Source: Dehalococcoidia bacterium (GTDB lineage: Bacteria; Chloroflexota; Dehalococcoidia; SpSt-223). Taken from it: DNA of 64,000 nucleotides. Each line of letters begins with the position of its first letter. The stretch's first letter is position 1. Shown here one piece after another: positions 1 through 64,000 of the stretch. The stretch is taken from NCBI GenBank assembly GCA_046328265.1, contig JAXLWW010000019.1, forward strand, positions 3,370 through 67,369. Direction: 5' to 3'. The position numbers and the translations under genes were made by a program. The notes beneath the pieces were generated by a model. It had not been told where the DNA came from. It saw only the letters and a list, made by a program, of their open reading frames with translations, and ran no database searches.

Positions 1-676
1 CGATGATGTCATCCTCGGGCGTCACGCCGAGATCGCGGTAGATGGCCGCTAACTCGTCAGGCGACTTCAGTCGACCGTCCGGGTTGATGTTTGCGGTGTA
101 CTCGAGGTGGATTGCGCCGGGAATGGCGCCGCCGTGCTTGGAACGTACATTTTCACCACGGTACTCCGCGAGTGACCGAGTATCGAGAATCACCGATCCG
201 GAACGGCCAATTGCGGCCCGGGTTTCCTCCCAGCCAGCCAATGCCGCGGGATTCCATTCCGCGTGGTAGACCGTCGGTGTCGACACTGCCTCGCCGGTCT
301 CGATTGCACCGTCGGCCGCTCGCCAAATCGGCAATCCTCCATCGAGGAGATAGACTTCCTGCTGGCCCAGCACCGTCAAGACCCACAGACCGCGGGCTGC
401 CATGCCGTCGGTGCTGTCACCGTAGACGACCACCGTGTCCTGTCGAGTGAACCCAACGTTGCCGAACGCCTGCTCGTGCTGGCTGCGAAAACCCTGCAAC
501 CCTTCCGTCGACGAGTCCCACCAATGGAGGTCGAAGATGTCGACGTTCACCGCGCCCGGTAGATGGCCGAGCAGATACTGCTCGGGCTTGCGGACGTCGA
601 GTATCCGGACGCCAGGGTCGCCGAGCCGAGCCTTCAGCCATTCCGGGTCGACCAGTGCTCCGCGCGGGGCGCTCAT
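1..676 (-). CDS. Rhodanese-domain sulfurtransferase (thiosulfate/3-mercaptopyruvate type); 3' end lies beyond the window edge
   Basis: Hand translation of the minus strand from ATG at 676-674 gives MSAPRGALVDPEWLKARLGDPGVRILDVRKPEQYLLGHLPGAVNVDIFDLHWWDSSTEG...VVVYGDSTDGMAARGLWVLTVLGQQEVYLLDGGLPIWRAADGAI..., a rhodanese-like pattern. The start overlaps the upstream stop (ATGA, 676-673). It is missing from the ORF track only because the window truncates it. Confidence 0.75.
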   Translation of the reverse strand, partial: MSAPRGALVDPEWLKARLGDPGVRILDVRKPEQYLLGHLPGAVNVDIFDLHWWDSSTEGLQGFRSQHEQAFGNVGFTRQDTVVVYGDSTDGMAARGLWVLTVLGQQEVYLLDGGLPIWRAADGAIETGEAVSTPTVYHAEWNPAALAGWEETRAAIGRSGSVILDTRSLAEYRGENVRSKHGGAIPGAIHLEYTANINPDGRLKSPDELAAIYRDLGVTPEDDII

Positions 677-1524
677 CGAATACCCGCCGGCGAGCGCTCG
701 GCCAACCAAGCCCGCAGCGCATCGCTAAACAAATCGGGCTGGTCGCCGGGGACGAGGTGGCCGGCACCCGGAATTACCACATAGCTGGCGTCTGGCAGCG
801 CATCGACGAAGACCCGCGCTTCCTCTTCGCCCATGACGTGGCTCTTCTCGCCACGAACAATCAGAACCGGTAGCTTCAGCTCATGGACAAAAGGCCAGAG
901 GTCCGGCCGGGCCCGTTCGATGGTGTGGTCGCGGAAGTAGCGGTCGTACTTCCAGGTCCAATTCCCGTTGGGAAGTTGCTTCAGATTATGTTGAAGGCTC
1001 CCGCGAAAGCTCTCCTTCTCCCGCAGTGGGTTGTATCTTGCGGCGCGGTCGACGAAGGCTTCAAAGCTTTCGAGTTCGTCGTCCATCTTCATGAAGTTGC
1101 GGATCTCGCGACCCCCACTCTCAATCGTCTTTGGCCCGGCATCGACCACAACAAGCCCGCGCAAAGACTCTTGATGTTTGGCCGCGTAGCGAATTGCGTT
1201 CATCCCACCCATCGACAGCCCAACGAGCAGGAGGTTGTGGAGGCCAAGTTGATCGACGACGCTTTCGAGGTCGGATTGCCACGCCTCGGGTGTGTACTGA
1301 TGGTCCGGCGACCAGTCGCTGTCACCATGGCCGCGTTGGTCGAGCGAAACGATGTAATGGTCCTGGCCGAGGTCCATCGCAACGAAGTCCCAACTGTGGG
1401 CCTGCTGTCCAATGCCATGGAGCATCAAGATTGGCGGGTTGTCCGGGTCTCCCCAGGCCAGGTAATGGAGCCTCAAGCCGTCGACGACGACTTCGCCGTG
1501 GCGCGGTGTAATGTCTGCCCTCAC
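673..1524 (-). CDS. Alpha/beta-fold hydrolase
   Basis: 283-aa ORF with LMLHGIGQQAHSW, nucleophile elbow GLSMGG and a C-terminal GAGHLVP motif. The GTG start lies 5 nt after GGAGG. Confidence 0.8.
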   Translation of the reverse strand: MRADITPRHGEVVVDGLRLHYLAWGDPDNPPILMLHGIGQQAHSWDFVAMDLGQDHYIVSLDQRGHGDSDWSPDHQYTPEAWQSDLESVVDQLGLHNLLLVGLSMGGMNAIRYAAKHQESLRGLVVVDAGPKTIESGGREIRNFMKMDDELESFEAFVDRAARYNPLREKESFRGSLQHNLKQLPNGNWTWKYDRYFRDHTIERARPDLWPFVHELKLPVLIVRGEKSHVMGEEEARVFVDALPDASYVVIPGAGHLVPGDQPDLFSDALRAWLAERSPAGIR

Positions 1525-1602
1525 CGAAACCTCCGCGGACCGTAGGTGTGGGCGATTGTATCCAACGCTTGGCGATTGGGCTAGTGATGCGCCAACTCGT
1601 CG

Positions 1603-2469
1603 CTACGGCGCAGCGGGAAAGCCCCATTTCTTGAGGATCGCCTGACCCGACGGTCCGGCGACAAACGTGATGAACGCTTGGGCCAGATCCGCCCGCTTGC
1701 TTTCCCTAACTTGAGCAATCGGGTAGAGGGCAATGACGTTAAAGCGGTCCGGGATCGGGATCTGCTTGACACTGCCGGCGGTTTGCGGCGTGAGGTCGGT
1801 CGCATAGACGACCGCAGCGTCGGCTTCACCCAACTGCACTTTCGCCAAGACCTGGCGGACGTTGGGCTCCTCCGAGACGATGTTCCGCCCGACGCCATCG
1901 GCGAAGGATGAGCCAAAGGTTGGGTCCGCCGCCATCCGCGCGATGGAATCGCGGGCGTAGGCACCGACCGGAACGTCCTTCTGCGCGAGTACGATCTTGA
2001 GGTTGGGCCGAGCCAGATCGTTCAAGGATTGAATCTTGCCCGGGTTGTCCTTCGGCGTCACGACCACCAGTTTGTTTGACGCAAAAGGAACGGGTGTCCC
2101 TGAGATAACGCCATTCTTGACCGCGAGATCCATTTGCTCGATGTTCGCACTGGCGAACACGTCTGCGAACGCACCTTGCTCGATCTGCGTTCGGAGCTGT
2201 GGGCTACCACCAAAATTCAAGACGACGCGCGCCTGTGGATTGGCCGCCTGGAAGGCAGCCGCGATCTCGTCGAACGCCTCCGTCAGCGAGGACGCGGCAA
2301 AGACCGTCAGTTCGCCCGAAAGCGGCGGCGGTGCGCTTGGCGGCTGAGGAGCACCCGGCGAGGCAGGGGTCTGGACCGTTGGACCGGCTGAGCCGGTCGG
2401 CGGTGGGGCGCTGCACCCGACGAGCATCATGAGTGTTGCGGCCGCCCACAAGAACCTGTCAACCCGCAT
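1603..2469 (-). CDS. modA: Molybdate ABC transporter substrate-binding lipoprotein
   Basis: 288 aa with a lipoprotein-type signal (LVGCSA). It carries the ModA-like core LTVFAASSLTEAFDEIAAAFQAANPQARVVLNFGGSPQLRTQIEQGAFADVFASAN. GGAGGA precedes the ATG. Confidence 0.85.
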   Translation of the reverse strand: MRVDRFLWAAATLMMLVGCSAPPPTGSAGPTVQTPASPGAPQPPSAPPPLSGELTVFAASSLTEAFDEIAAAFQAANPQARVVLNFGGSPQLRTQIEQGAFADVFASANIEQMDLAVKNGVISGTPVPFASNKLVVVTPKDNPGKIQSLNDLARPNLKIVLAQKDVPVGAYARDSIARMAADPTFGSSFADGVGRNIVSEEPNVRQVLAKVQLGEADAAVVYATDLTPQTAGSVKQIPIPDRFNVIALYPIAQVRESKRADLAQAFITFVAGPSGQAILKKWGFPAAP

Positions 2470-2509
2470 GGCTCGTCCTCCGGTCGCTCCTTCTCAGGAC
2501 TTCGCTGCC

Positions 2510-2538
2510 ATTCTCACAGAATCAACAATTCATGTCAA
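2510..2538 (-). promoter_or_regulatory. Putative sigma-70-type promoter of modA (TTGACA-N17-GAGAAT) in a local AT-rich island
   Basis: The minus strand reads TTGACA (2538-2533), a 17-nt spacer, then GAGAAT (2515-2510), about 40 nt upstream of the modA ATG. It overlaps the imperfect palindrome AACAATT-N9-AACTGTT (2524-2546). Confidence 0.4.
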
Positions 2539-2706
2539 TAACTGTTAGATTGTAGCGCAACCTGTCGTTCGAAAGACGCCGCTAGCCGACAGGGGTTCGC
2601 GAGGCCAAGGGAAGGAGAAAACACTCAGCGTGCTAGCAAAGGCGCTGAACCGAAGGGATACAACCATCCATGGCGGGCGCACTGCGGCGTTACCGGTTGC
2701 GTCGTC

Positions 2707-4275
2707 TCAACGCACGCGGTAGGCGCTGTCGAAGTTGAACATTCGCAGAGAAGGGATTTCCAAGCCACGAATATTTGGCGCGACCACGGTGTAGCCCGGC
2801 TGGATGATCAGGAACAGAAAGGGAACATCTTCGCGCTGGAGGCGGTTTGCCTCACGCATCAATGCTCCACGACGAACTGGGTCACGCTCGGTGCTTGCCT
2901 CGGCGATCAGTCGGTCCCATTCGCGGTTACAGTACCAACGGCCGGCCGGGCCGCCTCCCGAAGGGCTGGAGCAGCCGAGAAGGCTGCGCATCGAGGTGGC
3001 AAACCCGTTCGAATCGATAGTCACCGTTCCAAAGAGTTCGGCCTTGAGTTGTCCGTTGCGTCCGTACGCCTTTTCGAGAAAAGCGTTCGCTTCGAGCGGC
3101 ACAATCGGAACGTCGATCCCCGCCTCGGCAAGCGACGACTGAACAGCGAGGGCGATCTCGGTAGGGATGATGTTTGGCTGGTACTCAATCCCCGAGTCGA
3201 TTCGGAGACCGGCCGGATATCCCGCTTCGGTCAAGAGATGCCGAGCCCGGCTCAGATCATGGGGGAAGGGTATCGCAGCCGAGTCCCAATACTGGCTTCC
3301 CGGAGAGGCATACTGGCCAACCGGCTCTGAACCATAAAAGAGCGATGCGATCGCGGCCTTGTCCACCGCGTAGTTGAGCGCAAGACGAACCCGCCGATCG
3401 CGGAGTGGCGATGTCCTCAGGGTAAGCGCGCCATCGGGAAACGCAAGCGCCATCGTCGCCAGCGGGAAGGTCATGACCGTCATCCCGCCATCTTGCAGCA
3501 GATCAACCTGGCTGGCGGTGAAGGTCTGAACAGCAGCGATGTCCGCTTCGCCGCTGCGAAGCCCATTGATTTTCTGAACCGGGTCGACCATCGCAAGAAA
3601 CCGGATTTCGTCTGCGATCGGCCGTCGAAATGCGTGCAGACGCCCGCCCGGACCAGCCGACCTTTTCTTCACCGTCAACGAGACACCAGGTCGATAGTCG
3701 TCGATTTGGTACGGTCCCGAACCGGCTGGTGAGGCGGTGAACTGATCCATGCCAACCCGTTCGATGTGCGCCTTGGGCAGTACCCACAAATAGGCCAGAT
3801 TGTTCGGGATGGTGATATCCGGCGTCCGGGTCGCCAGCACTACCGTCGTCCGGTCGGTGGCGGTGGCGCTCGCAACGCTGCTGAAGAGCGCGGCCTGAGG
3901 CCAGCGCCGTTGGCGAAGTTGGTCGAAGCTGAAAGCAATATCGTCGGCGGTGAGCGCGGAACCGTCCGGCCAGGTCATATCCGGGCGAATGACCAGCGTC
4001 CAAGCTGAACCATCTTGCGATAGGTCCCAGCGCTGAGCGACCGATGGCCGCACCGCGAAATCGGGTCCAAACTGGGTTACGCTGTCGTAGAGTGTCCAAA
4101 AGATCGAATGGCCGACCGAACCGGCCGCCGGTGTCAAGTTGGCCGGGATCAGACCGGATATCACCCGAAGGTGCTGCGGGATATCCGTTGGCGGCAGGTC
4201 TGGCGCGCTCGGCGACGGCAGCGCTGGCGTGCAGGCGAGCGCCAGCAGTCCGAGCACGAGCGCGATCTGGCGCAC
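2707..4275 (-). CDS. ABC transporter substrate-binding protein, family 5 (peptide/nickel type)
   Basis: 522 aa with a lipoprotein-like N-terminus (LLALACTP). Length and composition are typical of the DppA/OppA family. The GTG start follows GGGAGGA. Confidence 0.8.
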   Translation of the reverse strand: MRQIALVLGLLALACTPALPSPSAPDLPPTDIPQHLRVISGLIPANLTPAAGSVGHSIFWTLYDSVTQFGPDFAVRPSVAQRWDLSQDGSAWTLVIRPDMTWPDGSALTADDIAFSFDQLRQRRWPQAALFSSVASATATDRTTVVLATRTPDITIPNNLAYLWVLPKAHIERVGMDQFTASPAGSGPYQIDDYRPGVSLTVKKRSAGPGGRLHAFRRPIADEIRFLAMVDPVQKINGLRSGEADIAAVQTFTASQVDLLQDGGMTVMTFPLATMALAFPDGALTLRTSPLRDRRVRLALNYAVDKAAIASLFYGSEPVGQYASPGSQYWDSAAIPFPHDLSRARHLLTEAGYPAGLRIDSGIEYQPNIIPTEIALAVQSSLAEAGIDVPIVPLEANAFLEKAYGRNGQLKAELFGTVTIDSNGFATSMRSLLGCSSPSGGGPAGRWYCNREWDRLIAEASTERDPVRRGALMREANRLQREDVPFLFLIIQPGYTVVAPNIRGLEIPSLRMFNFDSAYRVR

Positions 4276-4340
4276 CAGCCGATATCCTCCCGATTGTGGT
4301 CTCTCGTCCGAAGTTTGCCGAAATTGTACTCTGACATCGA

Positions 4341-4362
4341 GTTGACCGACGCCTGTGTCAAC
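4341..4362. promoter_or_regulatory. Perfect inverted repeat GTTGAC-N10-GTCAAC upstream of the family-5 SBP gene (candidate operator or -35 elements)
   Basis: GTTGAC lies at 4341-4346 and GTCAAC at 4357-4362. The repeat is about 65-85 nt upstream of the SBP start at 4275. A TACAAT box on the minus strand lies at 4328-4323. Confidence 0.3.
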
Positions 4363-4790
4363 GCAGCGAGATCAACGGCGACGTGAGATACCCGAGGTAC
4401 CATCGATTTGAGCGGGATTGGTCTGGCTGGCCCTGTGGGGGAGATTGCGACCGACGCGCCTGCGCACCATCCGGGTGACGCGCTGCTCGTCGCGATGGAC
4501 CAATACCCAGTCTCGACCATGGTCGATGCCGCTACAAAGGCTGACAGCGGAATGCGCGTCTCCACTGACCGCAATCATCCCGTCGCGCCGCACCTCCGCC
4601 TCATCAACCGTCGCCGCTTTCCAAGACGCGGCGCTTGGCTCTGTCAGAGACCGTCCGGGCAAGACACATCATGCCAGCAGGCCGCTGCGCTGCCGTCGCG
4701 CGCTCCCCACCCGACCGTTCGTTATCGATCGCGAGCCACCAACGGTGACCAACCGGGCAGAGGTGCGTGGTTGGGCGCGTTTACGCCGTT

Positions 4791-4807
4791 CGTGCTCTCG
4801 GAGCACG
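4791..4807 (-). terminator. Possible stem-loop terminator after the DUF3052-like gene
   Basis: CGTGCTC-tcg-GAGCACG forms a 7-bp stem with a 3-nt loop, 38 nt past the stop at 4845. There is no U-tract, so the call is weak. Confidence 0.3.
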
Positions 4808-4844
4808 ATGGAGCGGCTGTTCTCTCTCTACCGCGTATTGCTGG

Positions 4845-5366
4845 CTAATGGGCGCGGCGGCAGAACCGGAAGCCGTACTCACAGTCGGAGAGGCAGGCCA
4901 CCCGGTTGTCAATCAGCCCGGCGGCCTGCCCAGCGCGGAGAATTTCGGCATGGTCGATGCCCGGCCCGCCACAGCCCTGGCGGCCTGGTCTGGCGGAGAC
5001 GACCCAAATCTGGGCGGACGGTCGAAGACTCTCGGCAAGTTCGAGCAATTCGCGATGGAGCGATGCGACGTTGCTTGGCCAGAACAGCACGAGATCGGCC
5101 TGGTCAGCCCGCTTGGCCAGCGGCTGGCGCGAGGCATCATAGAGCCCTTCGATAATGGTGGCATCGCCACGGCCACAGATGAAGATTGACTCACCATCGT
5201 GGATGCTCAGCCTGCTATTGACGTCCGAGGTGGTCTGAGGCTTGGGATTTTCTTGCCGGCTGTCGGCCGGCGACGGAACAACCACGGGCAAAGCTTCAAC
5301 GTCGTACCAGCGCGCGGCACTGATCGTCACGCGCTCCAATCCGGTCAAACGGTCGTCGATAGCCAT
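4845..5366 (-). CDS. DUF3052-like conserved hypothetical protein
   Basis: The track ORF 4845..5549 was trimmed to the internal ATG at 5366, which is preceded by GGAGGAAC. The pattern ADLVLFWP...LRPSAQIWVVSARPGR...HAEILRAGQAAGLIDNRV resembles the actinobacterial DUF3052 family. Confidence 0.6.
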   Translation of the reverse strand: MAIDDRLTGLERVTISAARWYDVEALPVVVPSPADSRQENPKPQTTSDVNSRLSIHDGESIFICGRGDATIIEGLYDASRQPLAKRADQADLVLFWPSNVASLHRELLELAESLRPSAQIWVVSARPGRQGCGGPGIDHAEILRAGQAAGLIDNRVACLSDCEYGFRFCRRAH

Positions 5367-5457
5367 GGCGGTTCCTCCGCGATTTACCGTAGCCGAATGG
5401 TACTCCCGAATTGTGGCCCTGCTGATTGACTTTCGCCGGGATTTACATAGACATCGT

Positions 5458-6033
5458 CTATGATCTCGGAAGCCGCACCGACAGGGACCGACTTTCGGCA
5501 TCGACAAAGCGCCAGGGCCGGTTCGCCCACTCTCCGGCATACGCGACATTGATGCGCGGGGTGGTCGCGATCCGTGCGGGGCGCTCGCCCCGGTCCTCTA
5601 CTACCAATGGCGGTTGAAGAAGGTCATGTCCGGACAGGGAGCGGTCGATCCCGAGGGCTGCGCACAGGCGGCCCGGGCCGTTGGTTCGCCCGACGACTCC
5701 CTCGCCTGGCTCCAGTGCACGGATTAACAGTGACGCCGGCTGACCTTCGGTTTCGGTCACGACATTGATCAGGTGATACATACCGTAAATCAGGTACACA
5801 TAGGCGTGGCCACCAGGACCGAACATCGGCCAGGTCCTGGCCGTCCGGCCGACCCGGCAATGGCAAGCCTGGTCGTCTTGGCCGATATACGCCTCAATTT
5901 CGACGATCTTTCCGGCGCGCCGCTGCCCGCCCATCTCGTGAACGAGAAACTTGCCAAGCAGTTCGGGCGCGACTTCGAGCGTCGGCCGCGTATAGAACTC
6001 GCGCGGAAGGATCGGACCGGCGGCTCCGATCAC
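5458..6033 (-). CDS. mpg: DNA-3-methyladenine glycosylase (AAG/Mpg family)
   Basis: 191 aa with FYTRPTLEVAPELLGKFLV...GKIVEIEAYIGQDDQACH...GPGGHAYVYLIYGMYHLINVV, which is characteristic of the Mpg family. Confidence 0.85.
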   Translation of the reverse strand: MIGAAGPILPREFYTRPTLEVAPELLGKFLVHEMGGQRRAGKIVEIEAYIGQDDQACHCRVGRTARTWPMFGPGGHAYVYLIYGMYHLINVVTETEGQPASLLIRALEPGEGVVGRTNGPGRLCAALGIDRSLSGHDLLQPPLVVEDRGERPARIATTPRINVAYAGEWANRPWRFVDAESRSLSVRLPRS

Positions 6034-6086
6034 CGGGATGCTCCGGCTGGTATGATCGCACGAGGACAGGACAGCCGAGGGGTTCG

Positions 6087-6524
6087 ATGGACTACATGTT
6101 CGGCCAGAATTTTGACGATATCGAGCGAAACTTCGATCGCGCGGAGGTCATCTCCGTTTATTTTCCGCTGTTGGCGCGGACGTTGGTGCTCGACCTGCGC
6201 ACGGATGAGTCCAGCGAGCCGTTCATTCGTGTCATGCCGATGGTAGGTTCGATTGAGGAACGCTACCGGATCTTGAAGAAGCTGCGGCCGCAGTTCTCCC
6301 AGCCCGAAGAGATCACGCTGGTTCCCTGGCCAAAGTATGTCGAGTCGTTGGTTCGATTGGGTCTGTGGGACCGGCTGACCCGGCGTCTGCGCGATGGTGG
6401 CTTCTACGGTAGTCTTGCTGACGCCGGGCAGGCACTTGATGAGCTTCGAGAGTTGGAGCATGCGACAGTCCAATCGGCAATTAAGGGCCGTGGGTTTCGG
6501 ACTCTCTGGCCGTCGACTCGCTAA
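6087..6524 (+). CDS. Hypothetical protein
   Basis: 145-aa ORF with coding-like codon usage and balanced composition. I recognise no motif. Confidence 0.5.
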   Translation: MDYMFGQNFDDIERNFDRAEVISVYFPLLARTLVLDLRTDESSEPFIRVMPMVGSIEERYRILKKLRPQFSQPEEITLVPWPKYVESLVRLGLWDRLTRRLRDGGFYGSLADAGQALDELRELEHATVQSAIKGRGFRTLWPSTR

Positions 6525-6807
6525 CCGTGGGCGGGGGTCCATTGCCGTCGATGAGTCCGGTGCCCGCGCCAAGGTCGAGATCGACGAAGCAGTCGGCCTC
6601 GCGGAGGTCGGTGAGACACAGCCGAAACATGAAATCGGCAGCGCGCAGACCAAGATCCTCGACGACATCCAGCCGACCGCCCCATTTGCCCGGCAAGTCG
6701 TCGTGTGGTGCAATAATCCAGATCTGGACGTGTATCCGCGCCGTCGGTTCCTCACGATCAAACGCCGTCAACGTCGCTTCGGATTCGATGTCCCAAGTTG
6801 GTTCCAT
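6481..6807 (-). CDS. Hypothetical acidic protein
   Basis: 108-aa ORF with GC-rich third positions and a protein-like sequence (TWDIESEATLTAFDREEPTARIHVQIWIIAPHDDLPGKWGG...). It overlaps the 3' end of 6087..6524 by 44 nt. Confidence 0.45.
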   Translation of the reverse strand: MEPTWDIESEATLTAFDREEPTARIHVQIWIIAPHDDLPGKWGGRLDVVEDLGLRAADFMFRLCLTDLREADCFVDLDLGAGTGLIDGNGPPPTVSESTARESETHGP

Positions 6808-7325
6808 TCCCCGATTGTAGCCGAGCCGCTGTGAACGACCGGCTAAAGGGCGCCGAGCGCATCGGGCAATCGCTGAAGGATCGCAAGGAAACGGTCGCGG
6901 TCGCCGAGACGTCGGCGGGTGGGCTGCTCCTGGCTACTCTCCTCGGCGTCGCCGGTGCATCCGCCTGGGTCGTCGGCGGGGTGGTTCCGTATTCGAACGA
7001 GGCACGAGTGGCGCTGCTGGGCCCATCGGCGCTTGCGGAAGGCAGCGTGGTCGACGAAGTTGCCGCGCTCGCTCTGGCGCGGGCCGTTCGCGTACGGCTC
7101 GGCGCGGACTGGGGCATCGGCGAGAGCGGTATCGCCGGCCCGCAGCAGGGCCGACGCTCCGCCAAACCGGCCGGGATGATCTGCCTAGCCGTGGTCGGTC
7201 CCACCATCGAGCGTACGAGAACCGTCGTGCTTGAAGACCTCGGACGGCGGGCGAATATGCAAGCGTTTGCCCGGGAAGGACTGCAACTGCTGGAGGAGTG
7301 TCTCGGCAAATCCCTTGCACGATAG
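6798..7325 (+). CDS. pncC: CinA C-terminal-type nicotinamide-nucleotide amidohydrolase (PncC domain)
   Basis: Contains ETVAVAETSAGGLLLATLLGVAGASAWVVGGVVPYSNEARVALLG...GESGIAGP. By alignment to PncC N-termini, the true start is probably the GTG at 6831 (VNDRLKGAERIGQSLK...). Confidence 0.75.
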   Translation: MVPFPDCSRAAVNDRLKGAERIGQSLKDRKETVAVAETSAGGLLLATLLGVAGASAWVVGGVVPYSNEARVALLGPSALAEGSVVDEVAALALARAVRVRLGADWGIGESGIAGPQQGRRSAKPAGMICLAVVGPTIERTRTVVLEDLGRRANMQAFAREGLQLLEECLGKSLAR

Positions 7326-7378
7326 CAGGCGAGCTACCTATCATCGTCACGCCGGCCGGCCGGTGGAAGGTGCTGTCG

Positions 7379-8182
7379 ATGGAAGGCCTGATTTGTACGC
7401 TCTTCGCGTTCCTGATCCAATGCGGACCGGGGACGGTGATCCCGACCCCGCCAGCCGTCGTGACCGTCACTCCGCCGCCGGTCACCGCGACGGCTCAGCC
7501 CGCCCCGACCGCTAGCCCCAGTCCACCGCCACCGACTGCCACGCCGGCCGCCGCCCGACTGAAGCTGCCGCCACCGGCGGGAGCACCGGAGATCGTCCGG
7601 GGTGAGACCACCTCGACGATGGTCGCGCTCACCTTCGACGCCGGGTCTGGGACGCGAAACACCCCAGCGATCCTCGATGCGCTCAAGGCGGCAAATCTCA
7701 AGGTTACGATGTTCCTGACCGGACAGTGGGCTGAACAGTATCCCGACTTGGTCAAGCGAATCGTCGCCGACGGCCACGAACTTGCCAATCACAGCTATAC
7801 CCATCCCGACTTCACGACGGTGAACTCGTCGGTGCTGGTTGACGAGTTGCAGCGAACCGAGCACCTGGTCCGTGAGCTTACCGGCAAGAGCACGAAACCC
7901 TGGTTCCGGCCGCCGTTCGGGGCGCGCAATGCGCGCGTCCTCGACGTCCTCGGGCGCGAAGGCTACTACTCGGTCTATTGGACGCTCGATTCCGGCGACT
8001 GGCGCACCGACTACTCGAATATGGACGTATTGAACCTGGTCTCGACGCGGGCAGCGGGCGGTTCGATCGTGGTGCAGCACCTCGATTCGCCACAATCCGC
8101 AGCGGTTCTGCCGCAAATCATCCAGCGTCTTACGGCGAGGGGGTTGTCGATTGTCACGTTGAGCCGACTCTTCGCCGAATAG
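7379..8182 (+). CDS. Polysaccharide deacetylase (NodB domain), probable lipoprotein
   Basis: Shows ALTFDAGSG...MFLTGQWAEQYPDLVKRIVADGHELANHSYTHPDFT. The track ORF (7298) was trimmed to the ATG at 7379, which follows GGAAGG. The N-terminus MEGLICTLFAFLIQCGPG looks like a lipobox. Confidence 0.8.
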   Translation: MEGLICTLFAFLIQCGPGTVIPTPPAVVTVTPPPVTATAQPAPTASPSPPPPTATPAAARLKLPPPAGAPEIVRGETTSTMVALTFDAGSGTRNTPAILDALKAANLKVTMFLTGQWAEQYPDLVKRIVADGHELANHSYTHPDFTTVNSSVLVDELQRTEHLVRELTGKSTKPWFRPPFGARNARVLDVLGREGYYSVYWTLDSGDWRTDYSNMDVLNLVSTRAAGGSIVVQHLDSPQSAAVLPQIIQRLTARGLSIVTLSRLFAE

Positions 8183-8218
8183 TCTTAAGCACCCTCTGAT
8201 ACAATCGGGCTAGTACTC

Positions 8219-8629
8219 GTGCGGGCGGGCGATTTCGTGAAAGGCGCAATCCTTGGCGCCGTGGTCTTGGCGCTGGTCGTGCTCGTGCTGCGGAGCGGTG
8301 GACTCGCGCCGGTGTCCAGCGAGCCCGCGCTGCCCGACGACCAAGCGGCGATCCTGCTGGTGCGATCATTCGAACCGGTTCCCGGGCGGCCGCAGTCGAT
8401 CGACGACCGTATCTCGACCGTGATCGAGAACTCGCGTCTCGCCGGACAGGCCCAGGAGGTGGTTGGCTGGAGCGCGAAAGACCTCGGCGACCGCCGCTAC
8501 CTCGTCCATTTCGCGCTGAGGGAAAATGGCGTTTGGATCGGCGCGGAGTGGTTCGTCAACTTGAAGAACGGCTGGATCAACCCGACGAACCAGTACGCCT
8601 CCTGGCTCATGTTCGAACGCAGTTTCTAG
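8219..8629 (+). CDS. Hypothetical N-terminally membrane-anchored protein
   Basis: 136 aa with a GTG start and a single TM helix (GAILGAVVLALVVLVL) followed by a soluble domain. Confidence 0.55.
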   Translation: MRAGDFVKGAILGAVVLALVVLVLRSGGLAPVSSEPALPDDQAAILLVRSFEPVPGRPQSIDDRISTVIENSRLAGQAQEVVGWSAKDLGDRRYLVHFALRENGVWIGAEWFVNLKNGWINPTNQYASWLMFERSF

Positions 8630-8633
8630 CGCG

Positions 8634-9731
8634 TTACTTGGTGCAGACGCGGATCGGGATCCAGTTGCCTGGTGCGGCATCCGGGTCGATCGACCTGAAC
8701 CCCGCTGACTTCATCGCCCCGATCAGGTCTGAGTAGACAAAGCCGCTGCCAAAGCGCTCGCCATTGTGGTTGGTATCAAAGTCACGGGTGTAGCCGCCGA
8801 CGGTTGCCTCTTGGCTCACTGGCCGATTGGGGAAATCGGCCATGGCAAAAATCCCGCCGGGCCGGAGCACCCGATACGCCTCTCGAACCACCTGATGGCC
8901 AACCTCAACCGGCAGTTCATGAAATAGGATGAACGCCCAGACGAGGTCGACACTGCCATCGGTGAACTTCAGGTCTTCCGCCGGCATCTGGGCGAAATGG
9001 ACATCGAGGCCCATCGTTGCCGCGCGCAGGTGGCCGTAGCGCACCATCGGCGCAGAGATGTCCGTCCCCCAGACTTCGGCGTTTGGAAAGCGCTCCTTGA
9101 GAGCAGTGGCGCTCTGGCCAGCCGAACAACCGAGGTCGACGATGCGGCGCACCTGGCCGTCTTCGGGCGGGGGAACGAGGGCGATCAGGTCGCGCTGAAG
9201 ATCGTCGTCATTGTTGCGGCCGGTAAAGAAGACCTTTGTGCCATAGTGATAGAAGAACCCGGCGAGCGGATCGGTCCAATAGCCGCCCGGCTGGAGGTGG
9301 AAGCGACTGTTCTTGAAGTAGGCCGGGTAGTCGAAGTTCGGGTCCCATTGCACCGACCCTGGCCCGGACTTGTCGGCCAGATCGAGCGCCGCAAGGAGCT
9401 CGGCCTCACGCTTGCGATAGGTGGTGTTGATCCCGACCCACTTCATCTCCTGAGTCGAGCGCATCAGCCGGTTGCGCGAGGCGACAATCGGCAGCGGATC
9501 GAGCGTCCGCTTGACATCCTCGAGGGTCCTTGGCGGCGCTTCACGCAACGCTTCCTCGGCGATCCTGGTCATCACCGGTGCGACCTGCTTCTGGGTGAAT
9601 GAGCGAAGACCCTCCGCGAAATAGAGGTAGCTGTCGTCTTCGCGCTCGGCCGCCTGTGGCGTCGTTCCCCATACGTCTGGCATCTCGCCCCTTTCCCCGG
9701 CCTCCTCAGCCGCACTTCGAAGGAGTTTCAC
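8634..9731 (-). CDS. Class I SAM-dependent methyltransferase with an N-terminal extension of about 170 aa
   Basis: Motif I is VDLGCSAGQS, followed by TDISAPMV and the post-I/II motifs DLVWAFILFHELP. Confidence 0.75.
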   Translation of the reverse strand: MKLLRSAAEEAGERGEMPDVWGTTPQAAEREDDSYLYFAEGLRSFTQKQVAPVMTRIAEEALREAPPRTLEDVKRTLDPLPIVASRNRLMRSTQEMKWVGINTTYRKREAELLAALDLADKSGPGSVQWDPNFDYPAYFKNSRFHLQPGGYWTDPLAGFFYHYGTKVFFTGRNNDDDLQRDLIALVPPPEDGQVRRIVDLGCSAGQSATALKERFPNAEVWGTDISAPMVRYGHLRAATMGLDVHFAQMPAEDLKFTDGSVDLVWAFILFHELPVEVGHQVVREAYRVLRPGGIFAMADFPNRPVSQEATVGGYTRDFDTNHNGERFGSGFVYSDLIGAMKSAGFRSIDPDAAPGNWIPIRVCTK

Positions 9732-9792
9732 TCACCTGGTTGATGCGTTCAAACTGTTATTCGGAGGTTCCCGGACGTGCATCTCAGGTGCG

Positions 9793-11217
9793 CTAGCCGA
9801 CCGACGGACCAGATCCCAATCCTGGTTCGGTCATCGCCACCGGATCCAAGAGTTCGTCGAGTTCGGCTTCGCTGAGTGAGGTTCGCTCCCGAGCAACCTC
9901 CCGGATCGTCTGGCCGGTCTTGAACGCTTCTTTGGAAATATCCGCCGCGGCATCGTAGCCGATCCGAGGCGCCAATCCGGTGCAAATCGCCAGTCCCTTC
10001 TCGACCATTTCCGGGCCTCGCTCGGTCGCCTTCAGACCTTCGATGCACTGCCCGGCGAAATTCGCGCTTGCCTTGGCAAGCAACTCGATCGACTGAAGGA
10101 GATTAAAGGCGGCGACTGGCATCATCACATTGAGCTCGAAGTTTCCCCATTGACCACAAATCGTGACGGTCGTGTGGTTGCCGATTACTTGGGCGCAGAC
10201 CATCAGGAGGCTCTCCGCAATGACCGGGTTGACCTTCCCCGGCATAATCGAACTCCCCGGTTGCACCTCCGGAAGCTGCAGTTCATACAGTCCGGCGCGA
10301 GGCCCAGAACCGAGCCACCGGATGTCGTTTGCCATTTTCATAAAGCTCGCGGCGATGGTGTTGAGCACGCCGCTCGCCTCGACCACCGCATCGATCGTCG
10401 ATTGGGCCTGGAAATGGTTTGTTGTTTCCCGAATGGTGACGTGGTTCCAGGCGGATAGCTTCTCGGTCACCCGACGGGCAAACTCCTCGTGCGCATTGAC
10501 ACCGGTGCCAACTGCCGTTCCGCCGAGCGGCACCTCGGCAAGCTCATCCATCGCGTGGCCAAGCAGCCGGATCGCCCGGTCGACCTGGCCCCGGTAACCA
10601 AGGAACTCCTGGCCGAGGCGGATCGGTGTGGCATCCTGAAGGTGGGTCCGGCCAGTCTTAATAATCGGCCAGAACTCCTCGGACTTTCGAGTGAGAGCCT
10701 CACGAAGCCGTTCAAGCGCCGGCAGGAGGTCGTCCTTGATCGCCAGCAGACCGGCCACCTGCATCGCGGTTGGGATGGTGTCGTTCGATGACTGACCGAA
10801 GTTGACATGGTCATTGGGATGGACGGGGTCTTTCGAACCGAGTTGCCCGCCGAGTAGCTCGATGGCACGGTTGGAGATCACCTCGTTCATGTTCATGTTG
10901 GTCGAGGTGCCCGACCCGGTCTGAAAGACATCAACCACGAAATGGGAATGCAGCCGACCCTCCATCACTTCGTCGGAAGCACGGACGATCGCATCGGCGA
11001 CCTGATCATCGATCACGCCCAACTCGCGGTTGACCTCGGCGGCGGCTCGCTTGATCTGGGCAAGGGTGCGCAAGAAGCGGCGATTGAGCCGCAGATCGCT
11101 GATCGGAAAATTCAACTCGGCGCGTCGCGTCTGCGCCCCGTAGTAGGCGGACGCGGGGACTTCCATCGTCCCGAGGGAATCCTTCTCGATACGGGTACCA
11201 GCCTGGGTGGTCAACAT
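9793..11217 (-). CDS. fumC: Fumarate hydratase, class II
   Basis: Contains MLTTQAGTRIEKDSLGTMEVPASAYYGAQTRRAELNFPIS...GSSIMPGKVNP. The track ORF (to 11547) was trimmed to the ATG at 11217, where homology begins. Confidence 0.95.
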   Translation of the reverse strand: MLTTQAGTRIEKDSLGTMEVPASAYYGAQTRRAELNFPISDLRLNRRFLRTLAQIKRAAAEVNRELGVIDDQVADAIVRASDEVMEGRLHSHFVVDVFQTGSGTSTNMNMNEVISNRAIELLGGQLGSKDPVHPNDHVNFGQSSNDTIPTAMQVAGLLAIKDDLLPALERLREALTRKSEEFWPIIKTGRTHLQDATPIRLGQEFLGYRGQVDRAIRLLGHAMDELAEVPLGGTAVGTGVNAHEEFARRVTEKLSAWNHVTIRETTNHFQAQSTIDAVVEASGVLNTIAASFMKMANDIRWLGSGPRAGLYELQLPEVQPGSSIMPGKVNPVIAESLLMVCAQVIGNHTTVTICGQWGNFELNVMMPVAAFNLLQSIELLAKASANFAGQCIEGLKATERGPEMVEKGLAICTGLAPRIGYDAAADISKEAFKTGQTIREVARERTSLSEAELDELLDPVAMTEPGLGSGPSVG

Positions 11218-11310
11218 GGGCTCCTTTGCGACACCTGGCCGAGATCCTAGAGACGCCGAATGGGCGCTGTCAACGCGCGGTACGTCTGGAATGGGCCAGG
11301 GTCTGCTCGG

Positions 11311-11316
11311 TATAAT
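11311..11316 (+). promoter_or_regulatory. Consensus -10 box (TATAAT) for the small ORF / M23 peptidase transcript
   Basis: A perfect TATAAT lies 24 nt upstream of the ATG at 11341. GGAGGA sits in between. The -35 is weak (TGGAAT/GGAATG). Confidence 0.4.
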
Positions 11317-11340
11317 TCGCGCGCCCCTTTCGGAGGACAA

Positions 11341-11544
11341 ATGGATCGGCCAATCAATGGGATCTGGTTCAACAAAGAGACCGGCAATGTCTTGCGGGTG
11401 AACTCGCCCTATTACAAAGACGAAGTTGCCAAGCCCAATTGGGTCTTTCTGACCGACGAAGTGAATATGACCCTCGTTCGGGTGCGTGAACTGGCCTCGG
11501 AACGAGGGCTGGCCGACGACCCGACCAGCATCACCTGGTCTTAG
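11341..11544 (+). CDS. Small conserved-looking hypothetical protein (67 aa)
   Basis: The ATG is preceded by cGGAGGAcaa. The sequence is MDRPINGIWFNKETGNVLRVNSPYYKDEVAKPNWVFLTDEVNMTLVRVRELASERGLADDPTSITWS. The stop lies 1 nt before the M23 peptidase ATG. Confidence 0.55.
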   Translation: MDRPINGIWFNKETGNVLRVNSPYYKDEVAKPNWVFLTDEVNMTLVRVRELASERGLADDPTSITWS

Positions 11545-11545
11545 C

Positions 11546-12739
11546 ATGCGTCGTCAGCGCTCATCCGGCATCTCACGCCGGGCCTTCTTGGTCGGGGGCG
11601 TCGGAGTGCTGGGCGCAAGCGCCATCGTCTCACCGCCGGGGCGGAATCTCCTCGGTCTAAGTGGCTGGTGGTTGACAAACTCCACCGCTCCTGAGGTACG
11701 GCTAAGCGTCCCCGAAGGGGTCTCACGCGGCGCGGTTCAGGTCACCGTTGAGGTTGGACCTACGCCGAGTTGGGCCTTCGTCGAAGCATCGATTGATGGC
11801 CGGCCACTCGAACCGGGTCCGGTGATCGCGATTGACACGAGGCAACTCAAAGACGGTGACCACCTCGTCCGTTTGGCCGTGCGCGACGGCTCGTTGCGCC
11901 GCAATGTCCGTTGGGTTGATGCCCCGCTCAGGTCAGACAACACGCCGCCACAAGTCGTCCTTGAGACGAAGTCGCCAAATGGAATTCAGGGTCGCACCGT
12001 CAAGCTCGAGGCGCGAGCAAACGAGCCGGTGCAACTGTCTCTCCAGCAGGGGCAGAATCCGCCGATCTACTTCGCGGAAGAAGGCGGGGCTTACGTCGCC
12101 CTGATCGGCATCGATCCTGCGGCAGCGCCCGGTTCGGCTCCATTCAAATTGGTCGCCAGGGACCTGGCGGGCAATGAGACCGTTCTGGACACCCAGATCC
12201 AGGTGGGGCGAGGAAGCTTCCTCTCTGAGCATATCGTTTTGTCTGCCGATCACTTGCGTTTTTTCACCTCCGGCCAGTACGACCTCGAACTCAAGCAGTT
12301 GAACGAGTACTACTCGAACAGCGGCAATGAAAAGCTCTGGGAAGGAAGCTTTGAACAACCGGTACGGGGCGTCGTGTCGTCCGGGTACGGGATCGACCGC
12401 AGCTTCAATGGGGCCGAGCGACGTCGACACCTTGGCACCGATTTTGACGTCCCGGTTGGCACCCCGATCGCGGCGGTCGCCCGGGGTAAAGTCGTGTTTG
12501 CCCAACAGCTTCCGGTGCGCGGCAACGCCGTGGTTCTCGACCATGGCGTCGGGGTGCACAGCACCTACTACCACATGTCGCGGCTGGATGTGAAGCCAGG
12601 CGACCTTGTTGCGAAGAGTCAGCCGCTCGGTCTCTCCGGCGCGACTGGAAAGGTGACCGGGCCGCACATCCATTTCGAAATCCGGATCGCCGGGGTGGCG
12701 GTCGAACCGATGGAGTGGCTGCGGACCCGCTTTCTCTAG
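11546..12739 (+). CDS. Tat-exported M23 (LytM-type) metallopeptidase
   Basis: Twin-arginine signal SRRAFLVGGVGVLGASA. The C-terminal M23 motifs are HLGTDFDVPVGTPI...HSTYYHMS...GPHIHFEI. Trimmed to the ATG at 11546. Confidence 0.85.
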   Translation: MRRQRSSGISRRAFLVGGVGVLGASAIVSPPGRNLLGLSGWWLTNSTAPEVRLSVPEGVSRGAVQVTVEVGPTPSWAFVEASIDGRPLEPGPVIAIDTRQLKDGDHLVRLAVRDGSLRRNVRWVDAPLRSDNTPPQVVLETKSPNGIQGRTVKLEARANEPVQLSLQQGQNPPIYFAEEGGAYVALIGIDPAAAPGSAPFKLVARDLAGNETVLDTQIQVGRGSFLSEHIVLSADHLRFFTSGQYDLELKQLNEYYSNSGNEKLWEGSFEQPVRGVVSSGYGIDRSFNGAERRRHLGTDFDVPVGTPIAAVARGKVVFAQQLPVRGNAVVLDHGVGVHSTYYHMSRLDVKPGDLVAKSQPLGLSGATGKVTGPHIHFEIRIAGVAVEPMEWLRTRFL

Positions 12740-12745
12740 GGAGCG

Positions 12746-13741
12746 CTACTCTTCCGCAACGGTGCGCAAGATCTCTTCGACAATCCGGTCTGTGGTGACA
12801 GCTTCGGCCTCGCCTTGGAAGTTCAAGATCACCCGGTGACGAAGAGCCGGATATGCGACCTCTCGCAGGTCGGCGAACGCAACATTGAACCGACCATCAA
12901 GCAGCGCCAGGACCTTTGCTGCCAGGATCATCGCTTGGGCGCCGCGTGGGCTGGAACCGTAACGAACGTACTGGCGGACGATCGGCGGTGCACCAGGCTG
13001 GTCAGGGTGGGTCGCCATCAACAGGCGCACGGCGTACTCGCGCACATGGCTGGCGATCGGCACATCGCGAGCCAGATCGCCCATTCGCTCGACCAGATCG
13101 CCGTCGGCGACTCTGGCCACGTCCGACTGTGGCGCGGATGTGGTGCGGTCAAGGATCTCGGCCAGTTCGTTGGCGGCAGGAAACCCAACGGTAAGCTTGA
13201 AGAAGAAACGGTCGAGTTGCGCCTCGGGCAGGGGGTAGGTTCCTTCCATTTCGATGGGATTCTGGGTGGCGAGCACGAAGAACGGATGCGGCAGCCGGTG
13301 GATCGTGTTGCTCATGGAGACAGTGTGCTCTTGCATCGCTTCGAGCAGCGCGCTCTGGGTTTTGGGTGTCGCGCGGTTGATCTCGTCCGCCAGCACGAGG
13401 TTGGCGAAGACCGGCCCTTCCTGAAATCGGAAGGATCGCCGGCCGTGCTCGTCCTCGGCGATGATATTGGTCCCGAGAATATCCGACGGCATCAAGTCCG
13501 GCGTGAACTGGATCCGGCTGAAGTGGAGGTCCAGGGCCTCGGCGAGGGTTCGCACCATCATTGTCTTGCCCAGACCTGGCACGCCTTCGAGCAGGACATG
13601 GCCGCCGGAAACCAGCGAAATGAGTACCTGGCGCAAGATCGCCTCTTGACCGACGATCACCTTGGCGATTTCACGCTGAATTGCCAATGCGGCATCGCGA
13701 AACTCGCCGGCGCTGAGGCTCGCGTCTCGGGCGGTGGTCAT
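12746..13741 (-). CDS. MoxR-family AAA+ ATPase
   Basis: Contains GHVLLEGVPGLGKT (Walker A), LADEINRATPKTQSALLEAMQE (Walker B/sensor) and SPRGAQAMILAAK. Trimmed to the ATG at 13741. Confidence 0.9.
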   Translation of the reverse strand: MTTARDASLSAGEFRDAALAIQREIAKVIVGQEAILRQVLISLVSGGHVLLEGVPGLGKTMMVRTLAEALDLHFSRIQFTPDLMPSDILGTNIIAEDEHGRRSFRFQEGPVFANLVLADEINRATPKTQSALLEAMQEHTVSMSNTIHRLPHPFFVLATQNPIEMEGTYPLPEAQLDRFFFKLTVGFPAANELAEILDRTTSAPQSDVARVADGDLVERMGDLARDVPIASHVREYAVRLLMATHPDQPGAPPIVRQYVRYGSSPRGAQAMILAAKVLALLDGRFNVAFADLREVAYPALRHRVILNFQGEAEAVTTDRIVEEILRTVAEE

Positions 13742-13849
13742 GGCGCTCCTTGCAGCGGGGATCGGCGCCCGCGGCCGGACGCCTGGAAAGTATCGTCTAT
13801 TCGCGAAAGAGGGTACCATCCACCCGAACCGACACGGGGGAATTTCCGG

Positions 13850-14593
13850 ATGTTCGATCACTCCGCCGGTGCGATCGCTCTGGTCGGGTCCGGCGAGTAT
13901 CTACCGGTCATGGACGAGATTGACCGTGCGCTACTGGCCACCTTGCCGAAGAACCCGTTGGTCGCCTTACTGCCGACCGCGAGTGGGCTGGAACCTGGTT
14001 CGCCCGAGCGTTGGAACCGGCTGGGGATGACCCATTTCAGCGGACTGGGCGTCGAGACTGTTGCCCTGGAACTGCTCGGCCGGCAGGATGCGTTCGACCA
14101 AGCGATCCAGGCGGCGCTCACCCTGGCAAACTTCTTCTACTTTTCGGGTGGCAATCCAAACCACCTCGTCGAGACGCTGCAGGGCACGCCAGCCTGGGAC
14201 ATCATGGCCCGTGCCCATGGGACGGGCGCCGTGATCGCCGGCTGCAGCGCAGGCGCGATGATGCTCGGAGGCTACACGGTCCGGCTGCGTGGGCTGATGA
14301 CCGGTGAGCCGCCAAGCCTTGCACCGGCGCTTGGCGTCGTGCCGAACGTCGCGGTTCTCCCCCATTTTGACCGCTTTGCCGCGCGCCTCGGTCAGGCTGC
14401 ACCACAAGCATTCACCGAGATGGCTCCCGAGATATTGGCAGTGCTGGGGATCGACGAGGACACCGCCCTGGTGCGTCTGCTGCCCGACCACCCCTGGCAG
14501 GTAATGGGCCGCCAGACCGTCACCGTCTTTCGGCAGGGACTGCCTCCGGCGGTCTTCCGCGCCGGTGAGGCGGTCGCCCTGCCCGAACGGTAG
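13850..14593 (+). CDS. Peptidase S51 / cyanophycinase-like type-1 glutamine-amidotransferase-fold protein
   Basis: This is the real C-terminal part of the 592-aa track ORF. It begins MFDHSAGAIALVGSGEYLP...FYFSGGNPNHLVETL...IAGCSAGAMML. The ATG is at 13850. Confidence 0.7.
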   Translation: MFDHSAGAIALVGSGEYLPVMDEIDRALLATLPKNPLVALLPTASGLEPGSPERWNRLGMTHFSGLGVETVALELLGRQDAFDQAIQAALTLANFFYFSGGNPNHLVETLQGTPAWDIMARAHGTGAVIAGCSAGAMMLGGYTVRLRGLMTGEPPSLAPALGVVPNVAVLPHFDRFAARLGQAAPQAFTEMAPEILAVLGIDEDTALVRLLPDHPWQVMGRQTVTVFRQGLPPAVFRAGEAVALPER

Positions 14594-14607
14594 GCGCCGA
14601 GAATCAA

Positions 14608-14636
14608 CAAGCGCTGGGTCAGTCACCCAGCGCTTG
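14608..14636. terminator. Bidirectional stem-loop between convergent genes
   Basis: CAAGCGCTGGG-tcagtca-CCCAGCGCTTG forms a perfect 11-bp stem. It sits between the stops at 14593 (+) and 14657 (-). Confidence 0.6.
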
Positions 14637-14656
14637 GTCGATCGCGACGAGGGTAT

Positions 14657-15055
14657 CTAGTGGCCGCCGCAGGAGCAGTTGCCACCGCATCCGCCGCCCG
14701 AGCCATGGCTGTGGCCGTGGCCTTCTTCATCGGCGGCATTGAACGATTGGCCGCAGGCGCAGCTTGAGACGGCGTTCGGGTTGCGGATGGTGAAACCAGC
14801 ACCCATCAGGCTGTCGACGTAGTCGATCTCAGCGCCGTAGAGCAACATCGCGCTCTCACCATCGACCAGAATATTGAACCGGCCGGCCTCGACGATCTCG
14901 TCGTCGTCCTGCTTCTGGTCGTCGAACATCAAACCATACTGGTAGCCCGAGCACCCGCCACCGGCGATGAACACGCGAAGCCCAAATCCGGCCTTGCCTT
15001 CCCGCTCGATCAGTTGCTCGACCTTTTCGACGGCGTCCGAGGTAATGGTAATCAT
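14657..15055 (-). CDS. IscA/HesB/ErpA-type Fe-S cluster insertion protein with a His/Gly/Cys-rich C-terminal tail
   Basis: Contains GLRVFIAGGGCSGYQY...NPNAVSSCACGQSF (the family's three Cys), followed by an extra tail AADEEGHGHSHGSGGGCGGNCSCGGH. Confidence 0.85.
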   Translation of the reverse strand: MITITSDAVEKVEQLIEREGKAGFGLRVFIAGGGCSGYQYGLMFDDQKQDDDEIVEAGRFNILVDGESAMLLYGAEIDYVDSLMGAGFTIRNPNAVSSCACGQSFNAADEEGHGHSHGSGGGCGGNCSCGGH

Positions 15056-15255
15056 GCTTGAAGCGCCTCCCGCGCCGGTCCTATCGGTTTCCCGGCACCT
15101 ATTCGGTGCGAGTGCAAGTATCGGTCCCGTTGCAGGGGGCTGTCAAGCGGACTTACGTCGTGATCCGACCAGAATTGTGTGATCGGTGTCCGAATCCGAA
15201 CGGGCCTTGCCAGGTGATGCGGTATGATGCGCCCACCTAGCAGAGGAGCAAACCG

Positions 15256-16269
15256 ATGGCGCGACGAGGGATTTCGCTGGCGTACAGCGAACTAACCGAA
15301 AAACCCGATCTTGCCCGCAAAGCCGATCAGGCTGGCTTCGACTATATCTGGAATTCGGGTGAGAGTATCCCCGTGTTCGGCGCAATGAGCCTGACCACTC
15401 AACGCGCCAAGATCGGCAGCGGTGTGGTTCGCGCCTTCGCCCACGACGCCCGTTCGCTCGCCCAGCATTGTGTTGACCTGCAACAGCTTTCCGGCGGGCG
15501 GTTCATGCTGGGGCTCGGCGGCGGCACCAAGCGAATGAACATCAATTCGCTCGGCCAGGCCTTTGAGCACCCGGCAACGCGCCTGCGCGAGATGATCCGC
15601 CTCCTGCGTACGGTCTGGGCAACACCAGCGGGCGAGCCGCTCAAGTTCGAAGGCCAGTACTATCAGTATTCGGGAAGCGGAATGGGTGGATCGCGCCGCC
15701 GCCAGGTCGAGATTCCGCCCACCCCGGTCTACCTCGCGGCGGTCAATCGGTCGATGTTCCGGTTGGCTGGTGAGTTGTGTGATGGTCTGTGTGGCCACCC
15801 GATCGCGTCGGTACGCTTCATCAATGACGTGGCCTGGCCATCGATCGACGAAGGTCTCCAGCGCGCGGGCCGCACCCGCGACAGTTTCGACCACCATGCC
15901 TGGATCATCACGGCGATCAGCAACGACCGCCAGCAGGCAATGCGCGAAGCGAAGTTCCATATGGCGCGGTTCATGGCGACCCGTTCATACGCCATCGTAT
16001 TGGACTCCCAGGGTCTCGAATCGGTCCGCCATGAGGTCCAGGAGGCGTTCTTCCAACACAACGAGGACCTTGAGAAACTGATCGCCGCGGTACCCGACGA
16101 AGTCGCCGCGCAGCACGCCATCTTTGGCACCATCGACGACGTCCGTCAGCAAGCAAAGCGCTACGAGGACCTCGTCTCGACGACAACCTTCTATACGGCG
16201 TCGTTCTCGATGGCGCCTGATCGCATTCGCGAAAATATCAACCTGATGATCGAGGCGTTCGGCCGCTAA
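15256..16269 (+). CDS. Luciferase-like (LLM class) flavin/F420-dependent oxidoreductase
   Basis: 337 aa with FDYIWNSGESIP...GRFMLGLGGG..., LLM-like throughout. GAGGAG precedes the ATG. Confidence 0.75.
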   Translation: MARRGISLAYSELTEKPDLARKADQAGFDYIWNSGESIPVFGAMSLTTQRAKIGSGVVRAFAHDARSLAQHCVDLQQLSGGRFMLGLGGGTKRMNINSLGQAFEHPATRLREMIRLLRTVWATPAGEPLKFEGQYYQYSGSGMGGSRRRQVEIPPTPVYLAAVNRSMFRLAGELCDGLCGHPIASVRFINDVAWPSIDEGLQRAGRTRDSFDHHAWIITAISNDRQQAMREAKFHMARFMATRSYAIVLDSQGLESVRHEVQEAFFQHNEDLEKLIAAVPDEVAAQHAIFGTIDDVRQQAKRYEDLVSTTTFYTASFSMAPDRIRENINLMIEAFGR

Positions 16270-16293
16270 CCCAGCGCTTCACGGGAAATCGCG

Positions 16294-16773
16294 ATGACCA
16301 CGGCTATTCGCGCCTACCTGCCGACTGATGATGTGGTGGTCGCCGAGGTCTGGCATCGGTCCGGGCGGGATCGATACACGTTTCTACCAACCTGGCAAAC
16401 GTTCACGCTCGAACAGGCTCGGGACGTCTTCCACCAGTCGATTGCGCCGGAGTGTGAACTCTGGGTTGGCACGATTGATGGCAGGATCGTCGCATTTCTC
16501 GCCATGAAGATGAGCTACATCGACCGGTTGTATGTCGAACCGTCAGAGCAGGGAAACGGTTGGGGTAGGCGTCTTCTCGAATACGCCAAGGACCTGCATC
16601 CAGCAGGTCTAGAACTCCACACTCATCAGGAAAACCGAGGAGCGCGCCGGTTCTATGAACGGAACGGATTCAACGCGGTCCGGTATGGCACCAGCCCGCC
16701 GCCCGAGTCAGCGCCAGATGTCGAATACCATTGGCGTCCCGACGAAAAAGCCTCCCACTCGCGGCACGATTGA
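16294..16773 (+). CDS. GNAT family N-acetyltransferase
   Basis: Contains LYVEPSEQGNGWGRRLLEYA...NRGARRFYERNGF, the acetyl-CoA-binding motif A. Confidence 0.8.
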   Translation: MTTAIRAYLPTDDVVVAEVWHRSGRDRYTFLPTWQTFTLEQARDVFHQSIAPECELWVGTIDGRIVAFLAMKMSYIDRLYVEPSEQGNGWGRRLLEYAKDLHPAGLELHTHQENRGARRFYERNGFNAVRYGTSPPPESAPDVEYHWRPDEKASHSRHD

Positions 16774-16818
16774 TGCCCCCGCCCGGATGATCGCCAGATT
16801 GACCGGCAAGCCGTTGGC

Positions 16819-17529
16819 CTAGGAACCAGGGTCCAGTTGTTGAAAGAATCGCGTCGCCTCTTCCAGGCCAGAAGGCGAGCCGACCTCATAGAAGCGCGTC
16901 GTGACCTCAAACCCGGCGAGAGCCCCGCGATCGGCAAGGTCGCGCTGGACGACCGCGAGATCGAGCGGTTGGTCCTCCGGATAGCCATCGAAGGCATTGG
17001 CGCGAAAGGCGTTGAGCCCGTAGTCGATGTGGGCCATCTCGGGTATGGGATTTATCTTGTCATAACACGCGATCCGATTGTCCCGGAATAGAACGTTACT
17101 GCGATCCCAACGTCCTTGGTTGCGATAGACCGTCATCAGTCCGTCTTGGCCGCTCGCGAAGAAGGCGCGTTCTGCTGCGCGGTAGTCGATGTTGAGGTAG
17201 GAATCGCCATAGAGGGTGAAGAACGCGTCCCCGAGCAACGGGATGGCCGCGCGCACCGCACCACCGGTGCCGCGCAGCACGGGCCCATCGAAGACGTATT
17301 CGATGTCGACACCGAGCGATCTGCCGTCGCCAAGCACAGCCCGAATCTGCTCACCCAGATGACCGACGAGGAACACCAGGCGGCGGTAACCGTTGCGGCG
17401 AAGGAGAGCAATCTGGCGAAGGGCGAACGGCTGACCAGCCACTTCGACAAGCGCCTTTGGGATCGTCTCGGTGATCGGCCGCAGGCGGGTCGCGAGGCCG
17501 CCGGCGAGGATCGCGATCGGCAGGGGCAT
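16819..17529 (-). CDS. Sugar-phosphate nucleotidyltransferase
   Basis: N-terminal ILAGGLATRLRPITETIPKALVEV (GxGTRLxP signature). 236 aa. Confidence 0.8.
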   Translation of the reverse strand: MPLPIAILAGGLATRLRPITETIPKALVEVAGQPFALRQIALLRRNGYRRLVFLVGHLGEQIRAVLGDGRSLGVDIEYVFDGPVLRGTGGAVRAAIPLLGDAFFTLYGDSYLNIDYRAAERAFFASGQDGLMTVYRNQGRWDRSNVLFRDNRIACYDKINPIPEMAHIDYGLNAFRANAFDGYPEDQPLDLAVVQRDLADRGALAGFEVTTRFYEVGSPSGLEEATRFFQQLDPGS

Positions 17530-17566
17530 CGCCGGAGTATAGACGCCCGGCTACACTGGGGGGCGC

Positions 17567-19243
17567 ATGGGTCTCCGAGAACTTGGCGCAGTCTACTCAC
17601 GCGCTGTCCTCGGCGCATTGATGGTGGCTGGACTGGCAGGGCTGCTGATCTGGCTGAGCGCCGCCGGCAAACCGATTTACACCGACGAAGTCGCCTTCTT
17701 CCGCGACTTTCGGCTGGTCGCTCGAGGCGATTTCGCTGGGCTGCAAATTCCCCACCCGCCGCTCTATACCGCGCTGGGCGGCATCGCGGTGACCTTCTTT
17801 GACGAGGGTCCATTAGCGCTTCGGCTGCCCGGATTGCTCGGATTCTGGGCCGCAGTGCTGATGGTTCCGCCCGTGTGCCTCGCGATCGCCCCGGATATCA
17901 GGACGTCTCAGCGGGCAGCCCTCCTGGCGTTGCTGGTCTTTGCCTTTCATCCGCAGGTGCTGCAGGGCGCGCTCATCCTCGACATCGACAACACGATCTT
18001 GCCGGCCGCGCTGCTTCTGCTGGTTGTGACTGTCGGGTTGAGCGAGGGATGGACTGCACGGCGGCAGGCCGTGGCGATTGGGGCGGCCTTCTGGCTCCTG
18101 CTCTGGACGAAGGTGCTGCCGACGCCGGCGATTGCTGCTGTCTGCCTCCTCGCCGTCGCCTCACTGACCCCCAGCAGATTTCGCCCGATCGTCGGGGGGT
18201 TGTCGCTTGGGGCGGTAGCGTGGGCCGCCTCGTTCGGCCTGTTTCTGGTGATCAGCAGCGGCAACCTGACTGTCTACCTTTCGACGGTGGCGCGCGGCAG
18301 CCAGGCGCTCCGCATCGAACAACTTGCCGGCCGTCTGGCAATGGGCGGTGGCATTCAGGTGTTCTGGATCGGTCTGCCATTGGTTGTACTCGGCGTGGTT
18401 GCTGTGGGAGAAACGCTGCGCCGGTTTGTGCTGACTCGCGACAACTTCGTAGCTGCCTGGTTGGCATTGCTGGTGACGGTCGGTTTGATCGTGACAACAC
18501 TCGGCAATGAGCTACCGATGGGTTTTCCCCGCTACCAGACACCGCTCATTTGGCTGGCTGTCCCGCTCATCGCGAGTTGGGTCGCTCGGCACGCCTGGCC
18601 GGAAGACTGGCGCTTCGTCGGTCTGCTCGCCGCCGGCCTCGCCATCGCCCTCTGGCTTGTCGTCCGCGATCCGCTGCTTCCCAACTACCAACTCACGATG
18701 GTGACCGACTCGGCGACGCAGCGGTTGTTGGTCGGAGCTCGAGTCTCGCTTGTGGCGATGGTGCTGCCGCTCGCGATCGCGATAGCCGCGACTCTCGTTG
18801 TCGTGGGACGGCGCCCCCGCGCGCTGGTTTCAGCGGTGCTTGCCACGAGTTTGGCGCTCTGGACGGTCACAACCGCAGCCCAGGCGGTCGCGCAGTACGC
18901 AACGGGTTATGAGTATGGCCGCATCGGTGGGTGGGAAGCTGGCATGGCGATCGCGTCTGCTCCGTCGGGGACGATCATCGCACCATTGGAATTGGTCTAC
19001 TCGTCTGGGCGCGATGGGCAATTCATCTACGATTTCCTCGACGCTGGCGGACTTGACCGGTTGCTCGAGCGTCTTGACCGCGAACCGCCAGCAGCGTTCG
19101 CCTACTCGGTCAAGGAGGAGCGGCGATTTCCGGCCGTCTTCGAATCCCCCGCACTGCACGAGCGGCTTGCCGCCTGCTATGGATCACCGCGGCGAATCGG
19201 CTCGTACGTCGTCTACCTCCGGTCTTCTGCGTCCATCTGCTGA
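17567..19243 (+). CDS. Polytopic membrane glycosyltransferase (GT39/ArnT/PMT-like)
   Basis: 558 aa with more than 10 predicted TM helices. The N-terminal region has an IYTDEVAFF-type loop as in ArnT/PMT-like enzymes. It is divergent from the nucleotidyltransferase across a 37-nt gap. Confidence 0.65.
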   Translation: MGLRELGAVYSRAVLGALMVAGLAGLLIWLSAAGKPIYTDEVAFFRDFRLVARGDFAGLQIPHPPLYTALGGIAVTFFDEGPLALRLPGLLGFWAAVLMVPPVCLAIAPDIRTSQRAALLALLVFAFHPQVLQGALILDIDNTILPAALLLLVVTVGLSEGWTARRQAVAIGAAFWLLLWTKVLPTPAIAAVCLLAVASLTPSRFRPIVGGLSLGAVAWAASFGLFLVISSGNLTVYLSTVARGSQALRIEQLAGRLAMGGGIQVFWIGLPLVVLGVVAVGETLRRFVLTRDNFVAAWLALLVTVGLIVTTLGNELPMGFPRYQTPLIWLAVPLIASWVARHAWPEDWRFVGLLAAGLAIALWLVVRDPLLPNYQLTMVTDSATQRLLVGARVSLVAMVLPLAIAIAATLVVVGRRPRALVSAVLATSLALWTVTTAAQAVAQYATGYEYGRIGGWEAGMAIASAPSGTIIAPLELVYSSGRDGQFIYDFLDAGGLDRLLERLDREPPAAFAYSVKEERRFPAVFESPALHERLAACYGSPRRIGSYVVYLRSSASIC

Positions 19244-19287
19244 AACCGCTCTTGCAACCTGGCATCCCGCTGTGGGAGCCTTAGCCC

Positions 19288-20094
19288 ATGCAGACTACGG
19301 CTGTCGCTCGCCTCGCTTGTGCGTTGTTCCTTGTTGGAACCGCCATTGCGTCCCCTGTATTGGCTCAAGCGCCACCCATCTGGTTGGGTGGCTACGCCGA
19401 GCGCCAGGCGGATGGCTGTACCTGGTATGTTGCCCGCTGGTCGGATGGCAGTTTCAGCGCTACCCCTTGGGAGTGTCCGCCGGGCAGTATTCCGGTTCGG
19501 TCAGACGGCTATGCCGGGTCGGATCGCGGCTATTCGGAGGAGCGATCCGGTGGCTGCGTCTGGTACGTCACCCGTTGGGCGGATGGCGGCTACAGCGCCG
19601 TGCCGTTCTCCTGTCCGCCCGGCCTGACGGCAACCCAAGACGGCGGCACAACCGGCGGGGTCGGCGAGCAGCCAACGCCCGCTCCAGTCGCCACGCCCGG
19701 TGGCACGCGCGACGGCCTCCAGTTCTACCCTCTGGGTGGAACCCTCACCATCGATGACATCTCGCCGCCGGTCGGCACGGAGATGGCCGCCAATGGCCGA
19801 GTGTTCATCTACTACCATCATTTTGCCACCGGGTTGCCCGAGAGCTGGAGGATGGGGTATCGCATTTGGGGGACCTACGTCACCAAGGATGGTCGAGAAT
19901 GCCGAGACTGCTATCTCGCCGATGGGTTGCAGGGAAGTCCGCGCTTTTACCAGCCGGGGCCATCGATTGCGACGTGGACGGGACCGCAGGATGCCGTCCA
20001 CACCTACCGGCGGATCCAGATCTGTTTCACGATCCTCAACCCGGAGAACAACGAGGCACGCTGGACCGGCGTTTGCGACGAACGACCGTCCTGA
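19288..20094 (+). CDS. Secreted hypothetical protein with an internally duplicated Cys-containing module
   Basis: Signal peptide (LFLVGTAIASPVLAQA). Two copies of GY.E..(.)GC.WYV.RW.DG.(F/Y)SA.P..CPPG are present, followed by a C-terminal domain of about 140 aa with 4 more Cys. Confidence 0.6.
   Translation: MQTTAVARLACALFLVGTAIASPVLAQAPPIWLGGYAERQADGCTWYVARWSDGSFSATPWECPPGSIPVRSDGYAGSDRGYSEERSGGCVWYVTRWADGGYSAVPFSCPPGLTATQDGGTTGGVGEQPTPAPVATPGGTRDGLQFYPLGGTLTIDDISPPVGTEMAANGRVFIYYHHFATGLPESWRMGYRIWGTYVTKDGRECRDCYLADGLQGSPRFYQPGPSIATWTGPQDAVHTYRRIQICFTILNPENNEARWTGVCDERPS
19390..19623 (+). repeat. Tandem intragenic duplication (two ~46-codon units)
   Basis: GYAERQADGCTWYVARWSDGSFSATPWECPPG matches GYSEERSGGCVWYVTRWADGGYSAVPFSCPPG. 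The core motifs lie at 19414-19485 and 19552-19623, and the similarity is also visible at nucleotide level. Confidence 0.8.
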
Positions 20095-20098
20095 GCGA

Positions 20099-20905
20099 CT
20101 AGAGGGGTGTGATCCCGAGCGCTGACTCGGCCCAGAAGCGCATCCCGGCCAACAGAAGAAGTTCGGTCATCGTGAGGACCGCCGCCAGCGAGAGCGGGCC
20201 AAGGATCTCGATCAACCCGCTTACCTGACCTTCCCGGCGTAGGATCGCGAGGATAACCAGAAGGTTGACGGCAAGCAGCAACCCGCCAACTCCCGCCACC
20301 GAGACGATTGAGACGGGGTAGAGCAGAGCCCAGACGCCGGTCAGTACCACGGCCACGAAGGCCGCCTCGACCGCCAGAAGCCCAGCCAACGACTTGAGGT
20401 CGGCCATCGGACGGTATGGTCCATCCTTCCAGACCGAGAAGTTGAAGATCGGCAGGATCAGCAACGCGACGCCCAGTCCGCAGAGAGCGCCGGTCATCAG
20501 ACGGAGCCAGTTCTGGGGCGGATATGCGTGCGGCAGTTTCAGGTCGTAGAACAGGGCATTGACCCCATCAAAACCCATGATCGCGATAAACAGTAGAGCG
20601 GCAGCCAGCACCGGTGTGGTCGGCATGGCGGTCCATTTGCCGCGTCCGGCAAGGATCAATGCGAGCACAGCGACGAAAAAGCCGCCGTAGATGCCGATCA
20701 TTCGTGATTCGAGGGGCGGCTGAACCTCACCAAAGAAAATCGAATGGCCGGGCCGTTGGGCGCAAACACCTGCCGACAAGATCCGCAGCTTTTCGAGGAA
20801 GGGAAGCGGCAGGATCAGGAACCCAGCACCCAACAGCACGAGCAGGGCAACTGGCGCCCAGAACCGCGGCCCTCGTGCCCGCACTGTCGAAACTAGCTCC
20901 GCCAT
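20099..20905 (-). CDS. DUF2085-like polytopic membrane protein
   Basis: Contains GVCAQRPGHSIFFGEVQPPLESRMIGIYGGFF, which resembles the C.Q.P.RSF...R..GIY signature. There are about 7 TM helices. Confidence 0.6.
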   Translation of the reverse strand: MAELVSTVRARGPRFWAPVALLVLLGAGFLILPLPFLEKLRILSAGVCAQRPGHSIFFGEVQPPLESRMIGIYGGFFVAVLALILAGRGKWTAMPTTPVLAAALLFIAIMGFDGVNALFYDLKLPHAYPPQNWLRLMTGALCGLGVALLILPIFNFSVWKDGPYRPMADLKSLAGLLAVEAAFVAVVLTGVWALLYPVSIVSVAGVGGLLLAVNLLVILAILRREGQVSGLIEILGPLSLAAVLTMTELLLLAGMRFWAESALGITPL

Positions 20906-20970
20906 GACCTCTCCCCTGCCACGCTTCAGTATAGCTGGCCTTTGCCCGACGCTGGCTGCCGTGCTACGGT

Positions 20971-21468
20971 GTGTTTGATCGGGGGCGAACGACGATGACC
21001 GACGAGGTAACGCGCATTCGGCTGTTCATCGGCGCAGAGCCGGTCAAGGCCACCAACGCGTTCCTGACCACCTTGCGGCGCAACGGCGAGCCGTTCACCC
21101 GCCAGGTCAGCACCTTCGTCGAAGAATGGACGGTGCGGACGATCATCTCCGGCCCGGGGCTCGCGGTCAAACACCTGCGCCACCGTCCGATCGCCACCTA
21201 TCTCTATGTCGAATCCAATCCGCCGACCAACCGTCGGCGAAACGTCTTTCTGAGTGGCATCGTCGATTTGACGAACGATCTTGAGGCAGTCAAAGATTTC
21301 TTTGAACGTCGCGCCGCAGCGACCGGCTGGCCGATCCCTGCGCCGGGCGCCCAGCGAACCTTGATCAGTTTTCGACCGCTCTACTTACGCGCTGAGGGTT
21401 TCCGCACCGACCGGTACGATGGCCGGGAACCGCCGGTTGTCCTGCGAGACTTCCCACCGGTCGATTAG
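20971..21468 (+). CDS. Hypothetical protein (possibly PNPOx/F420-binding split-barrel-like)
   Basis: 165-aa ORF with coding-like usage. An alternative ATG lies at 20995 (MTDEVTRIRLF...). The fold assignment is only a guess. Confidence 0.45.
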   Translation: MFDRGRTTMTDEVTRIRLFIGAEPVKATNAFLTTLRRNGEPFTRQVSTFVEEWTVRTIISGPGLAVKHLRHRPIATYLYVESNPPTNRRRNVFLSGIVDLTNDLEAVKDFFERRAAATGWPIPAPGAQRTLISFRPLYLRAEGFRTDRYDGREPPVVLRDFPPVD

Positions 21469-22067
21469 CCGCCGGGCGTCGCGCTCGGCGCGGGTGCGGC
21501 GCTCGGCGCAACCGTCGGCCGGGGACGCGGCGGCTCAGAAACCAACCGACGCGCCTCGTCAATGACGGCGCGCGAGACGATGTACACCGGCCCGTCGTTG
21601 CCAACCCGCACGTAGTACCCGTCGGCCAATGCGGTCTGGTCGCCGATCCGAAGCTCAGTCCGGCTGCCGTCGTACTTGTTCAAGACCAGCGTACTGTTCG
21701 GGTTCTGAAGACCGTATTGGCCGAGTTGGCTGGTATCGGCAATGACCCGGTTGGCGGTGAGCGGCAAGAGCCGGCCAACCAGGCTGAGCAGACGGACTTG
21801 GTCGGCTTCGCCCGCCGCTGGCTCAGTCAGTTGCCAACTGCCACCGGCGGGCAGACTCAGGACAGCGCGACCTTCGGCGGTGCGGATCTCGATTCCTGAG
21901 AGTTGGTCGGGCGTCCCGTCGACGATGGCGACCGGTGTTGGCACCGGCGTCACGCCCGGCGGAGCGGGCTCTGGCTTGTTCACTTCGACGAGGAAGACAT
22001 ACGCCCCGAGGACCGCCAGCACCACAAGCAAGACGCCGGTGAGACGCAAGTTCACCGACGCTGCCAC
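21465..22067 (-). CDS. DUF4340-like protein (accessory to the GldG/ABC-2 cluster)
   Basis: N-terminal TM helix, a Pro-rich linker and a beta-rich domain. Its start overlaps the 3' end of the GldG-like gene. This is the usual position of DUF4340 genes. Confidence 0.55.
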   Translation of the reverse strand: MAASVNLRLTGVLLVVLAVLGAYVFLVEVNKPEPAPPGVTPVPTPVAIVDGTPDQLSGIEIRTAEGRAVLSLPAGGSWQLTEPAAGEADQVRLLSLVGRLLPLTANRVIADTSQLGQYGLQNPNSTLVLNKYDGSRTELRIGDQTALADGYYVRVGNDGPVYIVSRAVIDEARRLVSEPPRPRPTVAPSAAPAPSATPGG

Positions 22068-23590
22068 CAGACCGTCGCGCCCGCGCCGAGCACGGCCAGC
22101 GGCAAAAACAGCACACTCGAGAAAAGGATCAGGTTGGTCTGCATCGGGGTGAGTATTAATCTGTCGTTCTGGTCAGGCGTCTTTGGCGCAATTGCGATCA
22201 ACGACTCCTCTTCGGCCAACCAGTTCACTCCGTTGAGAAACAGGTCCCCATTGGAGGAAAGGTCGAAGAATTGGTTGGACGCGAAATCCGAATCTCCAAT
22301 CGCTAGGATCCGTAACTGGTCGCCTTTCTGGGCACTGTCTCCGGAGCGTAGGCGCTCGACCTGCTGGCCGATCGGTAGCGGCCCACGTTGGTCCTGACCT
22401 TCGGTGTATTGCAACTGGTCTGGGTTGGTCTCAAGCCAACTCTGTGGGCTACTTTCGGCGATCGGGAAGATCGACAGGGACTGCGGCGGGTTGTCGACCC
22501 GAAAGATCGCCGTCGCCAAGGGAAAGACAGTGGGCGCGAGGTCCCGGGTGATCGCGCTGAATTCATACCGTTGGATCACCAGTGCGCCGATGTCCTGCGG
22601 CAGTGACGATGCCGGGTCGATGATGAACCCGTCGCCAGCACGCAGTCCATAGGTCTCAAGGAGTGGCCCGAGCCCATGGGTCGTCCGAGGGTCGACGAGG
22701 ACGAACACCTTCCCACCACCGTCGAGGTACTGCTGGAGCGCCCGCCGGCCGGCATCGTCGAATGGTCGGCGTGGGCCGGCGATGACGACGACGGCGGCGT
22801 CGGTGGGGATCGTCGGGGTGGTCAGCGGATTAAGAGTCTCGACAAGGTAGTTCAGACGTTCGAGGCTCTGCTTGGCGAGACTAAGTCCACCGCGGTCGGT
22901 CGAGGCAAGGTCAAGTTCACCGTTGCCGTTGGTGAAATAGACCTTCTTCTGTTCGCCGCGTATCACCTTCAAGAGAGCACCGGTGACGTTTGCTTCCGTC
23001 ACACTGGTGGTCTCGGACTTTCGGCCACCCGATTCGAAGATCAGCGTGCCGCCAGTACGGACGCCAAGCTGACGAACCAGGGCCGGCTGAGTTTCCGGAT
23101 CGACGTATTCGATCGACAACTTGTCGGTACGGACGGTGTATTCCTTCATCAAGTCTTCGGTCTCGCCGCGACGCGGGTCGTTCGCGGTGTAGAACGCGGT
23201 GATCTTGACCGGTTCCTTGAGTTGGCCCAGCACCTGGAGCGTCTGCGACGATAGCGTGAACTCTCCTGACCGGGTGAGGTCCCAGCGGGTCGAATAGCGT
23301 GTCGAGAGGAAGTTCCCCAAACCGAGGATCAAGGTGAACGCCAGGATCGCCAGGACCGTGTTTGCGCCATAGCGAGTGGTCCGCCCGGTCGCAGCGGCCC
23401 GGATCGAGCCAATCGACCCGGCCGCCCAATAGACGGTGAGCGCGGCCCCGATTGCGGTCAGGATCTGGACCGGTCCGACAAACTCACGACTGACCAGCCA
23501 CCAGCCTGCCGCCACCAGCAGAAGCAGCACGCCGAGGATCCCGGCGATCGGCGTGAACCGTTCGAGACGCTCGTTCCAGGTCATATCCAC
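22052..23590 (-). CDS. GldG-like ABC transporter auxiliary component
   Basis: 512 aa with N- and C-terminal TM segments flanking a large extracytoplasmic domain. It overlaps the ABC-2 permease gene by 10 nt. Confidence 0.7.
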   Translation of the reverse strand: MDMTWNERLERFTPIAGILGVLLLLVAAGWWLVSREFVGPVQILTAIGAALTVYWAAGSIGSIRAAATGRTTRYGANTVLAILAFTLILGLGNFLSTRYSTRWDLTRSGEFTLSSQTLQVLGQLKEPVKITAFYTANDPRRGETEDLMKEYTVRTDKLSIEYVDPETQPALVRQLGVRTGGTLIFESGGRKSETTSVTEANVTGALLKVIRGEQKKVYFTNGNGELDLASTDRGGLSLAKQSLERLNYLVETLNPLTTPTIPTDAAVVVIAGPRRPFDDAGRRALQQYLDGGGKVFVLVDPRTTHGLGPLLETYGLRAGDGFIIDPASSLPQDIGALVIQRYEFSAITRDLAPTVFPLATAIFRVDNPPQSLSIFPIAESSPQSWLETNPDQLQYTEGQDQRGPLPIGQQVERLRSGDSAQKGDQLRILAIGDSDFASNQFFDLSSNGDLFLNGVNWLAEEESLIAIAPKTPDQNDRLILTPMQTNLILFSSVLFLPLAVLGAGATVWWQRR

Positions 23591-24288
23591 CTTCGGGCGC
23601 CAACCACCTGAATGGTGGCAAAAAGCGCGGCAGCAGCGAGCGACAAGTAATAGATCACGTCTTTGGTGTCGATCACGCCGCGAGAGAAGTCGTTGTAGTG
23701 GTCGAGAGCCGAAACGTAGCGCAGGATATCGCGCACCGCCCCCTGAAAGACGTCGCCCATCGGCGCGGCGAGCCAGAAGACGAGCAGGATTGCAAACGAC
23801 AGCACCGCTGCGACGATTTGGTTCCTCGTAAGCGCCGACGTCAGCAGACCAATCGCGATGAATCCGGCGCCGAGAAGGATCAAGCCGACGTAGCCGCTCA
23901 CCATCGGCCCTGGGTCAGGCTTGCCATAGATGAACAGCAGAAAGGGGTAATAGAGGGTCAGACCAAGCATCGCGCACAGGAGGCCAAGCGCCCCGAGGAA
24001 TTTTCCGAGCACCAGTTCCCAATCGCGCACCGGCGAGGTAAGAACCAACTCGATGGTTCCGGATGACTGCTCCTCCGCCAGCAGCCGCATCGTGATCAGC
24101 GGCGTGATGAACAAGAGAATGACGCGAAAGTTGTCGAGCGCAAAGCGGAGGCTGGCCTGGCTGGTGAGAACCACCGACAGGGCAAAGAAGATGCCGGTGA
24201 CGATCAGAAAGCCCGCGGTGACGACATAGGCCAGCGGCGAACTGAAGTAGGAGCGCAGTTCTTTGCCGGCGATAATGAAGACGGTCAT
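23581..24288 (-). CDS. ABC-2 type transporter permease
   Basis: 235 aa with 6 TM helices. It overlaps the ATPase gene by 4 nt. Confidence 0.8.
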   Translation of the reverse strand: MTVFIIAGKELRSYFSSPLAYVVTAGFLIVTGIFFALSVVLTSQASLRFALDNFRVILLFITPLITMRLLAEEQSSGTIELVLTSPVRDWELVLGKFLGALGLLCAMLGLTLYYPFLLFIYGKPDPGPMVSGYVGLILLGAGFIAIGLLTSALTRNQIVAAVLSFAILLVFWLAAPMGDVFQGAVRDILRYVSALDHYNDFSRGVIDTKDVIYYLSLAAAALFATIQVVGARRWI

Positions 24289-25268
24289 GCCGCCGCCTCC
24301 TGCGGCTGCTCGGCCGCTTCCTCGGTGGTCAGCTTGAGGAAGATCTCCTCGAGGCTCATCCCAACCGGCCGTAGTTCGCGGAGGCCCCAGCCCCGCTTGA
24401 CGATCTCGGCGGCGATCTCCTCACGCGGGTCGCTATCAGGCGCACAATCGACGAAGAGCCGGCCCGGTTCGTTTTGGTCGCCGGTAACCTGAAGAACGTC
24501 TGGCATGCCGCCAAGGATGGCGATGACCTCATCGACCGGACCGCGCACCTGGACGAGCAGACGGTCCGAGGCGCGCAGTCGAGTGGTCAGGCCCTCCGGC
24601 GTGTCCTCGGCGACAAGCCTGCCCTCGTTGATGATCACCACCCGCTGACAGGTCTGACTCACCTCGGGCAGGATGTGGCTACTCAGGATTATCGTGTGGT
24701 CCCCAGCCAACGAGCGGATCAGCCGGCGGGTTTCATTGTTCTGACGTGGGTCCAACCCGGCGGTCGGCTCGTCGAGAATCAGCACCGGCGGATCGTGGAC
24801 CAGCGCCTGCGCCAGCCCAACTCGTTGGCGGTAGCCCTTCGAGAGTTTGCCGATGATGGTCGTTGCGACATCGTCGACCCGACACTTCACCATCAAGTCG
24901 TCGATCCGGCTCTTGAGAGCCTTACCGCCCGCACCGCGAAGTCGAGCCATGTAGTGAAGATAGGACCGCACCGTCAGGTCGGTGTAGAGTGGCGTGTTCT
25001 CGGGCAAATAGCCGATCCGGCGGCGTGCTTGGAGCGACTCCTTCATCACGTCGAAACCATCGATCGATGCGGTTCCAGCGCTCGGTGGGATGAACCCGGT
25101 CAGGATTCGCATCGTCGTACTCTTCCCCGCACCGTTGGGTCCAAGGAAGCCGAGGATCTCGCCCTTCTGGACGTGAAACGTCAGGTCGTCGACGGCAATA
25201 TGGTCGGCGTAATACTTGGTTAGCTGGGTGACGTCAATCATGGGCGATCCGAGCCGTGTCTGGCTCAC
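24285..25268 (-). CDS. ABC transporter ATP-binding protein
   Basis: Walker A GPNGAGKST, signature LSKGYRQR and Walker B VLILDEPT. An alternative start lies at the ATG at 25241 (MIDVTQLTKYY). Confidence 0.9.
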   Translation of the reverse strand: MSQTRLGSPMIDVTQLTKYYADHIAVDDLTFHVQKGEILGFLGPNGAGKSTTMRILTGFIPPSAGTASIDGFDVMKESLQARRRIGYLPENTPLYTDLTVRSYLHYMARLRGAGGKALKSRIDDLMVKCRVDDVATTIIGKLSKGYRQRVGLAQALVHDPPVLILDEPTAGLDPRQNNETRRLIRSLAGDHTIILSSHILPEVSQTCQRVVIINEGRLVAEDTPEGLTTRLRASDRLLVQVRGPVDEVIAILGGMPDVLQVTGDQNEPGRLFVDCAPDSDPREEIAAEIVKRGWGLRELRPVGMSLEEIFLKLTTEEAAEQPQEAAA

Positions 25269-25354
25269 CCGGAAACCCGGTAGGGTGGCCGACGAATCCT
25301 ATGGACCGGTTGCCGTCGAAATCAAGGAACTTGCGTCATCCGGGCCAATGCTTA

Positions 25355-25409
25355 GTCAACTCTTAGAACCGTCGCGCGAGTTGACGGTCGAGGAGCGGTC
25401 CGGTAGCCT
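25355..25409. promoter_or_regulatory. 8-bp perfect inverted repeat (GTCAACTC-N15-GAGTTGAC) overlapping a putative promoter for the RodZ-like gene
   Basis: The arms lie at 25355-25362 and 25378-25385. On the plus strand, TTGACG (25381-86), a 17-nt spacer and TAGCCT (25404-09) follow. The element sits in the divergent intergenic region between the ABC operon and the RodZ-like gene. Confidence 0.35.
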
Positions 25410-25444
25410 CCAGTTGCCGGCCCGAACCCGGCGACTGAGACAAG

Positions 25445-26410
25445 GTGACGACGACTTCGTACCCCCCACCGTCCAAGCACCGGCGACGGAGATCCCGGCT
25501 GATCGCTTCGATCGAGGCGTCGATCCGACCCTGGCTGGACGCTCTCGGTGGCGCACGCCGGAGCGAACTGAGGGCGACCGCCCGCCGACGCCAAATCGCC
25601 CTCGCCGAACTTGCCGCACGTCTCCGCGAGGCGCGTGAATACCGTCATCTGTCTCTGGCAGCCGCCTCACTCGCCACCCAGATACGCGTCGAGCACCTGG
25701 CCGCGCTTGAGGCAAGCGACCTGAAATCGTTGCCCGGTCGCGCCTACACCCATGCGTTCGTCCGGACCTACGCCAGTTACCTCGGACTAGACCCGGATGA
25801 ACTGGCGGCGTTGTTGCCGGGATTGCCCGACCGTGCCCCCCGCGGGTTCCCACAAATGCCCGTCTCGACCGGTCCGAACATCGTCTTCTGGTCTGCCGTC
25901 GCCTCACTCGTGATCTTGGTTTCTTGCGTCGGTTGGGTCGCCCTTCAGGCTGCACTCCAGGCAATCAATCCGCCACCGAGCGCGTCGGTCCTTGACGCGC
26001 CACCTCCTCGTGCGACCGCGATCGTACTGGATGCTCAGCCGCCGACCGCCAGTCCAACCGCGACACCGCCGGTTAACCTCGTCGTTCGCGCCACCGATCG
26101 CATTTCGCTCACCGTGACTATCGACAACTCCGTCGCCTTCTCGGGCACCCTGGAATCCGGTCAGAGCCGCTATTGGGCGGCGCAGACGGTCCGGCTGCGG
26201 ACCAGTAACGCCGCCGCCACCGAGGTGGTCTACAACGGTCAGCCACGCCCAGCGCTCGGCCGACGGGGCGAGACCGTCGAAGTGGAATGGGGAGCGCCTC
26301 CCACGCGTCCAGCGGGGACGCCCGCCCCACCCGGTCCGACCGGCGCACCACCTCGGACAGCTACGCCCGTGCCACCCGCGCCCGTCGCAACGGGTGAGCG
26401 CCCGCGCTGA
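25445..26410 (+). CDS. RodZ-like cytoskeleton protein (HTH + TM + DUF4115-like C-terminal domain)
   Basis: HTH region LREAREYRHLSLAAASLATQIRVEHLAALEASD, a TM helix, a Pro-rich linker, then a C-terminal ISLTVTIDNSVAFSGTLESGQSRYW beta domain. Confidence 0.7.
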   Translation: MTTTSYPPPSKHRRRRSRLIASIEASIRPWLDALGGARRSELRATARRRQIALAELAARLREAREYRHLSLAAASLATQIRVEHLAALEASDLKSLPGRAYTHAFVRTYASYLGLDPDELAALLPGLPDRAPRGFPQMPVSTGPNIVFWSAVASLVILVSCVGWVALQAALQAINPPPSASVLDAPPPRATAIVLDAQPPTASPTATPPVNLVVRATDRISLTVTIDNSVAFSGTLESGQSRYWAAQTVRLRTSNAAATEVVYNGQPRPALGRRGETVEVEWGAPPTRPAGTPAPPGPTGAPPRTATPVPPAPVATGERPR

Positions 26411-26483
26411 CCCTTTCGAGGGACAAGGCGCTCATGCCGGTGGGCGAGCCGGTGCCAGAACTTCGGTCGGCGGTGAGGCCGCG

Positions 26484-27338
26484 CTAGGTCGTCGGCTCGT
26501 CCGCAACGAAACGCGGACCGCGCTCGCCGGGAACAAGTCGCCCGACGGCGTCACTGTGTTGGAAAATCAGCCGGTGCCCGTCGCGTACTGCTTCTTCGAC
26601 CACCCGCCGTTTTGTCTCGATCGATACCATCGGGAGAATGTCGTAGGCGGCGACCCAGGCCAAGCGCTCCATCTGGACCGGACGCTGTGCAAGATCGGCA
26701 AGAAACAGGGCGGTTTCGCCGCTGTCGTGGATGCGGACGACGGTGTGGTCGGCGGTGTGGCCGGGGGCACGTTCGATCCGAACGCTCGGCGTCACGTCGA
26801 AGTCCCCTGCCACAAAGTCAACAAGCCCCGCATCGGCGAGTGGGCGATAGTTTTCCAGCAGGTAGGTGGCGCGAGTTCGTTCGTTGGGCGAGCAAGCCGC
26901 CTCGTACTCTCCGTGCTGAATGAGATACCGGGCCTTCGGAAACGCCGGGACAAGCACGCCGTCGCGCATCGTGGTATTCCCGCCGCAATGGTCAGCGTGG
27001 AGGTGACTATCGATCACCAGATCGACGTGCTCCGGCCCGAAACCCGCGGCGGCGAGGCTGTCGTTAAGGCCCGGCGCATCTTCGAGGAGCAGGTTCTGGC
27101 GCATGCGGTCGCTGACTTTGTCGCCGTAGCCATTGTCAACGAGGATCGTCAGTCCGTTCGCCTCAATCAGGAGGCAGCGAAGCCCGAACCGAATCCGGTT
27201 CTGGTCGTGGCCGGGTTCGACGTTTTCCCAGAGCGCCTTCGGGACAATGCCGTACGCCACTCCGCCGTCAGTCAGGTACGAGCCGGCCGAAAGGAGATGG
27301 ACCTTGACCTTTCCGACCGCTAGCGCCGGCGGTCTCAT
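26484..27338 (-). CDS. MBL-fold metallo-hydrolase
   Basis: Contains HLHADHCGG (HxHxDH). Trimmed to the ATG at 27338, which overlaps the nitroreductase stop (ATGA). Confidence 0.85.
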   Translation of the reverse strand: MRPPALAVGKVKVHLLSAGSYLTDGGVAYGIVPKALWENVEPGHDQNRIRFGLRCLLIEANGLTILVDNGYGDKVSDRMRQNLLLEDAPGLNDSLAAAGFGPEHVDLVIDSHLHADHCGGNTTMRDGVLVPAFPKARYLIQHGEYEAACSPNERTRATYLLENYRPLADAGLVDFVAGDFDVTPSVRIERAPGHTADHTVVRIHDSGETALFLADLAQRPVQMERLAWVAAYDILPMVSIETKRRVVEEAVRDGHRLIFQHSDAVGRLVPGERGPRFVADEPTT

Positions 27339-28009
27339 CGAAACAGCACCAGACCATCGAGCGCATCGCGTGGCGAATCGGCCGGTGGTCGTGCTGGACG
27401 GCCAACCAAGATGAGCGCGCGCGGCGCCCAGCCGATTGGCAGACCGAGCGAGCCGCGAATGGTGTCTGGGCAAAATGCCGGCGCACAGATCCACCACGAC
27501 CCGAGCCCACGCGCCCGCGCGGCAAGGAGGAGATTCTGAGTGGCGGCGCCCAGGCTATGCTCGGCGGTCAGCCACTCAGCCTCGCGCCGCTGGGGGTCGG
27601 GATAGGCGTCCAGACGGTCACCGGTAAGGCAGACGACGATCGCCACCGGGGCCTCCTCAAGCCGCCGCCGCCTCGTCTGGACCTTGCGTAGGAGGGCCGT
27701 GCTTTCCTCCCGGTGAACGGTAAGGTCGGCAAGCCAACGATCCGCCATCGCCTCGGCCAGCGAACTGCGCGTCGGGCCGGGCCGGACAACGACGAACCGC
27801 CACGGTTGACTGTTGTGTGGGGAGGGCGCCCAGCGCGCCGCATCGAGCAGCGCGAGGACCTCAGTGTCGTCGAGCGGATCGGGAAGGAACGTGCGCACCG
27901 AGCGTCGTTCGCGGATGGTTTGGTCGACGCCGGGAACAAGGAGACGGCTGGGCACGTCGCGCTCCAGGGTAGGTTGATGCATTATCGACCGTTCGTCGCC
28001 GGTCGGCAA
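27335..28009 (-). CDS. Nitroreductase-family protein
   Basis: Contains RRSVRTFLPDPLDDTEVLALLDAARWAPSPHNSQPWRFVVV. An alternative ATG lies at 27982. Confidence 0.8.
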   Translation of the reverse strand: MPTGDERSIMHQPTLERDVPSRLLVPGVDQTIRERRSVRTFLPDPLDDTEVLALLDAARWAPSPHNSQPWRFVVVRPGPTRSSLAEAMADRWLADLTVHREESTALLRKVQTRRRRLEEAPVAIVVCLTGDRLDAYPDPQRREAEWLTAEHSLGAATQNLLLAARARGLGSWWICAPAFCPDTIRGSLGLPIGWAPRALILVGRPARPPADSPRDALDGLVLFR

Positions 28010-28064
28010 GGCATCTAGACCGGTAGACGCAAGCTATGGCACGATCGCCAAACGGAGGAGCACG

Positions 28065-29006
28065 ATGGACTATACCGGCCTGCTCAGCCAAGCCGTCGCA
28101 GTCGTCCGCCGCACCCGTGCGGTTTGGATTTTCGCAATCTTCATCGCGTTGGTCGAACCACCCCTGTCGATGGGCGGCAGTGGCACGCCAGGGGTGAACT
28201 TCAACTTCGACGCCAGACTCCCGGTGGATGAAGCAGCATTGGCGCGGTCGTTTGCTACGGCGCTCGTTCCGTTCCTGTTTATTCTCCTCGTCTACCTCGT
28301 CGCCTCGTTCTTCCTTGCGCCGCTGGCGCGCGGCGGTTTGGTCTGGTCGGCGGCCCGAGGCGCCGACGGCGAGGACCCGCCGATCGGCGAAGGATTCCGC
28401 GCTGCTGGCAGCCGCTATGGGCCTTTGCTGCTGATCCAGCTATTCCAACTCATCGTGCCGATAGTCTTCCTGCTCACGATCGCGGCCGTCGGCATACCGA
28501 TAGCGGCATTCGTGCTGGCGCTGTTCAATGGGGGGCGTGAACCAAACCTGGCTCTGATGGTGTTTGGCATCTTCGCCTTGACGCTCGTCGCCATCGTGAT
28601 CCTGTTCGTCATGATCTTGGTGATTTACGTCGTATCGGCCTTGGTACAGGCGATCGTCACCCTCGCGAGCGTTGATATCGTTCTGGCCGAAAAAGGTGCG
28701 GTGGATGCATTGCGGGTCGCCTGGGGACTGATCAGAAAGCGGTTCCTCGCCATCGCCTTAATCATCTTCGCGCTCGCGGTCGCAAGCGGCGTAATCAGCA
28801 CTCTTGCGGCGATACCGATGGCGGCTCTGTTGATATTACCGCTCGCGCTCTCGTCCGGCGGTATCCCTCCGTTTGGGCTGATCTTCGCCGCGGTGCTGAT
28901 CCTGATCCCGTTGATGGCGCTCATTCAAACGCCGGTGCAGGCGTTGCGCTACACCTATTTCACCATGCTCTATCAGGACTGGACGGAGACCGAGGTCGAC
29001 GCCTAA
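28065..29006 (+). CDS. Hypothetical polytopic membrane protein
   Basis: 313 aa with about 6-7 long hydrophobic helices. I recognise no motif. Confidence 0.6.
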   Translation: MDYTGLLSQAVAVVRRTRAVWIFAIFIALVEPPLSMGGSGTPGVNFNFDARLPVDEAALARSFATALVPFLFILLVYLVASFFLAPLARGGLVWSAARGADGEDPPIGEGFRAAGSRYGPLLLIQLFQLIVPIVFLLTIAAVGIPIAAFVLALFNGGREPNLALMVFGIFALTLVAIVILFVMILVIYVVSALVQAIVTLASVDIVLAEKGAVDALRVAWGLIRKRFLAIALIIFALAVASGVISTLAAIPMAALLILPLALSSGGIPPFGLIFAAVLILIPLMALIQTPVQALRYTYFTMLYQDWTETEVDA

Positions 29007-29593
29007 CCCGCCGGGGTCACGTCGCGATAATAGGCATGATGCTGGTCGACTAACCAGGGATCAAAAACCAGCCGGGAAGTGGCGGCCTGGGCGCGGACGT
29101 CGCTAGGGAGATAGCGCTCGATGCCTTCTTCGCTCTCGTAATAGTAGAGACTGGCGTAGCGCCTGGGAGATCCATCCTGCCAATATCGCCGTGCGCCAGT
29201 TGCGCCGGGCGCACGGCTGAGCACGTCGGCATGCTCGCTGTACCAAGCTTCGAAGCGCTCGATGAGCGGGTCGAGAACCGTGATCGTAACGAGTTGCATC
29301 GGCATCCCCGAGCCGAGCAGTTCAAGGCCGAATGGATTGACTTGATTGCGAAAGGGATAGCTTTCCACCTTTCGCACCGGTAGCCGGTCGGCCGGAAGGT
29401 CAAAAGCGCCGAGCGGTCGGTCGACGTCACCGCAGTAGACCCACTCGGTTGGCTCGAAAAAGCCACGGGTTGGCTGATACAGCCGGGCTCCGATCACCCG
29501 CTGAAGCGCGGGCTGGCTTTGCAGGCGGACCCAGACCGCGTCGGCGGTCGTCCCCTGCGGAACCCCAAGACGCACGATCACCAACTCGGTCAT
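29003..29593 (-). CDS. Hypothetical protein
   Basis: 196-aa ORF with coding-like composition. It overlaps the convergent neighbour by 4 nt. Confidence 0.5.
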   Translation of the reverse strand: MTELVIVRLGVPQGTTADAVWVRLQSQPALQRVIGARLYQPTRGFFEPTEWVYCGDVDRPLGAFDLPADRLPVRKVESYPFRNQVNPFGLELLGSGMPMQLVTITVLDPLIERFEAWYSEHADVLSRAPGATGARRYWQDGSPRRYASLYYYESEEGIERYLPSDVRAQAATSRLVFDPWLVDQHHAYYRDVTPAG

Positions 29594-29635
29594 TGCTCAA
29601 CGCTCCACGACAAAGTGGACCTCATCGTAACCGAG

Positions 29636-29998
29636 CTAGGCGGGGATCAACTCCAGGATCTGGTTCCGTGCGTCGACGTGAACGACTTGAGGACGGACGT
29701 CGCGCACGTTCGCTTCCGGGACGAGGCTATAAGCGATGATAATCACCCGGTCGCCTACGTTGACGAGGCGAGCGGCCGCGCCGTTGATTTGGACCTCGCC
29801 AGAGCCGGCGGGCGCGGGGATCGTGTAGGTTTCGAGCCGTGCGCCGTTGTCGACGTCGACGACATGAACCAACTCATACGGCGCGATGTCGGCCGCCTCA
29901 AGTAGCCGCTCGTCTATGGTGATACTGCCCATGTAGTCGACGTCGGCTTTGGTGACGGTTGCCCGGTGGATCTTCCCCCGGAACATCTGTCGGAACAC
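29636..29998 (-). CDS. panD: Aspartate 1-decarboxylase
   Basis: Contains GKIHRATVTKADVDYMGSITIDERLL (the Gly-Ser self-cleavage site)...INGAAARL. The start was set to the GTG at 29998 (VFRQMFRGKIHR), 5 nt after GGAGGA. The track ORF extends to 30142 without support. Confidence 0.9.
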   Translation of the reverse strand: MFRQMFRGKIHRATVTKADVDYMGSITIDERLLEAADIAPYELVHVVDVDNGARLETYTIPAPAGSGEVQINGAAARLVNVGDRVIIIAYSLVPEANVRDVRPQVVHVDARNQILELIPA

Positions 29999-30500
29999 GC
30001 TGATCCTCCACGCCGCCAGAAGGCCGAGACAGATCGCGCGTTCATTTCGCAGCCTTCCAGCCAGACGGTCTGGAGGCGGGCGGAGTGTTGCTATGCCCGA
30101 TCGATCTCGGTCGCACCTGCGATCCAAGTCGTATACAATCATATCATAACCATCACACCACGGCGCGCAGCAATCCCCCGGTCAATCCTCGCCACCCGGG
30201 CGACCTCATCCGTCGTGCTCCGGCGGCTTGCTCCGGGCCACCGATCCCCGTGCTGTCACCAGAAGTCCTTGGGTGGCCCCCCACACGGAGTTCGTCGATT
30301 CCCGGTGTTGTTGTGCCCACACGGCAGAGGATCGGAGAAGACACCTCACTCGAGCCGCCATAGTCCCCTTCGACCCTGGTCGGCAGAAATTCACCCCGGG
30401 TAATCATTGCGACGTTCTCCATCCAGAAGCTGCATCTAATTCGGTATTTTTCGTGACTTATCCGCTAGAGCGTGCGCAGCCGGCTTTCTAGCATGCATTC

Positions 30501-30518
30501 GTCCACGGTCTCGTGGAC
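30501..30518. other. Perfect 7-bp stem / 4-nt loop hairpin (GTCCACG-gtct-CGTGGAC) in the panD-mutS2 spacer
   Basis: Read directly from the sequence. There is no U-tract on either side. Confidence 0.5.
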
Positions 30519-30541
30519 GCAATGCCGGTTGGGGGTGTGGT

Positions 30542-30688
30542 GTGCGCCTAGCCTGGTTCGAAGTCGGCATCGCGTCGTTTGCCGTTGCCTGTGCCGGTCT
30601 GATCGGCTACGCGCTCCAGCGCGAAGACCCAACCGCCTGGGGCGCCGTTGCGCTCGCGCTGCTCGCCGGACGGATCGCCCTCCGCTAA
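30542..30688 (+). CDS. Possible 48-aa two-helix membrane peptide
   Basis: Hand translation from the GTG at 30542 gives VRLAWFEVGIASFAVACAGLIGYALQREDPTAWGAVALALLAGRIALR*. About 38 of 48 codons end in G or C. A G-run (GGGGG) lies 6 nt upstream. It is too short for the ORF track. Confidence 0.4.
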   Translation: MRLAWFEVGIASFAVACAGLIGYALQREDPTAWGAVALALLAGRIALR

Positions 30689-30720
30689 GCCCAGTGCTCG
30701 TTCACGGTACAATCTCCGAT

Positions 30721-33099
30721 GTGAACGATCGCGTCGTCCGCTTACTCGAATTCGACAAGATTCGCCAACGGCTCGCCGGCCATACCGCCTTCTCGGTCAG
30801 CCACCGGTTGGCGCTCGACCTTATCCCGACGACGACGTTGGCGGCGGCTGAGCGGGCCCAGCAGGCAGCCGAGGATGCCCGTGCGCTGCTTCGCCTGAAG
30901 CCCAACTTCTCGATTGGTGGCGCTCGTGACGTTCGTTCGCCGGTGCGCCAGGCCGCGCTTGGCGGGCTGATCGATCCGCTCCTGTTCCTCGACATCGCGG
31001 CCACACTCGAATCAGCGCGGCGGACCCGCGACGTGATCGTCCGGCTGGGCGATCAACTGCCGGTGCTGGCCGAGATCGCGTCGGATCTGGTCGATTGCTC
31101 TGCCATCGAGGAGGAGATTGCTCGGTGCATCGGCCGCCGTGGCGAGGTGCTCGACAGCGCAAGCGCACCATTGGCGCGTATCCGTGGTGAACTGCGATCC
31201 GCTCATGACCAACTTCGCAGCCGACTGGACCATTATCTGGTCTCGCCGGTTGGCAAGTTGGTCGTGCAAGAGCCGATCGTCACCGTGCGCGAGGGGCGTT
31301 ACGTCATTCCGGTCAAGTCCGATTTCAAGGGTCAGGTGCGCGGCATCGTCCATGACGTGTCGGCGAGTGGCGCGACCGTGTTTCTCGAACCGTTGGAGAT
31401 CGTCGATCTGAACAATCGGTGGCGGGAACTCCAGCTTGAGGAGGAGCGTGAGGTCGAACGAATCCTACGCCGACTTTCGGCGGACGTCGGCGACGATGCG
31501 ACGTCGATCGTGGCCGACGTCGAGGTGTTGGCGGCGGTCGATCTCGAAATTGCAAAGGCACGCTTTGCCGATACGCTTCAGGCCACCCGGCCGGTGCTGA
31601 TGGCGCCACGAGGTGCGTGGCGGCTGGATCTCAAGTCGGCACGCCATCCGTTGCTGGGCGATCGGGTCGTGCCGGTTTCCGTCCAGTTGGGCGGAGCCTA
31701 TTTCGTCCTCGTGATCACCGGACCGAACACCGGCGGAAAGACGGTCGCGCTCAAGACCGTCGGCCTGTTGACCCTGATGGCGCTCGCCGGGCTCCCAATC
31801 CCGGCTGGCGCCGGATCGAGCGTGCCCGTCTTCACCAACGTTCATGCCGATATCGGCGACGAGCAGAGCATCGAGCAGTCGCTCTCCACCTTCAGTTCGC
31901 ATATCGGCGCGATCATCAGCATCCTGCGCGATGCCACACCCGAGACGCTGATCTTGCTCGACGAACTTGGCGCTGGCACGGACCCGGTCGAAGGGTCGGC
32001 GTTGGCACGTTCGCTGCTCAGTCATGTCGTCCGTCGGCGGATCCCGGCAATCGCGACGACCCATTACAGCGAAGTGAAGGTCTTTGCCCACACGACGCCG
32101 GGCGTCCAGAACGCCTCGGTTGAATTCGACCCGGTCAGCCTCGCCCCGACCTATCGGCTTGCCATCGGTGCACCCGGCGCGAGCAACGCGCTGGCAATCG
32201 CAAGACGGCTCGGGCTTGACCGCAGCATCGTCGACGAAGCACGTTCGCTCCTTTCGCCGACCGACGTCGAGATCGAGCGTCTGCTGGACGACTTGCAGCG
32301 CGAACGCGATGCGCTTGCTTCTGAGCGGGCACGGCTAGCGGCCGCCGGCCAGGCTGCCGAGAGCGAGCGGTCTCGGCTGGCCGAGGCCCTTTCCACCGTC
32401 GAGCGCGACCGGGCGCGGCTGGTGGAGGAGGTGCGCGCCGACACTCTGCGCGAGGCCGACGAGTTGCTACGGGTCCTTCAGCGTGCGGCCGCGGTTGCGA
32501 ACACCGCGCCCACCAGTGGCTCGGGGGCCGCTGCCGCGAACGCCGCTGCCGAGGTTGCCGCCGCCCGCCAAGACTATGCCCGGCAGGCGCGACGCCCCGT
32601 CCATCCCCGTCGCACTCCGTTGCGTCCTCGTCCACTTCGAATTGGCGATCCGGTTCGCCTCCATCGGCTTGGCCAGGTTGGTGAATTGCTCGCGCTCTAT
32701 CCCGAACGCGAAGAGGCCGAGGTGCAACTGGGTGCGATGAAGACCCGAGTCCGGACCGCCGACCTCGAATCGGTCTCCGCTCAGGAGGCGTCGCGAGAGC
32801 ACCGGAGGGCCCATTTGGAGAGCCGGCCAAGCCTCCCACCGATGCCACTCTCGCCGGGGCTACAACTCGATCTCCGTGGTCGTCGCGTGGACGAGGTCTT
32901 CCCCGAGCTTGATCGCTATCTCAATGATGCCTACCTCACCGGATTGTCCCAAGTACGCGTCGTCCATGGCAAGGGAACCGGCGCGCTGCGTCAAGTGGTC
33001 CGGGCCCACCTGGCTGCTCATCCATTGGTGCGCGAATGGGGTCCCGCGGCCCCACACGAAGGTGGCGAAGGGGCGACGGTCGCAGCCCTTACCGTCTAG
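30721..33099 (+). CDS. mutS2: Endonuclease MutS2
   Basis: From the GTG at 30721, VNDRVVRLLEFDKIRQRLAGHT aligns with typical MutS2 N-termini. Walker A is GPNTGGKT, and a C-terminal Smr domain is present (LDLRGRRVDEV...VRVVHGKGTGALR). The upstream 83 codons of the track ORF were rejected. Confidence 0.9.
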   Translation: MNDRVVRLLEFDKIRQRLAGHTAFSVSHRLALDLIPTTTLAAAERAQQAAEDARALLRLKPNFSIGGARDVRSPVRQAALGGLIDPLLFLDIAATLESARRTRDVIVRLGDQLPVLAEIASDLVDCSAIEEEIARCIGRRGEVLDSASAPLARIRGELRSAHDQLRSRLDHYLVSPVGKLVVQEPIVTVREGRYVIPVKSDFKGQVRGIVHDVSASGATVFLEPLEIVDLNNRWRELQLEEEREVERILRRLSADVGDDATSIVADVEVLAAVDLEIAKARFADTLQATRPVLMAPRGAWRLDLKSARHPLLGDRVVPVSVQLGGAYFVLVITGPNTGGKTVALKTVGLLTLMALAGLPIPAGAGSSVPVFTNVHADIGDEQSIEQSLSTFSSHIGAIISILRDATPETLILLDELGAGTDPVEGSALARSLLSHVVRRRIPAIATTHYSEVKVFAHTTPGVQNASVEFDPVSLAPTYRLAIGAPGASNALAIARRLGLDRSIVDEARSLLSPTDVEIERLLDDLQRERDALASERARLAAAGQAAESERSRLAEALSTVERDRARLVEEVRADTLREADELLRVLQRAAAVANTAPTSGSGAAAANAAAEVAAARQDYARQARRPVHPRRTPLRPRPLRIGDPVRLHRLGQVGELLALYPEREEAEVQLGAMKTRVRTADLESVSAQEASREHRRAHLESRPSLPPMPLSPGLQLDLRGRRVDEVFPELDRYLNDAYLTGLSQVRVVHGKGTGALRQVVRAHLAAHPLVREWGPAAPHEGGEGATVAALTV

Positions 33100-33524
33100 A
33101 CGAGAAGGCGGTCTGGAAATCAGTTCAGCCGGATCGGCGGGCAGGCGAACCGGTGCTGCGGACGCCCAGCCGGCCTGGTCGGCGATGCGAGACGGCGTGC
33201 CCCTCATGGATGATAGATATCGGTGACCAGCCGAAGCGGCGAGGACTTGGCCATGCCGGGCCGCTGACGCAAGGATGCTTCGGTCGGGGATCCGAGCGTT
33301 TCTGCGGCGCCCGGAAAACTCCGCTCGATCCTGCCAGATCCAGTATCACTTGAACGTCGAGATGTCCCTCGCCGGTTCTGATCCGACCGCAATCCCCGGT
33401 GCGATTCGGTCTGGTGGCCCTCGGTACTTGGGCCAAACCCGGCCGATGGGCTTTCGGTAACGGCTGGTTGTCTGCTAGCCTTCTCGCCGGTCTCACCACG
33501 GCGGACAAAGGGACGACACAGACG

Positions 33525-34208
33525 ATGGACCGACGCCGGCTGCTAATAGTAGCGGCACTGGCGATCCCACTCGGATTCGCCTGGTGGAGCGCGCTCGTCC
33601 CGGTGGCGGCCCAGGCGGCGCGCTGCGCCGGTCTTGCGGTCCCCTGGGAGCAACTCAGCAGCGAAAGTGTCCCCTGTGACGATCTGTTTGGCGACGGACC
33701 AATGCGCGTTCCAATGCAGGCGACGAATACGCCTACGATAACGCCAACGTCGAATGCGTCGCCGACCGTCTATGTTTCTCCGACACGCCCACCCGGGCAG
33801 ACGTTTACGCCGACGGCGACCGGCCAAGCCGGCGCAACCACCACCCAGACCGCAACCCCAACCCGCACCTCCATCCACCACCTCCGTCCCGCGAGCGTCC
33901 GCAATACCGCCACCCGAACAGCGCAACCCGGCACGCCCACCGTCACCACCACCCGGACGGCAACTGCTTCGGTTGCCTCTGGCTCCGCGACCGCCACGCG
34001 CGCCGCCTTTACGCCCTCACCCACCGTCCCGCCAACTCGGCCGGCCAACACCGGCAGCCCTACTGCCACCGTCGGTCTTCCAAAGACCGGCGACGGCTCA
34101 TTCCGAGGGGAGAACGGGGGGCCGAGCGCGGGTTTCCTCGCGCTTGGTATCGGCGTAGCCGCCTTTAGCGTCGCGTTGCTGCGCCGCTTCAGACGCGGCG
34201 CAGGGTAG
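33525..34208 (+). CDS. LPXTG-anchored, Thr/Pro-rich surface protein
   Basis: Trimmed to the ATG at 33525 (MDRRRLLIVAALAIPLGFAWW signal). The C-terminus has LPKTGDGS, a hydrophobic helix and RRFRRG. Confidence 0.75.
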   Translation: MDRRRLLIVAALAIPLGFAWWSALVPVAAQAARCAGLAVPWEQLSSESVPCDDLFGDGPMRVPMQATNTPTITPTSNASPTVYVSPTRPPGQTFTPTATGQAGATTTQTATPTRTSIHHLRPASVRNTATRTAQPGTPTVTTTRTATASVASGSATATRAAFTPSPTVPPTRPANTGSPTATVGLPKTGDGSFRGENGGPSAGFLALGIGVAAFSVALLRRFRRGAG

Positions 34209-34255
34209 GCCGAGCGCCTATACTGGCGGACCAGCACGGCACAGACGAGGGCGCG

Positions 34256-35041
34256 ATGCGCGGGAATCGGTTTGTCCACTATCTGGACACCACCACGGCC
34301 GACTGGACGGATTCACCGACGGGCAGCGGCGTTCGTCGACTGCGCTTGAGCTACGACCCCGAGAGCGGGGCATTCTCACAACTTCTCTCCACTCCGGCCG
34401 GTTTCGCGGTCCCAGAAAAGCCACACTTTGCCGACAGCGATCACGAAGTCTTCCTCGTTGCTGGCGAGTTCGCCTTTGACCTGGTTCATCCCCTTCAGGA
34501 AGGCGACTACCTCTACCGACCCGTCGGCGCCGTCTACGGCGATGGCGAACATTCTGAAACCGGCGGCATCCAGTTGATATCGTTCGGCCGTGAGGCGGTC
34601 AAGGTCCATCTCGAGGACCCGCCCACACCGTGGCCGGGCGAATACCTGATCGATCAAACCTGGACGACCCGCAAGACCCGGCCCTGCTTCGTCAGGTCCA
34701 CGGACCTACCCTGGCGGCCTTCATCGCTCGGCTACGGTATCGAAGAGAAGCGCCTGCGTGGTGTACCGGGCGAGCCTTCGGTGACGGATGGACCCAGCAA
34801 TCATTCACCCTGGGCGGCCGATGCTGCCTTTCTCCTTCGAATTCCTGCGGGCTATCGTGGACCCTTTCCTCTGTGGTCGGGGTTTCTGATTGAACTGTTT
34901 GTCCTCTCTGGCGAGGCGACTATCGACGAGGAGCGCTGGCAACGTGGTGGCTACACCTTTGGCCGGCCAATCGGAGAGTCCACGGTAACCCAGGATCTCG
35001 TCTGCTATGGCCGGACCTTCGAAGAATTGGCGACTCAGTAG
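34256..35041 (+). CDS. Hypothetical protein, possibly cupin-fold
   Basis: 261-aa ORF. The segment HFADSDHEVFLVAGEFAFD...GDYLYRPVGAVYG suggests a cupin-like beta-barrel. The assignment is weak. Confidence 0.5.
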   Translation: MRGNRFVHYLDTTTADWTDSPTGSGVRRLRLSYDPESGAFSQLLSTPAGFAVPEKPHFADSDHEVFLVAGEFAFDLVHPLQEGDYLYRPVGAVYGDGEHSETGGIQLISFGREAVKVHLEDPPTPWPGEYLIDQTWTTRKTRPCFVRSTDLPWRPSSLGYGIEEKRLRGVPGEPSVTDGPSNHSPWAADAAFLLRIPAGYRGPFPLWSGFLIELFVLSGEATIDEERWQRGGYTFGRPIGESTVTQDLVCYGRTFEELATQ

Positions 35042-35964
35042 ACGATTCGGATTGTGGCAACCCAGAAAATCGCCTGGACCAGCAACCCCGTCGAGACGAT
35101 GACATAGGCGGCCACTCGTTCGCGCAGGTGAAGCACGGCCGCCGCCGTGAAATCAAGCACGAACAAACCGAGCGCGATCGCCGGGAGACGAAAGACGTCG
35201 CCTCGCGGGCCGATGAAGTCCACCTCACCGAGGAGGTTGAAATGGAGTGGCAGCAGGTCAGGAAGCGACGGATAGAAATAGAGGACATAGCCAAATAGCG
35301 CTAGATTGATGAGGAGGGCGAGGGCGGTAATCGTCATCGCGACGGGGTCATGGAAGATACGCAGGCGGAGTGGTCCAGCGTAGTGGATCGTCTCGAGTTG
35401 GAGCGTCAGGCTTCGGACGGTGAGCGGCCCGGATTCCTCGGAGATCTCCGGCGGACGAAGCCGGGTGGTCAACGCATCGGCAAAACCGCGAACATCCTGG
35501 GGAGCGATCCCGTACGCCGTGCCGGGAGTCTGGACGTAGAGAAGTTGCGCGGGTGAACGGTAGGTGGCATAAAGCAGCACCTGACCGATCCCGTCCACGG
35601 TCACCCGTCCGGCGGCGTTGCCCGGCCAGTACACCCCGCTCCGGTTCTTTGGAGCGGGGTGCTCAAACCCATACGAGACGGCGGTGATTCGCTCCAGCGG
35701 GATCACCTGATGCGCCAGACCCCAGCGAATGACCAGTGCCTCGTCGGTCAGAACGTAGGAAAGCGCCAACGCCGACAGCGCCCAGTAGGCAAAAAGCGCG
35801 CTTACCGCCGCCGCCGCAAGGACAAATAGGACCAACCAGAACAGTTCAAGCGACGGCGGTGTTACCGAAATTCGATAGACGACGAACAAGAACGGGAGCG
35901 ACAGGACGGTGGGGATGGCCAAGCCAACGACGGCCGCGGGAAGACGGCCCGCCGGGATCGCCAC
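35035..35964 (-). CDS. Membrane protein with a bacterial PH-like domain and a DUF1648-like C-terminal module
   Basis: TM pair, then LSYVLTDEALVIRWGLAHQVIPLERITAV (YdbS/bPH-like). The C-terminal part has TM helices with LPDLLPLHFNLLGEVDFIGPR. Confidence 0.6.
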   Translation of the reverse strand: MAIPAGRLPAAVVGLAIPTVLSLPFLFVVYRISVTPPSLELFWLVLFVLAAAAVSALFAYWALSALALSYVLTDEALVIRWGLAHQVIPLERITAVSYGFEHPAPKNRSGVYWPGNAAGRVTVDGIGQVLLYATYRSPAQLLYVQTPGTAYGIAPQDVRGFADALTTRLRPPEISEESGPLTVRSLTLQLETIHYAGPLRLRIFHDPVAMTITALALLINLALFGYVLYFYPSLPDLLPLHFNLLGEVDFIGPRGDVFRLPAIALGLFVLDFTAAAVLHLRERVAAYVIVSTGLLVQAIFWVATIRIVY

Positions 35965-36021
35965 GATGGTGGGCCGGGAAACGGGCGCCGATTCGAGGGT
36001 AGTGATGAGGCGAACCCTCGG

Positions 36022-36960
36022 CTAGCGGGCGGCCGGCACCGGCGCCGGCTGAACCGGTGTACACCAGTCGATGTACTTCTTGTTGACCCCGCGCACCACG
36101 TCGAAATAGAGCTTGGCAATCTGGCCGGTGAGCAGCCCGATCTCGCCATTGCCGACCGGCCGACGGTCAACCTCGGTGACCGGAGTGACGTGGGCGGCGG
36201 TGCCGGTGAGAAAGACCTCGTCTGCAACATACAGTTCACTTCGGTCGATTGTCCGCTCAACCGTGTGAATTCCCAGTTCGTCGAGGGCGAGTTTCATCAC
36301 CGAGTGGCGGGTGATCCCTTCGAGGATATTCTCGTTGATGCCCGGTGTGTGAAGAACGCCGTCGCGAATGATAAAGATATTCTCGCCGCTGCCTTCCGAG
36401 ACGTGACCGTCATGGTTCAACATGATCGCCTCGTCATACCCGTTCAAATGCGCTTCGGTGCGAGCCAAGGCGCTGTTGACATAACCGCCGGTGACTTTAG
36501 CGCGTGCAGGGATCGTGTTGTCGTCGATTCTCCGCCAACTGGAGACGCATACCTTGATACCGGCATCGACATCCAGATAGTTGCCGAAAGGGCTGACGAA
36601 TATCATCAACGCATCATCCAGATCGTGCAGCCGCACGCCCAGAACCGGTGTCCCTTTGTAGGCCATTGGCCGGACATAGACGTCCTCGCGGCAATCACTT
36701 CGCTCGACAAGATCGATGGTGATTCGGCAGAGGTCGTCGACCGAGTAAGGAAGCGAGATGTTCAGCACTTTTGCGCTGCGAAGCAGACGCTGGTAATGCT
36801 CGCGCAGGCGAAACAGGTAGGTGGTCGATTCGGCATCGTTCCAGTTGCCACGAATTCCCTCGAAACAGCCGGTGCCGTAATGAAGAGCATGCGTCGCAAT
36901 CGAAACCTTGGCATCCTCGAGTGCGACGATCTGGCCGTTGAGAAACGCATGCGGCTTCAT
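36022..36960 (-). CDS. ilvE: Branched-chain amino acid aminotransferase (class IV)
   Basis: Contains HALHYGTGCFEGIRG...YVRPMAYKG...AKVTGGYVNSALA...LEGITR...EVFLTGTAA. Confidence 0.9.
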   Translation of the reverse strand: MKPHAFLNGQIVALEDAKVSIATHALHYGTGCFEGIRGNWNDAESTTYLFRLREHYQRLLRSAKVLNISLPYSVDDLCRITIDLVERSDCREDVYVRPMAYKGTPVLGVRLHDLDDALMIFVSPFGNYLDVDAGIKVCVSSWRRIDDNTIPARAKVTGGYVNSALARTEAHLNGYDEAIMLNHDGHVSEGSGENIFIIRDGVLHTPGINENILEGITRHSVMKLALDELGIHTVERTIDRSELYVADEVFLTGTAAHVTPVTEVDRRPVGNGEIGLLTGQIAKLYFDVVRGVNKKYIDWCTPVQPAPVPAAR

Positions 36961-37033
36961 GAGGGGAACCTCTCCTTTTCTGCGGCCTGTCAGGAGCAGG
37001 GCGATGGGATTATAGGTTTCCGCCCCTCGCTCC

Positions 37034-38230
37034 TCAAGCGCGGCGCTCGGCGATCAACGCCGCCACCCGATCGAGAACACGGTCGGCGACGTCGCTCTTG
37101 CTGAGCAACGGCAACTCCTCGGCGCCCACCGGAGAGAGCAGGGTAACCCGGTTGGTGTCGACACCGAAGCCCGCATCAGCCGCCGATACATCGTTGGCGA
37201 CAATCAGGTCCAGATCTTTGGCACGCAGTTTTGCTGCAGCATGGTCGAGGAGGTGTTCTGTTTCGGCGGCAAACCCAACCCGGACAAAGGGTCCCCGCAC
37301 CGTGGCGAGAATGTCCGGGTTCTGGACCAGGTCTATTCGCAGCGAAGCGCCGGATTTCTTGATCTTTTCGCTCGCCGCCTTCGCCACCCGGTAGTCGGCG
37401 ACTGCCGCTGCCATGATCAGCGCATCGCAATTTGCGGACGCTTCTTGCACCGCGTTCAACATCTGCTCGGCCGTGGCGACGGGCACGACTGTGACAGAAA
37501 TCGGCGCCGGAAGGTCGGCAGAACTGATCAACGTCACGCGGGCGCCCCGGTCGCGGGCCGCCGCGGCGATCGCATAGCCCTGTTTTCCCGACGATCGGTT
37601 GGTCAAGAAACGTACCGGGTCGATCGGCTCGCGGGTGCCGCCAGCGGTAACGACGATATGACATCCAACGAGATCGCCGTCCGTACCGAGCGTCGCGGCG
37701 AGATTGCCGAGGATGACCGACGGCTCCGCCATCCGCCCGACCCCGGTTGCGCCCGACGCAAGATGACCGACGCCCGGATCGATGATTCGGACGCCACGAT
37801 CGCGGAGCGATGCCAGGTTGGCCTGAGTAGCGGGATGTTCGAACATCCGCGACTCCATTGCGGGGGCAATCAGGATCGGGGCAGGGGTCGACAGCGCAAC
37901 ACAACCCAGCAGATCGTCAGCAAGCCCCAACGCCAACCTGGCGATGGTGTTGGCGGTCGCCGGAGCGACCAGCAGGGCGTCCGCGGCGACCGCGAGGTCG
38001 ACATGGATCACGCCGGTCGGATGGGTTGGGTCCCACAGATCGTGGGCGACCAGCCGATGGGTGATCGCCCGAAATGAGAGCGGTTGAACGAATTTCAACG
38101 CGCCCGCGGTTAGCACCGTGTCGACCAACGCCCCGGCCTTGACGAGATCACTTGCCAGTTGGACGGCCTTGTAGGCGGCGATCGATCCACTCACACCGAG
38201 GACGATGCGCCGTCCGGACAGGGCGCTCAT
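37034..38230 (-). CDS. coaBC: Bifunctional phosphopantothenoylcysteine decarboxylase / phosphopantothenate-cysteine ligase
   Basis: N-terminal flavoprotein motif GVSGSIAAYKA...PAMESRM and a C-terminal CoaB half (FLTNRSSGKQG). It overlaps coaX by 4 nt. Confidence 0.9.
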   Translation of the reverse strand: MSALSGRRIVLGVSGSIAAYKAVQLASDLVKAGALVDTVLTAGALKFVQPLSFRAITHRLVAHDLWDPTHPTGVIHVDLAVAADALLVAPATANTIARLALGLADDLLGCVALSTPAPILIAPAMESRMFEHPATQANLASLRDRGVRIIDPGVGHLASGATGVGRMAEPSVILGNLAATLGTDGDLVGCHIVVTAGGTREPIDPVRFLTNRSSGKQGYAIAAAARDRGARVTLISSADLPAPISVTVVPVATAEQMLNAVQEASANCDALIMAAAVADYRVAKAASEKIKKSGASLRIDLVQNPDILATVRGPFVRVGFAAETEHLLDHAAAKLRAKDLDLIVANDVSAADAGFGVDTNRVTLLSPVGAEELPLLSKSDVADRVLDRVAALIAERRA

Positions 38231-39000
38231 GCCGGCAAACGATTGAGTTGATAGATGTGGTACAAGCCGGTGAGCGTCAGGTCGTGATCAACGACGGTGA
38301 TCGTGGTCGACTCTTTGGCAATGGTCTCGGCGAGACCACCAGTGGCGATCACTTCGGCCTCGCCGCCCATTTCGCGCTTGATTCTTTCGACCAAACCGTC
38401 GACCAAACCGACATAGCCAAAGATGATCCCTGCCTGCATCGCCATCACGGTGTTGCGGCCAATGACCGATTTCGGCCGAACCAGGTCGATCCGTGGTAGT
38501 TTGGCCGCATGGGCAAAGAGCGCCTCGCTGGAGATGCCGATCCCGGGTGCGATCGCACCACCAAGGTAGTCGCCTTCGGCGGAAATCGCGTCGAAGGTCG
38601 TGGCGGTGCCAAAATCGACGACGATCGCCGGACCGCCATAGACCCGTGCCGCACCGACGGCGTTGGCAATCCGGTCGGCGCCGACCTCACGAGGCTGCTC
38701 GTAGATAATCTTGACACCGGTTCGGATGCCCGCCTCGACGACGAGCGGCCGCCGGCCAAACACCCGTACGCAAACCTCGATCATCGTGCCAACAAGCGGA
38801 GGCACCACGCTCGCCACGATGATGTCCTGGATTTCCTCAAGCTGGATCCCACCAGGAGGAAGCATCCCGCGCAACAGGACGGCGTACTCGTCGGGCATCT
38901 TGTGGACGTCGGTGGCAAAGCGCCAGGTCGCTCGAAGTTGGTCGCCGACATAGACACCGATGGCGACGTTCGTGTTTCCGACGTCGATGACCAGAAGCAC
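38227..39000 (-). CDS. coaX: Type III pantothenate kinase
   Basis: VLLVIDVGNTNVAIGVY...DFGTATTFD...ATGGLA. The start was set to the GTG at 39000, 6 nt after AGGAGG. The longer track ORF (to 39102) has no support. Confidence 0.85.
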   Translation of the reverse strand: MLLVIDVGNTNVAIGVYVGDQLRATWRFATDVHKMPDEYAVLLRGMLPPGGIQLEEIQDIIVASVVPPLVGTMIEVCVRVFGRRPLVVEAGIRTGVKIIYEQPREVGADRIANAVGAARVYGGPAIVVDFGTATTFDAISAEGDYLGGAIAPGIGISSEALFAHAAKLPRIDLVRPKSVIGRNTVMAMQAGIIFGYVGLVDGLVERIKREMGGEAEVIATGGLAETIAKESTTITVVDHDLTLTGLYHIYQLNRLPA

Positions 39001-39136
39001 GGATGACCTCCTGGGAGCCGCCCAGAACGCTATCAGTCCACCTTTGAGACTGTCAAGCGTGACATGGTCACCACCAGCACGGCGGTGGCGACCCAACGTC
39101 ACCGATGAGGTCGGGAAGTTCGTACGAGTCGCGGAC

Positions 39137-39352
39137 TCAGGCGGCGACGGGATTCTTACGCGGGCGGCCTCGCTTGGCAGGGGGCAATGGCTCTATCCTC
39201 GGCGGAGGTGGCGGGATGATGCCGAGAATGCGCTCTTCTTCGAGTTGGCTCAGTATCCGCGAGCATTGGAGGCAGGAGGTGATCTGTTCAATCGGGTTTC
39301 GAATAAGGTCACCGCTGCACTTCGGGCACTTCTTGAAGTAGACGTTGAGCAT
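39137..39352 (-). CDS. Small zinc-ribbon protein with a Pro-rich linker and a basic GRP (AT-hook-like) tail
   Basis: 71 aa: CPKC-N14-CLQC, then PPPPPRIEPLPPAKRGRPRKNP. The ATG is preceded by GGAGGGG. Confidence 0.65.
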   Translation of the reverse strand: MLNVYFKKCPKCSGDLIRNPIEQITSCLQCSRILSQLEEERILGIIPPPPPRIEPLPPAKRGRPRKNPVAA

Positions 39353-39523
39353 CTTGCCCCTCCGCGCTCGCCTCGCTGCGAGTCCGGATGTTGTCGGTCT
39401 CTCGTCGGCTTGCTATGAGATATACGCAGCACCCCGATGTACTGGATTTCCGTATTTGCGCCGATTCGATCATTCGTCTGGCAAGATTCCGCGCGGCGTC
39501 GAACGGAAGCGGAGGAACAGAGC

Positions 39524-39646
39524 ATGCGGTCAGGAGGAAGAGGGGTTCGCTACTGGGCGCTGCTGCTCGGGATCGGTATCCCGCTCACCTTTGGCTGCGT
39601 CTATCTGCTGGCGAGTTGCGCTCAGGGACCGCAGCCGTTGGGTTAG
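39524..39646 (+). CDS. Possible 40-aa membrane/lipoprotein-like peptide
   Basis: The ATG lies 6 nt after GGAGGAA. The sequence is MRSGGRGVRYWALLLGIGIPLTFGCVYLLASCAQGPQPLG. It is below the ORF-track length cut-off from this start. Confidence 0.35.
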   Translation: MRSGGRGVRYWALLLGIGIPLTFGCVYLLASCAQGPQPLG

Positions 39647-40590
39647 TAGAAAATCGTCCGCGTACGGTGGTAGGGGCGGTCGTCAGGCAGGCCGCTCTGG
39701 GCGGCGGTCCAGAGCAGGCAGTCGACGTCCGCTGCAGTGACGAGTCGGCCACGTTGATGCAGCACGTCGCGCAGTTGCTCGCAGGCCTGAACGGTGGCGG
39801 CACGGATCTCGATTTCCTCGTCTGAGCCGGCCGAAAGTTCGACCCGATCGTCCACCCGCACCGCAAGCTCGGGAGCATATTCAAGCACACCAAACGCTCG
39901 CAGAACCCGGGGAAGTTGATAGTCGGCGAAAGCGGTCAAGTCATTCGCATCCGACCAGGGAGGCACCGCATTGGCCGCCACAAGATCGGCGGCGAGCAAT
40001 TGCGCCCGCTTGAAAAAGCGCACCTCCACGCCATGCCAGTCTGCCCGGTCATCGAAGGAGGTGAAGTCGCTCACCAGCCGCTCAACCAGACCAGCGGCCC
40101 GACCATCGGCTTCGTCGACAAGGTTGGCGATTTGACCGTCGTAACGCTCCAGAAGCACCGTCCCAACTTCGCGCGCGTTTTTCAGACGTTGATCGAGAAG
40201 CGGAATCGGTACGTTACCGGCCAGCACTTGGGAGAGGTCGGCAAGGCCCATGTCGGCAAGGTAGGCAGCATCGAGAAGGGGAACTCCGGACTGGATCGCC
40301 CGTTTGACGGCGAAAGCAAGCGCCCAATACCCATCGAGCCGCTCGCCGCGGCAATCGATGGACCACTTTGGGTCTCCCCAGAAGCAGAAGTTGAGCGCAT
40401 CGACCAGCAGCAGATAGTGGGCGACCATCTCCGGCTCACCATCGAGGTGGTAGGTCGTGTTCCAGTTCGGCAGAGCCGGCTGGGACGCCCGAAGGGCGTC
40501 CGCCAACCCGGCGAGAGCCTCGGGGACTATCCGGACGAAGCGAGCGCTCGCGACGACCCGGTGGGTCGTTTCGCGGACGCCAAGCGTCAC
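39643..40590 (-). CDS. Queuosine salvage protein family (DUF2419)
   Basis: Contains YLLLVDALNFCFWGDPKW...GYWALAFAVKRA and a C-terminal PYHRTRTIFY, as in the DUF2419 family. The GTG start overlaps the rodA stop (GTGA). Confidence 0.75.
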   Translation of the reverse strand: MTLGVRETTHRVVASARFVRIVPEALAGLADALRASQPALPNWNTTYHLDGEPEMVAHYLLLVDALNFCFWGDPKWSIDCRGERLDGYWALAFAVKRAIQSGVPLLDAAYLADMGLADLSQVLAGNVPIPLLDQRLKNAREVGTVLLERYDGQIANLVDEADGRAAGLVERLVSDFTSFDDRADWHGVEVRFFKRAQLLAADLVAANAVPPWSDANDLTAFADYQLPRVLRAFGVLEYAPELAVRVDDRVELSAGSDEEIEIRAATVQACEQLRDVLHQRGRLVTAADVDCLLWTAAQSGLPDDRPYHRTRTIFY

Positions 40591-41693
40591 CCCCGTCCTC
40601 GGCGGGCTGCCACCGACTCAATGAGGCCGATCCCGATCATGAAGGCGATCAGGGCGGTACCGCCGGCGGAGATAAACGGCAGCGGAACACCGGTCGCGGG
40701 CAACAGTCGAGTGTTGACACCGATGTTGATCGTCGTCTGAACGAGGATGGTGACGCAGATGCCGGTGACCAGCAATCGACCGAAACTGTCGCGCGCCCGC
40801 TCGGCAGCGCGGATGGAGCGAAGCAGGATGACGAGAAATAAACCAAGAAGCAGCAGCCCACCAAGGAAGCCGAACTCCTCGCCCAAGACGCTGAAGATGA
40901 AGTCGGTCGTCTGGACACGGAGATAGTTCAACTGCGTCTGGGTCCCCGCCATCAGCCCTTTGCCGAACAAGCCACCCGAGCCGATCGAAATCTCGGCCTG
41001 AATGATGTTGTAGGAGCGGCCCAGCGGGTCCTTCTCTGGGTCGAGAAAGGTCTCGATGCGCGCCCTCTGGTAGTCATGGAGGACAAACTGATAGATCACC
41101 GGCAACGACAGCAGTCCACCGAGCCCGAGCCCACCGAAGTAGCGAAGTGGGATCCCGCTCATCAACGCCATTCCAACCCAGATCGACGCCACCACCAGAA
41201 CCGTGCCGACGTCGGGTTGCAGGAAGACCAAGACAATCGGCGGGACGGCGAGCAGTAACGACAGCACCAAGGTCCTCAAGGAGCGCACCGAGCTTTCTCG
41301 GTCGGAAAAGAACTTGGCAAGGGTGACCACCAGCGCGAACTTGGCAAGTTCCGAAGGCTGGAGTTGGATCAATGGCAGGTTGATCCAACGCTTGGCGCCA
41401 TAAGCTTCCTGGCCGAAAACGATAACCGCGACGAGCGTCAGCACCATTGCGATGTAGAGGAACGGGGCGACACGGCCGAGAAGCCGATAGTCGAGCATCA
41501 TTGCGCCGACCAGCGCGATCAGTCCAATCACCGCATAGATCGCCTGGCGCACCATCGGATGGTCGATGAGCGGCCCGCTCGCCCAGTCGCCAGTGGCCGA
41601 CGCGCTATAGATGAGGGTGAGGCCAACCAAGATCAGGCCCGCCATCGCCGCCACGATGATCGGGTCCATGCTGCGCCAGACGCGGAGGTCCAT
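40587..41693 (-). CDS. rodA: SEDS-family peptidoglycan polymerase RodA
   Basis: 368 aa, polytopic, with FtsW/RodA/SpoVE motifs (QPSELAKF...TDFIFSVLGEEFGFLG...PLPFISAGGT). It directly follows mrdA. Confidence 0.85.
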   Translation of the reverse strand: MDLRVWRSMDPIIVAAMAGLILVGLTLIYSASATGDWASGPLIDHPMVRQAIYAVIGLIALVGAMMLDYRLLGRVAPFLYIAMVLTLVAVIVFGQEAYGAKRWINLPLIQLQPSELAKFALVVTLAKFFSDRESSVRSLRTLVLSLLLAVPPIVLVFLQPDVGTVLVVASIWVGMALMSGIPLRYFGGLGLGGLLSLPVIYQFVLHDYQRARIETFLDPEKDPLGRSYNIIQAEISIGSGGLFGKGLMAGTQTQLNYLRVQTTDFIFSVLGEEFGFLGGLLLLGLFLVILLRSIRAAERARDSFGRLLVTGICVTILVQTTINIGVNTRLLPATGVPLPFISAGGTALIAFMIGIGLIESVAARRGRG

Positions 41694-41695
41694 CG

Positions 41696-43597
41696 CTAGC
41701 GGGCGGCCTGGGAACGCGAGAAGTAGTAGCGGAGGATCCGCCCAACCGCTGGGGCAGCGGTCTGCGGGCCGCCGCCACGTTCATGAAAGACCAGCACGGC
41801 GATCTCGGGGTTTTCGGTCGGGCCAAACGCATAGCACCAGCCGTGTTGGAACTGATAGACGCCGGTCCGGAGGTCGCGCTGACCGAACTCGGCGGTGCCG
41901 GTTTTCGCCGCGATGTGCATCCCCGGTACGTTGGCCTCGCGGGCGGTGCCCAAGTCCCATTCCACGCCCAGCACCATCCCGCGGCTGACGTCGTTCAGAT
42001 TGTTGATATCCACCGGCACCCGCCGGCGGACCTGCTTCTCGAAGCGTTGAACGACGTTGTTGTTGGCATCTCGAACCTCCCTGACGATCAATGGTCGGAG
42101 GAGATCACCACCGTTGGCAAATGCGGTGACCACCATCATCATTTGGAGCGGGGTCACCGCCCAGAAGCCCTGCCCGATGGCCATGTTGTAGGTGTCGCCC
42201 TTGTACCATTCCTCCTCAATCTCACGGAGTTTCCATTGTGGCGTCGGGACAATACCGCCGATCTCGCCAGGCAGGTCGATCCCGCTTGGCTCGCCCAGGC
42301 CAAACGCCCGCGAGTAGGCGGAAAGTCGGTCGACCCCCAGTCCATTGAAATCCTCGTAGCCACCGGCGAGTTGGTAGAAATAGACGTCGCCCGACCGCGC
42401 CATCGCCTGATAGAAGTCCAGCGTGCCGTGGGCGCCCCAGTCACGGAAGATGTAGGTGATCCGGGGATCGATCTCGGAGCGAACTTCGAGGTAACCCTTC
42501 GAGAAGATCTTGGTGTCGATCGTCGCCACTTTTTCCTGAAGAGCCGCCGCGCCGGTGATGAGCTTGTAGATAGATCCGGGCGGAAAATTGTCGCTGATAC
42601 CGTGATTGACCAACGGGCGGGATGGACTTTCGAGCAGTTCGTTCCACTCTCGTTCCGGCACATTTGCCGAAAACAGGTTGTTGTCAAAGCCGGGTAGCGA
42701 GACGAAGGCGAGGAGTTCGCCGGTCTTGATGTCGGTGACGATGCCGACGGCGTACTTCGAATTGCCCATCGTCGAGCGCACCGCTTCGGCCACGACGCTC
42801 TGCAAGTCACTATCGATCGTCAGCACGAGGTTGTCCCCGGCTTGCGGCGCGATTGAATCAAGTTCGCCAACCTGACGCCCCGTGGCATTGACGATGATCT
42901 GCTCTTTGCCCGGGACGCCGCGCAGGGCATCCTCGAAGGAGAGTTCGAGGCCGGTCTTGCCGATACGCTCGTTCATTCCGTAGCCGGCCACCTCAAGGTC
43001 GCGGAATTCCTCATCGGTAATCCGGCCGGTGTAGCCGAGGATGTGCGAGTAGATCGGCCCGCCGAGATATTGGCGCACCGATTCGATGCGAACTTGGACG
43101 CCCGGCAACTTGTCGTTGTTCTCCTCGATGATGAACGCGGTTGTCTGATCGACACCCGACTTGACGATCACCGGCTGAAACACCTCGCCCCGCAGTCGCC
43201 GTTGGGCGATCGGCCGCTCGACATCCTCGGGAAGCATTCGCAGTAGCTTTGCCAACCGCTCGGCCACCCGCGCCTGTTGATCGACGGGCAGGTCAAATGG
43301 TGTGATCGAGACGACAAAGCTTGGGACGTTGCGGACCAGTTGGCGCATGTTGCGGTCGAAGACGACACCGCGCACCGGCGGGATCGCTTGGAGCCGCACT
43401 CGGTTCACCTCAGCGCGGGTCTGAAAACTCCTCCCTTCGACGACCTGGAGCCTCCAAAGCTGAACGACCAGCGTACCGAACAGGAGGAACACCGTCAGGC
43501 GCAGCCCCCACAATCGCAGTCGGATCGCCACCGCAGGGGTGATCCGTGGCCTTTTCGGCGACTTGAACTTCGTACCGCCACCGAGATTGGTCAGCAC
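41696..43597 (-). CDS. mrdA: Penicillin-binding protein 2 (elongation transpeptidase)
   Basis: N-terminal TM helix and dimerisation domain. The transpeptidase motifs are PGSIYK (SxxK) and KTGTAE. Confidence 0.9.
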   Translation of the reverse strand: MLTNLGGGTKFKSPKRPRITPAVAIRLRLWGLRLTVFLLFGTLVVQLWRLQVVEGRSFQTRAEVNRVRLQAIPPVRGVVFDRNMRQLVRNVPSFVVSITPFDLPVDQQARVAERLAKLLRMLPEDVERPIAQRRLRGEVFQPVIVKSGVDQTTAFIIEENNDKLPGVQVRIESVRQYLGGPIYSHILGYTGRITDEEFRDLEVAGYGMNERIGKTGLELSFEDALRGVPGKEQIIVNATGRQVGELDSIAPQAGDNLVLTIDSDLQSVVAEAVRSTMGNSKYAVGIVTDIKTGELLAFVSLPGFDNNLFSANVPEREWNELLESPSRPLVNHGISDNFPPGSIYKLITGAAALQEKVATIDTKIFSKGYLEVRSEIDPRITYIFRDWGAHGTLDFYQAMARSGDVYFYQLAGGYEDFNGLGVDRLSAYSRAFGLGEPSGIDLPGEIGGIVPTPQWKLREIEEEWYKGDTYNMAIGQGFWAVTPLQMMMVVTAFANGGDLLRPLIVREVRDANNNVVQRFEKQVRRRVPVDINNLNDVSRGMVLGVEWDLGTAREANVPGMHIAAKTGTAEFGQRDLRTGVYQFQHGWCYAFGPTENPEIAVLVFHERGGGPQTAAPAVGRILRYYFSRSQAAR

Positions 43598-43601
43598 ATC
43601 A

Positions 43602-44105
43602 TCACCATTCCAGCCGCGGGTGTTTCATCCGCCGGTCGAGCCAACGCGCGAACGGGTAGAACACCAACACCAGCAGCGAGGTTGAGGCCGCAGTGAGCAG
43701 GACAATCGCCGGCATCGGATCGACCAACTCGACCGGGCGGCCAAGCGCCTGAAACATAATGAATCTCAGCCCCTGCAGCACCAGTTCACCCAGAAAGGCG
43801 GTAACCATTGGGAACAGGACATTCGCCGGAATGAGCGGAATTTCGCCAACCGCGGTCAGAAACGCGACCGCGCCAATCAGAAGTCCTGTCAGTCCGAGCG
43901 GCGTATCGCCCCAGAGATCGACGATGAACCCGCCGACAACCCCGAGCGCCACCGCCTGACGGTAGCCGGCAAGCGCTCCCCACGTTACCGTGGCCGCAAG
44001 CATTGCATCGGGCCGGAACGTGGTCGGCAGGACCGCCGGCAACACCGTCACGTGAATCAGTACGACACTCAGTAGGAACAGCCCACTGACCGCCACGTTG
44101 GTCAA
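43602..44105 (-). CDS. mreD: Rod shape-determining protein MreD
   Basis: 167-aa polytopic hydrophobic protein. It overlaps mreC by 4 nt and sits between mreC and mrdA. Confidence 0.7.
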   Translation of the reverse strand: MTNVAVSGLFLLSVVLIHVTVLPAVLPTTFRPDAMLAATVTWGALAGYRQAVALGVVGGFIVDLWGDTPLGLTGLLIGAVAFLTAVGEIPLIPANVLFPMVTAFLGELVLQGLRFIMFQALGRPVELVDPMPAIVLLTAASTSLLVLVFYPFARWLDRRMKHPRLEW

Positions 44106-44929
44106 TCGAGTCCGGCCGGAACGAAATTCATGATGATCTGGACCGAATCGAGGCGAGCAAACTTGACCGCCGGGTCAATCCGGGCTTCTTGGAACAGATC
44201 GACCGGGTTTCGCTTCACCTCGACCACTTGGCCGATATGGAGCCCACGAGGAAAGCTCTCTCCCAATCCGCTGGTTACCACGATATCACCGGCGCGAATC
44301 TCTTCCTGTTGGGGCAAGTAGCGCATCAAGAGGCGATCGCCCGGCAGTCCATTGACCATCCCCAGCGCGCGCGAGTCTGCCCGCTGGATCAGCGCATTCA
44401 CCGAACTGGACGAATCGACGATAAACTGAATTCGTGCGGTCGTTGGCCAGACCTGGACGATCCGGCCGACCAGGTTACCCGCCGGACTGAGCGCGACCAT
44501 CCCTTCGCGGTAGCCGGCATCGACCCCGCGGTCAATCGTGGCAGAACGAACCGGGCTGCTGGGATCCATCGCGATGATTCGGGCAGCAGTCAGGGTGAAC
44601 TGAGGGTTGCGCTTGCGAAAATCAAGCATCGCCCGCAGTCGTTCATTCTCGATATCCGATTCCTGAAGGCGGACAACCTCAGCGTTGAGTTGTTCGACGG
44701 AACGTCGTAGCCGATCGTTCTCCTCGCGCGATGCGCCGGCATCGAGGACGCCGCGCACCAGATCGCCGACCGGGCGTACTGCCGAGGTGGCCACCTGCTG
44801 GACCGGTGCGAAGGCGGCAGCAGCCGCGCCAAGAACGGGCCGGGCGAAGCCGGTGTTGGCTATCCAGATGCCGATGACGGCGAACGCCAGCCAGAGGAGC
44901 GGACCAATCGCAGCGCGGGCGCGGATCAC
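44102..44929 (-). CDS. mreC: Rod shape-determining protein MreC
   Basis: TM anchor, a coiled-coil segment (LRRSVEQLNAEVVRLQESDIENERLRAML), then a beta-barrel domain (VVTSGLGESFPRGLHIGQV). Confidence 0.85.
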   Translation of the reverse strand: MIRARAAIGPLLWLAFAVIGIWIANTGFARPVLGAAAAAFAPVQQVATSAVRPVGDLVRGVLDAGASREENDRLRRSVEQLNAEVVRLQESDIENERLRAMLDFRKRNPQFTLTAARIIAMDPSSPVRSATIDRGVDAGYREGMVALSPAGNLVGRIVQVWPTTARIQFIVDSSSSVNALIQRADSRALGMVNGLPGDRLLMRYLPQQEEIRAGDIVVTSGLGESFPRGLHIGQVVEVKRNPVDLFQEARIDPAVKFARLDSVQIIMNFVPAGLD

Positions 44930-44935
44930 CAGGAG

Positions 44936-46084
44936 CTATCCGTAACGGGGAGGCTTCGTGTATTGCAGTTGGACGAGCACCTTGCGAAGTCGGTCGAGGT
45001 CGTCGAGCACCTCCCCAGTGCCTTTGACCACACACGACAATGGATCGTCGGCGACGTAGACGCGGAACTTCGTTTCGTGGGTCAGTCGTTGGTCCAGGCC
45101 GCGCAGGAGCGCTCCGCCGCCAGCAAGGGCAATCCCAAATTCCATCAGGTCGGTAATCAATTCGGGCGGTGTGATCTCGATGGTCGTTTTGACCGCATCG
45201 ACGATCGCGTTGACCGAATTGGTAATCGCCTCGCGCACCTCGACACTGCTGAGGGTGATCTGCTTGGGCAGTCCGGTGACGACGTCCCGACCCTTCAAGC
45301 TGACTTCGATTTCCTCGTCGAGCGGATAGGCCGACGCCGCCTCAATCTTGATGTGTTCGGCGGTGCGCTCGCCGATCAGAATATTGTGCTTCTGACGAGC
45401 GTAGGTGATGATCTCCTGGTCCATTTCGTCCCCAGCGATCCGGATCGACCTGCTGGCAACGATACCGCCAAGCGAGATCACCGCCACCTCGGTGGTCCCG
45501 CCGCCAATGTCGACGATCATCGACCCGGCCGGCTCCATTACCGGCTGACCAGCGCCAATCGCCGCCGCCATCGGCTCTTCGATGATGTACGCTTCGCGCG
45601 CGCCAGCGTTGAGCGCCGCATCATGGACGGCCCGTTTTTCGACCTCGGTGACGCCGCTGGGGATCCCAATCACCACCCGGGGCTTGGGTACCATAAAGCT
45701 GGTCTTCTCGTGGACCTTGGTGATGAAGTACTGGAGCATCCGCTCGGTCGTCTCGAAATCGGAGATGACGCCGTCGCGCAAGGGGCGGATCGCAACGATG
45801 CTGGCGGGTGTGCGGCCGACCATCCGTTTCGCTTCGGCGCCAACTGCCTGGACCCGGCGGTTCTTCTTGTCATAGGCGACCACCGACGGCTCGTTAATCA
45901 CCACTCCCTTGCCTTTGACGAGGACAAGTGTATTGGCGGTCCCGAGGTCGATTCCGATGTCGTGGGAGAAAAAGCCGAGCAGGCTATTGATCGGGCTGAA
46001 CACCAGATGCGCCCCGGACCCAGCAGTACGTCCCAGGGACGACGGCCCGCTTTCTCGACCGGTCGCCGGGCGGGAGTATACCAC
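44936..46084 (-). CDS. mreB: Rod shape-determining actin homologue MreB
   Basis: Contains DIGIDLGTANTLV...DIGGGTTEVAV. The true start may be the GTG at 46003 (VFSPINSLLGFFSHDIGIDLG), which matches the usual N-terminal length. Confidence 0.95.
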   Translation of the reverse strand: MVYSRPATGRESGPSSLGRTAGSGAHLVFSPINSLLGFFSHDIGIDLGTANTLVLVKGKGVVINEPSVVAYDKKNRRVQAVGAEAKRMVGRTPASIVAIRPLRDGVISDFETTERMLQYFITKVHEKTSFMVPKPRVVIGIPSGVTEVEKRAVHDAALNAGAREAYIIEEPMAAAIGAGQPVMEPAGSMIVDIGGGTTEVAVISLGGIVASRSIRIAGDEMDQEIITYARQKHNILIGERTAEHIKIEAASAYPLDEEIEVSLKGRDVVTGLPKQITLSSVEVREAITNSVNAIVDAVKTTIEITPPELITDLMEFGIALAGGGALLRGLDQRLTHETKFRVYVADDPLSCVVKGTGEVLDDLDRLRKVLVQLQYTKPPRYG

Positions 46085-46219
46085 AAGCCCGCTCGTGCCA
46101 GCCTGGCCGCTTGGAGCGATCCCTCAGGCGCGGACGTCGCCCTTTTCGGGGTTTCCCTGATACGGACCGCCCGTTTCACTTCCTAGGATCACCTCAGTTC
46201 TTCCTGGAGGTCCTGGCCT

Positions 46220-47458
46220 GTGCGTCGCTGGCTCCTGCCTCTCGTCGCCGGCGTGTCGATCCTCACTTCGCCGGTGGTCGCGCCGGTTGCCACCGCCAAC
46301 GGTGTCGGCACGATCTATGTAACCCACGGCGCTGACAATCTCGTCAGTGTCTTGTCCGGCGCCGTCGGCGAAGTCCTTTCGTCAATCGATGTCGGCGCTG
46401 AGCCACGCGCGGTGGTCTACTCAGGCGACGGCCGTTTTGCGTACGTCGCCAATCGTGGGTCGAACACCGTCTCGGTGATCGAAGCGCCGATCGATTCGGT
46501 GGTCAAGACCTATCCGGTTGGCGGGCCGCCCGGCGCGCTCGTGCTCGATCCGACCAATCGCTACCTCTACATCGCCAGCCCGACAAGCAACCAGGTCAAT
46601 GTAATGGACACGGCAACCGGCGCACGCGTCGGGTCGCTCACCACCCACGCTCCGCCCGCTGGGGTCGCCCTGGCCCTCGGCGGCTCCCGGCTCGTCGTCA
46701 CGGTGCCGTCCGAACGCTCGCTGGCACTGTTCGACATTTCCGGCCGGATTGTCTCGACGGTCGTCGTCGGAGACGGAGCCGGTCCGGTCGTCGTTGCGCC
46801 ATCCTCAAATCTTGCTTTCGTTGCCAACGTCGAGAGCAACAGCGTCACGATGGTCGACGTGCTCCGGCGCGAGGCGCTTGCATCAATTGCGGTTGGCCAG
46901 AGCCCATCTGCCCTGGCCGTGGCGCCCGATAGCCGGACGCTCTTTGTCGCCAACGCCGGCAACAACACCATCTCGTTTGTCGACATCGAGGCGGCTCGGG
47001 TGCGGTCGACTCTTGCGGTCGGGCGAGGGCCAAACGCGCTTGCGCTTTCGCCAGATGGCAAGACCCTCTATGTCGTCAATGGCCGTGATGCCACCGTCGC
47101 GGTAATCGACCCGGTCAGCGAGTTGGTGCAAAAGGTCATCAAGGTGAAGGACGACCCGAATGGGATCGCGATTTCGCCGCTTCAGCCGAACCTGTTACCT
47201 GGCGGCCTACCCGGCGTCACTCAGCCAGGCGGTGCGCCGCCCACCTCGGTCACATCGGATTCGCCCCGCCCCGGCGCGACACCGTCGACAGAGCTTCCTG
47301 CCCCGGCGCCGCCTCCCGCGATCGCTCCGCGGCCGCCGGTTCCCGCCGGGCTTCCCCGCACCGGCGATGGCTCCTCCGCCAGAGGAGGAACGACAGTCGG
47401 CCTTGTCTTGGCGGCAATCGGGCTGGTGGCACTGCTGCGGGTTGGAATTCGCCGGTGA
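46220..47458 (+). CDS. LPXTG-anchored YVTN-family beta-propeller repeat protein
   Basis: Signal peptide, then at least 6 repeats of the type YV(A/T)N.G.N.VSVID. A Pro-rich stalk leads to LPRTGDGS, a TM helix and RVGIRR. Confidence 0.8.
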   Translation: MRRWLLPLVAGVSILTSPVVAPVATANGVGTIYVTHGADNLVSVLSGAVGEVLSSIDVGAEPRAVVYSGDGRFAYVANRGSNTVSVIEAPIDSVVKTYPVGGPPGALVLDPTNRYLYIASPTSNQVNVMDTATGARVGSLTTHAPPAGVALALGGSRLVVTVPSERSLALFDISGRIVSTVVVGDGAGPVVVAPSSNLAFVANVESNSVTMVDVLRREALASIAVGQSPSALAVAPDSRTLFVANAGNNTISFVDIEAARVRSTLAVGRGPNALALSPDGKTLYVVNGRDATVAVIDPVSELVQKVIKVKDDPNGIAISPLQPNLLPGGLPGVTQPGGAPPTSVTSDSPRPGATPSTELPAPAPPPAIAPRPPVPAGLPRTGDGSSARGGTTVGLVLAAIGLVALLRVGIRR

Positions 47459-48291
47459 ACGGTGACCGGCTAGGCCAGACGCGGCCTTGTGAATATCTTG
47501 GCAACGAGGACGATCGCTGGGCGCGCAGTTCGATCCCGTGGCCAGGCCATCGTTGCCATGTCGGCGGCAAGCCCGGCGAGATCGCGAGAGTTCAGCAGGG
47601 GCTATTCTGCCTCACCAGTAACCATGCAAACTGCCCGTCCTTCGTGCTTGCCAAGGGCCTTCTCGATGCGGCCGAGGCGGAACTTCCCCCGCCGCCACTC
47701 TCCGCCCCACCACGCCGGACCCTTCGCTCGCTGCTGCCCGGCAGCGGCGCCCTGATCCGGATTGGTCTCATCGCTTCGATAGTCCTGTTTGTGATTGCTC
47801 TAGATGGCAGCATCCTTCGGCCATTCGGGCAGACGGCGGCGCGCTCGGCATCGGTATCTACTCCCGCCTCAACGGTGACGACCTACACGCTTTTTCCGCC
47901 GACCCGCACGCCACCGCAAGCACCGGCGCCGATCTCGACGCCGAGCCCACCGCTTCCAACCCCGACCATCATCCCACCCACTCCCGCGCCCCGATTTGAC
48001 CCGCCACCGGCGGACGGTCAGGCGAGAATCGCGATGGTGCCGGGGTCGGGCCCGCGCGGGAGCCGGGTAACGGTCACCGGCACCGGTTGGTCGCCGCAAG
48101 CGGAACTGGCGGTTCGCTGGGGCCGTGCCGCAAGCGAGGAGGGCGTTGTGGAACTCGTCCGAACGCGAACCGGGGAGACGGGATCGTTCACCGGCAGCGT
48201 CCTCTTGCCACGCGACCTTGGCGGCACGATCTGGGTCAGCATTCGCCAAGGAGATCGCGCGGCGTACGTACCTTTCTCGGTGGCGGACTAG
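47455..48291 (+). CDS. Single-pass membrane protein with an N-terminal Cys/His motif domain and a C-terminal beta-rich ectodomain
   Basis: The GTG start overlaps the upstream stop (GTGA). The N-terminus is RPCEYLGNEDDRW...PGHRCHVGG...GLFCLTSNHANCPSF. A TM helix (LIRIGLIASIVLFVIAL) and a Pro/Thr linker follow, then a terminal domain of about 85 aa. Confidence 0.65.
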   Translation: MNGDRLGQTRPCEYLGNEDDRWARSSIPWPGHRCHVGGKPGEIARVQQGLFCLTSNHANCPSFVLAKGLLDAAEAELPPPPLSAPPRRTLRSLLPGSGALIRIGLIASIVLFVIALDGSILRPFGQTAARSASVSTPASTVTTYTLFPPTRTPPQAPAPISTPSPPLPTPTIIPPTPAPRFDPPPADGQARIAMVPGSGPRGSRVTVTGTGWSPQAELAVRWGRAASEEGVVELVRTRTGETGSFTGSVLLPRDLGGTIWVSIRQGDRAAYVPFSVAD

Positions 48292-48912
48292 GTGAAACGG
48301 CGCGCGTTTCTCGGCCTGGCCGGTTTGTTCTTGTTGCCGGCATGTGACGACTCGCCGGTGATCGCACGCCCATCTGCGACACCGACCGCCACTACCCAGC
48401 CCACCGCCGTGCCCGCTCAGTTGATCCCCACCGTGGCGAGACGCCAACCGGCGATCGCACCGGTTTATCTGCCACCGGTACGTCTGCGGATGCCACGAAT
48501 CGGCGTCGATACGCCGGTCAAAGAGGTGGGCCTAGACACGGCCGGCGAGTTGGTCGTGCCGACCACCGGAGAGTACGCCGTCTGGTATGGAGGCAGTCCG
48601 CCGCCGGGACTAACCGGCAACGCCATCTTGGCTGGCCACGTCGACTGGGGCGGCAAGATCGCCGTATTCTTTCGGCTCAAGGAACTCGGACCAGGTGACC
48701 AGATCGAGACGGTCGCGGCCGATGGCGCACTGCGCCGCTTCGTCGTGACCTCGAACACGGCCTACGAGCCCGCGAAGGCACCGCTCGATCGGATCTATGG
48801 CCCAACCAGTCACCCGGCGGTCACGCTGATCACCTGTGGCGGTGTCTTCTTGAGCGACCGACGCGATTACTCGCTTCGGATCGTGGTGCGCGGCGAACTC
48901 ACCGACCGCTAG
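48292..48912 (+). CDS. Sortase (class E/F-like)
   Basis: The GTG lies immediately after the upstream TAG. A lipoprotein-like N-terminus is followed by the catalytic His (NAILAGHVDW), Cys (VTLITCGG) and Arg (LRIVVRG). Confidence 0.85.
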   Translation: MKRRAFLGLAGLFLLPACDDSPVIARPSATPTATTQPTAVPAQLIPTVARRQPAIAPVYLPPVRLRMPRIGVDTPVKEVGLDTAGELVVPTTGEYAVWYGGSPPPGLTGNAILAGHVDWGGKIAVFFRLKELGPGDQIETVAADGALRRFVVTSNTAYEPAKAPLDRIYGPTSHPAVTLITCGGVFLSDRRDYSLRIVVRGELTDR

Positions 48913-48967
48913 GGCGTACGGCCTTAAACCGCGAAGAGATTCTCGCTCGACCGCGTCGGCAGCTTCT

Positions 48968-48996
48968 TTGCTCGGGCGCAAGGGGTTCGATATACT
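48968..48996 (+). promoter_or_regulatory. Putative sigma-70 promoter (TTGCTC-N17-TATACT) of the response regulator gene
   Basis: The -35 lies at 48968-73 and the -10 at 48991-96, 27 nt upstream of the ATG at 49024. Confidence 0.5.
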
Positions 48997-49023
48997 AGCC
49001 GCCAGCTTGGGAATGGACGGGCT

Positions 49024-49713
49024 ATGAGCACGGAACAGCGGAAGATCCGCGTGCTGCTGGTTGACGATCACACGCTCGTTCGCCAAGGACTGCGCCAACT
49101 CCTCGAGATCGAGCCAGATCTCGAGGTGATCGGCGAGGCCGCCGATGGCGCTGAAGTCAACGACCGGGTTCGAGAGTTCCACCCCGATGTCATCTTGATG
49201 GACATCAACATGCCGATTGTCGACGGTGTCGCCGCCACCCGGCAGGTCCTCAAGGAGTTTCCCGATGTCGGGATCATCATGCTCAGCATGTACCGCCAGG
49301 ATCAGTATGTCTTCGAAGCGGTGCGCGCCGGAGCCCGCGGCTATCTCCTCAAGAGCGCCCGCTCGACCGAGGTAATCGCGGCAATCCGCGCCGTCGCGAA
49401 TGGCGCAGCGTTGATCGACCCGACGATCGCCGGCAATTTGCTCAAGGAGTTTCAGCGGTTGGCGCCGGGGGGAACGAGTTCGTCGGGCGCCCGCCTTGAG
49501 CAACTGACCGAGCGCGAAACAGACATCTTGCGACTCCTTTCGACCGGGGCGTCAAACAAGGAGATCGCTTCGACGCTGTATCTCTCTGAGAAGACTGTCA
49601 AGAACTACCTCAGCACGATCTTCAAGAAACTCCAACTCAACGACCGGGTTCAGGCCGCCACCTATGCTGTCCGCCAGGGAATCACCCCACAGCGACAGGC
49701 GGACGACCTCTAA
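49024..49713 (+). CDS. NarL/LuxR-family two-component response regulator (no adjacent kinase)
   Basis: Receiver domain (VLLVDDHTLVRQGL...DVILMDINMP) plus a C-terminal LuxR HTH (LTERETDILRLLSTGASNKEIASTLYLSEKTVKNYLSTIFKKL). Confidence 0.9.
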   Translation: MSTEQRKIRVLLVDDHTLVRQGLRQLLEIEPDLEVIGEAADGAEVNDRVREFHPDVILMDINMPIVDGVAATRQVLKEFPDVGIIMLSMYRQDQYVFEAVRAGARGYLLKSARSTEVIAAIRAVANGAALIDPTIAGNLLKEFQRLAPGGTSSSGARLEQLTERETDILRLLSTGASNKEIASTLYLSEKTVKNYLSTIFKKLQLNDRVQAATYAVRQGITPQRQADDL

Positions 49714-49789
49714 CCGGAACCTCATGACGTCCTGCGACGTATCATTCAACGACATGGCGCAGCGCGCCGACGTATGAGGGGGACAGATC

Positions 49790-50506
49790 ATGGCTGGCTA
49801 TAGCTCGATCCTCGATCGGGTCAGTCTGCTGGTCTCGGCAAATATCAATGCCCTGCTGGACAAGGCGCTCAGCCTGAACCGGCTGGCCGTCTTCGACGAA
49901 TACATCAACCGGATGGGTGAAGCCCTGGAGTCTCTCCAGACCGCCGAGGGGATCGAGCGAGGTCGGACGCGCACGTTGATGCGGCAACTCGAGGAGACCG
50001 AAGCCGAGACGACCCGCCTGGACGACGATGTCGATCGCCTGTTGCAAAAGGGCGAGCGGGGTCTGGCCGCGGCGCGCCAGGCGGTGCTCAACACCAAACT
50101 CGGTTTGCTCGAGGACGTTCGCGAGAACCTCCAACAGTCGCAACTCGAAGCCCAGAAGTTGGGCGACGCCAAGGGTAAGCTGCAAGCTCAGATCGAAGTC
50201 ACGAAGGCGCGCCGTCAGGAACTGGTGTCGCTTATTGAGCAGAAGCGGGCGAGCGACCTGCGGCTCCGCGCTCAGGAAGGCGTCCGCGATATTGGCGACA
50301 AGACCAAGACCGATGCGCTGGTCGAGCGAGCCCGCCAGGAATTGGATGTCGCTCAGGGCAAGGAGGAGGCGGCGCGCGACAGCTTGGAAGCTCGGATCGA
50401 TGAAGTTCTCGGCGCCGACGAGATCGAGGGCCAATTGGCCGCCCGCGAGACGCGCCTTGGCTTGGCCTCCGGTGACACGCGGCAGCTACCCGAAGGTTCT
50501 CGCTAA
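49790..50506 (+). CDS. pspA: PspA/IM30 (phage-shock protein A / LiaH-like) family protein
   Basis: The N-terminus MAGYSSILDRVSLLVSANINALLDKA matches the family N-terminus. The 238 aa are almost entirely heptad-like helix. GAGGGGG precedes the ATG. Confidence 0.8.
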   Translation: MAGYSSILDRVSLLVSANINALLDKALSLNRLAVFDEYINRMGEALESLQTAEGIERGRTRTLMRQLEETEAETTRLDDDVDRLLQKGERGLAAARQAVLNTKLGLLEDVRENLQQSQLEAQKLGDAKGKLQAQIEVTKARRQELVSLIEQKRASDLRLRAQEGVRDIGDKTKTDALVERARQELDVAQGKEEAARDSLEARIDEVLGADEIEGQLAARETRLGLASGDTRQLPEGSR

Positions 50507-50530
50507 GCCACCTCTCACGAAAGGAGCGCC

Positions 50531-51700
50531 ATGCGCGCCCCCACTCGGCTGCTGATCGCGCTGCTGTTCGGCGGTCTCTTGATCGTCGGCGCGATGGTCG
50601 CCGTCTTCTTCTTGGTCGATCGCCCACGAAACAGCGGGCCGGTTACTGTCCGCGTCGTGACTGCCCTGCCGGCTGAACCCTGGGTGAGCGCCGCGGCTCA
50701 CAGCTACAACGCGACCAAGCCGACCATCGACGGCGCTCCCGTCACGGTTGAAGTTGTCCCGATGGACGGGGTCTCGGCGCTTGGCCGTTGGTCAAAGGGC
50801 GACTGGGACCGAGTACCGACCGCCTGGCTGGCCGAGACCCGCGATTGGGTCGGTCAGGCCAACGTTGCCGTCTCCGAGCGTATCGGTCGTGACGTCTTCC
50901 TGCCCGGCGGCGAGTATCGCGATCAGCCGGTCGCGCTATCGCCGGAAGTCTGGGCAATCTTCGAATCACGCTACAAAGTGCTCAATGCTCGGTACGGCCA
51001 GGACGGTGATGTCGATTGGCAGGATGTGCACGATGCCGCCGTCAGCCGGAACTGGCCGGCGATTGGTGGGCAAAGCGAGTGGGGCCGCTTCAAGCTCGTC
51101 ATTCCCCATCCAAAGCGTGACCCGGCTGGTCTGGCCGCGATGGTCGCTGCCGCCGGTGCCTATTACGGCAAGTCGAGTGTCTCGACCGACGACCTGAAGA
51201 ACCCGCAGTTTCAGGCCTGGCTGCGCGAAACCCTTGATTCGGTGGTCGACTTCAGTCCATTTGGCGTGGAGAACATGCTGCTGTTCGGCTATTCCAACGG
51301 CGATGCCGGCCAGGTCATCGAAAGCTACCTGCTCACCAACATGGAGGGATTGCAGCGCCGTTGGAAGGAGCCGTTGGTCATCCTCTATCCGGACCCGATC
51401 ACCTGGTTTGACTTCCCATTCGCCATCTACATGGGGCCGGAAACGCCTGCTGCCGAGAAGAATGCCGCGCTCGACTTCAAGCGCTACCTCTTGAGCACCG
51501 AGCAGCAACAAAACGCCCTGCGCTATGGTCTGCGTCCTGCGAACCCGGATGTTCCAACCAACGTCGAAGGAAGTCTGCTTACTCGCTGGAGCGCAATGGG
51601 TTTCCGCGACCAGGTGCCGAGCGCTTCCCGCATGAGACCGGCCTCGCGCAGCGGCCTGACTGAATTGCTCAATTGGTTCGTCAAGACGTACGAGCAGTAG
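50531..51700 (+). CDS. N-terminally anchored extracytoplasmic protein, solute-binding-protein-like; paralogue of the N-terminal part of the next gene
   Basis: TM helix (LLIALLFGGLLIVGAMVAVFFLV). By eye, blocks align with 51702..53360, for example FKLVIPHPKRDPAGLAAMVAAAGAYYG with FRWSHPSSASASGLLAVTAEFYAG, and PLVILYPDPITWFDFPFAI...RYGLRPAN with KLVAVYPAEGSLWLDHPLAL...DEGYRPAD. Confidence 0.65.
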   Translation: MRAPTRLLIALLFGGLLIVGAMVAVFFLVDRPRNSGPVTVRVVTALPAEPWVSAAAHSYNATKPTIDGAPVTVEVVPMDGVSALGRWSKGDWDRVPTAWLAETRDWVGQANVAVSERIGRDVFLPGGEYRDQPVALSPEVWAIFESRYKVLNARYGQDGDVDWQDVHDAAVSRNWPAIGGQSEWGRFKLVIPHPKRDPAGLAAMVAAAGAYYGKSSVSTDDLKNPQFQAWLRETLDSVVDFSPFGVENMLLFGYSNGDAGQVIESYLLTNMEGLQRRWKEPLVILYPDPITWFDFPFAIYMGPETPAAEKNAALDFKRYLLSTEQQQNALRYGLRPANPDVPTNVEGSLLTRWSAMGFRDQVPSASRMRPASRSGLTELLNWFVKTYEQ

Positions 51701-51701
51701 C

Positions 51702-53360
51702 ATGCGAAGCATCCGCTGGATTGTCATCGGGGTTCTCGCCTGCAATGCCATCATGTTCTGCGGTGGGTTGGCGGCGATCTTGCTGTTGCCATCGCCGGAA
51801 CAGCGAGGGGATGATCCGAACGTGCTGCGCGTCGCCTATTCGCCCGAGAAGGAGACGCTCTTTCGCGCTCTCGCCGACGGCTTCAATCGCTCTGGCTCAC
51901 GGTTCCGGGTCGAGGCGGTTAAGCTCGATCCCGAGGAGTTGGTCGAACAGGCAACCTCCGGACGCCTCGCGGCCGTTTCACCAGATTCGGCGATCTGGCT
52001 CGACCAAATCGACCGGGCCTGGCAGGCGAAGAACCTCGACTCGGCGGGTCTGACCAGCGCTTTGGCGCGCTACGCGGTCTCGCCGATCGTGATCGCGATG
52101 TGGGAGCCGACCGCTCGGGAATTCAACTATCCGCAGCGTCAAGTTGGCTGGGTCAGCGTGATGGACCGCGCGCTGCGCGATTCGGGCTTTCGTTGGAGCC
52201 ATCCCTCTTCTGCTTCGGCGAGTGGTTTGTTGGCGGTGACGGCGGAGTTTTACGCCGGCGCAGGTAGCCCACCACGTCTGAGCGTTCAGGACATCCAACG
52301 CCCCGAGACCCTCGACTACGTCCGTCAGATTCAGCGCACCGTCCAGCAGTATGGCGGTGAGACTGAGGATCAACTCGCGCAACGCCTGCTTTCGGGCGAG
52401 GGCCGGAATCTGGATGCCTTCGTTGTCCAAGAGCAGTTTGTCGTCATGTTCAACAGCCGCTCGCCTGCTGACAAACTGGTGGCGGTTTACCCGGCGGAAG
52501 GTAGCCTCTGGCTTGACCACCCGCTCGCGTTGCTCGAAGGGCCCTGGCTGACCGACCCTCAACGCCAGGCCTACCGTGCGTTTGTCGACTACCTTGCGAG
52601 GCCCGAGATCGGCCAACTCGTTCTCGACGAAGGCTATCGGCCAGCCGACTTGAAGGTGCCGATCGACGAGCGCACCTCGCCGATCCGTCGTGAGAACGGG
52701 GTCGACCCGGCCCAACCGTTCACCTCGCTCGTCCTTCCGTCGACGCCGGTGCTCGAACGGATCCGAGATTCGTGGGCGCTACTGAAGCGCCCGGCAAATA
52801 TCTACCTCATCGCCGACGTATCGGGAAGCATGCAGGGAGACCGGCTGACACGCGCCCGCGAAGCGCTGCTTTCCTTTATCGATCAAATCAAGGACGGGCG
52901 CGACCGGGTGGGACTGGCGACCTTCTCGACGGCGACGCGTGAGCAGGTTGGGCTTGACAGCCTTGACAAGAACCGCGCCGCGCTCGAGAGCGCAATCCGC
53001 GCGATGAGCGCCTCGGGAAACACCGCGCTCTATGACGCAATCGACTTTGGAGTGCAGCGAGTTGGCGACCTGAAAGAGAACGACCGGATCAACGTGGTCG
53101 TGGTGATGACCGACGGTGAGGAGAACGCCAGTCGGCGTGATCTGGTCGCCGGCCGGGGCGACCCAAGCCGAATCATTGCGGCGATTCAGGAGCACGCCCG
53201 CCGCAGCGGAACGCCGGTACTGGTCTTCACAATCGCCTATGGCGGCGAGGCCGAACTTGACGTGTTGCGCCGGATTGCCGAATCGGCCAACGGCCAGGCC
53301 TACCGCAGCGACCCGGAGACCATCCGCAAGCTCTATCGCACTCTGTCGCAGACGTTCTGA
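51702..53360 (+). CDS. N-terminally anchored solute-binding-like domain fused to a C-terminal von Willebrand factor A domain
   Basis: The start lies 1 nt after the upstream stop. The vWA domain has an intact MIDAS: IYLIADVSGSM (DxSxS)...SGNTALYDA...VVVMTDGEEN. Confidence 0.8.
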   Translation: MRSIRWIVIGVLACNAIMFCGGLAAILLLPSPEQRGDDPNVLRVAYSPEKETLFRALADGFNRSGSRFRVEAVKLDPEELVEQATSGRLAAVSPDSAIWLDQIDRAWQAKNLDSAGLTSALARYAVSPIVIAMWEPTAREFNYPQRQVGWVSVMDRALRDSGFRWSHPSSASASGLLAVTAEFYAGAGSPPRLSVQDIQRPETLDYVRQIQRTVQQYGGETEDQLAQRLLSGEGRNLDAFVVQEQFVVMFNSRSPADKLVAVYPAEGSLWLDHPLALLEGPWLTDPQRQAYRAFVDYLARPEIGQLVLDEGYRPADLKVPIDERTSPIRRENGVDPAQPFTSLVLPSTPVLERIRDSWALLKRPANIYLIADVSGSMQGDRLTRAREALLSFIDQIKDGRDRVGLATFSTATREQVGLDSLDKNRAALESAIRAMSASGNTALYDAIDFGVQRVGDLKENDRINVVVVMTDGEENASRRDLVAGRGDPSRIIAAIQEHARRSGTPVLVFTIAYGGEAELDVLRRIAESANGQAYRSDPETIRKLYRTLSQTF

Positions 53361-54109
53361 TGGCAAACTCGATTGAACGGCGAACCATCGGAGCGGTCCT
53401 GCTCTATGGACTGGGCCGTTGGCAGAGCGCGGTCGTCGTTTTGGCTGCTTGCGCCGGTGTCGCTGCGACGATCCTGCTGTTGCACGCCAACCTCGCGCTG
53501 ATCGCCGCCTGGATCGCCTTTGGCGTGGTCGGCGTCGCTGGGATGGTCGTCGTCACTTTTCGCGACTCCAACGCCGTCCAAGATGCGCTCAGCCCGGAGA
53601 TCGATCTGTCGAGGTTGCGAACTCCTGCCCTTCGTGACGCCGTCCGCCGGGCTCAAGACTATCGCGAGGCGATCCGCCGGGCAGTCGGCGAGGTGCCAAA
53701 CCCCGAGCTACGCGCCAGTCTCGAAACCATCACCTACCGCTTCGACGACCCTGCCGCTCTGATCCTTTCGCTCGGCCAGAGCATCGAGCGGTTCCAGGCG
53801 GACACCCTAATCCAGAACGATCTTAAGCGGCTGCGCGGTCTCAAACGCGCCGACCGTCTCGACGAGCATGAACGGGAACAACTCGACAATCTCCTCCGCT
53901 TGGAGGGATTGGTTGGCGAGGCCGACGAGAAAATCCGAGCGATGTTGGCGCAACTTGGATCGAGCTATGCTGAGGTCCAGACGATTGGCGCGGCGGGCGA
54001 GATCCGCGGTGGGCGAATGCAACAAGCGCTCGATAGCGTTGGCGACCGGGCCGCCGAGTTGACCCAGATCAGTCAAGCCCTCGACGAAGTCTATGCTGCT
54101 CCGTCCTGA
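53360..54109 (+). CDS. Membrane protein with two N-terminal TM helices and a long helical (coiled-coil-like) C-terminal region; TelA/XpaC-like architecture
   Basis: The ATG overlaps the upstream TGA (TGATG). The TM helices are AVVVLAACAGVAATILLL and IAAWIAFGVVGVAGMVVV. A helical region of about 170 aa follows, rich in E/R/L/A. Confidence 0.6.
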   Translation: MANSIERRTIGAVLLYGLGRWQSAVVVLAACAGVAATILLLHANLALIAAWIAFGVVGVAGMVVVTFRDSNAVQDALSPEIDLSRLRTPALRDAVRRAQDYREAIRRAVGEVPNPELRASLETITYRFDDPAALILSLGQSIERFQADTLIQNDLKRLRGLKRADRLDEHEREQLDNLLRLEGLVGEADEKIRAMLAQLGSSYAEVQTIGAAGEIRGGRMQQALDSVGDRAAELTQISQALDEVYAAPS

Positions 54110-54342
54110 TCGCTCGGCTGTCGTCGACTTCCTGGGTGATCTGGCGGGGATCGCGGGGGTATCCTAGGATGAGCGCCTGGGCCGGTCGGAGGCGGGCCAA
54201 GCTGATGATTCAGAAGCTCGTTTGGCAGCAGGTCATCGAGACGTGTCGCAAGTAGGGGCAGGCGCCTTTGAGTGGCGCCAACGTGACGAGATGACCGACT
54301 CGGAACGTCGGGCTCGGCCCGGCATCGAAAGGAGGTACCGAC

Positions 54343-54609
54343 GTGGCTCTTGATCCAGGCGGATTCTTGGCCTGGCTGGTGGTCGGGCTGATCGCGGGCG
54401 CTCTCGCGAGCGCCTTGACCGGCAACCGGTCGGGGTGCATCGGCAGCCTGATCCTTGGTCTGGTCGGCGCGTTCGTTGGCGGCTTCATCTTCTCGCTGCT
54501 GGGTCTGGGTGGCGCGTTTGGCGCGCAAGCCGGCTTCCTTGGCAGTATCGTGGTCGCCTTTATCGGAGCGGTGGTTCTGATCGCGATTGGCCGGCTGATT
54601 TTTCGCTAG
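54343..54609 (+). CDS. GlsB/YeaQ/YmgE-family stress-response membrane protein
   Basis: 88 aa with a Gly-rich three-helix pattern (LVVGLIAGALAS...GSLILGLVGAFVGGFIF...GSIVVAFIGAVVLIAI). The GTG lies 7 nt after AAGGAGG. Confidence 0.8.
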   Translation: MALDPGGFLAWLVVGLIAGALASALTGNRSGCIGSLILGLVGAFVGGFIFSLLGLGGAFGAQAGFLGSIVVAFIGAVVLIAIGRLIFR

Positions 54610-54811
54610 CAGTCCGGTGAACCCTGATCCAAGAGGCGTGAGCGAGGTCCCGCCGGGTGGCGGCGGTTGGCGTCCGGCGATCCGTTGCGTTTCCGGCCGT
54701 TCCGAAGGCTCATACCGCCCAGGCAGCAGGCGCCGCCGACCCGGCATCGATTGTCCCTCCCCAAGCGAGACCGGCTCAGCTTTGACCGCGCCACGCGCCT
54801 GGTCCCAGGTC

Positions 54812-57019
54812 CTACAGCAGCGATACCGGGTCAACATCAACCTGCCAAGCCGGCGGTATCGGCGCACCAGCCAGAAACGGGACAACGTCATCACCGCGTA
54901 CGACGATCTGCCAGCGAAACCGCCCACGGACCTGGCGGAAATAGGATGGCGCGGGACCGATGAGGTCGATCGCGATCCCTTCAGCCCGGCGATACTCTTC
55001 AAGACGCCCGCGCAGCGCCAGCGCGGCGGCGCGCGCCTTCGGCTCTTTGAACTCCGCCACCAAGAGTCGGGCGATACGGCTGAATGGCGGATAGCGTTGC
55101 TCCCGCCGATGGGCGATTTCGTGGGCATAAAAGGTGAGAAAGTCATGCCTGGCCGCTGACTGGATAACATAATGATCGGGTGAATAGGTCTGGATGATCG
55201 CTTCGCCGCCACCGGCCCGTCCCGGCCGGCCGACGGCCTGAGTAAGCTGTTGAAACACCCGTTCTGGTGCGCGAAAGTCGGGGAGATACAGCCCAATATC
55301 GGCGTTGACCGCGCCGACGAGCGAAACCCCGGTCAGGTCGTGTCCCTTGGCGACCAGTTGGGTGCCAACCAGCACGTCGGCCTCCCGAGCGGCGAAGGCG
55401 CCAAGGATTGTCTCGTAGGAAGCCGGTCCGCCGGCATCACGGTCGAGCCTCAGGACCCGAGCACCGGGGAACTGCCGCTCGACCTCCTGAACGACCCGCT
55501 CGGTGCCGGCGCCGAGATAGCGGATTCTTCGGCTTTGGCAATTCGGACAGCGGTCGGGATGCTTCCGGCGGGTATTGCAGAGGTGACACACTAACCGTTG
55601 CGCGGCGGCATGATAGGTCAGGACGGTGTCGCAGTGCGGACAGCGGGCGGTAAAGCCGCAGTCTCGGCAAAGCACCACGCTCGCCGACCCGCGATGATTA
55701 AGGTAGAGAATCGCCTGCTCACCACGAGCCAGGGCACCGGCTAGTCGCTCACGAAGCAGGCGGCTGAACATGCCCCGGTTGCCGGCCCGAAGCTCTGCGC
55801 GCAGGTCGACTATCCGCACATCCGGCAACTGCTCGCCAGTCGGCCGCTCGGTCAATCGGACAAGGCCGATCTCTCCCCGCTCGGCAGTGAAGTAGCTCGC
55901 GACGTCCGGCGTTGCGCTCCCGAGGAGCACCGCCGAGCCAACAGCCTCGCCGAGCCGGAGGGCCGCTGCCCGTGCCTGGTAACGTGGCGGGTCTTGCTGT
56001 TTGTAGCTGGCGTCATGCTCCTCGTCGAGGACGATCAGTCCAAGCGATGGAAGCGGCGCAAACAACGCCGACCGAGACCCGATCACCACGTCAACATCGC
56101 CACGCTCGGCGCGAAGCCAGGCAGCCAGCCGGTCTCGCGACGAAAGGCGGCTATGGACGACAGCAACCCGGCCGGGAAAGCGTTCCTCGAAACGGGCGGC
56201 CGTCAGCGGCGTCAGGGCAATTTCTGGCACCAGGACGATCGCCTGCTGGCCGCGTTGCTTCGTTCGCGCCAACGCGCGCAGGTAGAGTTCGGTCTTGCCG
56301 GCTCCGGTAACCCCGAAGATGAGCGCCGAACCTGCCGAGTCAAGTATCGGCTCGATTTTGCTCCAGGCCGTGGCCTGCTCGGCGGTGAGCGCCAACGGCG
56401 CGGTCGGGGGCCGGGGGATCGACATGGCTGCCGCGCCATCGGCCTCGGAACTTCCTTGAGTGTCCGGGGCGCGCCGTGCCCGACGTCCTGCGAGGCGGTC
56501 GCGCCGCCACTCACCGACGTCCAGCCGGATCAGCCCCAGGTCGGCGAGACGCTCGATCGCAGGGAGTGAGACGGCTCCCAGGGTCGAGTAGTCCAACGTC
56601 CCTGCCAATTGGATTGTCTCCAGCACCTGCCGATCGGCAACTCCTGCCTCTGCATCGCCATCGATCGGGATGACGCGGGGATCGAAGGTTGCCGGCAGGT
56701 CGCTTGGGAGCCACAGCCGGGCCGCGTCAAACGGCCGGCAGCGATACTGCTCGGCGATCCAGGCGGCAACCGCAAGTTGCGTTGCCGAGAGCATCGGCGA
56801 CGATCCAAGTGTGGCCAGGAGACCCCGTACCTCGGAGACTGCTGGCCGGGTCTCGAGGGAAAAGACAACCCCGCGCAGGAGACGGGCGCCAAATGGGACA
56901 AGCACGAGCATGCCCGGACGAACATCCAGACCTGTCGGAATTCGATACGAGAAGAGATTGAGGAAGACGGGAGGTCCATCGACCGCCACGGCGGCAAAGA
57001 CCGGTCTTCCAGTTGTCAT
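54812..57019 (-). CDS. priA: Primosomal replication-restart helicase PriA
   Basis: Walker A GVTGAGKT, a DEEH box, and the Cys-rich zinc-binding insert CRDCGFTARCPHCDTVLTYH...CHLCNTRRKHPDRCPNCQS. Confidence 0.9.
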   Translation of the reverse strand: MTTGRPVFAAVAVDGPPVFLNLFSYRIPTGLDVRPGMLVLVPFGARLLRGVVFSLETRPAVSEVRGLLATLGSSPMLSATQLAVAAWIAEQYRCRPFDAARLWLPSDLPATFDPRVIPIDGDAEAGVADRQVLETIQLAGTLDYSTLGAVSLPAIERLADLGLIRLDVGEWRRDRLAGRRARRAPDTQGSSEADGAAAMSIPRPPTAPLALTAEQATAWSKIEPILDSAGSALIFGVTGAGKTELYLRALARTKQRGQQAIVLVPEIALTPLTAARFEERFPGRVAVVHSRLSSRDRLAAWLRAERGDVDVVIGSRSALFAPLPSLGLIVLDEEHDASYKQQDPPRYQARAAALRLGEAVGSAVLLGSATPDVASYFTAERGEIGLVRLTERPTGEQLPDVRIVDLRAELRAGNRGMFSRLLRERLAGALARGEQAILYLNHRGSASVVLCRDCGFTARCPHCDTVLTYHAAAQRLVCHLCNTRRKHPDRCPNCQSRRIRYLGAGTERVVQEVERQFPGARVLRLDRDAGGPASYETILGAFAAREADVLVGTQLVAKGHDLTGVSLVGAVNADIGLYLPDFRAPERVFQQLTQAVGRPGRAGGGEAIIQTYSPDHYVIQSAARHDFLTFYAHEIAHRREQRYPPFSRIARLLVAEFKEPKARAAALALRGRLEEYRRAEGIAIDLIGPAPSYFRQVRGRFRWQIVVRGDDVVPFLAGAPIPPAWQVDVDPVSLL

Positions 57020-57031
57020 CGGTGGCCAGCG

Positions 57032-57433
57032 CTAGGTAGTCGCCTCAGCAGGCGCCGGCCTGGCAGCGGTAGTCTTGGGCTGCTTGGGCGGGCGCGCCCG
57101 CTCCTTAATTCTCGCCGCCTTGCCACGAAGCTTCCGTAGGTAGTACAGCTTGGCGCGGCGCACCCGGCCAAAGCGGGCGACTTCGATCTTGTCAATCCGG
57201 GGGGACTGGAAAAGAAAGGTGCGCTCGACGCCAACGTTGTGGGACGCGATCCGGCGCACGGTGAAGGTTGCATCGCCGGGGCCGCCCCGATGCAGGCGAA
57301 TGACCACGCCTTCGAAGACCTGGATGCGTTCGCGGCTGCCTTCGACGACTTTGATACTCACCTTGACGGTGTCGCCGGGGCCAAATTCGGGCAGTTCTCG
57401 CTTCTCAACAAGCAAGAGATTCCGGATGTCCAT
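57032..57433 (-). CDS. rplS: 50S ribosomal protein L19 (with a basic Ala/Pro-rich C-terminal tail)
   Basis: Trimmed to the ATG at 57433: [45 protein letters not shown]...YYLR. Confidence 0.9.
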
Positions 57434-57519
57434 CGTACCAACCTTGCGGGACTCGGGTGGGGGCGGGATCTCCGCCACAGCCATGGCGCACACTGCGGCG
57501 CCGGTCGCACTAAACAGAG

Positions 57520-57549
57520 ATTGTAGCATGCCGCGTCGCCCGGACTCAA
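57520..57549 (-). promoter_or_regulatory. Putative rplS promoter (TTGAGT-N18-TACAAT)
   Basis: On the minus strand the -35 lies at 57549-44 and the -10 at 57525-20. This implies a leader of about 80 nt before the rplS ATG. Confidence 0.4.
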
Positions 57550-57571
57550 AACGGTGGACGTGACAACCGTT
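57550..57571. promoter_or_regulatory. Palindrome AACGGT-N10-ACCGTT, candidate MarR operator
   Basis: The perfect 6-bp arms overlap a possible MarR-gene -35 (TGGACG, 57555-60; -10 TAGCAT, 57578-83). The element is about 48 nt upstream of the MarR ATG. Confidence 0.35.
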
Positions 57572-57618
57572 GGAGTGTAGCATCACCAGCCGCCTGGGAA
57601 ACCCGTGGAGATCAATCC

Positions 57619-58221
57619 ATGCCGACAGATACTGCCGCAATCAGCCGAGCGTTGCTCCGGATTGCCCAGGCCGCCCGCCGCCAAGTCCGCTCGGACAACC
57701 TCGGTCTGACGCCTGCCCAGTCGCAAACGGTCCTGTTCTGCGGGCGTACTCGGCCGGATTTCGCCTCGATTGGTCATCTCTCTCAGGCGCTCGGCGCAAC
57801 CCACGCGACCGCCGTCGGGATCGTCGACGGACTGGTGCGGCGGGGACTGATCGAGCGGCGCGCGAAATTGGATGACCGCCGAGTCACTCTTCTGACGCTT
57901 ACCAACTCAGGCCAGCAGGTCTTTGCCGCCCTTACCGAGAGCAGCAACATCCTCGACCAGGCGATTGAGCGCCTCGAACCCGCCCAACGCGACGCTCTGC
58001 TGGATGCCGTACGTTCACTCGGGCGGATGCTGGCGCATGAAGGCGCTATCCAGGTTAGCGAGCCCTGCGCTGGGTGCACTCACTTCTTTCCGCACGAGCA
58101 ACCGAGCCAAGATCGACCACATTTCTGCCGGTCGCTTCGGCAGCACTTGAACGCGATCGAGATCCTCCTCGAATGTCCGCGCTTTACACCGGAGACAACT
58201 TCGGTTTCTTCACGCTCCTAG
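57619..58221 (+). CDS. MarR-family transcriptional regulator with a Cys-rich C-terminal extension
   Basis: Winged-helix core ([11 protein letters not shown]...[45 protein letters not shown]). An extra tail, [42 protein letters not shown], carries 4 Cys. Confidence 0.8.
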
Positions 58222-58332
58222 CTGCTCCTCGTGTCACGCCGAATATCCGTACGCGGCGACGCCGTCTGAGCCAAAATGACGTCGGTCGCATTCAGACGGG
58301 TCGTTTCGGTCAATTCTTCGAGGAGGGACAGC

Positions 58333-60216
58333 GTGAAGATCCGCCTACTTCTCAGCCTGGCAGCCACCCTGGTCGCCTTTCTCATCGTTGCCTTGGTGAC
58401 CTGGACCGAGCCAAACGTCAAGGTCGATGCTGCCGATTTCGAGATCACCTTCACCAACTTCCAATACAGCCCGGCCAACGTCACGGTCGCCCCGGGCGAT
58501 TCGGTGGTCTGGAAGGGCGCCTTCTCCAGCCATCCCCTCGTCAGTCAGGACGGCCTCTGGCCTAGCCATAGTTCCGGCTCGGTGTTCACCCAGACCTTCC
58601 CGACCACCGGGGAGTTCTTCTTTTATTGCCAGATTCACGGCTCGCCGAATGGAGTCGGGATGGCCGGCAAGATCACCGTCCAGGGCGCTGGGGCAAGCCC
58701 GACACCAACCGGCAGTCCGAACAGCACCCCAACCAGCACCCCGACGACACCGGCTTCGCCAACTGTGACGCCCACCGTTCCGGCCGGCCCGGTTGGAGCC
58801 AACGTCTCTCGCCGCCTCATGGCGGTGCTCAGTAGCTCGAACGAGGTCCCGACCAACACCAGTGCCGCAATCGGCTACGCCCGGATCGAGGTGTCGGACG
58901 ACCTGACTCAGGTCAGCTACTACCTATCCTCGACCATCACCAACACGACGGTTGCCCACATTCATCTCGGTAAGTTCGGCGAGAACGGCCCGCCGATCAT
59001 CACCCTCGCATCGACGGGTGGATTCACCGAAGTACATGGATTGGCCGCCATCACACCGGAAATCGCGGCGGCGCTCTTTTTCCGCGGGCTCTACGTCAAC
59101 GTCCATTCCGCGACCTATCCCGGTGGTGAAATCCGCGGGCAACTGGTCGGGATGTTCGAGTTTGGGACCCGGATGACCGGCGCTCTCGAGGCGCCACCCA
59201 ACGCCCAGTCGTCCACCGGCAACTTCCGAATGTGGCTTTGGCCGGATCTTTCCCGGCTCGACTACGTGATGACCCACACCGTCGCCGGCGCAACCGCCGC
59301 ACACATCCACCGAGCGCTGCCCGGGGTCAAAGGGCCGGTGGTCGTCCCGCTTGACTCTGGTTCTTCGGTATCCGGCACCGCAACTATCACGCCCGGGGGA
59401 CTGTACGACCTCCTCGCCGGAAACTGGTACGTCAATGTCCATTCGCCCGGCTTCCCCGATGGCGAAGTACGCGGTCAACTTGGGCTCAATCACCAGTTCC
59501 AGGCGGTGCTCCAGGAGAGCAATGAAGTGCCGCCCAATGGCAGCGCCAATACCGGGTCGGCGTCCTTCGTCTTCGATCGTCAGAATCTCCGGCTTCACTA
59601 CGTCCTGTCGACGACCGTGACGAATACCGTTGCTGCTCATATCCACGTCGGTGGCTTCGGGGCAAATGGCCCGGTGTCCTACAGCCTGGCAAGCACGGCC
59701 GGCTTTACCGCCGTTCGCGGCGCAATTTCGCTCGACCCGGCGCTCGTCGCCCTGCTGGAGACCGGCGGGCTCTACGTCAACGTTCACTCAGCCGTTTTGC
59801 CAGGTGGCGAGATTCGTGGGCAGATCTACGGTCCGGAACTGTTCACCGCACGAATGACACCTCAGCAGGAGACCTCGCCGGTCGACAATCAGTATCTCGG
59901 CCGGGCCTATGTCCTGGTCAACGACGGACGAAACGGCTTGATCTACGCAATTACTCATGACGTCGTCAGCCCAATAGCGGCGCACATCCACCGCGGTCCA
60001 CCGGGAACACCCGGTCCGGTGGTCTATCCGTTGAGTTTCGCGAACCAAGCGTCCGGCTGGAGCGGACTTTCGGCCGCTGACCTGCGTGACCTGGATTACG
60101 GGAACCTGTACGTCAACATTCACAACGGCGCCTTCCCGGCCGGAGCAATCCGTGGTCAGTTGACAAGCGGAACGCGTCAACTGCTCGGAACGGTGTTCCG
60201 GAACAGCAGGCCCTAA
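58333..60216 (+). CDS. Membrane-anchored cupredoxin domain fused to four tandem CHRD domains
   Basis: The start was set to the GTG at 58333, 5 nt after GGAGGG; the track ORF starts at 58276. After a TM anchor comes a type-1 copper-like domain (SSHPL...FFFYCQIHGSPNGVGMAGKITV). A Thr/Pro linker follows, then four repeats of NEVP...(T/A)AHIH.G..G..GPV...YVN(V/I)H...P.G(E/A)(I/V)RGQ(L/I). Confidence 0.8.
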   Translation: MKIRLLLSLAATLVAFLIVALVTWTEPNVKVDAADFEITFTNFQYSPANVTVAPGDSVVWKGAFSSHPLVSQDGLWPSHSSGSVFTQTFPTTGEFFFYCQIHGSPNGVGMAGKITVQGAGASPTPTGSPNSTPTSTPTTPASPTVTPTVPAGPVGANVSRRLMAVLSSSNEVPTNTSAAIGYARIEVSDDLTQVSYYLSSTITNTTVAHIHLGKFGENGPPIITLASTGGFTEVHGLAAITPEIAAALFFRGLYVNVHSATYPGGEIRGQLVGMFEFGTRMTGALEAPPNAQSSTGNFRMWLWPDLSRLDYVMTHTVAGATAAHIHRALPGVKGPVVVPLDSGSSVSGTATITPGGLYDLLAGNWYVNVHSPGFPDGEVRGQLGLNHQFQAVLQESNEVPPNGSANTGSASFVFDRQNLRLHYVLSTTVTNTVAAHIHVGGFGANGPVSYSLASTAGFTAVRGAISLDPALVALLETGGLYVNVHSAVLPGGEIRGQIYGPELFTARMTPQQETSPVDNQYLGRAYVLVNDGRNGLIYAITHDVVSPIAAHIHRGPPGTPGPVVYPLSFANQASGWSGLSAADLRDLDYGNLYVNIHNGAFPAGAIRGQLTSGTRQLLGTVFRNSRP

Positions 60217-60270
60217 GCGACTCCGCCAACGCTCGGCTACACTGAGCCAGGCCCCGGCGGGAGGAGCGAC

Positions 60271-61248
60271 ATGACCATCTCAGCGCTGCGTGAGGTCGCG
60301 ATTGGCGTCGCCGACTTGGCGCAGCGCACTGCCTTCTATCACGACGCGTTTGGCTTGACGGTGGTTCACCAAGGGTCCATCGACCGGGGACATGCCGAGG
60401 CGCTCTACGGGATGCGCGAACCGATCCCGATGACCTGTCTCGCCCGCCCGGACGTACCGCACGGGGTCCGGCTGCGATTGATGCAGCTTGACGGACCGGA
60501 GGGTCGAGCGTCCACCGACGTTCGGCTGCCTGGTCCGGTTGGGATCGGGTTTACTACAGCCGGGGTCCAGCCCATATTCGAACGGGTCCGCCAGGCTGGG
60601 GTCCGCTTCCAATCAGAGCCGGTGAAGCTCACCCCAGGCGCGGCCGCGGATGATCCCTATCGTTACGAAGCGTTTGGTCAGGCCGGGGATGGCGAGTACA
60701 TCGTCCTGATCGAGCGAGGCAACACGCCGGTCCCCTACGGCGACATTTCTCGCGACAGTGGGGTCAGCCAACCGCTCCACACCTCACACACGGTAGCTGA
60801 CCTGTCAGCAGCGACACGGTTCATGGAGGCGGTGCTGGGGCATCAAGTAATCGTCCACGAACACTGCGAAGGCCCGATGTTCGAGGGGTTGATGGGGTTG
60901 CCAGCCGGGCAGCGGTTCGACTTCGATATGCTCTGGCATCCGGCGAATTCCACCGGACGGATCGTCCTGATGCAGTTCGACGGCATCGGAGGCGACCCGC
61001 CAAACGTCCAGCCGCCGATGCGTGGCATCTGTGCTCTCCGCTACGACACCGCCGACCTTGATCGCCTGCTGCCAACCATCGAACCAGCGGGAGGGCGGAT
61101 TATGCGGGGGCCGCTGACCGTTGATTCGGAAGCGCTTGGACGCGGCCGCGTCGTGACGGTCATGCCGCCAATTGGAACGTTGTTCGAGATCTGGGAACCC
61201 GCGCTTGACGACAACCCGACCGGCGGGTTCGGCGAGCGCGTCGGTTAG
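60271..61248 (+). CDS. Two-domain VOC (glyoxalase/bleomycin-resistance/extradiol dioxygenase) family protein
   Basis: 325 aa with two beta-alpha-beta-beta-beta modules (LREVAIGVADLAQRTAFYHDAFGL... and HTSHTVADLSAATRFMEAVLG...). GGAGGAG precedes the ATG. Confidence 0.7.
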   Translation: MTISALREVAIGVADLAQRTAFYHDAFGLTVVHQGSIDRGHAEALYGMREPIPMTCLARPDVPHGVRLRLMQLDGPEGRASTDVRLPGPVGIGFTTAGVQPIFERVRQAGVRFQSEPVKLTPGAAADDPYRYEAFGQAGDGEYIVLIERGNTPVPYGDISRDSGVSQPLHTSHTVADLSAATRFMEAVLGHQVIVHEHCEGPMFEGLMGLPAGQRFDFDMLWHPANSTGRIVLMQFDGIGGDPPNVQPPMRGICALRYDTADLDRLLPTIEPAGGRIMRGPLTVDSEALGRGRVVTVMPPIGTLFEIWEPALDDNPTGGFGERVG

Positions 61249-61742
61249 TTTTCGATCTTTGCGCCGGAAGCATCGCTCTCGGCGATCGTCACTTTCTCGA
61301 TCGTGTCACCGCGACGGATGCCGTTGACGATGTCCTGACCGCTCAGCACCTTGCCAAAGAGGTTGTAGGCCTTGGGCAGCGGGGTGTCGCGCTTGAGGAT
61401 AAAGAATTGGCTACCGTTGGTGTTTGGACCGGCGTTGGCCATCGCAAGTACGCCAGCGCGATATTCGCCCTTGACTGGCTCGTCGTCCCATTGATAACCC
61501 GGGCCGCCGTAGCCTTTGCCGAAGGGATCGCCGCCCTGGATCACCCAGTCCTCGACGCGATGAAAGGTGAGACCGTCGTAGAACCCATCGCGCGCCAAGA
61601 AGACGAAGTTGTTGACCGATTTCGGCGCGTCTTGTGGCAAGAGTTGGAGTTGAATCGTACCGCGGTTGGTCTCGAGCGTGGCGAGGTAGGTGTGCTCCGG
61701 GTTTACGGACATTTCCGGGGCGCTAGCATACTGCTTTGCCAT
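61245..61742 (-). CDS. Cyclophilin-type peptidyl-prolyl cis-trans isomerase (cytoplasmic)
   Basis: Contains FHRVEDWVIQGGDP...GVLAMANAGPNTNGSQFFI. Confidence 0.9.
   Translation of the reverse strand: MAKQYASAPEMSVNPEHTYLATLETNRGTIQLQLLPQDAPKSVNNFVFLARDGFYDGLTFHRVEDWVIQGGDPFGKGYGGPGYQWDDEPVKGEYRAGVLAMANAGPNTNGSQFFILKRDTPLPKAYNLFGKVLSGQDIVNGIRRGDTIEKVTIAESDASGAKIEN
61371..61427. repeat. 57-nt segment 55/57 identical to 61859-61915 (copy in cyclophilin gene 1)
   Basis: CTTGGGCAGCGGGGTGTCGCGCTTGAGGAT(A/G)AAGAATTGGCT(A/G)CCGTTGGTGTTTGG, aligned by eye. It encodes NTNGSQFFILKRDTPLPK on the minus strand. Confidence 0.85.
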
Positions 61743-61759
61743 GGGTGGCTCCTTTCGCG

Positions 61760-62653
61760 TCAGCTTTCGACGACCGTGACCTTGTTGATACGGTCGCCGC
61801 GCTGTATCTGATCGACGACACTCATCCCATCGACGACCCTGCCGAAGAGGTTGTATTGCTTGGGCAGCGGGGTGTCGCGCTTGAGGATGAAGAATTGGCT
61901 GCCGTTGGTGTTTGGTCCCGAGTTGGCCATCGCCACGACGCCCCGAAGATATTCACCCTTGACCGGTTCGTCGTTGAAACGGTAGCCCGGACCTCCGGTG
62001 CCATTGCCAACCGGGTCACCGCCCTGCACCACCCAATCCTCGACGCGATGGAAGGTAAGACCGTCGTAGAAACCGTCTCGCACGAGGCGAACGAAGTTGT
62101 TGACCGTCACCGGCGCATCCTGTGGATTGAGTTCCATCACGATCAGGCCGCGCGCGGTATCCATGGTGACGGTATAGATCTTGGTCGTGTCGATCGTCAT
62201 CGCCGGCGGCGCGGTGTAGGTCGGCCGAGCTTGGGCCGCCGGCGACGCTCCGGGAGAAGCCGCCGGGGACGCCTGCGGTGACACCGAGGGGTCGGGTGTG
62301 ACACTCGCCCGGGCGGTTGCGGTCTGCTGCGCACCGGCGGTACCGGTGGCGTTGACGGTCGAGGTCGGGAACGGGGTCAGCGTCGGCGTCGGCAAATTCG
62401 AGGTAATCTGCTGTTGGTTGAAGAGAAACACCAGCCCGGCGACCACTCCGGCGCTCACCAGCAAGAACACCGCTTGCTGAAAGCGAGGATCGCGATACCA
62501 CGGGCGTCCGGGCCTCGACTTCATCACCTTCTTCGGCGAATGAGCTTCCTCCGACGATTCGCTGTGAGGCGCCTCGTTGGCGGGAACGTCCGTCGGGTTC
62601 TCGCGGGCCCGTCGGCGTGCAGCCTCTCGCCGGGCGCGACGGGAACGGGTCAT
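61760..62653 (-). CDS. Cyclophilin-type peptidyl-prolyl isomerase with a basic N-terminus, a TM anchor and a Thr/Pro/Ala linker
   Basis: Trimmed to the ATG at 62653, which follows AAAGGAGGG; the track ORF runs through the tRNA-Arg gene. The catalytic domain has FHRVEDWVVQGGDP...GVVAMANSGPNTNGSQFFI. Confidence 0.85.
   Translation of the reverse strand: MTRSRRARREAARRRARENPTDVPANEAPHSESSEEAHSPKKVMKSRPGRPWYRDPRFQQAVFLLVSAGVVAGLVFLFNQQQITSNLPTPTLTPFPTSTVNATGTAGAQQTATARASVTPDPSVSPQASPAASPGASPAAQARPTYTAPPAMTIDTTKIYTVTMDTARGLIVMELNPQDAPVTVNNFVRLVRDGFYDGLTFHRVEDWVVQGGDPVGNGTGGPGYRFNDEPVKGEYLRGVVAMANSGPNTNGSQFFILKRDTPLPKQYNLFGRVVDGMSVVDQIQRGDRINKVTVVES
61859..61915. repeat. 57-nt segment 55/57 identical to 61371-61427 (copy in cyclophilin gene 2)
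   Basis: Same alignment as the partner copy. The flanking coding sequence is clearly more diverged. Confidence 0.85.
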
Positions 62654-62698
62654 CGACCCTCCTTTACGCAGGAAAGCCGAGCGTCTGCTCGGCTTGGG

Positions 62699-62773
62699 TG
62701 GTACCCCGAGACGGACTCGAACCGCCGCCACCGGCTCCGGAGGCCGGTGCTCTATCCACTGAGCTATCGGGGC
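62699..62773 (-). tRNA. tRNA-Arg (anticodon CCG), CCA encoded
   Basis: The minus strand reads GCCCCGA-TA-GCTC-AGTGGATA-GAGC-A-CCGGC-CTCCGGA-GCCGG-TGGC-GGCGG-TTCGAGT-CCGTC-TCGGGGT-ACCA. This is a cloverleaf folded by hand with a G1-U72 wobble. Confidence 0.85.
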
Positions 62774-62817
62774 GCGTGAATGAAGTATAGCGCCACATGG
62801 CGAGCCGGGTAGCCGTT

Positions 62818-62846
62818 TTGACCGTCGCGCGCGGGTGCGGTATACT
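62818..62846 (+). promoter_or_regulatory. Near-consensus promoter (TTGACC-N17-TATACT) of the initiator tRNA
   Basis: The -35 lies at 62818-23 and the -10 at 62841-46. The mature tRNA 5' end is 10 nt downstream. Confidence 0.55.
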
Positions 62847-62856
62847 GAGCGCATAT

Positions 62857-62931
62857 CGCGGGGTAGAGCAGTGGCAGCTCGTCGGGCTCATAACCCGGAG
62901 GTCGTAGGTTCGAATCCTACCCCCGCTACCA
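62857..62931 (+). tRNA. Initiator tRNA-fMet (anticodon CAT), CCA encoded
   Basis: The sequence is CGCGGGGTAGAGCAGTGGCAGCTCGTCGGGCTCATAACCCGGAGGTCGTAGGTTCGAATCCTACCCCCGCTACCA. It shows a C1/U72 mismatch and three consecutive G-C pairs closing the anticodon stem. It closely resembles the E. coli tRNA-fMet sequence as I recall it. Confidence 0.85.
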
Positions 62932-62974
62932 ATCGCGTCAGTGTGTCCTCCTCCCTTGCCCCGGCTTCCCGACC

Positions 62975-64000
62975 ATGCCCGATTCTCTGACTCACGCCGT
63001 CCGCCGAGCGATTGCGCACGGTTTAGTATCGGTCGACCACACGGTCATCGTCGCCCTCTCTGGTGGGGCAGATTCGACGGCGCTCACCCTCGCACTGGCT
63101 GGCGAGGGGATCGAGGTTGTTGCCGCCCACTACAACCACCGGCTGCGCGGCAAAGAATCCGACGCCGACGAACTGGCAGTCCGCGAACTGGCTGCGGCCC
63201 GCGGGCTAGCGCTGGTCGTCGGCGCCGATCCGCATCCACCCGGGATGGGCTCACCAGACCGCAACGTCGAACAAACCGCGCGTCAACGCCGCTATCGGTT
63301 TCTCGGTCATTGCGCCCGTGAACACAACGCCACTCATATCGCGGTGGGCCACACCCTCGACGATCAATTCGAGACACTGCTTATCCGGCTGATCCGCGGT
63401 ACCGGGCCGACCGGTCTGTCCGGCATGGCTCCTCTCGCTCGGATCGACCGGCTGACCGGAGGACCGTATTGGATCACTCGTCCGCTCCTCGGCGTTTCGC
63501 ACGCGGCAACCCTCGCCTACTGTGCTGCGCATGAAGTGACACCGGTCGCGGACCAATCGAATGAGTCAACGCGGTTCCTTCGCAACCGGGTGCGTCGCGG
63601 TATCGTCCCGGCCTTCGTTCGCGAGAATCCTCGGATCGTCGCGGACACCGCCGACCTGATGGCGCTCCTGCGCGATCAGCAGCAGTTCATCCGCCAAGAG
63701 GTCGAACGACGTTGGGGTGAAGTATCGGTACCCGGAGAAGGGGCAGTGTTGCGGCGCGAGGTACTGGCGCGTTGGCCGGCAGCCCTCGCGAGCGAGGCGG
63801 TCCGCGTTGCGGCCGAGCATCTCGTCGCGCCGCCTTCTCCCCTTGAATACTCCCACATCGTTCGGCTGCTCGGTCATGTCCGGGCAGGGGAATGGGCGCG
63901 GCTCCATTTGCCGGCTGGTCTCGAAGCTCTCGTCGACCGGGTCGCCCTGCGGATTCGCCTCCGGCAGACCGAGGCTCCGCCCTCGCCGGTCCGGCTTGAG
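62975..64000 (+). CDS. tilS: tRNA(Ile)-lysidine synthase; 3' end beyond the window edge
   Basis: Hand translation from the ATG at 62975 gives MPDSLTHAVRRAIAHGLVSVDHTVIVALSGGADSTAL (PP-loop SGGxDS)...GHTLDDQFETLLIRLIRGTG. The frame stays open to the end of the window. Confidence 0.85.
   Translation, partial: MPDSLTHAVRRAIAHGLVSVDHTVIVALSGGADSTALTLALAGEGIEVVAAHYNHRLRGKESDADELAVRELAAARGLALVVGADPHPPGMGSPDRNVEQTARQRRYRFLGHCAREHNATHIAVGHTLDDQFETLLIRLIRGTGPTGLSGMAPLARIDRLTGGPYWITRPLLGVSHAATLAYCAAHEVTPVADQSNESTRFLRNRVRRGIVPAFVRENPRIVADTADLMALLRDQQQFIRQEVERRWGEVSVPGEGAVLRREVLARWPAALASEAVRVAAEHLVAPPSPLEYSHIVRLLGHVRAGEWARLHLPAGLEALVDRVALRIRLRQTEAPPSPVRLE

Follow-up and report, generated by a model that had tools for sequence, protein, structure and literature searches.

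Gene organisation of the PspA locus

The window analysed here, a 64,000-nucleotide stretch of a Dehalococcoidia bacterium contig (JAXLWW010000019.1), contains six same-strand genes around a divergent pspA (Table 1). ORF coordinates and Pfam searches agree with the spacing and domain content originally described for all six. Successive genes of the pspA-SBP-SBP-vWA-P249 block (SBP, solute-binding protein) are separated by a 24-nt gap and a 1-nt gap and linked by a 1-nt TGATG overlap; 76 nt lie between the response regulator stop codon and the pspA start, and 233 nt between the end of the P249 gene and the GlsB start. This spacing suggests that the four-gene block is transcribed as one operon. 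No intrinsic terminator was found between the operon genes or 3′ of P249, with terminator-like matches falling within coding sequence.

Table 1 Features of the PspA locus (window coordinates).
Feature	Position	Strand	Evidence or remark
Promoter-like TTGCTC-N17-TATACT	48968..48996	+	5′ of response regulator gene; read from sequence
NarL/LuxR-type response regulator (REC + GerE HTH)	49024..49713	+	Pfam Response_reg 98 bits, GerE 71 bits
Divergent PspA/IM30 (ESCRT-III-type), 238 aa, soluble	49790..50506	+	Family profile vs Vipp1/PspA
TM-anchored extracytoplasmic SBP-fold protein, 389 aa	50531..51700	+	SBP_bac_8 27.2 bits, SBP_bac_11 26.7 bits
TM-anchored SBP-fold + vWA (MIDAS) protein, 552 aa	51702..53360	+	VWA 75.6 bits, SBP_bac_11 53.3 bits
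P249, 249 aa, TM hairpin + all-helical remainder	53360..54109	+	Orphan family, no Pfam family
GlsB/YeaQ/YmgE (Transgly_assoc) small membrane protein	54343..54609	+	PF04226 42.9 bits

The response regulator scores below every NCBIfam equivalog cut-off. A nearby histidine kinase had been reported missing, and indeed none was detected by Pfam among the six genes or in 20 further large window ORFs. The promoter proposed upstream of the regulator is present. It was not called by a consensus promoter scan, in which it remains below threshold because the -35 hexamer fits at only 3/6 positions, yet neither the hexamers nor the 17-nt spacing vary in two related loci (L006 and L007) though the flanks have diverged. 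We also considered a conserved regulator-binding repeat in the spacer preceding pspA, but three relatives have no more than GGAACC and a CGTA core in common, too little to define a site.

A NarL-type regulator 5′ of pspA is confined to the window and loci L006, L007 and L020, a clade sharing overall synteny. The same-strand upstream regulator is a STAND NTPase-winged-helix protein (nSTAND/AAA_16 + Trans_reg_C) in L013/14, L018 and L019, and a lone receiver (REC only) in L017. Hence the LiaR-like control suggested by the original prediction is at most lineage-specific. The GlsB gene is found downstream in L006 and L007 only, being absent from L020 and all more distant loci. Its position and PF04226 assignment thus stand, but as L020, whose PspA is 72% identical, no longer has it, it cannot be counted as part of the module and is judged an incidental neighbour.

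The PspA protein and conservation of the operon

The window PspA matches PF04012 with 20.5 bits, under the cut-off of 33.9, and TIGR02977 with 28 bits, likewise below the NCBIfam cut-off, although the latter alignment places residues 6-220 on positions 2-214 of the 219-position profile. The PspA family profile aligns end-to-end with the solved Vipp1/PspA structure 6zvr (residues 7-236 on 3-232, E=1.3e-5). The N-terminus carries the motif ANINALLDKA (within ...SANINALLDKA), and operon-linked orthologues in distant loci (L013-L019) have recorded PF04012 matches at E<=1e-5. Judged by full-length similarity, the protein is a member of the PspA/IM30/Vipp1 family (PF04012, ESCRT-III superfamily). 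A word-indexed search returned 47 homologues, all those with a taxon label being Chloroflexota or Dehalococcoidia, and a genome-contig profile search with the PspA alignment gave at least 2 close relatives.

The comparison of gene neighbourhoods drew on 12 exact-protein look-ups plus 4 loci from metagenomes. Of 15 other distinct loci, a small sample chosen via homology to the operon's own genes, 12 carry the four genes in unchanged order (L002/3, L006, L007, L008, L010, L011, L013/14, L015/16, L017, L018, L019 and L020, with L010 truncated), a recurrence beyond chance. The hosts are Dehalococcoidia-type and probably Anaerolineae-type Chloroflexota. The genes overlap or are separated by short gaps, and the N-terminal anchors of both SBP proteins as well as the P249 TM hairpin are kept in all loci checked. 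In the most distant loci, identity to the window proteins is 35-38% for PspA, 45-52% for SBP, 45-48% for SBP-vWA and 26-29% for P249. The original prediction had staked itself on the neighbours being conserved beside pspA in related genomes, and this conservation extends well beyond close relatives.

A sceptical explanation would deny any functional unit, attributing the gene neighbourhood to inherited synteny only and taking the 'PspA' for a generic coiled coil. The sub-threshold Pfam and NCBIfam scores of the window PspA would fit this, as would the closest relatives (L006, L007 and L020), which share synteny region-wide, unrelated genes included. However, the block persists in loci with entirely different flanking genes (L002, L013, L015, L017, L018 and L019), and both the full-length alignment with solved Vipp1/PspA and the PF04012 matches of the distant operon copies speak against a generic coiled coil. 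The neighbourhood data contradict this explanation, which we regard as hardly credible.

The four-gene partner set originally described is real, but that description overlooked a frequent fifth gene and a minimal pair. The fifth gene, present in most lineages and lacking in the window, encodes a type I periplasmic-binding protein (PBP6, Peripla_BP_6) with a lipobox. The pair is found in L004/5, where PspA and P249 (36% identical to the window protein, E=7e-52) occur without ectodomain genes and hence form a self-standing unit; PspA + P249 is the minimal conserved unit. P249 always closes the PspA-SBP-SBP-vWA block or lies directly 3′ of PspA. Other variants include L001, with a 44% identical PspA yet none of the partners nearby, and L022, which keeps the SBP/SBP-vWA/PBP trio with PspA 5 kb away and paired with CesT. 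In L015, NfeD and Band_7 genes are inserted inside the operon; these are accessory, since neither the window nor the other loci have them.

The SBP-fold and vWA proteins

The SBP_bac_8 and SBP_bac_11 scores of the SBP protein barely exceed the curated Pfam cut-offs. The protein has a TM anchor at residues 7-28 and lacks a lipobox, and SBP-vWA likewise carries a single N-terminal hydrophobic anchor. Comparison of the two (23% identity over ~370 aligned positions, E=1e-9) bears out the claim that they are paralogues. SBP is among the operon's most conserved proteins, as indicated by the identities given above for loci in which PspA has fallen to 35-38%. At least 1416 SBP-vWA homologues were found, and the taxon names among the 120 best listed are all Chloroflexota or Anaerolineae; a search of viral contigs with the SBP-vWA alignment gave generic vWA matches only.

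An AF2 model of SBP-vWA (pLDDT 87.6) was compared to known structures by Foldseek. The nearest matches of the SBP domain are FbpA, FutA1, Sbp and PotF, with target-normalised TM scores of 0.63-0.69. Ligands of the structural neighbours are iron, sulfate, polyamines or sugars. As modelled, the domain is a two-lobed class II SBP fold. The vWA domain matches those of ITIH1/ITIH4 (E=3e-12 to 2e-11). The MIDAS, reported intact from the start, comprises D372-x-S374-x-S376, T441 and D471, and these five residues are invariant in 40 homologues, which puts the site among the most conserved residues of the ectodomains. By motif, PF00092 match and fold, this is a vWA domain with a MIDAS. No MoxR AAA+ gene accompanies it in the window operon or any related locus, which sets it apart from MoxR-vWA/Bat-type systems.

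A genuine class II SBP fold, with FbpA, Sbp and PotF nearest, raises the question of transport: the SBPs might serve an ABC transporter encoded elsewhere (for an oxyanion, iron or polyamine, or for amino acids in the case of PBP6), with the pspA linkage reflecting co-regulation under nutritional or toxic-ion stress. Anchoring of SBPs by a TM helix is common among monoderms, OpuAC domains are fused in L022 variants, and in L013/14 the genes of a Liv-type permease and ATPase, located a few kb upstream beyond the regulator, could pair with the Peripla_BP_6 protein. L013/14 is however the exception: no ABC permease or ATPase was found in 11 of 12 loci within the flanks fetched, which are small for short contigs. 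No cognate permease or ATPase lies around the window operon, so that an association with a transporter is not seen there; the sole ABC ATPase detected in a Pfam scan of the window's large ORFs is ~25 kb upstream (24285-25268). Furthermore, the SBP-vWA fusion is not a transport architecture, and P249 and the fixed gene order would be left unexplained. We thus consider a transport role improbable; the SBP-fold proteins are membrane-anchored ectodomains without an accompanying transporter.

The relation between these ectodomains and PspA can also be read in reverse. The SBP, SBP-vWA and PBP proteins could constitute a surface complex with a job of its own (for example adhesion, the capture of nutrients or metals, or a tether to the wall or S-layer), with PspA and P249 co-expressed only for protection of the membrane at its insertion site; the ectodomains would then neither sense stress nor control PspA. 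That the ectodomain proteins are the operon's most conserved is as expected for a primary function. Classic adhesion modules include vWA domains with a MIDAS, ITIH heavy chains give the best vWA fold matches here, and a Pfam scan of large ORFs locates a sortase and LPXTG-substrate cluster directly upstream of the operon region in the window. L022 also retains the three binding proteins, and the gene calls in its fetched flanks include no 2TM-helical protein of P249-like size. On the other hand, the PspA-P249 pair is self-standing, literature searches gave no precedent for such an arrangement, and the strict gene order with overlapping stop/start codons suggests a stoichiometric complex over loose co-expression. 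We regard this explanation as possible, if on the unlikely side.

P249 is a candidate membrane receptor

P249 consists of a TM hairpin (~residues 23-66) followed by an all-helical remainder. The AF2 model has a pLDDT of 76, with residues 80-249 mostly above 80 (block means 71-95). R7, R8 and R20 precede TM1, and an RD pair and a basic helix follow TM2; this charge distribution around TM1/TM2 predicts an N-in, C-in topology, which supports a cytoplasmic location of the helical bundle. The family comprises only 227 representatives among 1.84 billion proteins. Distant homologues appear without taxon names in cluster look-ups, and their hosts may lie within or outside Chloroflexota. A P249-like domain also occurs C-terminally fused to cytoplasmic Ser/Thr kinase domains.

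No Pfam family could be assigned to the P249 family, a PDB sequence-profile search gave nothing meaningful, and Foldseek against the PDB matched no fold at E<0.1, yielding just helical bundles, designed or generic, at E>0.1. Homology to known PspA partners was not detected. P249 as a membrane-anchored ESCRT-III paralogue was rejected because the profile-profile comparison with PspA is negative: hhalign of P249 alignments against the PspA alignment gives <1% probability. A weak Snf7 match of one family member (E=1.6e-4) is judged to be coiled-coil noise.

P249 had been labelled TelA/XpaC-like. XpaC, of the Firmicutes XpaC-TelA (YaaN) pair, has two TM helices and a helical portion in the cytoplasm. 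The XpaC likeness is at most tentative: the match to PF10112 (XpaC, Halogen_Hydrol) is sub-threshold (19.4 bits, E=1.1e-3, cut-off 29.8), covers mainly the TM region (residues 34-124) and recurs in only 2/45 family members at E<0.01. TelA (PF05816) gave no match to P249 at E<=0.1 in Pfam/NCBIfam and no PDB sequence or fold match, and the operon has no TelA gene or domain. Envelope stress induces the XpaC-TelA pair, which in Listeria is part of the LiaSR response (PMC12791056).

Comparison with described PspA systems

The operon was compared with established PspA contexts. To our knowledge, PspA/ESCRT-III targeting and control are known in only a few model lineages, through PspBC/F, LiaI/FSR and ClgR/PspM. 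In the proteobacterial Psp system (pspF-pspABCDE), PspA is co-encoded with integral membrane partners thought to sense the membrane state and bind PspA. The Chloroflexota operon likewise co-encodes PspA with integral membrane partners, but these are far larger and mostly extracytoplasmic, and the PspF bEBP, PspB, PspC, PspD and PspG are all lacking. With no PspB, PspC or sigma-54 activator among the six window proteins or in related loci, this is not a classical Psp system.

In the Lia system of B. subtilis (liaIH-liaGFSR), the PspA-family protein LiaH adjoins LiaI, a small membrane protein that anchors LiaH under stress, and transcription is controlled by the NarL/FixJ-type response regulator LiaR. 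The window operon resembles this in having a NarL-type regulator directly 5′ of pspA. However, the regulator is clade-specific, LiaF, LiaS and LiaG are missing, neither a LiaI/LiaF-TM nor a Toastrack signature is found in P249, and three extracytoplasmic binding proteins have no Lia counterpart. The NarL-type regulator is the sole shared component, and the operon does not belong to the Lia system. Mycobacteria have ClgR-PspA-PspM-PspN (Rv2745c-Rv2742c), in which the membrane protein PspM tethers PspA. Both systems combine pspA with a membrane-protein gene in an operon preceded by a transcription factor, but the regulator type differs and the mycobacterial system has no SBP and vWA genes.

PspB/C/F, LiaI/F, Toastrack, PspM/N, PspAA/AB and Band-7 gave no Pfam/NCBIfam match in the window proteins, and no description of this operon was found in literature searches on PspA. 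An anti-phage defence role was rejected, as PADLOC is negative for PspA, SBP, SBP-vWA, the STAND regulators and PBP6; P249 gave a marginal LeoBC match (16 bits, E=1e-3). Together with these profile searches, a published PSP partner survey bears out the claim that the partner set lies outside described families: its text and one supplementary file hold no vWA, Willebrand, SBP_bac or Peripla_BP entry (PMC11237479). Section 18 of that survey describes operons in which PspA/Snf7 and an AAA+ ATPase are accompanied by an ABC transporter and a PBPb-OmpA solute-binding protein, and which similarly link a PspA-family gene to an extracytoplasmic solute-binding-fold protein. In contrast, the Chloroflexota operon has no ABC ATPase, permease, AAA+ ATPase or PBPb+OmpA protein, and instead contains SBP_bac_11-type and vWA domains and P249. 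Band-7 is a published PspA partner (PMC11237479), with flotillin/NfeD contexts including B. subtilis pspA-ydjGHI; only the L015 variant resembles these, the window and other loci having no NfeD/Band_7.

Proposed model for the Chloroflexota module

We propose, with a probability of roughly 55%, that the operon encodes a Chloroflexota-specific PspA (bacterial ESCRT-III) membrane-stress module, in which P249 acts as receptor and the ectodomains as sensor or scaffold. The conservation of the operon is established by the locus comparison; recruitment or regulation of PspA by its partners is a plausible mechanism. P249 would be the membrane receptor or regulator of PspA, taking the role played elsewhere by LiaI, PspB/C or PspM, with its TM hairpin holding the helical bundle on the cytoplasmic side of the membrane. 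Together, the two TM-anchored SBP-fold proteins would form an extracytoplasmic ligand- or envelope-sensing scaffold, joined in most lineages by the type I PBP lipoprotein, and the vWA MIDAS may provide a metal-dependent protein-protein contact. Coupling of the scaffold TM helices to the P249 hairpin could then allow a change outside to alter PspA recruitment or polymerisation inside. Expression would be set by the upstream regulator of each clade, which in the window is a phosphorylatable NarL-type regulator whose kinase would be encoded elsewhere.

A more specific version is that the module acts as a transmembrane device, converting ligand or metal binding by the ectodomains into site-specific ESCRT-III recruitment or polymerisation through P249 as a hitherto undescribed receptor family. 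We advance this tentatively and consider it doubtful. If true, it would be the first bacterial example of ligand-gated ESCRT-III targeting, and might serve membrane repair at defined sites or outward vesicle budding.

The conserved gene set, and its absence from the text and one supplementary file of the published PspA-partner catalogue (PMC11237479), make it probable that the operon represents a new form of membrane-stress system in bacteria. It would extend that catalogue to Chloroflexota, of which the survey's coverage is sparse. The comparison also provides context for a family of at least 1416 members annotated 'VWA domain-containing' or 'Ca-activated chloride channel family', and for the orphan 'hypothetical protein' family of P249, a candidate new membrane receptor family. 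The operon, conserved across Chloroflexota, offers a concrete candidate for an alternative mode of PspA/ESCRT-III targeting, in which an extracytoplasmic ligand-binding set could connect surface conditions of the cell with membrane remodelling of the ESCRT-III type.

A conserved four-gene operon around pspA

All six ORFs of the locus lie exactly where the original prediction had placed them, and the spacing it read within the core of pspA, SBP (anchored, solute-binding-like), SBP-vWA and P249 (249 aa) is seen in the sequence: 24 nt, 1 nt and a TGATG overlap. We compared the locus with 15 further distinct loci; contigs duplicating one another almost exactly were counted as one locus. Group C loci were reached via distant P249 homologues (26-29% identity) or randomly picked SBP-vWA homologues (~46%). 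As the four genes are present throughout groups A, B and C, the core occurs in 12 of the 15, and the partner set thus accompanies pspA far beyond close relatives; the original prediction would have failed had its neighbours not been conserved there. The core loci keep the predicted topology, with short gaps or overlaps between the genes. Synteny in group A reaches the sortase block and PriA; group B has neither RR (the NarL/LuxR response regulator) nor GlsB (a small stress membrane protein), and its flanks are unrelated. That the operon synteny is meaningless is contradicted by groups B and C and is highly improbable. GlsB, originally described as a flanking gene, is incidental, being present in L006 and L007 and absent from L020 and group B.

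Features of the locus and of the comparison loci (L numbers; other positions refer to the window)
Feature	Position	Strand	Assignment
PBP2-type transpeptidase and MreB-like gene	41696-46084	-	PBP_dimer + Transpeptidase
Surface-protein cassette	46220-48912	+	beta-propeller, Pro-rich protein, sortase (PF04203)
Putative RR promoter	48968-48996		TTGCTC-N17-TATACT
RR	49024-49713	+	REC + GerE/LuxR response regulator (Pfam, NCBIfam)
RR-pspA spacer repeat	49735-49778		CGACGTAT x2, 34 nt apart start to start
PspA	49790-50506	+	weak PspA/IM30: PF04012, 20.5 bits (cut-off 33.9 bits); TIGR02977, 28 bits, full length
SBP	50531-51700	+	marginal SBP_bac_8/11
SBP-vWA	51702-53360	+	clear SBP_bac_11 + VWA
P249	53360-54109	+	sole Pfam/NCBIfam signal PF10112 (XpaC), sub-threshold
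GlsB	54343-54609	+	Transgly_assoc
MarR-type regulator	57619-58221
CHRD protein	58276-60216	+	646 aa; four CHRD domains (324 bits), N-terminal cupredoxin-like region
STAND regulator	L013:2457-3830		455-458 aa, directly upstream of pspA
STAND regulator	L018:3774-5141		as above
STAND regulator	L019:4365-5741		as above
Small 2-TM ORF	L013:4807-5055		72-82 aa, between pspA and SBP gene
Small 2-TM ORF	L018:6139-6357		as above; weak PLDc_N match
P249-position protein	L019:9693-10508		271 aa; PF03357 (Snf7), E=1.6e-4, residues 186-267
NfeD + Band_7 genes	L015:8893-10493		Band_7 of stomatin/flotillin type; between P249-like and Peripla_BP_6 genes
OpuAC variant cluster	L022:5194-15085		OpuAC fused to SBP-vWA (854 aa) and to Peripla_BP_6 protein (720 aa); one additional OpuAC protein
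P249-like domain protein P0101	L021:438-2216		outside the operon

Gene content around pspA in the comparison loci (slash pairs are near-identical duplicates)
Group	Loci	PspA identity	Arrangement
A	L006, L007, L020	72-89%	RR-PspA-SBP-SBPvWA-P249
B	L002/3, L008, L010 (truncated), L011	55-60%	four genes, then Peripla_BP_6
C	L013/14, L015/16, L017, L018, L019	35-38%	four genes, same order, then Peripla_BP_6
D	L004/5	59%	PspA then P249 homologue directly, nothing else
E	L001	44%	PspA alone
F	L022		SBP, OpuAC-SBP-vWA and PBP6-OpuAC proteins; CesT-PspA pair 5 kb downstream

The Peripla_BP_6 (PBP6) proteins carry lipoprotein signal peptides; both PBP6 and the STAND regulator lack a homologue in the window. 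In L022 the companions of PspA are a CesT/YbjN protein and an M50B peptidase, and the genes called in the cluster and its fetched flanks include none of P249 size.

Judged from sequence, the window PspA is a divergent yet genuine PspA/IM30. Its N-terminus has the typical ...SANINALLDKA motif, and a 17-member family profile matches solved Vipp1/PspA chains along its entire length (6zvr, E=1.3e-5). For the more distant PspA genes of such operons, PF04012 matches are on record at E<=1e-5. A word-indexed search returned 47 homologues, and all taxon-labelled ones are Chloroflexota or Dehalococcoidia MAG proteins.

Partner proteins

Sequence comparison confirmed that SBP and SBP-vWA are paralogues, and the MIDAS of the latter is indeed intact, with D372, S374, S376, T441 and D471 invariant in 40 homologues. 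Both proteins have one hydrophobic anchor at the N-terminus and no lipobox. The SBP-vWA AF2 model is confident (pLDDT 87.6); by structure comparison its SBP domain adopts a class II fold, with ferric-, sulfate- and polyamine-binding proteins as nearest neighbours, and the vWA domain best matches that of the ITIH heavy chain. With at least 1416 matches the family is a large one; its annotation is generic only, and all taxon names among the best 120 of these matches are Chloroflexota or Anaerolineae. Cognate transporter genes are absent from 11 of the 12 core loci with their fetched flanks; that the SBPs work for a transporter whose genes lie elsewhere is improbable.

P249 has the N-terminal TM hairpin and all-helical region originally described. 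When 1.84 billion representatives were searched exhaustively by profile, only 227 relatives emerged, none in any Pfam family. The AF2 model (pLDDT 76, cytoplasmic part mostly >80) is a helical bundle without a PDB neighbour at E<0.1 in a fold search. Charge distribution predicts both termini to be cytoplasmic, which would put the bundle on PspA's side of the membrane. In Firmicutes, XpaC and TelA are encoded by envelope-stress genes (PMC12791056). The TelA/XpaC-like label given to P249, and with it membership of the XpaC family, is unproven: the similarity amounts to 19 bits, falls largely on the TM hairpin and appears in 2 of 45 members. Profile-profile comparison of P249 with PspA was negative at the family level, and the Snf7 match of the L019 protein is for this reason probably coiled-coil noise. 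In a few relatives (P0123/P0356, P0158, P0186, P0101) a P249-like 2TM-helical domain forms the C-terminal module of Ser/Thr protein kinases or of a BTAD protein. The surroundings of the latter include a vWA-FHA protein and an ECF sigma/anti-sigma pair, and its 8.8-kb contig lacks pspA.

Regulation and genomic surroundings

A same-strand regulator lies upstream in most loci, and its type is displaced between clades. Group A has the NarL RR and L017 a receiver domain alone; in L013/14, L018 and L019, three independent loci, the position of the NarL-type RR is taken by an nSTAND/AAA_16 NTPase whose C-terminus carries an OmpR-type winged helix (Trans_reg_C). The proposed LiaR-like control by RR is thus at most clade-specific. 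The putative RR promoter is not called by a consensus promoter scan, yet two relatives with diverged flanks keep both hexamers and their spacing unchanged. As first reported, there is no histidine kinase nearby; none was detected in 20 further large ORFs of the 64-kb window. The direct repeat in the spacer is not conserved in L006 or L007; what these share with the window spacer is limited to GGAACC following the stop codon of RR and a CGTA core.

The nearest relatives among the matches listed are hot-spring Dehalococcoidia and Chloroflexota MAGs, e.g. KatS3mg060. Directly upstream of RR, the surface-protein cassette is syntenic in L006, L007 and L020. Its 412-aa YNCE/lactonase-type beta-propeller, a sortase substrate, ends in LPRTG, a hydrophobic stretch and an RR tail; the Pro-rich protein (278 aa) has no Pfam match. 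Further upstream, the PBP2-type and MreB-like genes indicate that this Dehalococcoidia-class genome encodes rod-shape and peptidoglycan machinery. PriA and L19 follow the operon, and the CHRD protein adjoins the MarR-type regulator and a glyoxalase-fold protein.

Relation to known PspA systems and proposed model

Searches of Pfam and NCBIfam for the defining partner families of the Psp, Lia, ClgR/PspMN, PspAA/AB, Toastrack and Band-7 contexts matched only PspA and RR. In the text and one supplementary file of the most comprehensive PspA partner survey (PMC11237479), the terms vWA, Willebrand, SBP_bac and Peripla_BP are absent, and Chloroflexi come up solely in connection with PspAA fusions and a PspC protein. 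The nearest published parallel, from the same survey, is a PspA/Snf7-AAA+-ABC-PBPb/OmpA operon, every partner of which, as described there, differs from those of the Chloroflexota operon. NfeD and Band_7 inside the L015 operon connect the module with PspA partners of a published class.

In distant loci conservation is highest in the ectodomain proteins (SBP 45-52%, SBP-vWA 45-48% identity) and lower in PspA (35-38%) and P249 (26-29%); the minimal unit, found in group D, is the PspA-P249 pair. It is possible, albeit unlikely, that the main role falls to an ectodomain complex and PspA-P249 does no more than protect the membrane. We favour a model in which P249 would act as a membrane receptor or regulator of PspA, a functional analogue of LiaI, PspB/C or PspM. 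SBP, SBP-vWA and, elsewhere, the PBP lipoprotein may assemble into an extracytoplasmic sensor or scaffold whose link to P249 runs via TM helices, and in the window clade the NarL-type RR would supply stress-inducible transcription.

The core claim of an undescribed PspA partner set stands, the set being conserved next to pspA and outside known partner families. Added to it are a minimal PspA-P249 pair, a fifth PBP lipoprotein gene and an alternative STAND-winged-helix regulator.
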